Below, piece by piece: positions 1-64,000 of a stretch of DNA of 64,000 nucleotides (position 1 is its first letter; each line of letters starts with the position of its first letter). The notes under the pieces were generated by a model that saw only the letters and a program-made list of their open reading frames with translations, had not been told where the DNA came from and ran no database searches. The DNA lies in assembly GCA_002104905.1 (NCBI GenBank), contig MCFE01000042.1, forward strand, positions 124,001 through 188,000, read 5' to 3'. The stretch is from Basidiobolus meristosporus CBS 931.73. Lineage: Eukaryota > Fungi > Basidiobolomycota. The translations under genes and the position numbers were made by a program.

Positions 1-41
1 CTTGTGTGCACTCAGAAATGATTGGTGCTATGATTTTGTAA

Positions 42-656
42 CTAAAATTCGCCCTGGATACCAGCCTACACTCGCTCCTGGCGACCACCTCCACATCAGC
101 CATCCCAAGGAAAAAAGCAAAGAAGAGCTATACGCACAGCACTTCGCTTGCTGCTTCAACTCCAATTCCTGTGCCTCAGCTCAACGGCTCGCCTCCGATG
201 CTACCACTACCCTCCAGCCTCCCAAATTCGCCTTCGATGGGCGGAATTCCTAATATGCTTCTAAATAACGAGTCTGATGCTTTCAAACATCCCATCGAGC
301 GAACAGCCAGCAGAACATCAGCCTGTATGGATGAAAATATGCCACAGGCAATATTGCTGGATGAATGCGGGTTCGAAGAGGCCATTTCGCACGACATCAC
401 CGAAGTGGAGAAGCCAGAGCTTTTACACGACGGACCTTCTGCGCAAGCATGTAAGCCAGGGATCCCACATACGTTGGCAATGTGTTGGGATCGAGCCAGA
501 CGGCCAACACCACCATCCGCTCTCGTGGACGTCATTGCATCGGACGGTTTGCTACGTAACCACGTAGAAAACCACCCAGTGAAAAGAAAACGAGAGATCT
601 CAAGTCAAAGCAAGACCAAGCCGAGTCATAAAACACGTAGTAAAAGGTACCTCTGA
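42..656 (+). CDS. 3' part of a hypothetical protein (Ser/Pro-rich, basic C-terminus); gene probably starts upstream of the window
   Basis: Stop-free frame 42..656 (LKFALDTSLHSLL...KRKREISSQSKTKPSHKTRSKRYL*) containing track ORF 171..656; no recognisable domain. Confidence 0.4.
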   Translation, partial: LKFALDTSLHSLLATTSTSAIPRKKAKKSYTHSTSLAASTPIPVPQLNGSPPMLPLPSSLPNSPSMGGIPNMLLNNESDAFKHPIERTASRTSACMDENMPQAILLDECGFEEAISHDITEVEKPELLHDGPSAQACKPGIPHTLAMCWDRARRPTPPSALVDVIASDGLLRNHVENHPVKRKREISSQSKTKPSHKTRSKRYL

Positions 657-1050
657 TTCGGAATAGCGTAGTAAACGATGTTTCTCATCTAATGCATACT
701 CATAGCAGGAAGGAGGACGTCACCATGCGTCTCTGGATGGCAGCACTGATCTCAGTTGCACTGTTTGGCACCGGGTTTTCAGTAGGATTTGGCGCAGGGT
801 ATGTACACGTACGCGCAAGTGTGAACCGTGGATATATGCTAACGAGAAACCTTCCTCGCCACAGGTATTTCCTGCGCTACTCTCGATTCTACGCCACCTC
901 ATGATCAAGACAACGCAATTTTTGGAGACATATGGACAACATAGCCTTGTGGCTGTATTTGCTAGATCTATGGACAATGTAACCTTGCAGCTAATCTTGA
1001 TGGCTAATTTATCCTAAGCTTAAGTCATCATTGCCACCCTAACCGCATAC

Positions 1051-1096
1051 CACAGCCAAATAAATCACCATCACGTACACAGCCAAATAAATCACC
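1051..1096 (+). repeat. 19-bp direct repeat x2 (CACAGCCAAATAAATCACC) upstream of DBP2
   Basis: Copies at 1051-1069 and 1078-1096, period 27. Confidence 0.8.
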
Positions 1097-1392
1097 CATC
1101 TAATCATGATTAAGAAATCACTATGCTGCATACCACCGATGATGAAGACTAGATGGGCACCATTGCGTACGGCACCCCTCAAACTCAAATAGATTAATCG
1201 CCCCACCCAAAGGCCGGATTTGGACGTAAGACTATTTTTGATCACGACCCTGATCAACCAGCATTTGGCTTTTCCATTTATTATGACTATTCATCGATTT
1301 TTTTTTCTTTTTTCTTCACGCTGCTTTTTACCCCATTTCAAATCGGATTATTCAATCAAGGATAAATTCCCTCGTGTCCCTTTGGTCTTTAA

Positions 1393-3836
<2,444 letters not shown>

Positions 3837-4096
3837 AGTTGACCAAGGTTGCCAGCCCACATAGTAGTATTGTTTTCCTTAATTTGATTTGATATATGTC
3901 TGAAAGAGGTGTGAGGGATTTTCATTGGCAAAAATACTGACCATCACATCAAACTTGCTCCTGGTGAATACTTCGCCATGAGCAGCATATACATTAGTTC
4001 AGACAACGTGAACCGTCTCGCCTGGACGGAACCTTAATCTCCCTTGAATACTTAGTTAGACTTGACTCTTGTCTGTGTATATACATTTTTCGAAAT

Positions 4097-4403
4097 AAAG
4101 GAAAGCTCGTTGTTTACTGATACCCCCTGGTCATCACTCCTACACTCCGTTGCTCGGCGATAGTGGATTTAGCTATCTGGCTGTTTATTTCGTATCAAAT
4201 GATTTCTATGTGACCGGATGCTTGGTGCTACAATCAACTCCCATTGTTCGGTCTTTTCGAAAAAAAAAAGGAAAGCTTGTTGTTTGCACTATGCCCATGG
4301 TCATCACTCCTGTTCCGTTGCTTGACAAATGTTGATTCAGTTATAACTATTTATTTTGTATCAAATGATTTCTATGTAATTGGATGCTTGGTACTACAAA
4401 AAA
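4097..4403. repeat. Diverged ~140-bp direct duplication (period 170) immediately downstream of the MDN1 stop
   Basis: AAAGGAAAGCT...GGTCATCACTCCT...GTATCAAATGATTTCTATGT...GGATGCTTGGT starts at 4097 and at 4267. Confidence 0.85.
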
Positions 4404-7400
4404 TTAACTTCCGTTGACAAGACTGAAGTACTGTCGAAGTGCGTCGGACAAGACCTCGGGTAGAGAGTTGATGTCCCGCAGAATCACGTAGTATTCGAAG
4501 GGGAAGGTGTCGAGGTATCTGACCATGGACATGGACAGCTTCCCGTTGACCGTCTTGTACTGAATCGAGTTGATCGCCATGATGGAGTCCTTCTCGGCCT
4601 TGTTGTCCAGGATGATGAAAACCACCATGATACGCTGTTCGGCCGCGTTGCGCACGAGGGCTTGCAGCTTGCCGTGGTCCTCACACACGCCATCGGAGAT
4701 GATCAGCTGTAGCTGCCAGAGCTCCGCGTTGCTGGACTGGCTGAACTTCCGGTCGTTGAACAGGCCAATGCTGGTCTCCATCAGTTGGGTGACGTTGGTC
4801 TTGGTCTGACGGAAGGTGAAGTTCTGAATCACCTGGGCCCCGGCATCCGAGGCGAATGGCTGGTCGAAGGGATGGACCAGCTTCACGTCCTGCCCGAAGC
4901 TCACGATCGATAGCTCACCGACCTCAAGCAGGGACAGCGACTTGGAGACCAGCGCGATGGTCTCGTACGCCAGTTGGATCGAGTGGGATTCGGACATGGA
5001 TTTGGAATCATCCACTGCGATCATCACTTGGTACTGACGCTTGCTGGGTTTCGTGCGTCGCAGCCAGATCTTGTCCTTCTTGAACTGCGAGGCGATGTAT
5101 GGGATGATCTTCTTCATGTTCAGTCGTTTTCCTGTACGGTAGTCTCCCTTCATCTTGGTGGCCAAGGTGGGCTCCAGGATCAAGCGTAGCTGTTCGCAGA
5201 GGCCTAGGGCAAGGTCGTGGGTGAGGAGTTCATATTGATGCCAGAGCTCGCGGGCATTGTTCATGGCTTCGCCGTCCTCTCTCCACTTGGTGAGGTTACT
5301 CTCAAGATCCTCCCTCATCTTCTCGATCTGATCCTGGGTCAAGGGCTCGATTTCCTCCCAGCCGTTATCTAGCTCCATGCTGCTCTTGCCAGCCCCCTCT
5401 TGAATACTAAGATCGTCGAGGTCGTCGGCAAGTTGGCGCTCCAGGTTCTTGCTGAAGAGAGAGCCGCCATCCGGATTCATCTTGCTATGAGCGAGTTCCT
5501 GTTCTTGGGCTTCTTGCTCGGGAATTTCCTCATCGACATTCATGTCAGCCACCTGCTCAGGGTCTTCCGTTTCTTCGGTTTCATCCATAGCAGCCAGGTC
5601 CTGGTTTTGCGCTTTTTGCATCTGCTCCTCGTTGGCGGTGCCAAGGGTGTCGGCCTCATGGTCCTCGTCGTCTTGAACGAATTCGAATTGGGATTTCTCG
5701 TTGACTTGCTCTTCTGCGTTCTCCGGTCTCTCCTGCTCCTCCTCCTCTTCCGACCTGGAGACGGTCTTGAGCTTCTTCCACTTCTCCAGAACCTCGCTCA
5801 AGCTTCTATGGGGGTTGGGCTCATTGTCTTTCTCGGTGGGGTTCTCAGTGTTTTCGTTCTGAGTATCCTGCACGGTTTGACCGTCGGTCGGCTTGGAGCT
5901 TTCATTCTGGGTGGATCTGGAGTCCTGCGCGCTTTGGTTGGGCTCGTCCGCGGCATCTTGATCATCATCCTCGTTGCCGGCAAAGCCAACCGCGCCAGCG
6001 CTGTTCATACCCGCATTGCTCTGACTGCCTGATTGAGGCTTGTCGGTTTCTTGGTCGGGCGCGTCGATGGGCTCTTCTTCTGGATTCTCACCGTCTTGAC
6101 CCTCGGCTTCTTGCTCTTCCTCCTCCGCTCCAATGCGGTTCTCCGGATCAACTTCTCCCTCTTCGTCGTTCTCTTCCTCGTTCTCATCCTCCTCCATTGC
6201 TTGGGCGGAGCCATCGTTCTTGGCCTGCTCGTCGTTCTCATCAGCCTCGTCATCGCCATCAGATTCGTCGTTCTCCGCTTCTTCGCCTGGGGCTGGGTTT
6301 TCTTCCCCTTCGGATTCTTCTGCGTTAGCGGGGTTTGATTCGTCAACGTCCATTCTATCGGTATCCGCATCAGCATCCTCATCCTCATCTCCTTCCCCTT
6401 CTTGCTCTCCATCGCTTTCTTCGTCTGAGGAGACTTCGGAGAGATTCAAATCTTCGGCAAGATCCAGGTTTCCAGCCTCGGGCATCTCCATGGGTTCAGC
6501 GTTCACACGATCATCCTGCTCATCTTCAGCATCTTCAGAGCCGCTCTCGTCGCCTTCGCTCTGTTGATCCTCCTTCTCGTCAGGCTGATCTTGGCCAGAC
6601 TCCTGAGCGGACTTCTCCTTCTCATCCTTCTTGTCGGAGCTATCCTTTTGCTCGTCTTCGTCCTTGGCGACCATTTCACTCTCCTCTTCACCGACATCCT
6701 GGTTGGTGTCGTCAAGGTCACGAGCGTTCTCTTCGTCCTCTCCTTCGTCCTCCCCGTCATCGCCCCAGATCTTCTCATCCACCGCATTCGGGTCCAAGTC
6801 ATCGAAATCACCCATCTGGTCCTCGGGCTCATCTTCCTCTTCGTCCGATTGATCCTCGTCTTCCTCCTTGTCGGACTCGATGATGTCCTCGAGCTTGCCC
6901 TCGAAATCGTTCTCCATATCAAGGCCGTTCTCCTCTTCTTTGGAGGTATCGTTGGTGTCGGGCTCTTGTGGCTGTTGGTCTTCGGTACCAAGAACCTGAT
7001 CTTCATCCTCGATTTCGTTGGAGACATCTTGGGCACCTGAGGTGTCGCCTTCACCAACGCCTGTGCCTTGGGCGTCGCCATCGTCCATTTCCTGGTCCTC
7101 AGATTCGATCTCTGGGACGCAGTAGCCCTTGGTGAATAGAGTCAGGAAAGTATTACACACCACCATGCACAGCTTGTTAAGTGCCTTGTGGTGCAACAGG
7201 AACTGATGCAGATGAAGGCAACTGATACTCATGTATTGCTCTAAGTAAGGAACACAGAGAGAAAGCACATGGGTGACCAGTTGCTCCAGCGAGCTATCGG
7301 AGCGGTCACGATTCATCAAAGCCGCTGCGCTATTGGAGATCTGCTGGCATGCTTGAACGACCCCGGCCATTCGAAGCATACGGGAGGACTGGACGAAGGT

Positions 7401-10400
7401 GTTGTGGGCATCGCTGATGTGGTTCTCACGCAGCCCGAATTCGTCGTAATCCTTGTAGCCGGATAGCTCGGAGTCTCGGGTCTTCTGAAGTTTTCTTAAC
7501 TCTTGCACGATCACCAACAAGCTTTGGATGAGCTTGGACACGCTGGTGAGGACCTCGGTCGGGAGTTCACTCTCCGCGGATGCGTCGCCAACTTGGCTGT
7601 GAAGCATCTCTGCATCGGTCGGGATGATTGGCGAGACCAGGTACTCCAACTCGGGATATCTCTGAACGTACTCATTCAAGGCAGCCTTGATGCTCTTCAG
7701 CTCGGCCTGGTTGTTATCCAAAATGGTGCAGATCTGACTGGTGAGAATGGACTCCATGCCGACTGCATACTTGGGATACATCGTGAACATCTCAAAGGCA
7801 GCACTGGTGGTGGATTGAAGACCCAAAATGGTTCGCAACACCGTCTCGAGGTCTTGTTTCGATGCGGTGTAGGCCTTATTGCTCACAAGGATATTGCAGT
7901 GTGCGTCCACCAGAAGAGTTGCTTTGTAAACACGCTCACTTAATCTATCCATCAGATGCTTCTGCGACTCCAGGGTTCTTCTAACATGCGAGTTCAAGGT
8001 AACCGTCTCCTTGGCTGGTGTCTTGGCGGACGGGGATAGGCCCTTCCACTGGCTGTACACGAGGGCGAGCGACTTGTAGGATTGGTCGAGCTTATGCATC
8101 ACCTCACGTTCTGTCATCACAAAGCTGAGCAAGTGTTCGGTGAATCCCATTCCCTTCTCCACTTCCTGGAGAGTTAAGTCCTTGGGCGAGTGGGTGGCTA
8201 TGTCTCTGAGGTAAGACATTCTGGCCAAGATCTTGTAGTAGTACTCGTTACTCTTGGACCATAAGGGAAGAATGGTGTCGCTGGCCCATTGATTGATTCT
8301 GGAAGACAACAAGCGTGTAGGTGTCGAGGTGAACAGTTCCTCGAAATCGATCTTTCCGAGTTGGCACACGTATTTGAAATCCGACTGTTTCATGGCCTGA
8401 GCGCGAACTCGGTATTTCAGACCGACCCGTCTCAGCTGCTTCAAGAAGTCCACCAGCGCCTTTCGTCGAATGGACTTCTGGTTCTTGAGCACCTTCTCGG
8501 ATTCCTTGGTGGCGGGTAGCACCATTTCTTGGAATTCCTTGATCTGGGCGATGATGTCGCCACTGAAGGAGTCCAACACCTGTCCATCCATGTACCGGTA
8601 GAGCTGGGTAATATCGTCCCGGCAGAATCTCTGGAACCGAGCCAGCAGTTGGGTATTCTTTTCAACGGAAAGCTCCTCGTCGAGTAGCTGATGCTCATAC
8701 GTCCGGATCGCATCTGAGGCATCTTGGGGAATCATCTTCAAAGAGTCTTGATCTTTCCAAAGAACCTCTTGCGCGGTCTGGACCACTACGGCCACCGACT
8801 TCCGCTTCTTGCCTTTCTTGCTTGACTTCTTGATTGGCTCCTTCGTCACGTTGAACGAGATGTCCGACATGTAGGTCTGGATAATCTGGGTGACTGGGTT
8901 ACGAAGGACATCCTTGTACTTCTTGATGAATTTGTTCAAGTGCTTGTGCGTTTTGGCCGAACTTTGCTTCAAAGCGTAGACGTTGATATCCTTCCAACTG
9001 GCGATCTTTACGTACTCAATCAGCTCCTTTTCAATGGGCTTGCGAAGCTTCTTGATCGCCTCGTCGACTGGCTGAAGGAATTGGCCGTAGTATTGGCAGA
9101 CGTTCCATACAGCATTAAGCACAGTGGTCCAGACATTCTTTCCTTCGTTGCTCAAGTAGTACTTCTGCTCCAGATGATGCGAGAAGGAGACCAGGAGCTG
9201 ATGTCTGGTCTTGAACTCGCCATACGAAGAGGACTGCAAAAATTGATCGAGAGCGGCCAACAGGTTGTTGAGATGCTCCTTGAGATCGCTCTCGGTTTGC
9301 TCTTCATCGATTTGCATATCGGTCAGGTTGGCGTAATCTGAACGAGCAGCCAACTCCCAGGATGGTTTGACCACGGAATTGTACAAATGGAACCACCAGG
9401 AAAGCGCACTCTCCTGGATGTATCGATCCTGGGCCTGAATCAGCTTCGACCAGCACTTCAGTTCAAGGTGTCTCCAGCTTACAATGAGGTTGATGATCTC
9501 ATCGAGGTTTTCCTTCAGAGAGAACTCTTTGCTCGTGTAAGCCTGCCAGTCCTCGGATTTCTGCAACAACAGCTCCAATCCGGTCAAGAACTTCATGATC
9601 GGAGAAGTGGCGGGGAATCCAGAGATGCGGCGTGCCACTTCCAAGATTTGGGCGAGGACAGCGTGCTCGGGCCATATATCCTGTAGCGACTTGACCCTCT
9701 CCATGAATTTGTTCAAGATGGGGACCAGGCGTCTGGTTTGCAAGACGTTCGAGTCCTTGTAGAAATCGTAAGTATCGTCGTGGTTCGAGTCTGGCGAGTC
9801 GGTAGAATAATCCTTCGACCAAATGGCAGTGACGTAAACGTGCGCGGCGCGACATTTGCGGTCTAGCTCGTAGGGAAGATGGCCACCGGCAATTCTGGCA
9901 AGATGGGTGGCGACGTTGTAGCTCTTCACGAACATCTTTTCGAAGTCTCCTTCCGCATCACCAACCTCGAACTTCTTGCAGTGTGCGACACTGAATCGAG
10001 AGACCAATGCTTCATGAAGATATGCTACTTGGGCGATGTCTTCCTCCGAAAGAGTGGTGGTCTCGACCTCAGAAAGAACGGTCTTCTTCGGTTTGGTACC
10101 TTCTTCTGGGTCGTCAGTTTCGCTCTTCTCCAAATCCAAAAAGTCGTTACGGAAGTCAGGGAAGAGTTCGCGCAGTTCTTGCGCCTCGATCTCTTCATCA
10201 GTCAGCGCAGTATGAACCTCCTCCTTGTGCTTGTATAGGCTCTGCTCTTCGATCTGGCGCTTCTTTCTAGCTTCCTCAGCCAATTGCCAGATGCCCATAA
10301 GTCTATCAAAGAGATAATCCGCGATTTCCAGGTGGCGCAAGTGGAGATATCCGCTAGACTTGGAGGCAACGAAGACCTTGTGAAGCACAGCATTGATATA

Positions 10401-13400
10401 CTGCATCAAGATCGACAGTTTCTGAGTGACGAGCTTGGACTCGTCAATGAGCTGCTTCAAAGTGCGAATGGTATCTGGATGCGCCAGGAACTCGATGGAT
10501 TCGTCCACACCTTCGTTTGGCTGGCTACTGGTGGAGCACAATAAGGCGTCGATGAGTTTGGTAAGGAAGCTTCCTTCCTCGTTGAGGAGATATTGGGAAT
10601 GGACCGACACCAACCGAAGTCCATACTTCAATTGCGAAATGGACACAAACACTGGCTGCAACACATCCTTATACAATGGATACTTGTACATCATGCGCTG
10701 CAGGAACTGCATTGTAGTATCCTGAAGAAGAAGCTCTCTGGAGATCGAGCTCTCATCGCAGCTGGTTTCAAGATCCCGGATCAATTCCATCAGATTCTGC
10801 TCATTGATGAGGTTGTTGCGCATGTATTGAAGCTCGTTGAAAAGGTTGTTGTATTGAGAGTCCTCTGGTCTAAGAACCACTTGCCCGGTGTAGTCCCGGA
10901 TTTGGCATCTGACTGCGTCTAAGCTGTCCTGTTTTTCCGAGATCAGTATATTCTCCTCTTGGCCGGTCATCATCACCTCAATCCCTCGCGAACGTCAAGT
11001 TCGTTTCTGAGCTCGTCTTGGCGCTGCTGAAGCACGTTCCATTTCATTCTAGCCTTGACAGCGGGATCGACCGGGTGCTCAGGGATGTAGGCTGCGATGA
11101 ATCCTAGCGAGATCCAGATCCATGACTTGCCTTGCTTTTTCATGGTCTCGAAGGATGAGTCCGAAAGGTAGGCTTCAGCCAATCCCATGATGGCTTGGGT
11201 GATGTACTTATCGAATACATTTGCCAGGGTGACATTGCTTCCACCATGTACCTCGGCCGATAGAGCGGCTACGGATTTCTTTACCTTGGCCTGTACCGCC
11301 CTCTTCTCGTCGGCACTCAGATTTGGTGTGGAGATCAGCTCGGAAATCGTTCTCTCAATCGAGCCCAGTGCGCCAATCAACCGTGTATAGGCTTCGGCTT
11401 GGAAGGCTGTTCGGAAGCAGTACAATAGTTGCTTGATGGTGGATAGGAGTATCGAAGCGTCCAGGGTATTGCGACTTGTGTGAGTGAGATTCTGCACAGT
11501 CAGATGGCTCTTGAGCTTTTGCACTGATTCCACCTTGCTACCATAAACATTCAAGGGGGCTGATTTCAAGGCATCCAAAAATGAGAAGCAGGTCGTCGTG
11601 TAGACATCCTGGAACAGTCTAGCGGGACCGTATGAATCATGATCCATGGGAGCGTCCAGCCCTTCAGGTATCTCGAAGCCGGGCTTATTATAGCTGGCTC
11701 TCCACAATCTCAGATGCCAAGAGAATATCAGATCTTGGGCAACACTGCGAACTTGAGAAATCACCTGCTCTTCATCTTCCTCGCTCTGGTTACTTAGATG
11801 CCAGAGTAATTTCTGGTAGCCCACGAAATCGTTGGGTGCCCGGGTGGTCGCGCTCAAGGAGAAAGTAAAGAACCGGGAGATTCGGTCGACTAGTTGCATT
11901 AGAGTCATATCAGCACCACTTAAGGTCAGAACTTTGTAGAGCTCCGCGAGAATCTCCATTTCCCAAAGCACGCTGGTGAAGTCCATCAACGGGGCCAATT
12001 CCAGCTTGGTGCTTGTTTGCAGCTCGCTCTGCTCCACCGGCTTTTCGGCCAGCTCCTTGTAATTCTGGAACTTGCCTCGAATGTGCTCCAGCATAGAATT
12101 CGTCGAGTCGATAATGACTTGAGTCTTGGAATCCTCGGTTGAGAAGTACAAACTGGCCAGCCCTTCTATGAAGGTTCGCTTGAGCTCAGCATCAGTGAAA
12201 ATCAATGGGTGGTCGTACTTCAGGCTAAACGAGCCCTTATTGTCGGATTCATAAAAGTCCCAGTCCTCTTGCAGTTTGGAGAACTGTTCTTCGATTGTAT
12301 ACAGCTCCATTGATGACAGAGTCGTGGGGTGCAACGCTTTCCATAGCATCTTCATTGTTTTACTTGAATGAAGGCCAATAAGCGAACTCATCTTGAATAC
12401 GATCTCCCCAAGAGGTTTCAGAGAGGGATCAGCTTGGAAAGCCTTAGTGGTAGCCTTAAGAAGCCACTGGACAGCAGTCGAGAGTTCACCGAAGTCCAAG
12501 TGGCTCTTCTGGACAACTTGCCAGAAGATATCCCGCTTATCAAGCAGCTGATGAGCAGCCAGAATGAATGTTTGCTGCACTCCATGGTGGAAAGATTCAA
12601 GCTTCTCCAAGACCCATTGACGAAGAGTGATCACTGTGGGGTACAACTGTGCGACAACGGGATTGGTAAGCTGCGACTCGGACAAGCGTCCTGCGTCGTG
12701 GCAGAAGGATTGCTGAACTAGATTCAGGTTGGAGATCTTGATTCTTTCTGCCCTGGAGAAGAGGGCCTTTTCCTCGTGTTCGATTCTCTTGATGCGAATC
12801 AGAAGTTCGAATGCCTCAGTTGAGATCTTGTAGTTGGCCCAGAGAACTGCTACACTCTCATTGGGCTGAGTGGCTATCAGTGTGTCCAAAGCTCTGAACA
12901 GGATGGGATTCATCTTCAGATTCAGTGGCTGGTTGCTCATGAAGCTCGAGTCTAGATTCATGGACGAAGTCAATGCTGACTTCTGCTCCTCCATGTAACT
13001 TGCCAAGGAATGCTGGGTTGTTTCATTAAGCAAATATTTCTCGACGCTCATCGAGTCGGCGGCCGTCGACAAGGTCTCATGGTTGGCAATGAAGTTCAGG
13101 AGTTGCATCCTTAGATCGATGTCAGCAATACAAGTGCTCTCGATAAAGTAGGTGGACGCGTACTGTATAGTTGCGTCCAATTTGGCAATCTGCTCGGCAT
13201 TGTCGGCCTCCATTGCACAACGCTTCTGTTGAAGTAAGTAGATCAAGTAAGCGCTCTGCAATACAACAGTTGCAAGTGCTGAATCCTTGCGTAGGAAGTC
13301 GCCATTAACCAAGTAAGGGAAATTTGCAGGAGAATAGAAGTTACTGCCAAGAGATTCCGATTTACCATCGCAAATCTCGGCCAGCTCACCCAGGATATCG

Positions 13401-16400
13401 CTCGCATGATCGTTGTCATCAGCAGATACAAGGTCCACGTAACTTAACGCCTCTTTCACAGCGGCAACCATGCTGGAGCCACGTTGCAGGAGCTCCACAA
13501 CCATGTGGACAAGCAAGGTGTAGTTGCGCGTGTTGAATGGCACCTTGTATGAGTCGGTCGAGGAGTGGATGTCCCTCAACAACAATGGGAACTTACTGCC
13601 AGGAATCCCCATATTGTTAGCAAGACGGATAATATCCTGATCATCTGAAGACCAACTTTGAGGCAATAAGACTATTTCGACACCACGATTTCTCATAGCA
13701 CGCGACAGTTCTCCGTTCTGGGGATCGACAGTCATGAACAAGCGGAAGTTTTTGTGGGGTTGAATGATCTTGACCTCGCCGTCAACCAGACCTCTTTCGT
13801 TTACCATCAACACACCGTTAGTCTCGAAGAGCGGGTTGAGACGATCCAGAATTGAGGGATTACACAGATTGGCGTTGTCGATCAAAATCCAGTGGCCCTG
13901 TTCAAGCGCTTCGATAAGCACACCATCAATCCACTCGAATTTTCCGCTGACGGTCTCCTTCTGCATCACCTTCAGAACGTCGATCATCGACGTGATGCCG
14001 GATAAATCCGATTCAGAGGGTACAGTGTCATTGGAGATGGAGGTTAGGCTGAACTCTTGAATGCTCTTACGGATGATGCTGATCTGATGCTCAGCAAGAG
14101 AGCAGTCGAACTCCGATTCGCTTTGGGATTTGGAGACGTCCAATGAGGTATGCTGCTGCTCCAACGCAAACAGGTTGTTGCTGAGTTGTTGAAGTTGTGT
14201 TGCAACCTTGGTTTGGTCTTCAAGCTGCATGGTCAAAAGCAGCTTGGATAGACGGTATGTAGCATGACGCAAGCCATCCAAAATCTTTTGACGGTATCTG
14301 GCAAGCTCCACTTGCTCGAAGCCACCAAGGAGCTCCATAGTGTCGACACCGCTATTCATCGAGAACTCCTCCAGCACATTGCCCGTAAGCTGTGCCAAGA
14401 GCCGAACGAGACTGGTTTTGCCAGATCCGGAGGACCCGGTAACAATGGCCATCCAGTTCATCTCCACGCACTTCATTACTGCTTCCAAAGGACCAAGCAT
14501 GGTATGCAGCAAATGCAACTGCTCGCCAGTCAACTTCTCGGTGGTGTTGTGTCTTCTGGGGAGAATAGAATGGCCAACTTGAAGATGGGATTGATTGACT
14601 TGATAGAATGGGTGTTCGGCGCGCTTGTATGTAGTCTGGAAGACTTGATTGTACAGCTTGATGGTGTACTCTCTGTCTTCTGGAGTCCTCATGCGCTTCA
14701 GGTAAATCATGTCGAGATACTCTGCTGGACTGGTGATGCATTTAAGCCCGTGGTCGTTGTTGAGTAGGTCAAGCCACCTGAAGACATCACGCAGATTGAA
14801 TTCCCAGGGGCTACCCTTCAATCCGAAGCTTCTTCGCACCATAGTTTCCTCGTGCATGCGGTTGTTGAACTCGATGACCTTTTCCAATTCGCCGATGCTC
14901 ATGTTGGGGAAGGAATGCTGGCAAATGAAGAGTAAGTCCTCCTTCACAAGCTGGTCAACGTACACTTGCGTGAAACGATTCAAGAAAGATTTGGGCAAGC
15001 CCTTACGGCCACCTCCCTGCTGGATAGGATTCTGAGCAGCGAAGATTCGGAACTCCTTGGCGCAACCAAACGAGCGGTCCAATTCGGGAATGTACACACT
15101 GCCTCTATGATCAAGACATGAGTTCAAACCTTCAAGCACAGATTGGGAAGCAAGATTGATTTCATCCAAAAGAACCCAATCACCGGACTGCATCGCTTGC
15201 AAGAATGGGGCATCACGCCAAGCGAATTCTCCACTCTTTCCACCTTCGACCGGCAGATCTGAGCCAAATAGATCCATAAGGTCCGTTTGCTCCGACAAGT
15301 TGATTCTCACGAGGTTACGCCCAGAAGCGGACGCCAGAGCGGAGATCAAACTGGTCTTGCCCACGCCAGGACTACCTTCCAGGAGGATGGGCTTCTTGAT
15401 CTGAAGTCCTCGGAGCACTCGGACCAAGTTGGAAAATGTGGTGGGTGCGCGGAGAGCAAACTTCACCTTGTGGTTGGTTTGATTTCCCTTGGAAATGAAG
15501 AATGGAGCAACACCAAAGTGCGCCGGAGTCGACTCGATCTCGGTAGATATCCCGTGCAGATCGATGGTGCTCATGCTGGATAACTCTTGGCCTGAAAGAC
15601 GAGCGATGCACTCCATCTTGAAGTTTTTGAGTGCCTCGCCCGAAAATACAGTTCCTGGGGAGCCGTTGGAGCCAATTCCATCTAGCAAAACAAGAGAGCC
15701 ACCATGAATGAAGGAGCCCTCGGCACCCAGCTTGTCCGATGCCTCGTTTATGAACTCAACCCATGATAGAATATCACGAAGACTGATGATCGACCGGTCC
15801 TTGCCTAGAGCCTTGGCATACCAATTGATGAAGTCCAACATCTTGCTGGCGAAAGGCTTCACTTGCTCATCCTTGATGCGCTCTTGAATGATCTGCTTCA
15901 GGTCCCCTTCGTCGGTAACAGAAGGCACCCAGATTTCGGTGAAACGGTTTCTTAAAGCTGGCGAAAGCTCCTTTTTACCGTAATCACCACCAGGATTCAT
16001 TGTAGCCAAGAACTGGAACTTGTGGTGCGCGGTTAGCTCATCAACATGGGCTCCTCCCTTCTCGGCAAGCACTAATAGTCGATGAGGCTCCAAGACAGAG
16101 TTCAGTCTTTCCAACACTGAGTCGTCAGCAAGTGAGATTTCGTCTAGCAAGAAAAGATCACCGCTCTTCATGGATTGAACAAGAGGACCATCGTGCCATT
16201 CAAACAAGCCAATGGATTTCTTGTACAAGCTACGGATGAAGTTGATTTCTTGCACGGTGGCTTCATCGTCGTGTCCTAGCAGGCAGTCAGATTTTACATG
16301 GGCCTCGAAGAATGCCATCACATCATCAATCTCGTACTCAGATATCAGTTGCTCGGCCTCTTCCGCGGAAAAGTGTGCCCTAACGAAGGGGTGCAGATGC

Positions 16401-19400
16401 TCGCGTAATTCGGCATACACGCCGGATTTGTTACGAAGAGGACGCTGACCACCTAGAAGATCGGATGTCTCGGTGTTCTGATGACAATTGACGATGTGCA
16501 GCTCTTGCTCTCTGGCAATGGCCAGCATCTGGCACACGGTAGTCTTCCCACAGCCAGTGTCACCAACAAGCAAAACTGGCTCATTGAATCTAATGCACTG
16601 AGCAACCAAAGTAAACAGTCGCTTCATTGCCTTGGTCCAGGCCACTGAACTTTGATCGGTCCCCGTGACACGACGCTCAAATTCCTGGAATTCCGGGAGA
16701 TGCGAACAGTCGTACAACTTTTCCTCGTCGATCTTCGCACGCATTACGCTCTCGATCACCTTCTTGACCACTGCCTTCTCTTCTTCACGACGAGTTCTTT
16801 CGGCGAGGATCATGTACCCATGCTCGGCGAGCTCTTGGTACCCAAGTGCCTCTCTGCCTGCCCATCGGAACATATCTCTTAGAGTGATGAAACCATGTTT
16901 ACCATCGAAAATCCTGGTACGCTGTCTGTGCTCCATTAGCTGCTTATAAACTTGCACAAGCTTTTTACAGTAAGAAGGCGCGATCTGACATCTTCTAGCC
17001 AAGATAGTCTCGAGTTCATCCTCGGGGATATCGTCGAAGTGTAGCTCGAGGAAACGGTTACGGAAGGCACGAGATAATGCCTTACGTCCACCATACAATC
17101 CAGCAGGGTTCTGAGTGGCAAAGAGCATGAAATGGGGATGTGGCTTGACAACCTCTTGGGTTTCGGGAATGAGCAACTCACGATTATCATCAAGCAATCT
17201 GTTCAATGCTTCCAATACATCAGACGGAGCCAGATTCAGCTCATCCAGCACTATCCAATAGCCCTTACGAAGAGCCTCTACAAGGGCACCTTCCTGGAAG
17301 GTAAGCTGTCCATCTTGGGATACATAAGTACCCAGGTACTCCTGTAGATCGGTATGTTCGTGGTTGTTGATACGAATAAACTTGTGACCAGTACGCTTGG
17401 CCAGGTACTCAATCATACTGGTTTTACCAGCGGAAGTAGGGCCTTGCAGCAAAACGGGGTATTTGTTGCTCATAACAACACGAGCCAAGTTGTAGAGATT
17501 TCTCTCCACCGAGGGCGTGAGGATATAATGGTCGACCTCATCGAGAACCTCAGGTCCTTGGGAAAGCCAGAAATGGCCAAACTGAACGAACCCGTCCTCA
17601 GCAGGGGGGCGTGGAATCTGAGTTATCAGAGCACGTGGGTTCTTGACCCCTTTGAGAAGATACTTCTCGATCAATTGACGCATTAGGACTTCACTTTCTT
17701 TGTTGAGCAATGTAGAGAATGTCATGGAAAATCCCTCGTACAAAGCTCTTCTTAAGCCATAGTTGGGCGCGATCTGGGTCACGTATGAAAGGGCTCTGCT
17801 GAGTGTTCTCATACTGTAGTGTGGACGCTGGTTTGCACCATCGGCCAGTCTATGCTGAGCCTGGAGACTCTTGGCCTCCATGTAGAATTCAGTAACATCC
17901 ATACAAGCGCGCTCATCGCCATGGCTGGAGTTTGCCAGATACTTCTTAACAATAGTCAGCAGATCGTCCTGGCGAGCATCTGGCGGGTGCACATAAAACT
18001 CCGTGAAACGATTGCGGAGGCCTGGGGGAAGATCCTTTTTGCCAACATCAGTAGCAGGATTCATACAGGCGAACACTCGGAAATTGGGATGTCTTCTGAT
18101 AGGCTCAGTGTCCCCCTTCTCGGTCAAGAGAATGGAACCTTCGGCATCCTGGATCAACCCGCTTAAACACTCCAGTGTTTCGGTGGTAGCAAGATTGATT
18201 TCATCGAGCAAGATCCAGTACCCCTTTCTGACGGCCTTCACCAAAGAGCCTTCAATAAAACTGAACACCAGCTTACTCTCCTGACTTTGTCGAGCTTCAA
18301 ATTGAAGAACTTGCTCGCCGAACACCTCCCATTGCTGGGTTAGGGCAGTGCTGTCAACGGCCTTCTCGCTCGTACGAGCTTTCTTGGCCTTTACAGGCTG
18401 ATGGTCCATCTCGGCATCCTCGACCTCCTTCTCCGAGCGCTTGGCGAGTCTCTGCTTAGCCATCTTACAGGCCTCCTTGAACAAGGTGATCAGGCGCTTC
18501 CACTGCTTCTTGACGAACGCTTTTCTAGCGCCCTCCAAGAATTTGGCATTCCTCTTCATCGAAAAAGTGCATTCAAACAGCCTTTCGAACTCCTCCTTCA
18601 ACGGAATAGCCATGATTTTCCCATCAACCGGCTTGAACCCACCCAGCAGGTCTGAGGAATCGCTCTGCTGCGACAAATTGACCACGATCAGATTCTGATG
18701 CATGAGCTCGGCAAGATACTGGACCACAGTGGTTTTCCCGGTACCAGTCTCGCCGACCAGGAGAATGGGCTCACAGAGATGTACCCCGACAGCAATTCGC
18801 TCCAAGAGACGAAGTGCGTGATTGGTTTGGGCGAATACCCGCTTCGAGTTTCGCTTTACCTGGCTGGAAGGATCGGCTAACGAACGAAGAGTGACTCTAC
18901 CCACTTGAACTGCTGCATCGGTGACATCCATCGATGGGACGTATGAATTAGCATACAAGTGGACACGCTCCTTGGATAACCCGAGGGCACCACCGACCTT
19001 CTCTAGCACCATTACCCAGCCTTCGTAGCTGGAAATCATACTACAGAAGCAATCCACCGCTTCACTAAAGATGTCCTCCCTAGTCTTGTCATCCACTGGC
19101 AAGTCATCGTCAGGGAATAGTTCGCGCTTGGAATTACTGAACAACGCATCGACACGTCTGCACCATTTCATGAGGTCTCTAGCTGAGATGAATCGGCTCA
19201 TAGTCGAGATGGTGATTGAGGAGTACTGGCGGTCTTGGAAGATCTCAGTGATGGTGGTGAAAACCCGGATAATAACAGGCGAGATCGATCTCAATCTGGG
19301 ATATCTCTTCTCTATGACGTCCTTGAGTTCATTCATATCGAGAGGCTTGACCTCCACACGAGTCCACAAACTATTTGCCATTACGTTGTTGCCGATAGAG

Positions 19401-21093
19401 CTACGCACCGCAGTACCGTTAGGCATCAAGCTTCGGGTGGCAAAGAGCTGGAATCCATCCTTGGCAACGAATCGCTCGCCCCTGCTCGGGATGAACAGCT
19501 CCCTAGTCTCGAGCAAAGGAATCAAAACAGATGTGACCTCCATAGGGGCCAGGTCTATGTCCTCGATCAGCACCCAACGGCCCTCCTTGACGGCCGTGGT
19601 CAAAACTCCAGGCTGCCACTTGAATGAGCCAGGGGTAGAGGTTGAAACGTAAGTTCCCAATAGAACTTTGGAGTCCGTTTGGTCGCCCAGATGGATCTTG
19701 ACAATATCCTCCTTGCCAAGAAGATGGGAAACCTCTTCAACAAGCGCAGTCTTTCCGGAACCGGTGACACCCTCCAGCAGAACGGGGGCACCAAGAGAAA
19801 GCGCCAGACCAATTGCCCGAAGATTTTTCACCGTGGTGGACGTCAAAACCAGGCTGCTTTCCGAGTTTGTATCGGGTTGGGCATCGCGGGGTAGCAAAAC
19901 GCCGCAGAGGTTGACTGTTGCAGGGGAGAGATCGGAGGCATTGAGAATGGGAGCATCCTCGGACGGAATAAAGCTACACGCCTCCAGGATCATCTTCAGC
20001 CTCTCATTGGATAGCTCCTCTTGCTCGGTAATACTACAAACAAACTCGCCATCAATACAACAATCTAGACAAAACAGCGCTGGAAGATCGTTACTTTAAG
20101 AGCGAAAGGTTTTCGTTGCCAGGTCGGTAAATGTCGCCAACAAGAGACCGTATTGAGTCGTGGGTCTCCCGGTCAGACATTTCCAGCAACAATGATAGAC
20201 TCAATACCACATAGTAGCGGATCTCTTGATCGGAGTAGTTGATAAGTTGGAATAATGGTGTCCAATTGAACAAGCCCGCAAAAGAGCGAACAGATGTTTT
20301 AAGCAGACGGTAAGCCGAAATCAGCAAAGTGGATAGATACTTTGTAAATGCCGGATCCTGAAGGGGGCAAAACCTCGTTAGAGAAGGAGGCCAGGAAAAC
20401 CCAACCAGCAGTCACCTTACCTCCGCTGATGACTTCTTTTGAGATAATGAGGTGTTGACACGTTCAAAAAGGGATGGTTGCTGCTTAAAAAATTGGATGG
20501 CAGAGCTAGTGTACAGATTCCTGATGTTAATTACGGTTTACTCGCGGGATTATTCGCAGTATGGTGATTCCTCATGTACCTTTTTAGCTGAGGTGCGATA
20601 TTTAGGAGCTTTGCATAAGCCATGGCAACCACCTCCACCTGGGTAAAGTTGCTGAAGTCGGTTGATATTTGAGGGTAAGAAGATAGGATTTCTGAATAGG
20701 TTTGAAGAGTACAGTAGGTTAGTCTCGGCTCGAAAAATCCCTGAGATATACGAAAGCACCTGATCTGTTCCAGCGAGCGGACAAATCTATCAATAGCGGA
20801 CGGAAAAGGTGTGCAATTATCAGGGTTAACTCGGGGCGGACCAGCAACTGTGCTAGAGTATCTAGCAACTCTCCCTTCTTAATGTCATCTTGGTGAGGTC
20901 TATATTTATCTAACACATGGCGTTGTCTATTAGTGAGAAGTTGGAGGGAAGCAGTCGACTCGAGTTGGGTGATATGTTCGACAAGGCTCGAGATAGCAGC
21001 AGAGAGGTCGAAACGTAAGGGGTCGAAAGGTTGTGTATGGACTGGTAAATCGGTATCCTGCATTTCAACATTGTCTGAGCATGAGGTCGTCAT
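4404..21093 (-). CDS. MDN1: Midasin (Rea1/Mdn1), AAA+ ATPase for 60S maturation; about 5500 aa; several short 5' introns (~20010-20759) and one apparent frameshift near 10980
   Basis: Repeated Walker A (GVTGSGKT, GETGTGKT, GPTSAGKT, GDTGCGKT, GSPGVGKT, GSSGSGKT) and Walker B (LDEINLA-like) motifs; long linker; D/E-rich region; C-terminal MIDAS (DDSKSMS, IISDG). N-terminal exons FRPLLIDLSARW (20719..21093 ORF) and LLISAYRLL (20091..20327 ORF). Confidence 0.95.
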
Positions 21094-21418
21094 TACGAAT
21101 ATAGTATATATTTAATAATGTATCTGGCTTGTGTGTATTATATTGAACAAGTGTATAATAAGAACCCTGACAAGTTGGGGGAGAGAAGCAAGTTGACCTC
21201 TGCGTTTAGACGCGTATCTGGAACGGTAGAGCTCTTTGGTCTAAGTTACCCACAACCTTGAATAATATGACGATGCCACGAAAAAAAATCTAGCAATTTT
21301 TTTTTCGAGCCTCGAGGATAGTCAGGTAAACCAGAAAAATAGTCAAATTTTGTGACGCTCTTTATTTGGTTTTTTTTATTTTTCTCAAAATCCCCTCCAC
21401 CGTGACGGGTATTCGACG

Positions 21419-21442
21419 AGGGCTAGGGCTAGGGTTAGGGTC
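21419..21442 (+). repeat. Interstitial telomere-like hexamers (AGGGCT)2 AGGGTT AGGGTC between the MDN1 start and the RPS17 end
   Basis: Read directly: agggctagggctagggttagggtc. Confidence 0.7.
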
Positions 21443-21586
21443 AAGGTCGAGCCCAAGAACTTCAGAACTGATCCCCATCAAAGCGGGTCCCAAAAAATCA
21501 ACTGTGGATGAATGATGTATAATTTGATGCAAACTTTATTTTAACACCACAAAGAGATCAATGCATTCTCTCGTGTCAGAGCATAT

Positions 21587-22082
21587 TTATTGCTCAGTCT
21601 TTCTTCTAGGAGCACGACGACCACGGTTGGCACCTGGGACAAAGGCTTGGACAGGAGCGGCAACGGTAACACCAGGAAGGTTCTCCATGTTAAGGGCCTT
21701 GAGAAGCTCCTTAGTTTCGGGGTCAACCTCGATGTTGGAGGTGTCCAAAGCAGAGAACTCGGGGACGTAGTTGTCCTTACGCTCTCTCTCCTCTTCCTGC
21801 AACTTGAAGGAGATACCACGGACGGGTCCACGTTGGATACGCTTCATCAAGTGAGTGGTGAAACCAGCGATCTTGTTGCGAAGACGCTTGGAGGCAATAA
21901 TGGCAACTTCATCACAGATCTTCTTGTTGGTTTGGAAATCCAAAGTAAGACGAGGATAATACTTTTCAATGATGACCCTGGAGGCCTTCTTGACAGTCTT
22001 GGTACGAACGCGACCCTATGCAAGCGAAGACATTGGTGAGATCCTGATGGATGGATGGTTGGATTCGCGGGTTACATACCAT
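21587..22082 (-). CDS. RPS17: 40S ribosomal protein S17; ATG exon 22080-22082, intron 22016-22079, exon 21587-22015
   Basis: M|[12 protein letters not shown]...[61 protein letters not shown]; intron GTATGT...CATAG. Confidence 0.97.
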
Positions 22083-22798
22083 ATTGCTAGATTATTTAGA
22101 GCAAAGAAAAATGACTTGCCCACCAAAGTGAAGAGAAAGAAGCGATTCTCCCTCGAGGGATCTTTTTGTTAATGTCACGTAACAATTCGTACCCCGTGCC
22201 ACAGATGATTTTTCCATTGGTTTAGTCATCTGACTTTGCTGTTAATTTATACGAAAATCGAGCACTGGATGAGCAAAATAACCACAATGCAGTGTGTGTT
22301 TGCCATTGCAGGAGGGAGTCTTGATTTTATTTGATTTGATCTCCTCAGCCTCCTTGACTGTTTATTAGCGATTGAAACAAGCAGGAAAAATCCCGAAGAG
22401 TCAACGACCCCGCTAGCTCATAATAGACACGTTTTGGCCAACAGAGCACATTGGCAGGATCAACGTTTTATGTACATGAGATGCACTTGCTGCTTATTAC
22501 TCCGAGTATCTTGGGATTCATATAAACGCTCCGTCATGGCGTTTGTAGGGGAGTTCTTTTTGGTTTTCCCGAAAAGAATGCCATTGTAGTCTAACCAATA
22601 CATAACCACTCCTTCCCTCCATAGAATAATTTCTCGCTGATGCGAAGTCTAGTAAACTCTATCCTATCCTCCTTCACTTCCACCTTGCCTAACCAGCCCA
22701 AAAATCCAGATAGACATATGTTAAAGAACTTGCTGTATGTGGTAAGGCTTAAACCTTGCTATTTAGCCCCACCATCCCCATCGGTTGAAGAGGCAACG

Positions 22799-23888
22799 AT
22801 GCTTAGCATACGCGGGAAAGCGATCGAGGTCCAGTTGGTCAATGACGTTCTAACCATGTATGGACGCCCGAATGACTCTGTTGGAGTCGTGCTTCGCGGG
22901 TCAGTTTTCGTCAATCTGAGGAGACCCATCAAGGCCAAATCGATCAAGTTGATTTTTAAGGGGACCTTCACCATGGATTCTCCAACGGGTAATGCCGGCC
23001 CTTTTGCTTTGGTAGTCACTCACTAACTCCGGCTTCATGGCAGATTTGATGCGTCGCGAGAAGACCATTGTTGAGCACCAACTGTGCTTCCTACGCGCAC
23101 CAGAAGATACTCAAATTCTGAAGGCAAACAGCTATCGGTTCGACTTTGAAATGCCACTCGACGGCAATCTGCCCCCATCGATTTACACTGGAGCAGCAAG
23201 CATCCAGTACCAGGTGATCAGCATGATTGAGCGGCCTTTCCTATACAGAAACATCCTCGCTGAATGCCCTGTTACCATACAGAGGTCGAACTTCCCTGAT
23301 TCGTTCGAAATTGACACTCCCTCCACGACATTTTCAGGGATTTGGGCGTCGTGCCTATATTACGATGTATCCATCCCTGACTTGAATTTTGTCATTGGCG
23401 ACTTCATCCCATTGACTTTTAAGCTGTTCATCGCTGCGAAGGCCCTGGAAATCCACTACGTCCACTTGGTGTTGGAAGAGAAGATCACATGTAATGATGA
23501 GGAATACCTATTTCCCACATCAGCGACTGAATCGATTGCCTGCCTGAAAATCAGATGCCCAGACATTCATGACCTGGGTTGGGAGGATACCATTTCCATT
23601 CGTATCCCTACAGATGCACACGAAGACTGTGGGCCCACGTTCATCGAGGTTACACACAAGTTGATAATACGCTTCGCCGTCAACTCACCCGACAATGGAA
23701 AGAACATCATTTTTGGGCAAATCCCCATCAAACTCATGTCCACATCACAGGCAGAGGCATCGAGCTCTTTGCCTTTATACGAGCCCCCTCAGGTATCATC
23801 TTCCTTGCCACCGCCTTTTCCCACCTCGTCGGAATCCAGTTTTGACCACGTGCTGCCACCGAAGTATTGTCAGATAGCAGTCACGTGA
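22799..23888 (+). CDS. Alpha-arrestin (ART/CreD-like ubiquitin-ligase adaptor); intron 22989-23043
   Basis: Arrestin-N start (VVLRGSVFVNLRRPIKAKSIKLIFKG), YRFDFEMPLDGNLPPS, arrestin-C (IEVTHKLIIRF), and C-terminal LPLY and PPKY PY motifs. Confidence 0.85.
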
Positions 23889-24122
23889 GAGGTCAAATAT
23901 TGATAGATATTTATATATGTATACTCGTCAGTTTTGTTTCAACCTTCATTGTTAATATTTTTCGTGTACAAAGCCTGTATATGTAAATCCAAATATAAGC
24001 TATCCAAACCTTCGTCTGTTCTGGTGTATTTATGTTAGCTTTAGTGAGAATGAGTGGTACATACATTCATTTATATTAGCTTTAATAAGAATGAGTGGTA
24101 CATGCAGCATAGTGACAATTGA

Positions 24123-25502
24123 TTACATGAGATGGCGCGTAGTAAGAATGCCGACTAGGGCTAAGAAAACATACGGCACTGTTAATTGAAAAGATCCATT
24201 ACCAGCTATTCCGTTACCATGCTGCGCAGACTGTGTTCGAGTTAGTAATCGGCCCACTACTTCTCGTGCAAACTTCAACTTACTAGTGCCAAGCCAACGC
24301 GTGGCTGAGTACCCATATCATATACGGAATAGAATGATCTTAGGAATACATCGCCAACAATCCATATAGCCTTCAGAAACAGAGCAATTAGCATACATCA
24401 CAACGCGTCTCTATAAATTCCGATACATACCGCTGACGATCCAGCTGAAGCAAACCCAGACATGCAGATACCTCCTTCCTCCTGAATAACGTATTGGTCA
24501 GGTGTGAGTGTGAATACCACATCCCCTAGTGATGATATCGATGTTGGGATACATGGCATCGCAATCCAGCTGGTACAATCCTGCCGAACTTGTAGGTCTG
24601 CCATTCAGATACTCGACATTGATTAGGGCTGCGTCGCTTTCGGGTATAGTGATCAGACTGGTGCCTGTATCCATAGCCGCCTTTGTGGCGGTAATCTGGA
24701 CGCCAGTGTTGGCGATCGAAACGCCGTTAAGTGGAAGAGTCCAGTAATTCTCTTCAACTACGTCAATCCAGTTGAGCGATCCTGAAAAATGGGATGTGTC
24801 ATATCCACCAAATGTCACTTCACCGCTGCTCGGATACCCGCCCAACCACACACCAAACATGCTCGCGTTGACCAAGTTTTGTTCAACCATGTTGTAGAAG
24901 GGTGGGTTAACTCGCATTTGGCTGATTGATGCGAATGCCATGCCAAGGATGCCATCGGCTGTAGAGTTGGCAAAAAAGCTGGACTCTGAGGTTGCCAAAC
25001 CAAACTTTTGTTCATTCAGAGTGATCCCACCAATGGTGCACGTGTCTTGTCCGATCATCCCTGTTAAACTCCCAGTGCCATAACGAAGGGAAAAATCACC
25101 GTCGAGTTCCTGATATGTGGTGGATTTGGTGGGTTGAAACTTCCTGTGGTTGATACACGCCGCGGAACTGCACCAAACAGACGGCACCCAAAAGTCCGCA
25201 CTCCCCGTGTCAAAAATCACCGTGAACTTTTGCGGAGGTGTCCCTATCGTCACCTCTCCATAATACGACAGATCATAGCTGTTGGTCAACTCGAGGGCTC
25301 CGTTTCGCTTGTGGAGCTTTTGCAGATATGTGCTGTTCTTGATATGCGGGTACTTGTATTGGAGTTGATAGAGCGACTGTTCCAACTGACTACGAATGTT
25401 TCGAGAGGACCGATGTGACTTGAGTTTCATGCGAACAAGGTTGTCACCGCTGACCGCCGATACGGCAAGGCAAAGTGTGGTGAGCAAGAGCAGTGACTTC
25501 AT
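24123..25502 (-). CDS. Secreted pepsin-like (A1) aspartic protease with GPI-type tail, copy 1; introns 24371-24430 and 24231-24283; 1-bp insertion at 24531 frameshifts it as sequenced
   Basis: Signal peptide [19 protein letters not shown]; catalytic DTGS and DTGT; flap YGTG; spliced [18 protein letters not shown] and hydrophobic tail; TACTAAC branch point in the last intron. Confidence 0.88.
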
Positions 25503-26883
25503 GACTAGAACACTCCTGGAATTTGTTGGGAATGGATTCGCACCCGGCACTCTTATACCTGATTCAGATCTTGGCGCAATTTTGACTATGGCTCGTACGA
25601 TATTCTGGTCTGAACATTCCAATATGGAAAGCAACCAGACATCAATCTTATTCTTCGGCCCCGAAAATTCCATTAAGCATCCTTTAGGTCTAGCAGCAAG
25701 TAGCCAATATCAAAAATAGAAGATAAGGGCAAATCGAGAGTTCTCCGGGTTATTTTGTCCAAGAATATATCCAGTGAACAACAGCAGTATCTCCATACTC
25801 GGATTTACCAGAGTTATCAAAACTACCAGATCAGCAACCTCCCATTGGATCTTGGTTATTTTTTAGACCAAGTGATGGTATTCGCCGCTAATTATAGCAA
25901 AACTTCATGTTTATATAAATTCCCTATTTGTGTTCAAGATTAAATCCAACTACTAGTACTTATATATCAGCCACAGCACATGTTATATCTGAAGCTATAT
26001 GATGTTATCTACTTGATTTTGATAACATTGTTATTCCTTTCTTCGCTGTTCCTTCCCAAATTGAACGGTAAAGACAATCAAGTCTGTTTTCTCCCGGATA
26101 GGAAAAATGTAAGAAAAGTACATAGCATACTGGTTTCTACGCGAATGTGGTTAGGTGGGTCATGCTCTCACCACAGGTTAAAAAGGCTGCATATAAATAG
26201 AAAAAAGTTACTACAGTTGACTAGCTCCTTGAAATAGTGACCACACATTGCACAAGACATGTTCAGTAACGGGTCCATAAATGTCAACCTCCACCCCTAC
26301 CTTGTAGAACACCTGCAGCGTCACAATTACCTATAACTTCTCTGTTGACATACATACCTTTTATCACTGTTGAGAACAGACAAACTTAGGCTAACATTCG
26401 AATACAAGCAATACACACCAAGTTCTATGTGGATTGTGAGAATATTGATAGGAAAGATATTTTTATAGTTTACCAAACGACTCCTCCTACGACCTCCAAG
26501 CATAGGGAGTTGTTCACAGACGCATGTTGTGCTAGTCACATTTTGGAAATAAATAATACTGCTCCCAACTATACCATATTTTCATGTTTTGCTTAGAAGA
26601 CTGAGTATAAAACGAGGATATATATACCAATTAGTCACTACTCGCAACACGAATGATATATGGATGATCCTGTAAGTTGTGCTTCAGAGGACAGTTTTCG
26701 TCAATCTGGGGAAATCGATCAAGTTGGTTTTTAAGGGCTTTGTCACACATATATGTATGATATTTTTCAAGCCTGAATATGTAACTCCATGTGTAAACTA
26801 TCCAAACCTTCATCTGTTCTGGTGTATTCATTTATATTAGCTTTAATGAGAACGAGTGGTACATACAGAATAGTTACAATTGA

Positions 26884-28406
26884 TTACATGAGATGGCGCG
26901 TAGTAAGAATGCCAACTAGGGCTAAGAAAACATACGACACTGTTAATTGAAAAGATCCATTACCAGTTCTTTCGTGACCATGTTGCGCGGGATACTGCTT
27001 AGATCCGTTACTAGCTATTCCGTGACCGTGTTGTACAGGATACTGAATAGACCCATTGCCAGCTATTCCGTGGCTATGCGGTGTAGGATATTGGATAGAT
27101 CCGTTACTAGCTATTCCGTGACCATACTGCGCAGACTGTGTTCGAATTAGTAATCGGCCCACTACTTCTCGTGCAAACTTCAACTTACTAGTGCCAAGCC
27201 AACGCGTGGCTGAGTACCCATATCATATACGGAATAGAATGATCTTAGGAATACATCGCCAACAATCCATATAGCCTTCAGAAACAGAGCAATTAACATG
27301 CATCACAACGCTTCTCTATAAATCCTGTTACATACCTCTAACGATCCAGCTGAAGCAAACCCAGACATGCAGACACCTACTTCATCTTGAATAACGTATT
27401 GGTCAGGTGTGAGTGTGAACACCACATCCCCGAGTATGATATCGATGTTGGGATACATGGCATCGCAATCCAGCTGGTACAATCCTGCCGAACTTGTAGG
27501 TCTGCCATTCAGATACTCGACATTGATTAGGGCTGCGTCGCTTTCGGGTATAGTGATCAGACTGGTGCCTGTATCCATAGCCGCCTTTGTGGCGGTAATT
27601 TGGACGCCAGTGTTGGCGATCGAAACGCCGTTAAGTGGAAGAGTCCAGTAATTCTCTTCAACTACGTCAATCCAGTTGAGCGATCCTGAAAAATGGGATG
27701 TGTCATATCCACCAAATGTCACTTCACCGCTGTCCGGATACCCGCCCAACCACACACCAAACATGCTCGCGTTGACCAAGTTTTGTTCAACCATGTTGTA
27801 GAAGGGTGGGTTAACTCGCATTTGGTTGATTGATGCGAATGCCATGCCAAGGATGCCATCGGCTGTAGAGTTGGCAAAAAAGCTGGACTCTGAGGTTGCC
27901 AAACCAAACTTTTGTTCATTCAGAGTGATCCCACCAATGGTGCACGTGTCTTGTCCGATCATCCCTGTTAAATTCCCAGTACCATATTGAAGGGAAAACT
28001 CTTTGTCAAATTTATGAAATGTGGTGGATTTGATGGGTTGAAACTTCCTGTGGTTGATACACGCCGCGGAACTGCACCAAACAGACGGCACCCAAAAGTC
28101 CGCACTTCCCGTGTCAAAAATCACCGTGAACTTTTGCGGAGGTGTCCCTATCGTCACCTCTCCATAATACGACAGATCATAGCTGTTGGTCAACTCGAGG
28201 GCTCCGTTTCGCTTGTGGAGCTTTTGCAGATACGTGCTGTTCTTGATATGCGGGTACTTGTATTGGAGTTGATAAAGCGACTGTTCCAACTGACTACGAA
28301 TGTTTCGAGAGGACCGATGTGACTTGAGTTTCATGCGAACAAGGTTGTCACCGCTGACCGCCGATACGGCAAGGCAAAGTGTGGTGAGCAAGAGCAGTGA
28401 CTTCAT
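26884..28406 (-). CDS. Secreted pepsin-like (A1) aspartic protease with GPI-type tail, copy 2 (intact); introns 27276-27335 and 27136-27188
   Basis: Same motifs as copy 1 with an open frame throughout; last exon 26884-27135 is 84 codons ending [16 protein letters not shown]. Confidence 0.92.
26944..27135 (-). repeat. Coding 48-bp (16-aa) tandem repeat x4 in the stalk of protease copy 2
   Basis: [16 protein letters not shown] / [16 protein letters not shown] / [16 protein letters not shown] / [16 protein letters not shown]. Confidence 0.9.
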
Positions 28407-29454
28407 GACAAGAACACTCCTGGAATTTGTTGGGAATGGATTCGCACCCGGCACTCTTATACCTGATTCAGACCTTGGCTTGTAGGATAAGAATTTAGCC
28501 TCATCAGCGATCATCATATCCCGATTCTCACATGGCTGAACATGCCAGTACGGAAAGCAACCAGGTATTACTCTATATCCTTCGGTCCCGGATATTCCAA
28601 GTATTCTTCAAGTGGCCTATAATGAAAACCAGAGATAAGAGCAAATCTGTATAAGTGATCAGAGTTGTCAAAATTAGCAAATCACTGATCCTACTTTTCC
28701 AGGTTTAGTGCCAATCCTGCGTTGTTGCGATCCTAGAGGTTCTTGTTTATATCTCTAACTAATTTTAAGATTAAATCCGTATATCAATACAACATATATT
28801 CCATCATAAAGTTACATCTGAAGTTATGTGATGTTGTCCGTGCTTGTTGGTGTTACCACTGTAAACAGTGCAACGATTCCGTTATTTTGATATGAAAGCA
28901 TTGGCACTTACATGTTGCTTTCTCACTTCTCTTGATTATTGCTTCGACTGTTGTGGTTCTGCTATCGCCCCGAGAGACGATATTGACCATTAAAAGATTG
29001 AAATTTGGTTGATAACCAACTGTGGATAATTAATTGTATTTATGGTAACTCCTAAAAATAATCCTCACAAACCTCCGTCACGTAGATTGTCCACGCGTTC
29101 GACGCGAGCTCAAGCTCAGAGAAGTATACTAGATTTTACTCAACGCACACTTGAGTCCAAGTAAGTATTTATGTCAAGAATACTTTACGTTGCTCTTGGG
29201 AAGTTGACATTGTTGTTCCTTTTTCTGGTTATCTTCCGAGAAGAACGGTAAAAATATTCGAGCCTTTAAATCCCGACTTTTCCTCATTTCTTTTTCAAAA
29301 AGCCACTTCAAAATTCTCTCTCACCATTACAAAGCGAACTTGGATATCCCAATTCAAGACGCCTAATGCGCTCCCAATCTTTCCAGAGCCACACTGAAGG
29401 TATTCTATACACTATATATTAACTCTCCTTTCAAGTGCTAAGCTTGATATATAT

Positions 29455-31716
29455 ATGTATATAGAAGATTTACCTTCGGATGAAGAAAAGCAAATAGAAT
29501 TAGCCATAGCCCTTAGTCTTCAAGAGGCAGAGAATCAGGAGAAGCAATCGCTCACTGAGGATTGTAGTGTAGAGATTCTTGACATTTCGCCCCGCAAAAT
29601 GTATCATTCTGATTTTGAGCACGATACAGACGCTAGCTTAGGTACTTGATTGGCCCGATTATCTCATCTGTCCACTTTTTCCTAAGCTCACCTTCACGTT
29701 ATAAGACAGGGAGAATGAGATACTAGAATTTGACTTAACTGAACTTGAAGAATTGCCCGACAAAGATGACATAATATCAACTCCAGTGCGGCCGCATTCG
29801 AAGTCAGCATTGAACACTGGGACTCTACATCGCTTTGCTAGCAAGCTTAATGTGACAACTCCAAAATCGAGCCCAATCGACACTGTACATTCAAGCATTT
29901 TAAACGCACCTTTTGAAGGACGTTCACAGACTTCATCCGGTTCCTCCGGGGCTCAGCCTTTCAAATCGCATAACAACTCGAACACGACGCGTATCTCTTC
30001 CACACCGCCAAATTCAAACACGAGGACGCATGCACAGTCTGAGTATTCAACAGCGTGAGTGAAACATCACTGTATGTACATATAAAATCCAACTGGAGTC
30101 TGATATCATATAAAGATTCAAACCATCTAGAATATTTACCGACGGCGACGACAATTATCCTGAGGCTCGAAATTCATCATCGCCATTGTTTAGTCGATCC
30201 TCCTCAAGAATGATTATTTGTAGTAGTCCCGAAGACAACAGCCTGAACGATTTTGATCTTTTACCACCTAAACTTGCCATTCAGTCACCATTCAAGGGCG
30301 GATCTCCCAAAGCTGGCGGGCACTCCCTATACAGCCAAAGAAATACAGCCTCTCCCATTTCGCCCAGAGTCACAAAAAAGATGCCAAAAATATTCCCGGA
30401 CTCTCCACAAAGTGCGAAGAGACAGTTGTACGACGACAAGTTATCGCTTACTCCGACGAAGAGGCGTCCTGAAAGTGCCTACCATCTCGAGTCTGCCAAA
30501 ACAAGATCGTCAATTAAGCGGTCAGAAGAGGTTGAGAGTCCTTCAAAGTATGATAAGGCAAGTTTCCAAGGAAAGATATATGTCGATTTGAGCATCGTAT
30601 TGATTATCACTTTTCAGAAGAGTGATATGATTTCTTGTCCAATATGTCAGAAGGAGTTTTCCAAGAGTGTTGTAGAAGCCCATGCTTCTGACTGTAATGG
30701 GCCAGTGACTCTCGCCACTCTCCGAGGAACAATACATTTGCAGAAAGTTCGTCTGGTAGTTTTGAACCAGAAGGCCAAATCGATATAGACGTCGGCTCCC
30801 AGCGCCCACCACTACCCTCTTCCAGAAGGGGTCAAAGATCTTTTAGAACTGTTGGTGATGGCGCTGATGTATTTCAAATAGCCACGAATAATCATGGGGA
30901 TGATATTGTTGATTTTAGTGATGAAGAGAGCCGGATTTTTGCTCCAGTATCTTCCAAAGGCATTATCCCTGCCCTTCCTCTCTCTCCTAGTAAGCGGTTT
31001 CTTTTGGATATTTTCCTAATACCCTCTTCTAATCATTATCATGGCTTTAAGCCACCTTTGGCCTGGATGATCCATTTGCATCTCACGCTAATTCTGGTCA
31101 AAACAGAGGGAAAGCCAAGGTTAACGTCGCCAATCCCATCAGCCCTCCGAGAATGCAAACTCGGCTAGCAAAGCATAAAGAAAAGATCGGAAAGAAGGAC
31201 AGTTATGGGAATGGTAGTTGTGTATCTAAAAAGCCGCCAAGATCCTTGGGTGAGAGAGCTGTGCCCAACGCTATTGACAGTACAACGCATACTTCGCCAT
31301 TGTTACAACCGCAGCCCTTCGACTTTACTATTGATGATTATGAGAATGGGTATGTTTGGGATAGCGCGTCGTCGGAGCATCTGACCCATAATGGCCAGCA
31401 AGACGCTTTAGCTCAAAATTCAGCTTCTCAAGAGGAGGACGAGGGCTACTCCTCGCCGCTTGAAGGGTTTACCAACTTACATGAGCATACAGATGACCCC
31501 GAATTGATGAAGTATATGAGCCAGTTCGACGCTTCTACCCGCAAGCGAGCCACAAGGAAGGCAAAAGAGCCACAGCCCGATGATTCATCACCACCAGCAT
31601 CCGCCAGCACTAATCGAAAGGCTCAGGGGCGGAGGGGTAAATGGGCAGGCCGACGAAAATGGAAATACCCCAAGAAAAGAGGAGCAAGTGCCTCAAAACC
31701 ATCTAATCGAAGGTAG
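29455..31716 (+). CDS. Multi-exon protein with an N-terminal UIM, a UBZ4-type C2HC zinc finger, low-complexity linkers and a basic C-terminus; apparent frameshift at 30699-30701
   Basis: EEKQIELAIALSLQE (UIM) and CPICQKEFSKSVVEAHASDC (UBZ4); intron 30990-31051 links the start-less frame 30698-30989 to ORF 31153..31716. Confidence 0.6.
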
Positions 31717-32553
31717 CTCGTCATTGAGATTTATCGGTATTTACTAGTCTCTTCTTGCAAATATGGCTTGAAGCTCTAACTCTTTAAATAGTTCCAATAC
31801 TGTGACTTCCTTCTCCGGTGGGGTTAGGGTGCCTCAGCATAACTATTACAACGACGATCCTGGATTTGGCCCCGAGGGTTTCCAATGGGAGACCAAAGGA
31901 GTTGCTGCGTATGCTGGCTGGCGAATGTGATTTCCACATATTGTATTGTTCGCTTTCCCTCCCAAGGAAAGCGAGCGTTGTACCATTTTGTATTGACTAG
32001 TAATTTTTGAGAAATCTTGGACAAATCTAATGTAGATGCAAATAATAAGATTCCAAACATTCCATTAATCTATCCCGGAAGAGACTGTGACGAGTATCAA
32101 CTTTGCTGTCTATCATGAAATTGGCCAAAAAGGGGCTGCTGATGAAAATGGCAAAAACACCACAGTTCCCGTGACACAATACACAAGACAAGATCAATCG
32201 ACAATGCACACACAATCTTGAAATAGCACTGAATCCACCCACAGTTATTCCCAAATATATTCTAGTGTCGGGTCATGCTCAAGGGCGCCAAATCGATTGG
32301 ATGGGGGAACCTGTTAATACTATTCAAGCATAAACCATTATCTCCAGGGCGGTGAGGGGATTGAACAACATCAACGGCCAACCTTTTTCTCCTGCACGAC
32401 TACGTGCCTCAAGTCTACTCAGGATTGGTGTATGATCATTCTTCTGGTTACACTGATCCCTCACCAAGCTTGGGTATTTAAATGGTTGATTTGCATCCTG
32501 CATCAGCACTGCCGCTGAGCACATTCTTCAGGTAACCATAACATTAACTAGTA

Positions 32554-34029
32554 ATGGCCAACGAACTCCACACCCTGGGTGAAGGAAAGCTCACCGGTTG
32601 GCATCTTCGAGCAATTATCGTGGCCGGGATCGGGTTCTTCACCGATGCTTATGATATTTTTATCATTAATCTGGCGGTGCCCATGATGGGGTACGTCTAC
32701 TATTCCGAGAACAACAACAAGATTCCCAAGCAATACGAAGGTCCATTGAAGGGGGCCACTGCATTCGGCACTCTGATCGGGCAACTGCTCTTTGGCTACC
32801 TGGGAGATCGCCTTGGCAGAAAGAAGATGTATGGTTCAGAGCTGATCATCATTATATTCGCCACCATCTGTTGTGCCATCGCCGGCTCTTGGGCCAAAGG
32901 TCTCAATGTGATCGCAATCCTGGGCTTCTGGAGATTCATTCTTGGTATCGGCATTGGCGGTGATTATCCAGTCTCAGCTGTTATCACCTCAGAGTTCGCA
33001 TCAACCAAACGAAGAGGTATGATGATTGCTGCGGTGTTCGCATCTCAAGGAACTGGAATCCTGGTTGGAGCCTTGTTCACCGTCATCATGCTGGCTATCT
33101 TCAAGGGGGCCATCCGTGCTGACCAGAACAACTTCGACTACGTGTGGAGACTGATGCTGGCGTTCGGATGTGTCCCAGCCATATTCACCGTATACTTCCG
33201 GTTGACCATGCCAGAGTCACCACGCTATACGTTGGAGGTGACTGGAGATGCTGAAAAGGCGGCCTCGGATCTCCGAGGGATCATGGATGTTCCAGACAAG
33301 GACCACGTTGAAGCTCATGATCATATAGCCAAGGTCGACGGCCCGCAACTGACGTTTGCTCAGCACTTTGGACAGTGGAAAAACATGAAGGTTTTGCTTG
33401 GTACCTCGTTGTCCTGGTTCTTCCTTGATATTGCATTCTATGGACTCTCCCTCAACCAATCCTACGTCTTGCAAGCCATTGGGTATTCATCGAAAGGCCT
33501 CTCGCCTTATGACGCGATGTGGACGGAAGCCATTGGAAATCTGATCATCTCGTTGATGGGCACTGTTCCTGGATATTGGTTTACCGTGTTCCTTATTGAG
33601 CGTATGGGCCGTATCAAGATCCAGTTGATGGGCTTTGCCTTGCTTACCATCATCTTCATCGTCCTGTCAGCTGGCTTTTACAAGATTCGAGACACCGCTG
33701 TTGCTCTATTTGTGGCGTTGTTCACTTTGGCTCAATTCTTCTTTAACTTCGGTCCTAACACCACAACATTTGTTCTCCCATCCGAGGTGTTCCCTACCCG
33801 CTTTCGTTCCACAGCCCATGGGATTTCGGCTGCTTCCGGAAAACTAGGCGCCATTGTCGCCACCTTCGGATTCAACCAGCTGGTAGAGATTGGCGGCAAG
33901 GACGGAGAGCACGCTTTTCTCCCTCAAACTCTTGGAATCTTTGCCGCGATCATGTTCCTTGGATTCTTGTCAACCTTCTGGGTGCCAGAGACCAAGGGCA
34001 AATCGTTAGAGGAGATTTCAGGCGAATAA
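32554..34029 (+). CDS. PHO84: MFS phosphate:H+ symporter (Pho84/PHT1 family), intronless
   Basis: GIGFFTDAYDIF, GDRLGRKKMYG, GIGIGGDYPVSA, NFGPNTTTF and RSTAHGISAASGKLGA signatures; about 12 hydrophobic segments. Confidence 0.92.
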   Translation: MANELHTLGEGKLTGWHLRAIIVAGIGFFTDAYDIFIINLAVPMMGYVYYSENNNKIPKQYEGPLKGATAFGTLIGQLLFGYLGDRLGRKKMYGSELIIIIFATICCAIAGSWAKGLNVIAILGFWRFILGIGIGGDYPVSAVITSEFASTKRRGMMIAAVFASQGTGILVGALFTVIMLAIFKGAIRADQNNFDYVWRLMLAFGCVPAIFTVYFRLTMPESPRYTLEVTGDAEKAASDLRGIMDVPDKDHVEAHDHIAKVDGPQLTFAQHFGQWKNMKVLLGTSLSWFFLDIAFYGLSLNQSYVLQAIGYSSKGLSPYDAMWTEAIGNLIISLMGTVPGYWFTVFLIERMGRIKIQLMGFALLTIIFIVLSAGFYKIRDTAVALFVALFTLAQFFFNFGPNTTTFVLPSEVFPTRFRSTAHGISAASGKLGAIVATFGFNQLVEIGGKDGEHAFLPQTLGIFAAIMFLGFLSTFWVPETKGKSLEEISGE

Positions 34030-36760
34030 TTAGAAACCCTTCCTCCTCTGTTAATATCCCAATTGAAGTAACATCGTACATAATAAACCATTCACACTTA
34101 CTTTTGAAGCAGTTCTATACTTAGAGCAGCATTGGTGATATTATTACTTCCATTCTATCTGCTGATGGCGATAGCTCCAATTGACACCCAAACAGTAAAG
34201 GTTTGGCTGATATATGTGTAGGTGAAGGTGGTTTCGGGGGATGTGTTCATAGTGTTCCGTTTTCATATATTCATAATGCATAATGGTCCGTTTTCATCAG
34301 TGACTCCACCCTATTTGTAGTTATCAACATCGGGCTGATACCTCGATGATTCTTAAGTATTGTGGATATACTGAATGGGCAATATCTTCGGAACCTAACT
34401 TCCCATTATCATATCTGGCTTTCCACCACAAATATACACACCATCTTTTTTTCAACAATGAAGACACAATCCGAATCCTCCAATCCATGTCCGAATTCTG
34501 GCTGCTGGGTTGGCACAGGCGAATCTAGAAATGCACATGGCAACAGTACGCGAATATCAAAGTTTAGTGAAAATCTCAAATGTCGGACTGAGGGAGCAAC
34601 GAATCCCACTTTTCATGCAAGACGTGCATAGATATAAAGAATCGTTTTGTGGCTGACTGATGTGTTGGTTTGCAGGATATTAGCAAATTGGTGAAGTCCT
34701 GGATATCATTATTGTCAAATGGACCCAAAATGTGTATACCACTTCAATGAAGATCTAGTAAGCGATATTCCCAAAAATGAGAGGCTTACTCGAACTTTTG
34801 AAATGCGGCTTGGGGGCCATTGGGCAGCTATTCAGTACAAAGTATTTCAATGATTTGTAGCATCTCATCAGAAGATGATCGCAAGTTACATGTGAAGTTT
34901 GAATCTTATGTTGCTGATTGTCAGCTTACCACGCAGATTGTAAAACTTGAATCTTAAACATCGACTAATCCTTAGCATAGTTCCTAAAAACATTTTGTTG
35001 CATTTGTATATTCTCACTAATGGAACCAATATATTATTCCCACTTGATAACGCTTCACAAGCAACGCTATAGCCCCAGCAGCTGTTGTAAATTTGGGATT
35101 TACACCTAAATATTTACATTAGCTTGGTCGTCTAGATCATTCCTCTTTGTCGGGGTTCACTTCGAATATTTTCTCCAAAATGCCAGAGTTGGCACACATG
35201 TTCTCGGGGCCTTGCTTGCAAAAGTATTTATACCACTGGCCATTCATTCATATATACCACTGGCCATTCCAATTATTTTTGACTACCGTAATGAACATGA
35301 TTTGAATGAATATATATGTTTAGATCTACTCAAATGACCAAATGGGTCAAAGCAACGTTTCCTACTGATTCAATAGGAGTTTTATCCCAAACTTTTTTAA
35401 CTTATCCACTGCATTGGGTGTATCGGTGTATCGGTGTATCAGACAATCACTGTTGCAATTAATTACCATGGACTACCAGATGGAAATGATGGTTTACAAA
35501 TCATCATACGGTGTTCAATATTGCAAAGCAAATCCCTCGACCTATTGCTCTTCCCAATACAGAAGCAATGCCGAGAAAATTAGAACTGATCTGTAATAAT
35601 GATATGCACTATTGCATTATTCATGTAACACTGGCATTCTTCAGCATCGGTGAATACATTAGATTTGTGAGTTCTCACCGTATAAACCTATCCCACCCTC
35701 AAGGTATCTCATTCCCTAGTAGCATCACCTACCCGATCATGTTCATATCGGGATTAAGCTTTTACAGCTTACGGCGGATCGTGGTGGTTGAAGTTTAAAA
35801 GCAACTTCCTATGTCATGGAGTAAATCCATGTGGGGAATGGTGGGATGAAACCAGGGCGGTTGAACCAATGGAACTTTGTATGATCTTGGAGACGGATAA
35901 GTCAACCCAGTTAGACCCTAGACCTAATCCGAATGCTGGATTTTATGGCACCATTGAAGTGGACTGAATGGAAACCACACATATCTAGTGGCAACCTTAG
36001 TAAAGATTTCCTTGTCATCTAGCGTTAGAAGTGAAAAGCTGGAATACCTGACAAATTGCTGTAGGCTTATATGGACACAATTACCATGGACAGTAACCGC
36101 TATCATTCATCGTCTACATTCAGCAACACTCTGAATACAGTTGGCGCAGCGGTGAAGGCGACCTCACCCTTCGTACCAGATACTTTATCGTAAAAAGCAC
36201 CAACGCAGATCTCAGTATCAAGCGATCTGATCATCAACACACCTCTGCGAAACCTGATTCCTCACCAAACGGTGTGATCATATATGTTCTAATTCGAAGA
36301 TTAATGGTGTGATGCAAGTCCCATGTTTCAACACCGGAACCGGCTTGATAGGGAAATCAAGTCCTTCCAATGGCCGCAATAGTAACACCTGGACTGATGT
36401 ATTTTCACGCGCTAGTTTGCTGCCATAAAAGGGTACCGATGGTGTGATGTATGCTCGGACCAAGCACTACCATTTGAGGCCCCTCCCAATGCCAAAGATT
36501 GTCAATTTGAAACGGCGAGAAATCCCTTCCATGGCATCATCAATCAAGGTATCTACCATCCGACCTGTGTAACCTGGCTTTGTTAGTATAGATGAGATCT
36601 TGGGAATTGGCAGGGATCAACAAGCAGCGAATGGTGAAAGGCCACACGAGGAATATAACGTTGTTGAAAATCCGGTTTCTCGGTATTCTTGGTATCCGAG
36701 GCCGAACGGTTGATGATATAAATGGGAGGAGGGATCCATTCTTCGTTTTACAACTTCACC

Positions 36761-38044
36761 ATGGCACCAAACATTTTTAGTCGTCTCAGAGGACTTGACG
36801 CACCAACCGTCGTTGAGAAATCAAAGGTATTCTGCTGACCAGATTCTTTTGCCTGCCAAATTTTTCTGACCTTCGTACCAGGACGCCGTTCGAATCGGAA
36901 TTTTAGGCGCTGCTAGGATTGCCCCTCAATCATTGATCAGTCCGGCCGCTGGACTGAGCCAGGTGCTGATTGCTGCAGTGGCTGCCAGAGATATCAAAAG
37001 AGCCGAGGTGGGTCAACAATGCTCCACTGATGTATTAAGCATCTGGTGACCATGTTGACATTTCAATTACTTTCAAAGGAATACGCAGTGAAGCACAGTA
37101 TCCCTAAAGCATATGGTAGCTACGAAGAGCTGCTGAATGATACCGAAATTGAAGCCATCTACAACCCCCTTCCTAATGCTTTGCATTACGAATGGACCAT
37201 TAAGGCACTTCAAGGTAAAGGGTGCTTGTTTGAGTACTCTCCGAAATCGGGCTAAAATCTTCGCACAGCGGGAAAGCATGTTTTCCTTGAGAAGCCAGCC
37301 GCATCCAATGGAGAAGAGGCCCAGAGGATCTTGGAGGAATTGCAACAGCATCCGGAATTGGTGATACTAGAGAATTTCCACTATCAATTCCATCCAGCTC
37401 TCCTTCGTTTCCGGGAGTTGGTGAACGACGGAAGGTTGGGTCAGATCAAAAACGTCTCTGCCATCATTCGTTTACCAAATCTGTTCGGTTTGGACGATAT
37501 ACGCTTCAACTACGACCTTGCTGGAGGAATCAACATGGATTTGGGTTGTTACGCGGTTTCCGCCTTGCGGTTCATCACAAATACCGAGCCACTGCGCGTG
37601 CTCGAAGCAGAACCCACCATAGTGAAAGAAAATGTCGAGGGAGAAATGAAGGCGAAGTTGGAATTTCCAGAGGGTATTACCGGAGAGATTCATGTCTCCA
37701 TGATTGAATCTTGGCTTTCCTTCCGAAACTTTCTCCCATTGCTCACAGTCGAGGGAGAGCAGGGAGAGGCAAGTATATCTGCCTTCGTTCTTCCACACAT
37801 GTTCCACACCATCACTTTGAAGAACAAGCGTACTGGTGAAACAGAGTATGAGAAAGTATATGAGGAAGGCCGTTCCTCTTATCAATATTCATTAAAGGCA
37901 TTTGCTGACAAAGTGCGTGGAAAGGCTACCGATTACTGGTATCCTTTCGACAAGAGCGTTGGCAATGCGGTCAGCGTCGATAGGATTTATGAAGGCGCTA
38001 ATATGAAGTTGCGTGGAAAGCCGCTGAACCAATCAAATAATTAA
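36761..38044 (+). CDS. GFO/IDH/MocA-family NAD(P)-dependent oxidoreductase; three 5' introns (first 36827-36881)
   Basis: Spliced VRIGILGAARIA (Rossmann), YNPLPNALHYEWTIKALQ|AGKHVFLEKP, ENFHYQFHP, DLAGGINMDLGCY. Confidence 0.88.
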
Positions 38045-38337
38045 ATCTGCATTTATCCCAAGATTCCCACTCCCCCAGACGAAGCCACTAAATCATCTAG
38101 CCCCAGATCTACTGACAATTAATGGAATTTCCTGAGAGGCTATTGATTACCCACACGCTCCGAATTAACTTTGAATTTACAGAAAATAAAAGGAAAATGC
38201 GGAGCTTATTCTGAGCGTTGGTTGTGATTCATTTCAAAAACCATTTGATTTCATGTAAATTGTAATAATATATAAATTATTGTGAGGATTACGAGGAAGC
38301 CGGTTTGCCATACTACACGCCAAGATTCACCTTCGTC

Positions 38338-40062
38338 TCAGTCATTTGATAGTATGATTCTATTCATATATGTTGCAATGATTGCATGCCCAGAGACTGA
38401 GTTCGCAGCAGCGAGGTAGTTGTCTGGACGGACCAAGAAGAAAACGGAATGAGAAGGCTTGTATTGCTCGACGAAATCACCACTGTCTTCGTACACCTCG
38501 AATGGTGAGTCGGTCAGTCCATTGCTGGTTGGGCAAATGACGCTCACCTGAAGTGCGGTGAAGTCTGAGCGATTGTGTTTCTTGGCCAGGGCTAGGTACG
38601 GCTCAAAATCTAACATCCCGCTGTTCGATGCCCATATGAACAAGTGATAAGCACCCGGGTTCTTCTTGAAGATCTCAAATATTTTGATGAGCTGCCTCCC
38701 TCCTGGACTACGCTTGGAAAGAACGGCGTTCGGAACGCGTTGTCCATTCTTGATAGCTGTAATGGGTGTTTTGAAGTAGCCGACCTCCAGCGGTTTCTCA
38801 GTGAGAAGTCCTTGGGGGTAGGCGATCAGCAGCTGGGACATGTTGTCGAAGAAGGTTTTGTACACGATGGGTAGCTTGCTCAGAGGGGGAAATATCCAAT
38901 CACGTAAGAAGCTCAGCCATCCTGACTCCAGAGTGAAGAACTGACGGAGTGCCGATGTCCCTTTCAATACACCGCGAGCAACCGGTACACGTTCATCCAC
39001 GTAGCTCTTGAGTAGAACATCCGGATTCCCGACCCCCTTAAGGATCAAGTTCAATTTCCACGCAATGTTGAAGGCATCTTGCATTCCAGTGTTCAACCCT
39101 TGAGCGCCCCATGGGCTGTGAATATGCGCTGCATCTCCGGCCAGAATCACTCTTCCAACAACAGTCTGGTCAACCATTCTCTCGTTGACATTATAGGTGC
39201 TATGCCACAGAATCTCTTTCGCGTGGACGGTATAGGGGGTGGTTAACCTGTTGATCAGCTCCATCAAGGACGCTTTGGATAGCTCTTCCTGGCTTGTTTC
39301 GTGGTCCAGCTTGACAAACACCCGATGTACATTGATATCAATTTTGGCAATCGCCAGCATCGCGTCGGAATGCCAAAAGATGGTGGTTTCATCCCTGGAC
39401 GGTAGGTCAGTGTCCATGATTATGTCACAGAGGCCCCATTTCGTCTCGATGGTAACTCCATCGAACTTCGCCCCAAGTTTCTTTCGAACGAAGCTATGGG
39501 CGCCGTCACAACCAAGAAGAAACTTGGATTCGAATTTTCTTATCTCACCCGAGGCGGATTTTAGTGTAGAAATGACCTTCTGATCATTGGATTGAACGAA
39601 ATCAGTAAGCTCCCAACCGGTTTCTACCTGCTTGTGGTAAACATTTTCCAGCTCCTCCCTCAGGTATTGCTCGGTTTTCCATTGGGGAATGAACAGAAGG
39701 AATGGATAGTCGGATCGTACCGAGCCAAGATACGGAAGGGTAGCGACCATGGTGCCTTTGGAAAAAAATCGAATGGCCTTGTTTAGCGTAGCCACGCCGT
39801 TTTCTTGGAATTTCTTTGCGAGATCCATCTGGTCCAGAATCTCCATCATGCGGGCCTGCAGGGAGATGGCTTTGGACAAACGAGCATCATACGCTACCTT
39901 ATCAACCTGAAAGAAGGAGTTGGTTAGTAGGCTTGGGCGAATTAAGTGGCTAGACAGACTTACAATTCGGAATGGAACACCAAGGCGGGCAAGACTAAGG
40001 GCAGCAAACAGGCCAACGCTTCCGGCGCCAATAATTAGCACTTCAGTAGAGTTTTCAGACAT
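38338..40062 (-). CDS. Group A FAD-dependent monooxygenase (FAD_binding_3, PheA/TfdB-like); in-frame 57-nt intron 39907-39963
   Basis: VLIIGAGSVG, GCDGAHS (DG motif) and GDAAHIHSPWGAQGLNTGMQDA (GD motif); intron GTAAGT...CTACTAAC...TTTCAG. Confidence 0.9.
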   Translation of the reverse strand: MSENSTEVLIIGAGSVGLFAALSLARLGVPFRIVSLSSHLIRPSLLTNSFFQVDKVAYDARLSKAISLQARMMEILDQMDLAKKFQENGVATLNKAIRFFSKGTMVATLPYLGSVRSDYPFLLFIPQWKTEQYLREELENVYHKQVETGWELTDFVQSNDQKVISTLKSASGEIRKFESKFLLGCDGAHSFVRKKLGAKFDGVTIETKWGLCDIIMDTDLPSRDETTIFWHSDAMLAIAKIDINVHRVFVKLDHETSQEELSKASLMELINRLTTPYTVHAKEILWHSTYNVNERMVDQTVVGRVILAGDAAHIHSPWGAQGLNTGMQDAFNIAWKLNLILKGVGNPDVLLKSYVDERVPVARGVLKGTSALRQFFTLESGWLSFLRDWIFPPLSKLPIVYKTFFDNMSQLLIAYPQGLLTEKPLEVGYFKTPITAIKNGQRVPNAVLSKRSPGGRQLIKIFEIFKKNPGAYHLFIWASNSGMLDFEPYLALAKKHNRSDFTALQVSVICPTSNGLTDSPFEVYEDSGDFVEQYKPSHSVFFLVRPDNYLAAANSVSGHAIIATYMNRIILSND

Positions 40063-41965
40063 TTGAAAGATGATGACACTTGAGCTCCTGAGCGGGGATT
40101 TTATTCGTAGCAAGTTTGCCCTTCGGAGTCATCTTTTCTCAAGGGATCATAAAGTTAGATGATTACACTAGGCTAAATGAAGTGCTTTTTCTGGATAATG
40201 ACTCCATAAGGCTTGTGTATTACTAATAACTACAAATGCCTGTGTTCTATGTGTGTCTTCACTAATTGATTGTCTCAAATCCACCGGCCTTGATAAGCAC
40301 ATGGCAGTAAATGAGAAATATGCTGGCGAAGCTCATATGTGTAACCTGTTCAACAAGATGCTTCGCTATAGTTGGCTATTTCAGTTGGCAATTTGCTAAT
40401 CAAAACAATCGCCCTACCAGCCTGTTGAGCAGCCCAAACAAGGAAAACAATCGTCTTGGCGCGAAATGAATGATCCACGCTAATGGAAAGGATCATCAGC
40501 TCTTGTGGTTCCATGGACTAACCTTTAGATAGTTTAATTGATGAAATACTATATGGGTTCGGGTAGCTAAATGTGAGCCAAATATTCTCGAAGATCACTG
40601 ACAATCCCGATCAGATTCCATCGTCAGATTCAAATCGTTCTTCATGGAGGATGCAACCACGTGCTAAATAGGGCTCAGCCGAAGTGTGCTGTGGATGATT
40701 AATACAGCTGATATGACTAACGGTACTTTACCCGGTAGAGGCAAGGAATGTGCGCCATATTGGTTTCGGAAAAGCTGATTCGTCGGGAAAACGTCAATAA
40801 TGAGTTCAACCACAGCTGCCAAGAATTACTGGTTGGAAAATGACCAAAGTAAATCTCAGTTCCTTTAGCTCGAGGTGGGTAGCATTTTGCATCAACGAAC
40901 TAAAGCCATCGCATTTTGCTTGATTGGTAATATGGAAATAGGGCGGTGGATGACACTACTTGATCGTTACTCTCCAGAACCATGGCAACAATTACGCGAG
41001 CATTGCTAATAGTATTGTGCCAGTATGATCATATGGATTGTTCATTACTGGTGACCAATCCAATGACCTGGCTAATTGCTCTTGTAGCTATCTGGGATTG
41101 CAAAGTTGTCCGCTATCATGGATCAATGACATCAGTGGTACCATCAGATCCTGCATCAGCCAAAAAAAGTTGTTTCCAAAGTGTGGTTACACAGGACTGT
41201 TGCACCCACATCCGAGGTTTAATCTCGGGTTAGATTACAGAGAAGATCAATGCCATATTGAGAATAGCTATGTCTGCCAGGTATTAAATTTGCGGATATT
41301 TGGGCTTGTATCTCGACGATGCCTTCCAATATTTCACCAAATAAAATATTGAAGAGCATGGGAGAGTAATCCTATAGGAGAGCTTTGCCCGGGAAAATAT
41401 ACCGTCTGTTGTGACGGTCCTGGTCTCTACCAAGTAGTGGCGTCGAGATGTCCTTGCGTGAGTAAGTTGCAATCATAGGTAACAGCTACATATGGTTGTT
41501 TCGCCCCAATCTGGCTCTTATGCGAGCCTTAACGTGTTAATGAGTTAATATAGGAATCCGGTGGATGATTGAACATAGTCTCAGCAGAGGTCCCTTGTCT
41601 GTAGCCAGTTATGCCTAGAAATACCTGGAATAATTATATTAGCTCTTCGGTTAAGTTCTGCGACTCTGTAGCACCAAGTAATCTTAGCTAGGGGAAGCAA
41701 AATCCCTCTGGAGAATCTTGTCGAATCTATTCTAGAATAAGCATGGTCGCGGTAACTGATTTGTCAAATGGTAAGAGGATGGCTGGTAGCTGATGCACTT
41801 GCCTTTTCAGTTCATTCAAATCGCGGTGTTGACGATTCCTGAGGAGGACTACGGAATCCATTCAAGGACGCTCCACTCAAACCAAATCAAGACAAAGCGT
41901 GGGCACCACTAACACCATTCTCTCAAAAGTTGGCATATTACTTGTCAGGAGATTGCAGCATCATG

Positions 41966-41973
41966 TATATAAA
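41966..41973 (+). promoter_or_regulatory. Putative TATA box of the NRPS-PKS gene
   Basis: TATATAAA about 65 bp upstream of the ATG at 42038. Confidence 0.5.
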
Positions 41974-42037
41974 TAACGCTTCAGACAATGCTGCATGTCA
42001 GTATACATCTTCAATTCCGCTCTACAAATATACAAGC

Positions 42038-45000
42038 ATGCCGTCTGTTAACACCGAGGCAAAACACTACCAGTTTACCGTTGAGGAGAAGCGCCTTTGG
42101 GTCAGATGGAAGGTGTACGGGGAGGCTGGCACTGGGAATACCCCTATTGTCCAATACATCAACGGAAAGCTCGATGTTGATAGGTTTCTCGATGCAATTG
42201 CAGCGGCAGTGGCCCAGTTCAATGCACTCCAACTTTACTGTGTGGAGGCCGAAGATGGAACTGGCGCTTTTGTCAAATGCTCTGAAGAGGAGCTTCTGAG
42301 CCGCTCGTTTGTTGGCTATCATGACTTTTCCCAGGATGAAAATCCTGAGGTTTCTGCTCGCGATTTTGCGTGTGGTTTTGTTGGCAAGGGCTTCAATATA
42401 GAGAAATTTCCCTTACACGAGCATGCGCTTATCAAGTATGACGATGACAAATACATGTATGCCACTCATTTTGCGCATATTATTATCGATGGAAGATCGT
42501 GGAGATTGTTTGCATCTCTACTATCAGCTATCTACCAGACGGATCCCGAGGCTGGTTTATCCTCGCAAGTTGGCTGTTTCAGCAAGTATGCAGATCGAGA
42601 GGACTACCGCAGATTGACGGAGGGCTATAGAGATGCCAAAGCTCAACTTGACGAGAAATCCTCTGTTCATTGGGAAAAAACCCTGAAGGATGCCAAATTT
42701 TTACTAGACTTTTCGAACAGACTGCCAACTAGAAGCAGTCATCAAGGGAGCGTAAACTCTGGGACACGTTTGCGACAAAAAATCCCTAGAAAACTCTCGG
42801 AGTCCATGGATAGTTTCGCTAGAGCTGAGAGTACTACCTTCTTCTGTATCTTTGCCACAGCAGTGAACGTTCTCCTCTATCGCTACTTTGGTCAAGACGA
42901 CATAACAATTGCGTATGCAGTAGATGCCAGACCGATAAAGCAGAGCCAATTCATGAGCTTATTGGATGGATTCTGTGTCAATGACATGCTTCTTCGAACC
43001 CAAATCGATCCAGGATTAACCTTCCGGAAACTCTGCCAACAGGTATCTGCTCAGCGCTGGGAGGATCGTAGACATCAATACTATCCGCTCATAGATGAGA
43101 TCATGCCCCAGGTTCGAAAGCAATACCCAGACTTGGAAGGCAGCTTTTCCAACATCATGATCACGCAATCACCTCTTCACAGAAATGTCTTGCAGCTAGG
43201 CTCGGGGATTCGATGCGACCCCGATGAGAATGAAATCACCTACGAAGATACCAATTACGATCTGACATTCATTATTGATGAGCATGACTTTAAGTATGGT
43301 GCGGGAGCTGTCGAGTATACTTTGTTCTACCGAAACTCAAAAGTTTGACCCCGAGTTTTCTCGAAGGATGTCCGAGAACCTAATTACGCTGCTAGAAAGC
43401 GTCTTTGGGGAAAAGGGCGAGCTGGATACACCAATTAGCCATTCATCAATTCTATGCAAGAAGGAGATTCAGCTGCTCCAGTCTTGGAATAATACACATA
43501 AAGCAGAGTATGTTGACGGAAAGACTATTCTGGAGCCTATCCGTAGCCAAGTACGAAAGAACCCAACCGCGCTGGCTTTGATCAGCGATGAGGAGAATTT
43601 AACTTACGGGGAGCTGTGGAACGGGGCAAATCAGCTGGCCAGACATCTAATAGACCTGATGGTTAAGCCCGAGACTCTTGTCTGTATGTTGATGAGCCGT
43701 TCAGTCCACGCGTTCGTCACCACTATTGGCATACTCAATTCAGGCGCAGCTTACCTGCCAGTCGACCCAGCCTACCCTATTGATCGAATTGAGTTCATGC
43801 TGGAAGAATCGGAGTCGAAATACATGGTGACCGAAAGAAAGTTATACGAGAGTAGCGACCGCCTTCGTTCTTTGATTGACAGCTTCCCGGGCGTGGTTGT
43901 ATTCTATGACGATCCAGCCTGGCGAGATACCGTTTCTGAGCAAGAGCTGGAGCCCATTGCCAACCCGGACAACCTTGCCTATGTTATTTTTACTTCGGGG
44001 TCAACCGGAAAGGTATGAACATATAATCCACCATCTCGAAAAACTTACTAAAATGATTCACCTAGCCCAAGGGTGTGATGATGGCCCACTCATCCCTACG
44101 AAACTTGGCACGATGCTATGCGAATGCCTTTCAGATTGACGACACAGCGAGAGTGCTGCAGTTCAGTTCGATTTGCTTTGATGCAACTGTGGGCGACTGG
44201 GCCAGTGCTTTTAGCTCCGGTGGGGCATTGGTGGTTGTCAACTCGGCTGCCCATCTAGTTGGCTCTGGTTTCATGGATACAGTCTATCGTCACAAAGTGA
44301 CATATTGCCTCATTCCCACCTCAATGCTGAACACCTTCCCAGAGGAAGAGGTGTATAAGCTAGCGAGCATGAGAGCCCTCTCGATCGGAGCTGAGCCTCC
44401 CAACCTACAACTGATGACCCGTTGGAAAGATCACGGATTTATGCTGATGAATTCGTATGGCCCTACGGAGACTTGTGTGATTGCAAATACCACTCAATTT
44501 ACTGGTGAGAAGCATTACGCTTGCATAGGAAAGCTACTGCCAAATTACCAAGCGTTTATGCTGGATAATAATCAGCAAGTGTTGCCAGCGGGAATCATTG
44601 GCGAAATGTGCATCGCCGGTGCCGGTCTTGCTCGAGGATTTATTAACCAGCCTGTTCTGACAGATCAACTCTACCCTACTGTTGATTTGGCAGGGTTTGG
44701 TCCGGTGAGAGTCTATCGCAGCGGAGATGTTGCTTTATTCCATGATGATGGCGAGGTTCAATTCATCGGACGGATTGATTTCCAGGTGAAAATCCGCGGA
44801 TTCCGCATAGAGCTGGGAGAAATCGAGAACAACATCCGACAACAAAGCGCGGTTGATGTCAAGGATGCAGTAGTAATGGCACAGGACGACAAAATGGGGA
44901 TCAAGCGATTGGTTGGCTACGTTGTACTCGAACCACACCAGAAGGAGCAGGAGCATAAAGCCCTAGCGTCCAAGATCCGTCAGGAGCTGAAGCGCCTGGT

Positions 45001-48000
45001 CCCACCGCACATGGTTCCGAGTCACATTCTGATCATGCAGGAGTTTCCTGTCTCTCCTAACGGGAAAATCGAGCGCAAGTTATTCCCAAATCCGGTGGCA
45101 AATATCTCGGAGAACGACTTGAATGAAGCATGGTCGAATACTGCCTCCGAATCCAGTGATCAGAAGTCAAGTCTTCAGGCTAGGTTAGAGAAACTCTTCG
45201 CCCAACTACTTGATCTGGACCATATTGGCGTGAACGAAAACTTCTTTGACTTGGGCGCGAATTCCCTGCTTATTGTGAAGGCCCATTCTATCATCAAGAA
45301 GATAGATAAATTTGCAAACTTCTCGCTAGTACACTTATTCAAGTATCCCTCCATTCATGCGCTAGCTCAACATCTCGAGGAGAATTCAACCAAGAAACCC
45401 CAACCAGTCGAGCGTGACAGTAAGGATGAGATAAGCAATTTGGAAGCTGGCAACGAGGGGCAGTCCATACATTTGGATGAAATCGCTATTATTGGTATAT
45501 CCTGCCGCGCTCCTGGTGCAGATAACCATGAACAGTTCTGGGAAAATCTTCGTAACGGTGAAGAGAGCATTTCGTTCTATACGAATGAGGAGCTTCTAGC
45601 AGCCGGTGTTTCCCCTGCGGAGTTGAGCAATCCAAACTATGTGAAAGCACTTGGCGCTATGAATCCAGAATCCATTCAAACTTTTGATGCTGACTTTTTC
45701 GGAATGGCTCCACGGGAGGTATTGGTGACTGACCCCCAACAAAGAATCTTCTTGGAGTGCAGCTGGGAGGCATTGGAGAACGCTGGGTACAACTCGGCAG
45801 GCTATACAGGGAAAGTCGGCGTTTACGCCGGTGTCGGTATAAACCACTATCTCCATAACTATATCTTGCCACAAGAAGATTTGGTGCAAGATATGGGTGC
45901 CTATCCAGTCATGATAGGTAACTCTCCCGATTTTCTAGCTACTCGAGTTGCCTATAAACTTGCCCTTCGTGGTCCTGCTATCACCGTTCAAACAGCTTGT
46001 TCAACCTCACTTGTTGCTGTTCATCAAGCCAAGAATGCCATACGCAACGGTGAATGTGACATGGCCCTGGCAGGTGGAGTTTCATTGGGATCATTGGAAA
46101 AAAGCGGTTATGTATATCGTGAGGGAATGGTTGCTTCGCCCGACGGACATTGTAGGGCCTTTGACCAAAACTCCAAAGGCACTGTTCTGGGACAAGGGTG
46201 CGGTGTCGTACTCCTAAAATCGTTAGCTAAAGCGATTGCAGATAAAGACAACATATATGCTGTACTGAAGGGCTCTGGAGTCAACAACGATGGTTCCCTC
46301 AAAGTTGGCTTCACTGCGCCTAGTGTTCAGATGCAGGCGAGTGCCATCACTAGCGCACACCAGGATGCTAAAGTTAGCCCTAAAGACATTTCTTACGTCG
46401 AAACTCATGGTACCGGCACCATTGTTGGTGATGTTATCGAGCTGGAGGCCCTGAATGATGCTTTCACCAACAATCAAGTGGCACACCATGAGCGATATTG
46501 TGCGATCACGTCCGTCAAGACCAACATTGGTCATACCGATTCTGCTGCTGGTGTAATTGGTCTTATCAAGGTGTCACTGGCATTGTACAATGAGTACATA
46601 CCTCCCCATCTCCATTTCAGGGAGCCGAATGCCCAAGTAGATTGGGCTAACAGCCCATTTTATGTGAATACAAAATTGACTCCTTGGAAGAGAACCGAGG
46701 GAGTGCCTCGTATTGCAGGAATTAGTTCATTCGGAATGGGAGGGACCAACGCTCATGCTATTCTGAGTGAATCACCAGTATCGATCAGCAAGGAAACGTC
46801 GGATTCCAAACTCCCTTGGTATCTACTGAACATATCCGCCTTCAACGACTGGTCTTTGAAAGAAAATACCAAGAACCTTGTAAGTTGGGTTCGTTCTCAA
46901 CAAGGAGTCAGGTGGGACTTGAAAGATATTGCTTGCACGTTGGCCATCCATCGGTCACAATTTCCGAAGAGACAGGCATTGCTAGTTCAAAATATCTCCG
47001 AACTAACCAGCCTAGATGAAAGTGGTCTAAGCGATAGAATAGTTTCCACCCCGAGAAAGAATGGACTATCCACCACCAATTCATTGGCCAGCCTGAAGGA
47101 AGTCACCGAGAAAGACAAGCATACTGTCTTCCTGTTACCTGGACAAGGTTCACAATACATATCAATGGGCCGAGATTTGTATAAGCACTACAAAACGTTT
47201 GCTAGTGTTATCGACGAATGTCTGCAATATGCAAACGATTTTAATGAGAGCTTACATCTCTCAGATATATTTTTCAATGCAACCGACCCTGAGACGATAC
47301 AGCTTCACGGAAATATGTCAGCCATTGATGTTCATCGTCGAGTATGCCCTGGCCAAAACCCTTGAATCTTGGGGGATACAGCCAGACAGCATGATTGGGC
47401 ACAGCCTCGGCGAGTATGTAGCCGCGTGCTTATCGGGAGTCTTTACACTAGAAGATGCTCTTAAAGTAGTGATATTCCGTGGTGCATTAATGAACTCACT
47501 ACAGTCGGATAGTGCTATGTTGAGTGTTCGTTCATCTGAGGTTGATTTAGAAGCCCATATCGAGAGAATTGGAAGAGAGCGGTTCGACTATGCGGTGAAA
47601 AACTCCCAGGAGCATTGGGTGATAGCTGGTGAGGCAAAGGATATAGAGAACTTGCAGATTTCATTATCCACCGCTTCTATTTCTTGTCGACTATTGAAAA
47701 CCAGCCATGGATTCCATTCCAGATTTATGAATCCTTTGCTGGATTCGTTCTCGCTGTTCTTATCTAGTATTCCTCTGAATGAACCGAAAGTCCCCTTTGT
47801 CTCCTGTGTCTCTGGCACATGGATTACTGGTGTGGACGCTACTAGGGTTAGCTACTGGGTTGAGCATCTTCGTAATCAATGTCGTTTCGGGGAGGCTGCA
47901 CAGTTTTTACTCAAGAATCAACATTCAGAAACTGTGTTCATAGAGGTTGGCCCTGGAAGAGGCCTAAGTACATTGATCAAGGTAAACGCCATCCAATTGA

Positions 48001-49541
48001 ATGTCAGCCATGTTACAACGCCGGAGGTCACAACTATCACCACAATGCCTGCACCGTCTACTGCACCAGTTGCTGCCAAAAAAGCGGAAGACTCTGAGAC
48101 CTTTGCAGTGGTCAAGGCCCTGGCTCAGCTCTGGAGTGAAGGCCTTCAAGTGAGATGGGATGTATACTACTCGTTGAAGGAATCGCCATCGCAAAAGGTT
48201 CCGCTTCCTTCCTATGCATTTGATCGCAAACGTCATATGCTGAAGAAAGCCAGAGCCTCTTTCACCTCTGTTGCAACAGTCGATATCAAGGCCAATCAAG
48301 AAAGACCTAGTATCCCTATTCCTGAGGATTCCATTCTTGAACAGATCACGCCCACTGAAGAGATGATTCAGAAAGTCTGGCAAAGCTTCTTGTATTTGGA
48401 TTCCCCACCATCGGTCGAATCTGATTACTTTGAGCTTGGAGGGGACTCCATGATGGCAGTTCAGCTTGTTGGGAAAATATCTGAGCTTTTTCCTGGAGTG
48501 GATCTAGGAATACATGCCTTATTGAGGAATCCCACCATCAAGGGATTAGCAAAGGTCATTGACTCAATGACCATCTCAAATGCCAGCAATGGGGATGATA
48601 CAGCAGCCGAGTCAAATGTAAACGACTCCACCTCGACACTTCGGACCATTAATCTCTCAAGCTCGAACGATGAGATATTGGTTCAATTGAAGAACGGCCT
48701 TGGAAATCCCGTGTTCTTGGTTCATCCAGTGGGGGGAGACATCTTTGGCTTCCGCTCCCTGATCAATCAGCTTGCAAGTAACATTACTGTCTATGCCTTC
48801 CGGGCACCCTTCTTTACGGAGTCTCGCAAATCTCCTTATGCAGACGTCAAGGAAATGGCTGCGGCTTATGTGCAGCTTTTGCTATCAAAGTTGGACGCAA
48901 ACTCTCGACAAAATATCCATTTGGGAGGTCACTCAATGGGCGGCGTAGTTGTGTATGAGATGGTTCAGCAATTGAATTCTTTGGGCTGCAATGTCAGCAG
49001 AATCATACTATTAGATCCTCCGCTTAATCCTGTCTCTTCGAGTGTTTTAGCAAGATCCTACTTTATGCCTGTGCTTGAGGACCCAGTCGATATAGCGGAG
49101 TATATATTCGGCCATCGAGTTAACCTTCCACCGGATGATAGAGCAGAGCTGGCTCACCTGCCGCTCACGGTTGCTATCTCAAAAGTATGCTCATTACTCT
49201 CCCGTGATATAGAGACGCTCGGCTTGAAGAAGTTGAGCGGATTGTCACCGGATGTTGTACTTTCTATTGGACGCACATGGGCCCATCATTACCTCATCAT
49301 GCGAGACTATCAACCTGAACCGATTCCGTTTAGAGAAAAGAATCGAGAGAATATTGTTCTGTATATCAAGAATTCTGAGGCAGACGGGTATTTCCCAACC
49401 TACGCCCATGTTGCATATCAAGATGCCATGCTCAGCGGTGGCTTCGATTTTAGACTTGTTCAGGTCCCTGGGAGTCATCAAACAATGCTGCTGGATCCAA
49501 ATGTCCAGTACATTGCTGCCGCTATCGTCCAATTTCTATGA
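42038..49541 (+). CDS. Hybrid NRPS-PKS, C-A-PCP-KS-AT-ACP-TE; intron 44013-44065; apparent frameshifts near 43339-43342 and 47303-47306
   Basis: C: AHIIIDG. A: TSGSTGK|PKG, FDATV, YGPTE, YRSGD, RGFRIELGEIE, NGKIER. PCP: FFDLGANS. KS: TACSTS, ETHGTGT, NIGH. AT: GQGSQ, GHSLGE, HGFH. ACP: FELGGDS. TE: GHSMGG...GSH. Confidence 0.93.
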
Positions 49542-51424
49542 GAATTTAAGAATCCATTGCAAGCCACATCAACAAAAATCGGATCAATAAAAAAATCCCA
49601 TTACCATGTGTTTCAGTTGAGGATTTTGGAACACACATCTGAAAATTCGAAGTGACGAAATAGAGTTAATATCTGATGATGGAATATATATAACCAACAT
49701 TAACTATAATCATTCGCTAAAGTTGTACGCTTTTCAATAAAAATGCCACGTCTCGCTATACCTATTCCATCGAAAGTTATTTTAATAGATGTCACAAAAA
49801 ACAGGGGATATAACATTTATGTGCCAAATGATAGTAAATATTTGTGGAAACAAAAGTTAGATCGTGGGGTAGTAACATTTAGGTACCTGCGGACCAGGGC
49901 TCATATTTTTCAAGATGATAGCAAAACAAGTCTGGGAAACAAAAACCAAAGGGTCTTGACAATATAGTGGCAAAGATTTGTAACTGGTAAACTTCCTTTT
50001 CAAAAGCCCCCAAACTTTACACATATGCTCTTGATACAGTCAGGAAGAGATCGTTAAGCCACCTCCACTTACATTAGCCAAATAGCTTTATGCATGTGGA
50101 AAGCCTTAGTGACGCAATTCTGTTAGGTGATTGAGATATGGAAAGAACATAATCCAAACGATATTGATATGACTATTCAACACGGACATACGAGTCTACC
50201 AGAAGTCTCACCTCATAAATACTGAAGAAACCCGCTCATTTGCAGAGCTCTCTGATGGCCTGTGACGAATCATAGCGCCATGAGTACATATTGTCTAAGT
50301 CGGAGTGATTACTGTCAAAGCCTATTTTTTTAGGTTGGGAATTCATGCATTCTCCGATCATTAACCTCATGATAAGAACTCGTCTCTCCTCTAGTATTCT
50401 TTACTTACCAGAGATGCTCCACCTGATTAACCATTTCCAAAGCAGAAAGTACGTGGCTATCATTACTTGAAAGCTATGTTTGGTGGATTCAATCTAATTG
50501 CGGATAATGACGATCATCGCAGTGTAGTCTAAGCCTGATATATTGGGCTTAATAGCTCACGGATATATTCCCATTTCCATTTTCCAGACGTGCCTTGTAT
50601 ATTTACTTGGGGATTAGTGGTGTGGTACGTATCTTTGATAGCCATCTGTACTTGAGGACCAGCGCCATTGAGTGAGTGTGCATGTGCTTGGACTTACAAC
50701 CAAATCATGTAATGTTGGCTAAGAATTCCACAAAAGGTTCGGGATACTAGTTAGACCACCGAATATACATGACAAAAATTATATTCGAATATTCCGTAAG
50801 TTAGCAACGTCCTTGCCGTTAAACATCCCATCGGGCGACTGAAACGAAACTGATTTGATTTGACATGAAGAGGACATAATAGGTAACTCATAAATGCCTA
50901 ATATGGAGAAATAATCATTCACTTTCTGGTTAAAGTATCGAAGTATTCTTCTTTGGGCGATCAGCGTACCAGCCATGTGGGGTAGATAGGATTAGCTCAG
51001 CTACATCATCAGAATATAGTAACTCAATGGTATTGATTAAGCAATTTGATTGGGATTGGCTTCTGGTTGACCGAATGTTGAGCAGAGCAGAACAATCGAT
51101 GAAACCAATGGAATGATGTATAAATCGGGTGCCCACCGCGCTTAGTTTTACTTGATCTATACCTTCTAATACCTTGTAATGGAATCATCAAAACTCTGCC
51201 CTCCCAGTGACTTTGTTAGTCAAGGTGTCACCGAGCTTATGTCTTACGAATCTGCTCTCAGGGCTGGAACCCCTCCATTTCCTGAGCACCTCGCTTCGCT
51301 GGAATAGCATATCACTCGCAGTCGCCAAGCTTCTCGCAACGCTATTCCTCACAGGAAGTCCCTCTCTGGTCTTGTAACACCCGAATTTCATCCTGATGTC
51401 GTCGCTGAGGAAAACCATTTGACT

Positions 51425-52036
51425 ATGGCTCAGATGTTTGACTGGTCTGAATTTCGCAATCCTAAGAACTGGCGTTCAGGTGATCACGAGCTATACTTGA
51501 TGGCATTATACGTCTTGGTTTCCTGTGGCGTAACCGCTTGGGCCGTCCAAGTCATTTCAATCCTCTTGTTACCTGGACTGCTGTATGAACTCATTTCTGC
51601 TCTATTTTTTGTGCCATTATCTATGTGTTTATGCACTGCTTTGGTGCTATTCTTTCTTCATATCGCTTGCGGTGAGGCGGTTAATGAAGTCACCAAACTC
51701 GGTTCCTGGGGTTTCAAGACTAATATCGTAGCTTTTGGTCAAACCTTCTGTCTGGAATTCTTTTGGTCATATGTTTGGATCACCTGAGGTACTGGTATCA
51801 ACTTTAAGCAACAAAAGGTCTTTGATCCCGTTGTCGGTCCTCCCTGTGTCGCCTTGGCTCTTGGTGTTAATGTTTTTGTTAGTGGTGGTATTACTGATGG
51901 ATTTTGTGGTGTCGGTGCCAACCCAGCTAAATTCTTGGGTGTAGTCGTTGCTTCTGGAATCTACCAAGAGTACAGGATCCCTTGCCCGAGGTCTCATGTA
52001 CCGGGTCATGAAGCTGAGTCATCGAAGAAGTGTTAA
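51425..52036 (+). CDS. Hypothetical multi-pass membrane protein interrupted by an in-frame TGA at 51785-51787 (pseudogene or readthrough)
   Basis: ORF 51419..51787 and the frame containing ORF 51854..52036 are the same frame, separated by a single TGA; the downstream codons look coding (GGT/GTC/ATC/AAC/TAC-rich). Confidence 0.5.
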
Positions 52037-52930
52037 GTCAATTAGAGTATATATATATATTGTGATGTTTATACCATGTATTGTAGACGGCTCTGTGCTT
52101 AGAGCTATATAATTTTGAACATACCTACTCCATAGATGCTATGATAATAACAATAATAACCGCAATATTAAAGTTTCGTTTTTTGCCGTAAGAAGTGATT
52201 TACAGAATCCAGATTTGTAAACTTCAACCATTTATCTGCCTACCATATTTCAAGTGGATTGCGATTTGAATAGGCAACCAGGCTCAAAAACACCAATATG
52301 GTTTCACTCTTGCCTATGTGCTTTAATATCAACTGTCAGGGATATCTGCTCGCGTGCCTTTGTGGCTTATAATTCTACTACTCTTACCACCATGAAAATC
52401 GGTGATCGGAGGGAATGTCATCATGGAGATCTCGAACCAATTATATGCAAAATGGTCAACTACATGATGAAACAGGATCTGTATCAAAGCGACGTTTTCT
52501 TAGATTCACAGATATTCAGAAAAAACTCAAAATCACAAAATTGGAAGGGTCCCAAAGATAGGCCGCAGATGGATTTTGCGCCTTCCAAAAGAAGCAGAGA
52601 TCCGTACAATTTCCATGTTTGGAGAGCGATTTGACAAATTGAGCTTAGTGACTTACCTACTATTTCGGGTCGGTTTTGGTAAACATTTGTCTAGCCATGG
52701 CTCTACAAAATAGAAAGCAAACCCCGGAATGATTCGGAGATACTACCGATTAGCCGCCTCAGTGAAAATTTCCACCGATCCGCATTAGCTATTTTGAGCC
52801 GAGCAACAAGGATCTCGAACAATGGGTGGTGGATATACGTTTAGTAGGACATGGAGCATTTGGGGAAAGACGAGGAATACTTAAACCCGTCTGTGGACCA
52901 GCTTTACACATCAACTACTCAGCTTTTCGA

Positions 52931-55348
52931 ATGATCTACAAGGAACTCCCTAAATTCGCTGCCGATGATGAGATCATCTTCGACAAAATTGATGAGCAAA
53001 CTCCAGACAACTGGATCCAGAGACATCCTAACATGATCAGACTTACTGGCAAGCATCCTTTCAACGCCGAGCCTCCTCTGACCGAACTTTACAATGACGG
53101 TTACATCACTTCGAATGCTAAGTTCTACGTGCGCAGTCACGGATTTGTTCCCAGACTTGAATGGGACACCCATACTGTGGAGGTTTGTGGCCTGGTCGAC
53201 AGACCCAGGGTCTTCACTATGGATGAATTGGCTGCCTTCCCCAAGAGACAGTTCCCTGTGACCTTCCCTTGTGCTGGCAACCGTCGTAGAGAAGTCAACA
53301 TGATTAAGCAATCTAAGGGTTTCAGTTGGGGATCCGGTGGCGTCTCTACCTCCATCTTCGGTGGTCTCATGCTAAGAGATTTGTTGCTGGCTTGTGGAGT
53401 CCAAGTTCCTACCGAGGAAGAGGATGACTGGCACGTTCACTTCGAGGGTGTTGAGATGCTTCCAAATGGTATCTACGCTACCAGTATCGCCTACTCCTAT
53501 GCCATGAATGAAGCCAATGAGGTGCTTATGGCTTATGAAATGAACGGGGTCCCCCTGCCTCCCGATCACGGTTACCCCATTAGACTTCTTGTCCCCGGAA
53601 CTATTGGTGGACGTATGGTTAAGTGGGTCAACAAGATCTTTGTCTCCAAGGTCGAATCCGACAACTGGTACCACATCTATGACAACCGTGTTGTTCCCTC
53701 CCATCTCTCTCCTGAGGAGTCAGTTGCCGGTAACTGGTGGCAGAAGATCAACTACATCATCAACCCCATCAACATCAACTCCTCCTTTGTCTATCCCGAG
53801 CACGATGAAGTTGTTCCTCTATCCCAACGCACTTACAACTGCCGTGGATACGCCTACACTGGTAACGGCAGCATGATCACCCGTGTTGAGCTCTCACTCG
53901 ACGACGGTGAATCTTGGATTTTGTGTAACATCGACCAACAGGTTCCCTCTCCCATCAGTAAGAAGTACTGGGCCTGGGCGTTGTGGTCTTACGATCTTCC
54001 ATTAGGCAAGCTGATCAGATGCAAGGAGATCATCGTACGTGCTTGGGATTCAACTCTGAACACTCAACCAGTAAATATCACCTGGAACGTGCTTGGCCAA
54101 ATGAACAACGCCTACTTCAGACTGAGGGTTGATGCCGTAGAAGATGCTAACGGCCAGGTGTCGTTCAAGTTTGTACACCCTGCTCCTACTGAGACCACCG
54201 GCTGGATGGCTGAGAAGTATGGAAGAACCCAGACCAAGGCCGTGGATGATGGCAAGCCCAAGAGCGGAAAGACATTCACTCAAGCTGAAGTCGCTAAGCA
54301 CAGAAGCCAAGATGACTGCTGGATCATCGTGAAGAAGAGAGTCTATGATATCACCAAGTTCGTAACCGAGCATCCTGGCGGTGTTGCCAGTATCATCCTC
54401 AATGCTGGTATCGACTGCACTTCTGACTTCGAGGCTGTTCACTCCTCTACCGCCCATGATATCTTGGAGAAATACTACTTGGGCGATATTGAGGGTGAAT
54501 TGAACAACGAGATCTCGGCCCTGCCTCAAGACGAAGCCGGCGAACTGGTGGCATTGTCGAACCAGTACCGCTCATTCCCATTGATTGCCAGAAGAGACTT
54601 AAGCCATGATACTCGCTTGTTCCGCTTCGAGCTACCAAGCCCTGAATACCGCTTAGGCCTGCCTGTAGGAAAGCACGTCTACCTCAAAGCAAACATCAAT
54701 GGAAAGGACGTGATCCGTGCCTATACTCCATACTCATTGGACGAAGAATTGGGTTACGTTGACCTCATTGTCAAGGTGTACTACAAGAACGTCCATCCTA
54801 AATTCCCCGAAGGCGGCTTGATGACTCAGTATCTTGACTCGCTTCAAATCGGTGAAACTGTGGGAATGAAGGGACCCGTTGGCCACTTCAAGTATGAGGG
54901 TCTTGGTAACTACGACGTTGATTTCAGTAAGTCTAGAAGACACGCTCACATCATCGGTATGATTGCTGGCGGCAGCGGAATCACTCCCATGCTTCAAGTG
55001 ATCAAGTCAGTGCTCAACAACCCATTGGACTTCACTAGACTTCATCTGCTGTATGCCAATCGTACCCCAGAGGATATTCTACTCCGTGAGGAACTTGACC
55101 AGCTTGCTGAAAAGCACTCTGAACAGCTCAAGGTGTGGTATACCGTCGATGGAGAGGCCCCCATTGACTGGGAGTATTCCGTTGGCTATGTTGACTACGA
55201 GATGTGCAAGGCGCATCTACCATCTGCCAGCAACGACAAGCGTAAAGCCATCATGTTGTTGTGTGGCCCAACTCCAATGATCCAGTATGCTTGCTTACCC
55301 GCTCTTGAGAAGATGGGCTATGATCCAGAGGCGGTTATTACTTTCTAA
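52931..55348 (+). CDS. niaD: Eukaryotic assimilatory nitrate reductase (Moco, dimerisation, cytochrome b5, FAD/NADH domains), intronless
   Basis: RLTGKHPFNAEPP, Moco cysteine in CAGNRR, PPDHGYPIRL, IGGRMVKW, HPGG heme motif, RAYTP, GGSGITP, and CGPTPM (NADH-type). Confidence 0.95.
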   Translation: MIYKELPKFAADDEIIFDKIDEQTPDNWIQRHPNMIRLTGKHPFNAEPPLTELYNDGYITSNAKFYVRSHGFVPRLEWDTHTVEVCGLVDRPRVFTMDELAAFPKRQFPVTFPCAGNRRREVNMIKQSKGFSWGSGGVSTSIFGGLMLRDLLLACGVQVPTEEEDDWHVHFEGVEMLPNGIYATSIAYSYAMNEANEVLMAYEMNGVPLPPDHGYPIRLLVPGTIGGRMVKWVNKIFVSKVESDNWYHIYDNRVVPSHLSPEESVAGNWWQKINYIINPININSSFVYPEHDEVVPLSQRTYNCRGYAYTGNGSMITRVELSLDDGESWILCNIDQQVPSPISKKYWAWALWSYDLPLGKLIRCKEIIVRAWDSTLNTQPVNITWNVLGQMNNAYFRLRVDAVEDANGQVSFKFVHPAPTETTGWMAEKYGRTQTKAVDDGKPKSGKTFTQAEVAKHRSQDDCWIIVKKRVYDITKFVTEHPGGVASIILNAGIDCTSDFEAVHSSTAHDILEKYYLGDIEGELNNEISALPQDEAGELVALSNQYRSFPLIARRDLSHDTRLFRFELPSPEYRLGLPVGKHVYLKANINGKDVIRAYTPYSLDEELGYVDLIVKVYYKNVHPKFPEGGLMTQYLDSLQIGETVGMKGPVGHFKYEGLGNYDVDFSKSRRHAHIIGMIAGGSGITPMLQVIKSVLNNPLDFTRLHLLYANRTPEDILLREELDQLAEKHSEQLKVWYTVDGEAPIDWEYSVGYVDYEMCKAHLPSASNDKRKAIMLLCGPTPMIQYACLPALEKMGYDPEAVITF

Positions 55349-56019
55349 GACTCATCATTTGTTAGATACCATTTCCCAATATAGAATATCTGTATACTAG
55401 GCCGATTAATAAACCAAATTTAGAATATCTGTGTACCAAGTATACCTAGAAGTCAGATTGGTTCTGTTGACTAATGTGGCTCATTGCACTTCTGGTGGCT
55501 TGACTTGAGTGTTATTTTCCGCAGAATGCCACTGAAATGCGGACATGACGTTCATGTTCCAGACCCAACACGAACCATGCTTTTGAACAGTATTATGGAA
55601 GAGTGTTCTTCCAGACATGGTAATTGGGGCTCCAACCCAAAAATATTTATACCAGATTCTCACAAATTAACCATTACGGTGACTATTTTTGGTAACGCAA
55701 AATATTCCTATTACTCGATAAGCAGTAGAAAATCCAGCGTGGTCTCAATGAACCAATTATTGGATGCTATCATGGCCAAATACGGGGCTGATTTGAAATT
55801 GGATTAAACTTAGAGTGCTCCGCGTTTTCATTTAGAGTGGTGTACCCAATCATCGGCCAATTTGTGAATGCTATTTTTTTATCAAGAGTATGTGGGCAAT
55901 ATATGGCCATCATCAATATCTCCCTTAGCAAAGAGAGTGTATTGTCGGAAAAACTCCTTTTTTTGATTTCCATTTCATACACTCCTCAATGCTGATTCTG
56001 CTATCAGTACAAAGTGATC

Positions 56020-56061
56020 ATGGTGCACTACCTATGGTGCACTACCTATGGTGCACTACCT
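56020..56061 (+). repeat. 14-bp perfect tandem repeat x3 (ATGGTGCACTACCT)
   Basis: Read directly. Confidence 0.9.
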
Positions 56062-56258
56062 AGTTGAGAGCCTTCGGATATATCCTTGGGTGCTTGTTAA
56101 CATCAGACAACTCTACACCATGGTTAGGATGAATTGTGAGCGGTACTTATACTTACGACCTTCTTTTAGTCACGTAAAGTTATTTTTATCGTTTCATTAT
56201 AATGAATTAGCTCAGTTTTTGATAAGATGCGAGCTTATGGTGCCTTTCTTGACTTCTA

Positions 56259-56366
56259 AAAAGAGTATGCGTTTGACCATCCTACGGTGAAAGTGCATAT
56301 TTGGTAATTCACAAAAGAGTATGCCTTTGACTATCTCATGGTGAAATTGCTCATTTGGTTATTCAC
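56259..56366 (+). repeat. 54-bp diverged tandem repeat x2
   Basis: AAAAGAGTATGC.TTTGAC.AT...GGTGAAA.TGC..ATTTGGT.ATTCAC at 56259 and 56313. Confidence 0.85.
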
Positions 56367-57985
56367 TTGCTGCATACTTGAAATAACATGAGCGATATAA
56401 TGTTCATATCCGGAATACGTTGGTGTCGGCTAGAAAAAATACCGGATAAATTGGATTCCCTCATCACGGTTGAGGTATAATGTTGCCCTCTTCATTTAAA
56501 TATAGGAAACATGGGTATACTTACACCGTGGCTGAGAGTTTACACGGTACTGTTGTAACTTGCCATCCAATAAATGATCTGGTATGTGGACGTGACAAGA
56601 AGTTCATGACAAGAAAAAATGATATCAGATGCTGACTGCAAAAGCATGATACGCTATTACAGAGTATTAGGTTGGGAATTATACACGTTTAGCCAGCCGA
56701 TTTGGAAGCTCTTAAAAGGCTTGAAACAACAATGATTTTTACTTGGCTTCAGAATATTGTCTATCATCTTGCAAGGTATCAGTGAAGGCATCCAATCATT
56801 ACATTAAGGGGATTGTAGCTACTACGTTTATTCCTAGGCTGGGGATTATATCTACCTTATTTTTGTCGCCCTCCGAGGTCTCTGTGCTTAATGGTACGAA
56901 ACATATATAGAATCACTGTTTTCACTTAATACCTTTTCATTTGTAATGCAGTTTATCAAAATTTCTGCAAAAAAATATAACCATGAGTTAATCGGAGTTG
57001 GACATAAGTTCAATCACCATATCAATTTCAGCTGGAATCCACAATGGCTGATATGCAATGCATCTCCTGGAATAAGCCGCTTCCGTCACAAATTTCTCTC
57101 AAGAGACCACCTTCCTCGCAGTCCATTGACTCCCACTCTGAGATGAGAGCGTCGAATGAGTCAAAGAGCGCATCCTGTGTATGGCTCAGCTCTGCAGCAA
57201 TAAACATCAACAAGCATTCGCAAATATAAGAGAGAATGGGTGAGCCCTACCATCAATCATACAAAGAAGACTCTCCTCCATTCCACAGGTTGCCAAAATC
57301 TAGACACGCCGGTAGTCATCCCCATGTATAGCCCCGTAGAAGCTAGGGTCTAGCACTGATCAAGCGCAAGCTAACAGTGGAGCGACGCTTAGTGGTATGA
57401 GTGAGGTGCATAGTTGTTGATACTGTTCCAGCCAATTGGGCAGAGTGTGTTTATGGCATTTTCAACAGCAGCCGCTTTGGTGTTGAAGACAGGTTTGTAA
57501 TAGCATCCTACATTAGATGCAGCTAAATCCTGCTGTTGTCTGAGATCCATTGTTATACAGCCAGCTTATATCAATTGAGTCATTAACTACCAATAGATAG
57601 GCGTGCGTTAAGGAAAGAAGTGAACGAAGCTTGTAAGCTCTGATATGGTTATTGGATTCTAGTACCGTAACTGTGTATTTGTACTTATCCAGTATTTCTC
57701 TTGAACTATCAACAAAGAGCTATAGACAACTTGGAACCTACTAAAGATCCTGTATCCAAGAATTTATAGACTGTTTTCTTACCGCTATCATACCAAATAC
57801 ACTGTGAAAGATATGACAACTTCAATAAAAGATCTCCAAGTCATACTACTGTAAAACACCCAAAAAACACTTGATTTATACATTAACACTAAACAAAGTA
57901 TTCACAACAAACAATGCAAATACAATTTTGCATCTGGATATTTACCCCTAACTAAACCAGGTTACCTCTCATTTCTCCTGATTTA

Positions 57986-58340
57986 GGGGGGGGGGAGACA
58001 GTCATCAACAGGTGAAATCTTTACTTCAGTTAAAATAGAGAATCAAGAGCTACTGTTGTAGCTTTGATGCAAGAGTGTGTAGCTGTGGTGAATTGTTAGA
58101 TAAGTTAACAAGTAGAAATGATAGCTCATCAGTGCTCAAGACACTGTTCAGTGAGAAGGGGGGTAGCAAGAGGGGTAAGAATGATTAGTCAACAACATTA
58201 ATAAGGGAACATGATACAGAATGATACACATCATAAAGGGAGTGTGCTGCTTCAGATATTGCTGCCAAAGGTCTGTCAAGTATCTCAAGTAGGCCAGCTT
58301 GGGCTCTTCTGACTGCATAATATAATTGTTGTAAGAGTCT
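57986..58340 (-). mobile_element. Diverged 5'-truncated copy (A) of the non-LTR element
   Basis: TTTA-G10-AGACAGTCATCAACAGGTGAAATC start; alignable to 58708-59050 with many substitutions; far boundary approximate. Confidence 0.85.
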
Positions 58341-58669
58341 TGGAGATACTGGAAGTGATTGGGAGGACAAGTAGATTATGTGGTTTTCACTTAATGATTT
58401 ATTGAATGTAAAAGTGGTATTTATACTTTTACCTGGTCTTGGCATTACAAACACGTAGAATAGGTTACGGAAGGTCCCAAGAACATGTGTGCAAAGTTTG
58501 GGGCTGTTTGGACAACTTTGAGAGTTTTCATGTTCTGGGCACCTGGTATTTTGGTGAAAATATTCTAAGTAAATCCCAACAATGAATTTGGTCAGTATTC
58601 TCTAGAATTTGAAGGTGATGATCTAAGTGACTAAGTTAGGTGAATATTTGGGTTGAATTACAAATTTTA

Positions 58670-58701
58670 GGGGGGGGGGGAGACAGTCACCAACAGGTGA
58701 A
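58670..58701 (-). mobile_element. Ultra-short 5'-truncated copy (B): G11 plus the 21-nt 3' terminus
   Basis: TTTTA-G11-AGACAGTCACCAACAGGTGAA, followed by GGGTTAGGG. Confidence 0.85.
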
Positions 58702-58768
58702 GGGTTAGGGGGGGGGACAGTCACCAACAGGTGAAATCTTTATTTCAGTTGAAACAAAGAAGCCAGCA

Positions 58769-61521
58769 CTACTGTTGTAGCTTTGATACAAGAGTGTGTA
58801 GCTGAGGGGAATTTGTAGGTAAGTTAATAAGAAGTGATGATAGTTCTTCAGTGCTCAAGACACTGTTCAGTGGGAAGGGGGCTAGCAAGAGAGGTAAGAA
58901 TGACTTGTGAACAACATTAATGAGGGGAATGTGATAAGGATTGATGTTCATCATAAAGGGAGTGTGCTGCTGCAGATATTGCTGCCAAAGGTCTGTCAAG
59001 TACTTCAGGTAGGCCAGCTTGGGTTTTTCTGACTGCAGAATATAGTGTGCAAACTTCTTGACTTCAGGATCTCCAAGTATAGTTCTCCAGCAGGAGCCAG
59101 GTGTTGTGTGGTGTGTTCTCTTCCAGGCCTTAATCAGTGGGTTGTTGCAGTGGTGAAGTCTGAGATATAATCTGGTTCTAAGGTAGAGAAGTCTGATCTT
59201 ATAGGGCATAAACCCAAAAGCACCAAGAATAGCATGTCTGTAGGGGCATTCAGGCAAATGAGTCACCAAGGAGGTAATGCACCATACTGCAAACTTGTCA
59301 AGCTTAGTGCAGTCTCTAGAAGTAAGAGAGAGAAGTGGTAAGCCAAATTCCAGGACAGGGAAGACAAACTGCTTGAGTAGAAGGAGGCAGCTGGGAGCTG
59401 AAGTTGTAGGAGGAGTAACAGCTAGTAGCTTGTGGAGTGCCTGTCTTGCCAGGATAATTCTCTTCTTCAGGTGTGCTCCAGAGTCTAGTCCAGTAGGAAG
59501 GAAAGGAAAGCCAAGATATGTAGCAGAAACCTGAGCAGGTAGAGTGGAGTTCTCCAGGTTGATGGGAGAGCCCAAAGGTACTGTCTTTGCAATGGAAAGC
59601 TGGAGATTATTCTTCTGCAGATACTGGTGGATGGTCTGGGAGTCTTGTTGCACATTGGAGGAGGATATTCTGATGTCATCAGCAAAGAGAGTAACCAGGC
59701 TGTCAGCTGAGAGTCTTGGGAAATCACTCAGGAAGATGGCAAACAGTATAGGACCAAGCACAGAGCCTTGAACCACTCCATTAGGAACTGAGAACACAGC
59801 TGATTGCTCACTTGGGTGCAGAATTCTTGCTTGTGGATCCAGAAACAGAGACCTGATAAAGAGGGTGAGAGAGGTACTGGAGAAGCATTGCAACTTGGAC
59901 CAAAGCAGATTTCTGTCAACTGAATCAAAGGCCTTAGTTATATCAAACAGAACAGAGGGATACTTGCACTGGAGAGAGTGATCTTGGCTAAGTATGACTG
60001 CATATTCCAAGGAGAGGCCAGGAACAAAGCCAAACTGTGCAGGATGAAACTTGAGGGAGTCAGAGTAGAGCTCCTGAGCAAGCAGAAGCTCAAACACCTT
60101 TCTGCAGGTGGGCAGCAGAGATATTGGCCTGTAGGAGCTAGGATCCAGGTGCTTTCCTTTACCCTTGTACAGTGGCAGAACATTTGCAAAGGACCATTCC
60201 TCAGGAGTAGAAAGCTGGGCTGAGCATTGCTGAAACAGTGGAAGCAGAAGTGCAGACATGGCCTTGGTACTAGTCTTCAGAAGCTCATAGGAGATTGTGT
60301 CCACACCTGGAGCAGTAGAGTTGGGAAGCCTCTTGAGCACATTATGGATTCTCCTTTGATCAAGTGCAAGTGGGATGGGCAGAGTCTTGAAGTCAGGATG
60401 AAAGCCAGGAGTTGAGTACTGCTTTGTAGAGAAGAAGATGTTAGCCAGCTGTTCTGTTGAAGGTAACTTCCTGGAAGAGGGCCTCATTGCCCTGTAGAGT
60501 CTTGATACTGTCTTGTTATAGAGTTGGAAGATTGCAGAGGCAAGGAACTCATAATATGATCCCAGAGCTGAGTATGCAGAGTGTGGTGAATTGCCTTGGA
60601 GTGGTGTATTGCTGTCAGGAGGAGTTTCTCTGTTTTTGGGTTAGGGAAACTCAGGTAGCTTTGTTGCAGGGCTGAAACAATGGATTCCCATTTTCTTGAG
60701 GTAACAGCAGTAGTCTTGCATGGCAGTGAGAGGGAGGCAGACACCAGAATCAGATGCTTCACAAAGAGCCAGGCATAGTTGAGATCATCTGGCAGAGAAA
60801 GTAGCAAACTGGCAAGCTTCAAGTAGTTCCCAAAGTCTTTCTTCTGATTCTTGGTAGCTTTGTGGGTGAGCACAGTAAGTTTTGGCAGCTTCTTCTTCAC
60901 AACTGGTTGCATAGAAAGGGACCAGGCTGGGTGGTCAGAGGCTCTGAAGGATCCTAGCTCAGCTCCAGAGAATTGCTTAACTTCATTCACAAAGTAGAGG
61001 GCAGCAGCAGAAGGGCAGATCCAGTCAACACATCTTTTCTCAGATTGAGCACCTAGTGCTAGCAGATGACTTTCTCTCAGGAAGTTCAGTAGGACTGTAG
61101 ACCTTGGCTTCATTCTTGCAGTCAGAGTAGTCTTGTTCTCCGGATGGGGAATGTTGTGATCTCCAAGCAAGATAATAGGTGTTGATATAGATTGCTGGTA
61201 TTGCTGAACATTCTGGCATATAACTTGCACTTCCTGAAGGGAGAGACTTGGAGGCAGATAGCAGAGCACCAGACTGATAGTTGGCAACTGGAGAGCAGCA
61301 CAGTAAGGGGAGTAAAGAGGAACACAGAGCTGAGGAGTATTGATGGTAGAAGAGATGAAGCAGATAGAGGAGGTATTCTTTGTTCTAGGAGTAGAAAAGC
61401 AATATAGATTAGTCAAAAGTATAGAGGGTAGCTGGACATCAATCAAACACAGGAGGGAAAATCTTGAAAGAAGTCTCTCTAGAGTTGGTCTTGATGGCTG
61501 TATGCTGTTGCAGTTAAGCAA
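58769..61521 (-). CDS. LINE ORF2: APE endonuclease plus reverse transcriptase; one apparent frameshift near 60530-60545; no in-frame ATG before the APE core
   Basis: APE: LNCNSI, CYLPP, LLGDHN, VDWI, SDH. RT: APGVD, YRPISLL, QFGF, FDITKAFDSV, GVVQGSVLGPILF, FADD. Confidence 0.9.
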
Positions 61522-61536
61522 CAGAACTTCAGGTAG

Positions 61537-63046
61537 TCAGGCAGAGGTTGTAGCTTCTTCAGAGACAGCATTGACAATGTGACCTGCAGAGTCCCAGAGC
61601 TCTTCAAATGGTGCATCACTTAAGTCAGCAAGGAGGGAAATGGCATGGTTCTTGAGGAAGTATGCCACATCATAGGAGGGTGCTTGTCTCTTGATGGCAG
61701 CAAAGAAAGACAGAATGGCAACATGGGCTGGAGGCTTGTTGAACAGTAGAGAGTCAGAGGATTCAGATTCTTCAGGCACTATCTTGAAGTCAGTTTTCAG
61801 CCAGTTAAGGTTCTTCTCCACAAAGGCAACAATTGGGTCAGCAATGTTTTGGTCTAGGATAACCTCCAGAATCTTCCCTTTTCTCCAGGCCAGGTTGACA
61901 ATTCTTGAGAGCTGAATATTGCATGCCTTGAGTGCTTTCCTGATGTTGGAAATGGGAGTCCAGGGAACTTGCTTCAAGTACACCACAGTCCAGGTAGAAG
62001 CTGGTGGTAGGTTTGCTGGGGGCTTGTAAGTCCTTCTGTGTGGCAATGGAGCTGCAGTAGTCAGATTGGAGTCCACATTCTCAGTAGAGGGTTTTCTTGA
62101 TGTGTCTTGCTGAATGGTACTGGAGCAGGATGTGCTGATAATTCTTGCTAGAACCTTGCCTGCATAAATCTGAGGTATAGCTGAGGTGACTGTATAGGTG
62201 GTGGCAGCTGGTGCAGGTGGAGAGGCAGAAACTGAAGCAGGAACTGAGGTCACCTGGGAGAAGGCAGTAGAAGCAGGTTTTCTGGGAGGAACAGAGTTCA
62301 CTATCCAGTTGTTCTGTAAAACACTGGAGTAGCTTTTCTGTGGAACAGGATCTTGCTCTTGAACAGGAACAGAAGCAGCAGGCTGGGGCTGAGCAGTAGT
62401 GGTAAGGCAGTGGCACTCCAAGGAAGCTTTTTGCAAGGCATCTCTGGCAGTTTTCAGGGCAGTGTTGGCTTCATTCTTGAGCTTCTTGCATTGGGCATCC
62501 AGTCTCTTGTTTTCAATAGTCCAGGGCAGTATTGGCAGCCTCTAAATCAGCAATTCTCTTCTCAATTGCAAGGAATCTCTGAAGAAATGCATCAGTAGAA
62601 GTGCTGGCATCTGGGAGAGCAGTGGCAGGAATAGACTCCATTGACAGTGGGCTTCTTGGAGGCAAGGAAAGTGGACTGGCAGATTCAGGCACAAAAGGAG
62701 ATATCCTGGCAGGAGGAGAAGGAGTATCCAAGGCAGTAACAGAGGCAATTCTTGTTGGTGAAGCAGCAGCAGGGGAGGCAGGCCTGTTCAGAAACTGGGC
62801 AGGAGAGAGTGCTTGAGGAGAGGGAGTCTTCAGCTTGCCAAGCATGTCTTCCATCAGAGTGATACCAATATTCCTGGTGCATTTGCAGAGAAAAGTAAGC
62901 TTCCTGAGTCTGCCAGCTCTTCCATTCCTTCTGATAGTTCCTTTGTTTCCACAGTTGGGGCAAGAAATCTTCTTGACAGACTTGTCAAAGCAATCAAGAA
63001 CCTTCCTTTCAGGTGTAGTGGGCTCCTGTTGAGGTTTTGGGTGCAT
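61537..63046 (-). CDS. LINE ORF1 (gag-like): N-terminal CxxC...CxC zinc finger, Pro/Ser linker, coiled coil and RRM-like C-terminal domain; apparent frameshift at 62521-62522
   Basis: CPNCGNKGTIRR...FLCKC; removing one base joins LEAANTAL to TIENKRLDAQCKKLKNEANTALKTARDALQK; VVYLKQVPWTPISNIRKALKACNI...KILEVIL. Confidence 0.75.
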
Positions 63047-63115
63047 ATCCAGAGTTTCAGCTTCAAATTTCAATTTTTGAGATTTTTGGGTGATTTTTGA
63101 TGGGTGGGATCAAAA

Positions 63116-63127
63116 TTAGGGTTAGGG
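63116..63127 (+). repeat. (TTAGGG)2 within the element's 5' UTR
   Basis: Read directly. Confidence 0.8.
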
Positions 63128-63270
63128 TTGCGCGCTGTGACTGCTTTTTATGATCGCAAGGTCAGAACCTAGGAAAAAATAAAAATAGTTAGTAAAGGTG
63201 ATTTAATGGATGGATGGATGGATTCGGAGTCAGATTCAATCAAAAAATCAAATCGTTGACTAATTTAAAG

Positions 63271-63305
63271 AGGGTAGGGTGTAGGGTTAGGGTTAGGGTG
63301 TAGGG
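63271..63305 (+). repeat. Telomeric/variant tract AGGGT AGGGTGT AGGGTT AGGGTT AGGGTGT AGGG between copies C and D
   Basis: Read directly. Confidence 0.9.
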
Positions 63306-63608
63306 GGGAGACAGTCACCAACAGGTGAAATCTTTATTTCAGTTGAAACAAAGAAGCCAGCGCTACTGTTGTAGCTTTGATACAAGAGTGTGTAGCTGAG
63401 GGGAATTTGTAGGTAAGTTAATAAGAAGTGATGATAGCTCTTCAGTGCTCAAGACACTGTTCAGTGGGAAGGGGGGTAGCAAGAGAGGTAAGAATGACTT
63501 GTGAACAACATTAATGAGGGGAATGTGATAAGGATTGATATTCATCATAAATGGAGTGTGCTGCTGCAGATATTGCTGCCAAAGGTCTGTCAAGTACTTC
63601 AGGTAGGC
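63303..63608 (-). mobile_element. Near-identical 5'-truncated copy (D), about 305 bp
   Basis: G6-AGACAGTCACC...TACTTCAGGTAGGC matches the 3' end of copy C with few substitutions; track ORF 63363..63593 is nearly identical to the last 76 aa of the RT ORF (one A/P change). Confidence 0.95.
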
Positions 63609-63626
63609 TTAGGGTTAGGGTGTAGG
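63609..63626 (+). repeat. Telomeric cap TTAGGGTTAGGGTGTAGG directly at the truncation point of copy D
   Basis: Read directly. Confidence 0.9.
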
Positions 63627-63659
63627 TGTTATAGTAAGGGCTAGAAAAAGGTTAGAAGA

Positions 63660-63728
63660 GCAGGGGGTCTGGGGGACGCAGTCCCCTAGAGAATAAAAAA
63701 GCAGGGGGTTTGGGGGATGCAATCCCCC
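63660..63728 (+). repeat. Two direct G-rich repeats (period 41), each ending in a GC-rich hairpin with a GCA triloop
   Basis: GCAGGGGGTCTGGGGGAC-GCA-GTCCCC and GCAGGGGGTTTGGGGGAT-GCA-ATCCCCC. Confidence 0.85.
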
Positions 63729-64000
63729 ATACTGCTCTTATACTCTTTAAATTCCCGTTGGATTACTTTTCTCTCATTCTTGGTTCTGGTCCCTTAGGGT
63801 TAGAATTCCTCCTCCTAACCCTTATCACCCTAACCATAAATATTTTTACCCTACAATTGGCACATTGTCTGCTCATATGGTGGGCATGTCTGGGCCAATA
63901 TTTGTCTCCCTATACTGTCCATATGCTCTGTATAAGTCTTGATGACTATTTAATTAATAAATTGTTATTTTTAATATATATCTAATAATTAATGGGATTC

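Follow-up and report, generated by a model that had tools for sequence, protein, structure and literature searches.

A probably functional NRPS-PKS hybrid gene of bacterial type in the fungus Basidiobolus meristosporus

Within a 64,000-nucleotide stretch of the Basidiobolus meristosporus CBS 931.73 genome (contig MCFE01000042.1, positions 124,001 to 188,000; hereafter the window), an NRPS-PKS hybrid is spread over four successive open reading frames. The locus raises the question of whether these pieces form one working gene or the remains of one, what such an enzyme would make and with which partners, and how a synthetase of this layout came to reside in a fungus. We consider it likely that the locus encodes a single-module NRPS-PKS hybrid of bacterial type that is maintained by selection, that its apparent frame breaks are errors, and that it would follow a route from an N-acyl amino acid and malonate, the mechanism being inferred.

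A Pfam scan over the four plus-strand ORF pieces, together with motifs read from their translations, revealed a single C-A-PCP-KS-AT-ACP-TE synthetase at window positions 42038-49541 (+), which comprises 2482 residues after skipping two extra homopolymer bases. Its features, in window coordinates, are as follows.

41966..41975, + strand: putative TATA-like element TATATAAATA, 63-72 nt 5' of the proposed ATG
42038..49541, + strand: NRPS-PKS hybrid gene; ATG at 42038, exon 1 to 44012, exon 2 from 44066, stop at 49539-49541
44013..44065, + strand: spliceosomal intron of 53 nt, GTATGA ... TACTAAA ... TAG
43339..43342, + strand: frame break 1, AAAA run at the end of the C domain, +1 shift
47304..47305, + strand: frame break 2, TT run inside the AT domain, +1 shift
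41930-43348, + strand: ORF piece 1, Pfam Condensation
43275-44018, + strand: ORF piece 2, N-terminal half of Pfam AMP-binding
44075-47365, + strand: ORF piece 3, rest of AMP-binding, AMP-binding_C, PP-binding, ketoacyl-synt N and C, KS-AT linker, start of Acyl_transf_1
47199-49541, + strand: ORF piece 4, Acyl_transf_1, PP-binding, Thioesterase
42062..43285, + strand: condensation domain, A-H-I-I-I-D-G, catalytic second His and Asp retained
43542..45067, + strand: adenylation domain, core motifs A3-A10 intact, split by the intron
45182..45376, + strand: peptidyl carrier domain, LGANS
45476..47008, + strand: ketosynthase and KS-AT linker, TACSTS, HGTGT and NIGH, Cys-His-His intact, bacterial hybrid type
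47126..47954, + strand: acyltransferase, GQGSQ, GHSLGE and SHGFHS, malonyl type by motif
48366..48557, + strand: acyl carrier domain, LGGDS
48708..49538, + strand: thioesterase domain, GHSMGG, Asp in LLDPP and His in GSH (Ser-Asp-His triad)

Pfam and motifs thus bear out the domain order and the full set of catalytic residues that an earlier sequence-only reading had proposed, and the protein combines the assembly-line order of modular NRPS-PKS hybrids with intact catalytic motifs. The same reading had called the AT malonyl-type from its HGFH motif and the module non-reducing, in agreement with the Pfam scan of the four ORF pieces, in which no KR, DH, ER or MT domain was found. The A domain features SGSTGK/PKG, NSYGPTE, YRSGD, GRIDFQVKIRGFRIELGEIE and NGKIERK, and its specificity code, derived by hand, is D-A-G-C-L-I-S-V-I-K. 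The intron falls right after SGSTGK within this domain; in a relative it carries four small indels, and the exons of that relative carry no frame-changing indels. Deposited gene models agree with the intron junctions read here. The deposited annotation of the CBS 931.73 synthetase is a partial fragment that does not reach the second one-base break; we found no full-length model.

The earlier picture of the breaks needs one correction: of the three ORF junctions, two are frame breaks (43339-43342 and 47304-47305), and the third is the true intron at 44013-44065. Introns were also considered at the two overlapping junctions: a 73-nt GT..AG intron at 43294-43366 would restore the frame but remove the conserved end of the C domain, and at 47290-47310 homology crosses the frame change ungapped, so both candidates were rejected. 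For comparison we used contigs from another sample (X1 and X2, about 99.6% identical to the window) and from a relative (X4, about 86% identical), which confirmed one-base shifts rather than introns at both junctions. At break 1, X1 and X2 are one base shorter at 43339 and X4 at 43343; at break 2 each of the three is one base shorter; and all read through at both sites. The synthetase gene is therefore no decayed relic, as other isolates carry it without the breaks. X4, 14% divergent, otherwise shows zero net frame change over 5.5 kb, and 14 of its first 20 listed differences from the window fall in third codon positions. Between the window and X1/X2, 17 of the 21 listed differences are synonymous. 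Because these isolates read through and the substitutions are mostly synonymous, we conclude that the gene is under selection and that the breaks are either assembly errors or very recent.

A challenge to this view is that the gene is a true pseudogene in CBS 931.73, both insertions being genuine, the protein truncated within the C domain and no product made, with other isolates keeping a working copy. Two independent +1 breaks are indeed present in the assembly, and two in 7.4 kb of synthetase is a high number when compared with none in the 15.6 kb of midasin, whose two ORFs are linked by a 53-nt intron (10976-10924) with no frameshift, or in a further ~10 kb of coding sequence in the window. 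Moreover, the sole run identical to the window, X3, covers neither break site, so nothing contradicts the assembly for this isolate, and subtelomeric secondary-metabolite genes are frequently lost. Against this, the differences by which the window departs from the state common to X1/X2 and X4 are synonymous in 10 of 11 cases, leaving one non-synonymous change and arguing that there was no phase of relaxed selection. Each break also consists of one surplus homopolymer base, an error type familiar from assemblies built on PacBio reads alone. The assembly of CBS 931.73 is PacBio-only (PMC7466969). We regard a pseudogene as unlikely, though a serious contender. Judged from the sequences compared, the synthetase gene is probably real and working in the species, and its two breaks are most likely PacBio homopolymer errors, or otherwise a very recent change confined to CBS 931.73.

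In the chemistry that we propose for the intact enzyme, the A domain would charge the PCP with a single alpha-amino acid, which is probably large and hydrophobic, and the N-terminal C domain would N-acylate this PCP-bound amino acid from a soluble acyl thioester (acyl-CoA or acyl-ACP). The KS would then join the N-acyl-aminoacyl chain to malonyl-ACP, loaded by the cis AT, giving an unreduced beta-keto thioester. As MucE has been shown to do, the TE would most likely close a lactam on release and so yield an N-acyl tetramic acid. Hydroxylation of this product may fall to the bacterial-like FAD monooxygenase, which is encoded divergently, and the nearby GFO oxidoreductase would be a bystander. 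Only 8 residues stand before the C domain, leaving no docking or carrier domain upstream of it, and this fits the acyl-starter condensation that had been suggested from the sequence; an N-acyl tetramic acid, one of the products then considered, is reasonable. In one bacterial relative a FAAL-ACP gene lies directly 5' of a C-A-T-KS-AT gene, an arrangement for lipo-initiation.

In a working enzyme the donor might instead be an aminoacyl or peptidyl group handed on by another NRPS or NRPS-like protein, or the TE might hydrolyse the chain, with decarboxylation of the beta-keto acid to an N-acyl amino methyl ketone or, once cyclised, to a pyrazinone-like product resembling coralinone. The C domain scores higher with elongation-type than with starter C domains: its best match among solved structures is the elongation-type TycC6 (62 bits), ahead of the starter domains of RzmA (40), SrfAA (40) and CDA (30), and pairwise comparison with the best bacterial relatives shows only 22-26% identity between C domains. 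The TE is distant from every solved TE by PDB similarity. The beta-keto acid that the coralinone synthetase CorA releases loses CO2 and cyclises, giving a pyrazinone (PMC10979478). Possible donors exist, with ~30 NRPS or NRPS-like genes described in B. meristosporus (Tabima et al. 2020), and most bacterial relatives lie within multi-module lines. A donor of this kind is, however, disfavoured by the missing docking region and by the 64-kb window, in which no gene for a donor-supplying partner or carrier protein was found, as well as by a stand-alone Mesorhizobium locus that is adjoined by a PPTase alone. Hydrolysis is disfavoured by the demonstration of TE lactam closure on exactly this chain type (PMC10161427). 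Such alternative chemistry thus has a lesser, though appreciable, chance of being correct, and we retain the acyl-starter route with tetramate release as the favoured one.

Upstream of the synthetase lie two genes that had been proposed to form a biosynthetic cluster with it.

36761..38044, + strand: GFO/IDH/MocA oxidoreductase, D-xylose 1-dehydrogenase-like, 367 residues, 3 introns
38338..40062, - strand: class A FAD monooxygenase, 555 residues, in-frame 57-nt intron 39963-39907, identical to K493DRAFT_404891

The ORF and Pfam layout agrees with the arrangement originally described, the monooxygenase being divergent from the synthetase and GFO convergent on the monooxygenase. That all three genes serve one pathway nevertheless appears improbable. 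Their adjacency in divergent and convergent orientation speaks for such a trio, but GFO orthologs occur throughout the fungi (B. ranarum 76%, chytrids 45-52%, Mortierellaceae 40-43%, basidiomycetes 35-39% identity), and on the 11-kb B. ranarum contig carrying GFO, the one Basidiobolus contig reached by our GFO-based ortholog search, neither the monooxygenase nor the synthetase follows it. GFO also has three introns, against one each in the synthetase and the monooxygenase. Because GFO is conserved in fungi and is not followed by the other two genes in B. ranarum, the three-gene cluster is unsupported: its members are neither all pathway-specific nor co-conserved, and a two-gene unit is the most that can be maintained. 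By its sequence relationships GFO is most likely an ordinary, vertically inherited, conserved fungal gene outside the pathway. The named homologs of the FAD monooxygenase are all bacterial (30-37% identity), and we found no annotated ortholog in B. ranarum. Its adjacency to the synthetase and their common bacterial affinity suggest that it may belong with it as a tailoring partner. No synthetase was found in the genomic context of either of two bacterial monooxygenase homologs, and no such monooxygenase at the bacterial synthetase loci examined.

In order to place the synthetase itself, we compared its domains with bacterial and fungal proteins. With the window's own protein set aside, every named match spanning the A-PCP-KS piece comes from bacteria (36-43% identity); the sole named fungal match is a Mortierella NRPS that aligns to the A-PCP part alone at 33%. 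For the KS, bacterial hybrid KS chains give 340-615 bits, whereas fungal psoA gives 214 and animal FAS 219. The A domain is nearest to LgrA (whole-chain score 314 bits, best single domain 172) and Tyc, with 81 bits against the fungal SidN and 105 against psoA. Fungal iterative PKS and fungal NRPS are thus more distant from both domains than bacterial modular synthases are, and wherever the nearest Atlas clusters have a recorded taxon, it is bacterial. Taken together, every domain of the synthetase is, by similarity, of bacterial type. A representative search, ranked by summed score so that giant multi-module synthases filled the list and no single-module relative could be separated, returned nothing above ~46% identity among the matches listed apart from the window's own model. 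No close donor lineage was identified, the best identity being ~41%.

The setting of the gene is fungal. The 202-kb scaffold that carries it also encodes midasin, aspartyl proteases and nitrate reductase, the gene and its flanking genes all bear introns, and its GC content is that of its surroundings. Bacterial relatives, eukaryotic flanks, a host-type intron and host-like GC together characterise it as a horizontally acquired bacterial gene in a fungal genome. Bacterial contamination or a chimeric assembly, suggested by the uniformly bacterial relatives, is effectively refuted by the spliceosomal intron inside the A domain that the deposited model uses, the intron-containing fungal genes on both sides along the 202-kb scaffold, the GC content, and the presence of the same gene in independent runs, among whose contigs is one of 15 kb from the 86%-identical relative.

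These results present a clean case of a bacterial megasynthase that has acquired an intron and host composition. The locus reveals no new kind of biochemistry, and transfer of secondary-metabolism genes into Basidiobolus has already been published. If the synthetase is expressed, a small product made of acyl group, amino acid and malonate would be expected, probably ring-shaped; among the sequencing runs searched, none from RNA contained the stretch. The class includes proton-ionophore antibiotics such as reutericyclin, and the gene bears on how a gut fungus and occasional pathogen handles bacteria. We can further imagine a domesticated bacterial lipo-tetramate synthetase with a fused cis-AT that, together with a co-acquired flavin monooxygenase, makes a reutericyclin-like N-acyl tetramic acid against gut bacteria; this fuller scenario is speculative and rather improbable as a whole, but if true it would provide the first fungal tetramate formed by a lactam route and not by Dieckmann cyclisation. 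B. meristosporus is a fungus of the amphibian and reptile gut.

The architecture had been regarded as unusual, which it is beside fungal systems but not beside bacterial ones, and the system as undescribed, which is correct in part. Among fungal systems, the synthetase differs from the PKS-NRPS type (KS-AT-DH-(MT)-KR-ACP-C-A-T-R) in its reversed order, its lack of DH, KR and MT, and its terminal TE. SwnK has the layout A-T-KS-AT-KR-ACP-reductase without a C domain, whereas a C domain is present here and KR and reductase are absent. SwnK and the tenuazonic acid synthetase TAS1 (C-A-PCP-KS) share with it the NRPS-first order in a fungus, and the initial C domain of TAS1 takes an acyl-CoA on the way to a tetramic acid (PMC4640141). 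TAS1, however, lacks AT, ACP and TE: its last domain is a KS, which performs the cyclisation with no extension of the chain. Here the KS is of the bacterial modular type and AT, ACP and TE follow it, which places the synthetase outside the TAS1 family. Outside Dikarya, very few fungal hybrids place the NRPS part first, and the synthetase is one of them. In Tabima et al. 2020, N161_14278 of B. meristosporus B9252 is the sole NRPS-PKS hybrid reported in Zoopagomycota, with an A domain that groups with bacterial surfactin A domains; their main text gives no domain order, product or neighbours for it, and their counts report zero such hybrids for CBS 931.73. N161_14278 is probably the ortholog of the synthetase described here, and the published zero is probably wrong.

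Among bacteria, the layout, as read from predicted domains, is common: it follows the ordinary NRPS-to-PKS order, and the relatives are all bacterial. A Mesorhizobium sp. locus (CP034446) encodes a collinear C-A-T-KS-AT-ACP-TE as a stand-alone single module with an adjoining PPTase gene, although this copy is split over three ORFs in a mobile-element setting. This locus and other bacterial hybrids (P0170-P0179, metagenomic proteobacterial) are 38-41% identical to the synthetase over ~1070 residues of A-T-KS but merely 22-32% in C, AT and TE, and none is characterised; most other bacterial relatives are parts of long assembly lines, in contrast to the single module here. CorA from Corallococcus (A-T-C-A-T-KS-AT-ACP-TE) ends in the same C-A-T-KS-AT-ACP-TE block with one unreduced malonyl extension (PMC10979478), and its additional loading A-T makes an amino acid the donor. 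The biosynthetic logic is characterised for MucD/MucE of Streptococcus mutans (mutanocyclin) and RtcN/RtcK of Limosilactobacillus reuteri (reutericyclin), where MucD (C-A-PCP) and MucE (KS-ACP-TE) form N-acyl tetramates via TE-mediated lactam closure (PMC10161427). In the MucE assay, a separate malonyl-CoA:ACP transacylase loaded malonyl onto the ACP (PMC10161427). The Muc system further comprises the acetylating proteins MucA-C and the deacylase MucF, of which no homologs were found, nor any thiolase, HMGS or DUF35 domain, in the window ORFs scanned. The synthetase shares with these systems the order of initial C, A and PCP, then KS, ACP and TE, without reductive domains; the Muc and Rtc enzymes are two proteins that lack an AT, whereas the synthetase described here is one polypeptide with a cis AT in a fungal host.

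Four long ORF pieces occupy the + strand between 41930 and 49541 of the Basidiobolus meristosporus window. Pfam places on them, in order, Condensation, AMP-binding with AMP-binding_C, PP-binding, the N- and C-terminal ketoacyl synthase domains with a KS-AT linker, Acyl_transf_1, PP-binding and Thioesterase, and found no KR, DH, ER or MT across the same pieces. All catalytic motifs are present in the translations:

Catalytic motifs of the synthetase (+ strand, read in translation)
C domain: A-H-I-I-I-D-G
A domain: core motifs A3 to A10
PCP: LGANS
KS, Cys-His-His triad: TACSTS, HGTGT, NIGH
AT: GHSLGE, HGFH
ACP: LGGDS
TE triad: GHSMGG/Asp/His

These results bear out the sequence-only reading, which had proposed a C-A-PCP-KS-AT-ACP-TE order with visible catalytic residues and an unreduced, malonyl-type set; by the usual motif rule GHSLGE/HGFH presumably denotes a malonyl-type AT. 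The first ATG 3' of the TATATAAATA element (41966-41975) lies at 42038, so that just 8 residues precede the C domain, in line with the proposed lack of an upstream module.

The exact gene model established here contains one intron (44013-44065; GTATGA … TACTAAA … TAG) of the typical small fungal type, which splices SGSTGK to PKGV within the A3 motif and matches a junction of the deposited model exactly, and two +1 shifts, at an AAAA run (43339-43342) and a TT run (47304-47305). Introns at both break junctions were rejected because homology to the C-domain and AT-domain consensus runs ungapped across the frame change, and skipping one base per site gives 658 + 1824 = 2482 codons. ORY03808.1 ('acetyl-CoA synthetase-like protein, partial'; B. 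meristosporus CBS 931.73), encoded on a 202,103-nt scaffold, is 100% identical to a 1096-residue piece of the synthetase, and the deposited model recovered is partial at both ends, beginning within the A domain and ending before the second break. This probably accounts for the 2020 survey (Tabima et al.), which gives zero NRPS-PKS hybrids for CBS 931.73 and one (N161_14278) for B9252; such a likely reason for the gene having been missed is also new here.

Contigs (not raw reads) from four public sequencing runs, X1 to X4, were aligned to window 42800-48300. X1 and X2, one sample at about 200x depth with 21 listed single-base differences from the window, are each one base shorter than the window at 43339 and again at 47304. 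X4, from a relative, spans the region in one 15-kb contig and shows 680 differences over 4.9 kb; a single base is missing from it at 43343 and another at 47304, and its remaining indels are four within the intron and two compensating pairs. The frame is therefore uninterrupted in X1, X2 and X4. The five X3 pieces, all identical to the window, cover neither site. Most X1/X2 differences are synonymous (17 of the 21 listed), as are 10 of the 11 sites at which X4 shares the X1/X2 state against the window, and third codon positions hold 14 of the first 20 listed differences between X4 and the window. The gene has thus been kept under purifying selection along the lineage of the window itself; the open frame in other isolates and the selection on the gene are both new. 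We consider it fairly probable that the breaks are homopolymer errors of the assembly, which is PacBio-only (PMC7466969). Otherwise they would be real and very recent in the window's lineage, a less probable reading to which the midasin gene, with 15.6 kb free of any break and just one 53-nt intron, lends weight by counting against error. The X1/X2 sample itself looks heterozygous, polyploid or mixed, since X1 contains a two-allele bubble at 45691-45817 (two 127-nt contigs at depths of 99 and 92, one equal to the window and the other with 4 differences); X1 and X2, though one sample, show different alleles at several sites.

The synthetase had been proposed to form a three-gene cluster with two neighbours:

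Genes of the proposed cluster (window coordinates)
36761-38044, + strand: GFO/IDH/MocA gene (GFO), three introns, the 'NAD(P)-binding protein' of CBS 931.73
40062-38338, - strand: FAD monooxygenase, K493DRAFT_404891 of CBS 931.73
42038-49541, + strand: synthetase

GFO has orthologs in B. ranarum (76%), chytrids (45-52%), Mortierellaceae (40-43%) and also basidiomycetes, the DNA 3' of it on the B. ranarum contig JASJQH010007514 is unrelated to the window, and nothing recognisable was found at 40113-41930 or at 49541-52826, up to the nitrate reductase gene. With GFO conserved across fungi, synteny broken in B. ranarum and nothing recognisable in the gaps, the unit comprises at most the monooxygenase and the synthetase; the exclusion of GFO, as judged from these comparisons, is new. 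The two remaining genes are indeed divergent, as had been proposed, and share a 1.97-kb spacer between ordinary fungal genes near the chromosome end. No evidence of their joint arrival emerged from the bacterial synthetase loci and two monooxygenase-homolog contexts examined. The monooxygenase belongs to the class A flavoprotein hydroxylases, PRK06184 kind, and its named homologs are all bacterial (30-37% identity), with no other fungal protein among the best 120 matches. Its one 57-nt in-frame intron (39963-39907) is stop-free, so that a plain ORF scan runs straight on and gains 19 spurious residues; the deposited model splices it out. The B. ranarum contig carries two 239-residue genes without a Pfam match on the same strand, 3.4 kb apart (3287-4006 and 6661-7380), followed by an NRPS-like A-T-reductase gene; the pair resembles a repeat unit, in the place that the monooxygenase and synthetase occupy in B. 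meristosporus.

Elsewhere the window is clearly eukaryotic and carries midasin, a DEAD-box helicase, two aspartyl proteases, a sugar transporter, nitrate reductase and a LINE array. Midasin comprises two giant ORFs (3006 and 2190 codons) whose junction, rejected as a frame break, is the 53-nt intron (10976-10924, - strand; GTGATG … TACTGAT … ACAG). The aspartyl protease genes are tandem paralogs (24498-25673 and 27303-28517, - strand) about 1.6 kb apart, and 2.6 kb of AT-rich DNA (34100-36700; GC 0.40) without an ORF above about 95 codons separates the sugar transporter from GFO. An intronless 840-codon ORF at 52826-55348 (+), 3.3 kb 3' of the synthetase, encodes a complete assimilatory nitrate reductase (Mo-co, cytochrome b5, FAD and NAD domains); the window showed neither a nitrite reductase nor a nitrate transporter. 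ORFs at 58769-63073 (-), including a reverse transcriptase (RVT_1), make up the LINE array of the chromosome end and coincide with a strongly positive GC skew across 58-64 kb.

Domain set, domain order and intact active sites are observed directly; every chemical step that follows is inferred. The A domain has equivalents of Asp235 and Lys517 and would therefore load an alpha-amino acid. Its hand-derived pocket code, D-A-G-C-L-I-S-V-I-K, was numbered from the GrsA sequence, a numbering that recovered each of the nine known GrsA code residues, and equals no standard code known to us; the small and hydrophobic pocket lining might, as a guess, suit a large hydrophobic side chain. The C domain would then N-acylate the amino acid from acyl-CoA or acyl-ACP, a donor suggested by its position at the extreme N-terminus with neither a docking region nor a nearby carrier-protein partner. 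The KS would add one malonyl unit from the cis AT, leaving the beta-keto group unreduced, before the TE releases the chain. In the mutanocyclin/reutericyclin system MucE (KS-ACP-TE) works with MucD (C-A-PCP) on a chain of the type proposed here, and its TE was shown in vivo and in vitro to close the lactam to an N-acyl tetramic acid (PMC10161427). The main alternative would be for the chain to be hydrolysed and then decarboxylated, as with coralinone (PMC10979478). Judging by its family, one might guess that the monooxygenase hydroxylates the product.

Protein searches were run with single exons or pieces of the synthetase. Bacterial proteins match the A-PCP-KS piece at 36-43% identity over >90% of the query (Gammaproteobacteria, Thiotrichales, Mesorhizobium, Lysobacter, Burkholderiaceae, Verrucomicrobia and others), and, its own protein aside, all named matches are bacterial except one Mortierella NRPS, which aligns with the A-PCP part only (33%). 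The library-wide search, word-based and blind to full-length relatives of about 2500 residues, returned nothing closer; the giant synthases looked up from it are bacterial wherever named, and so are all the closest language-model clusters for which taxa are recorded. Bacterial hybrid and trans-AT KS structures give the KS 340-615 bits, compared with 214 for fungal psoA and 219 for animal FAS, while the A domain has its closest matches in LgrA, Tyc and Apn and is distant from fungal SidN and psoA. Conservation against bacterial counterparts is 38-41% identity for A-T-KS and only 22-32% for C, AT and TE, and the relatives compared point to no nameable donor lineage. GC content equals that of the surroundings and the gene has an intron, which makes the transfer an old one. 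The bacterial affinity agrees with the widespread transfer of bacterial genes into Basidiobolus secondary metabolism described in published work.

Among these counterparts, the Mesorhizobium sp. CP034446 locus (10001-17085) is collinear and stand-alone, its C-A-T-KS-AT / AT-ACP / TE split over three overlapping or adjacent ORFs, with a PPTase gene adjoining upstream and, in the vicinity, genes of VirB-type (type IV) secretion and of IS66; the locus may represent a single-module hybrid that is mobile and possibly in decay. The remaining relatives are modules within longer assembly lines, one having a FAAL-ACP gene directly 5' of its C-A-T-KS-AT gene. Our literature search found no paper characterising a Basidiobolus NRPS-PKS hybrid or its product. 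As the sequence-only reading held, the synthetase is not a fungal PKS-NRPS; it differs from TAS1 in that its KS continues into AT-ACP-TE, and from SwnK in having a C domain and neither KR nor reductase. Its bacterial affinity has an analogue in the bacterial-like KS of a Gigaspora NRPS-PKS. In domain logic it would work along the lines of Muc/Rtc, but as a single polypeptide that includes an AT. The synthetase belongs to the ordinary bacterial NRPS-to-PKS hybrids.
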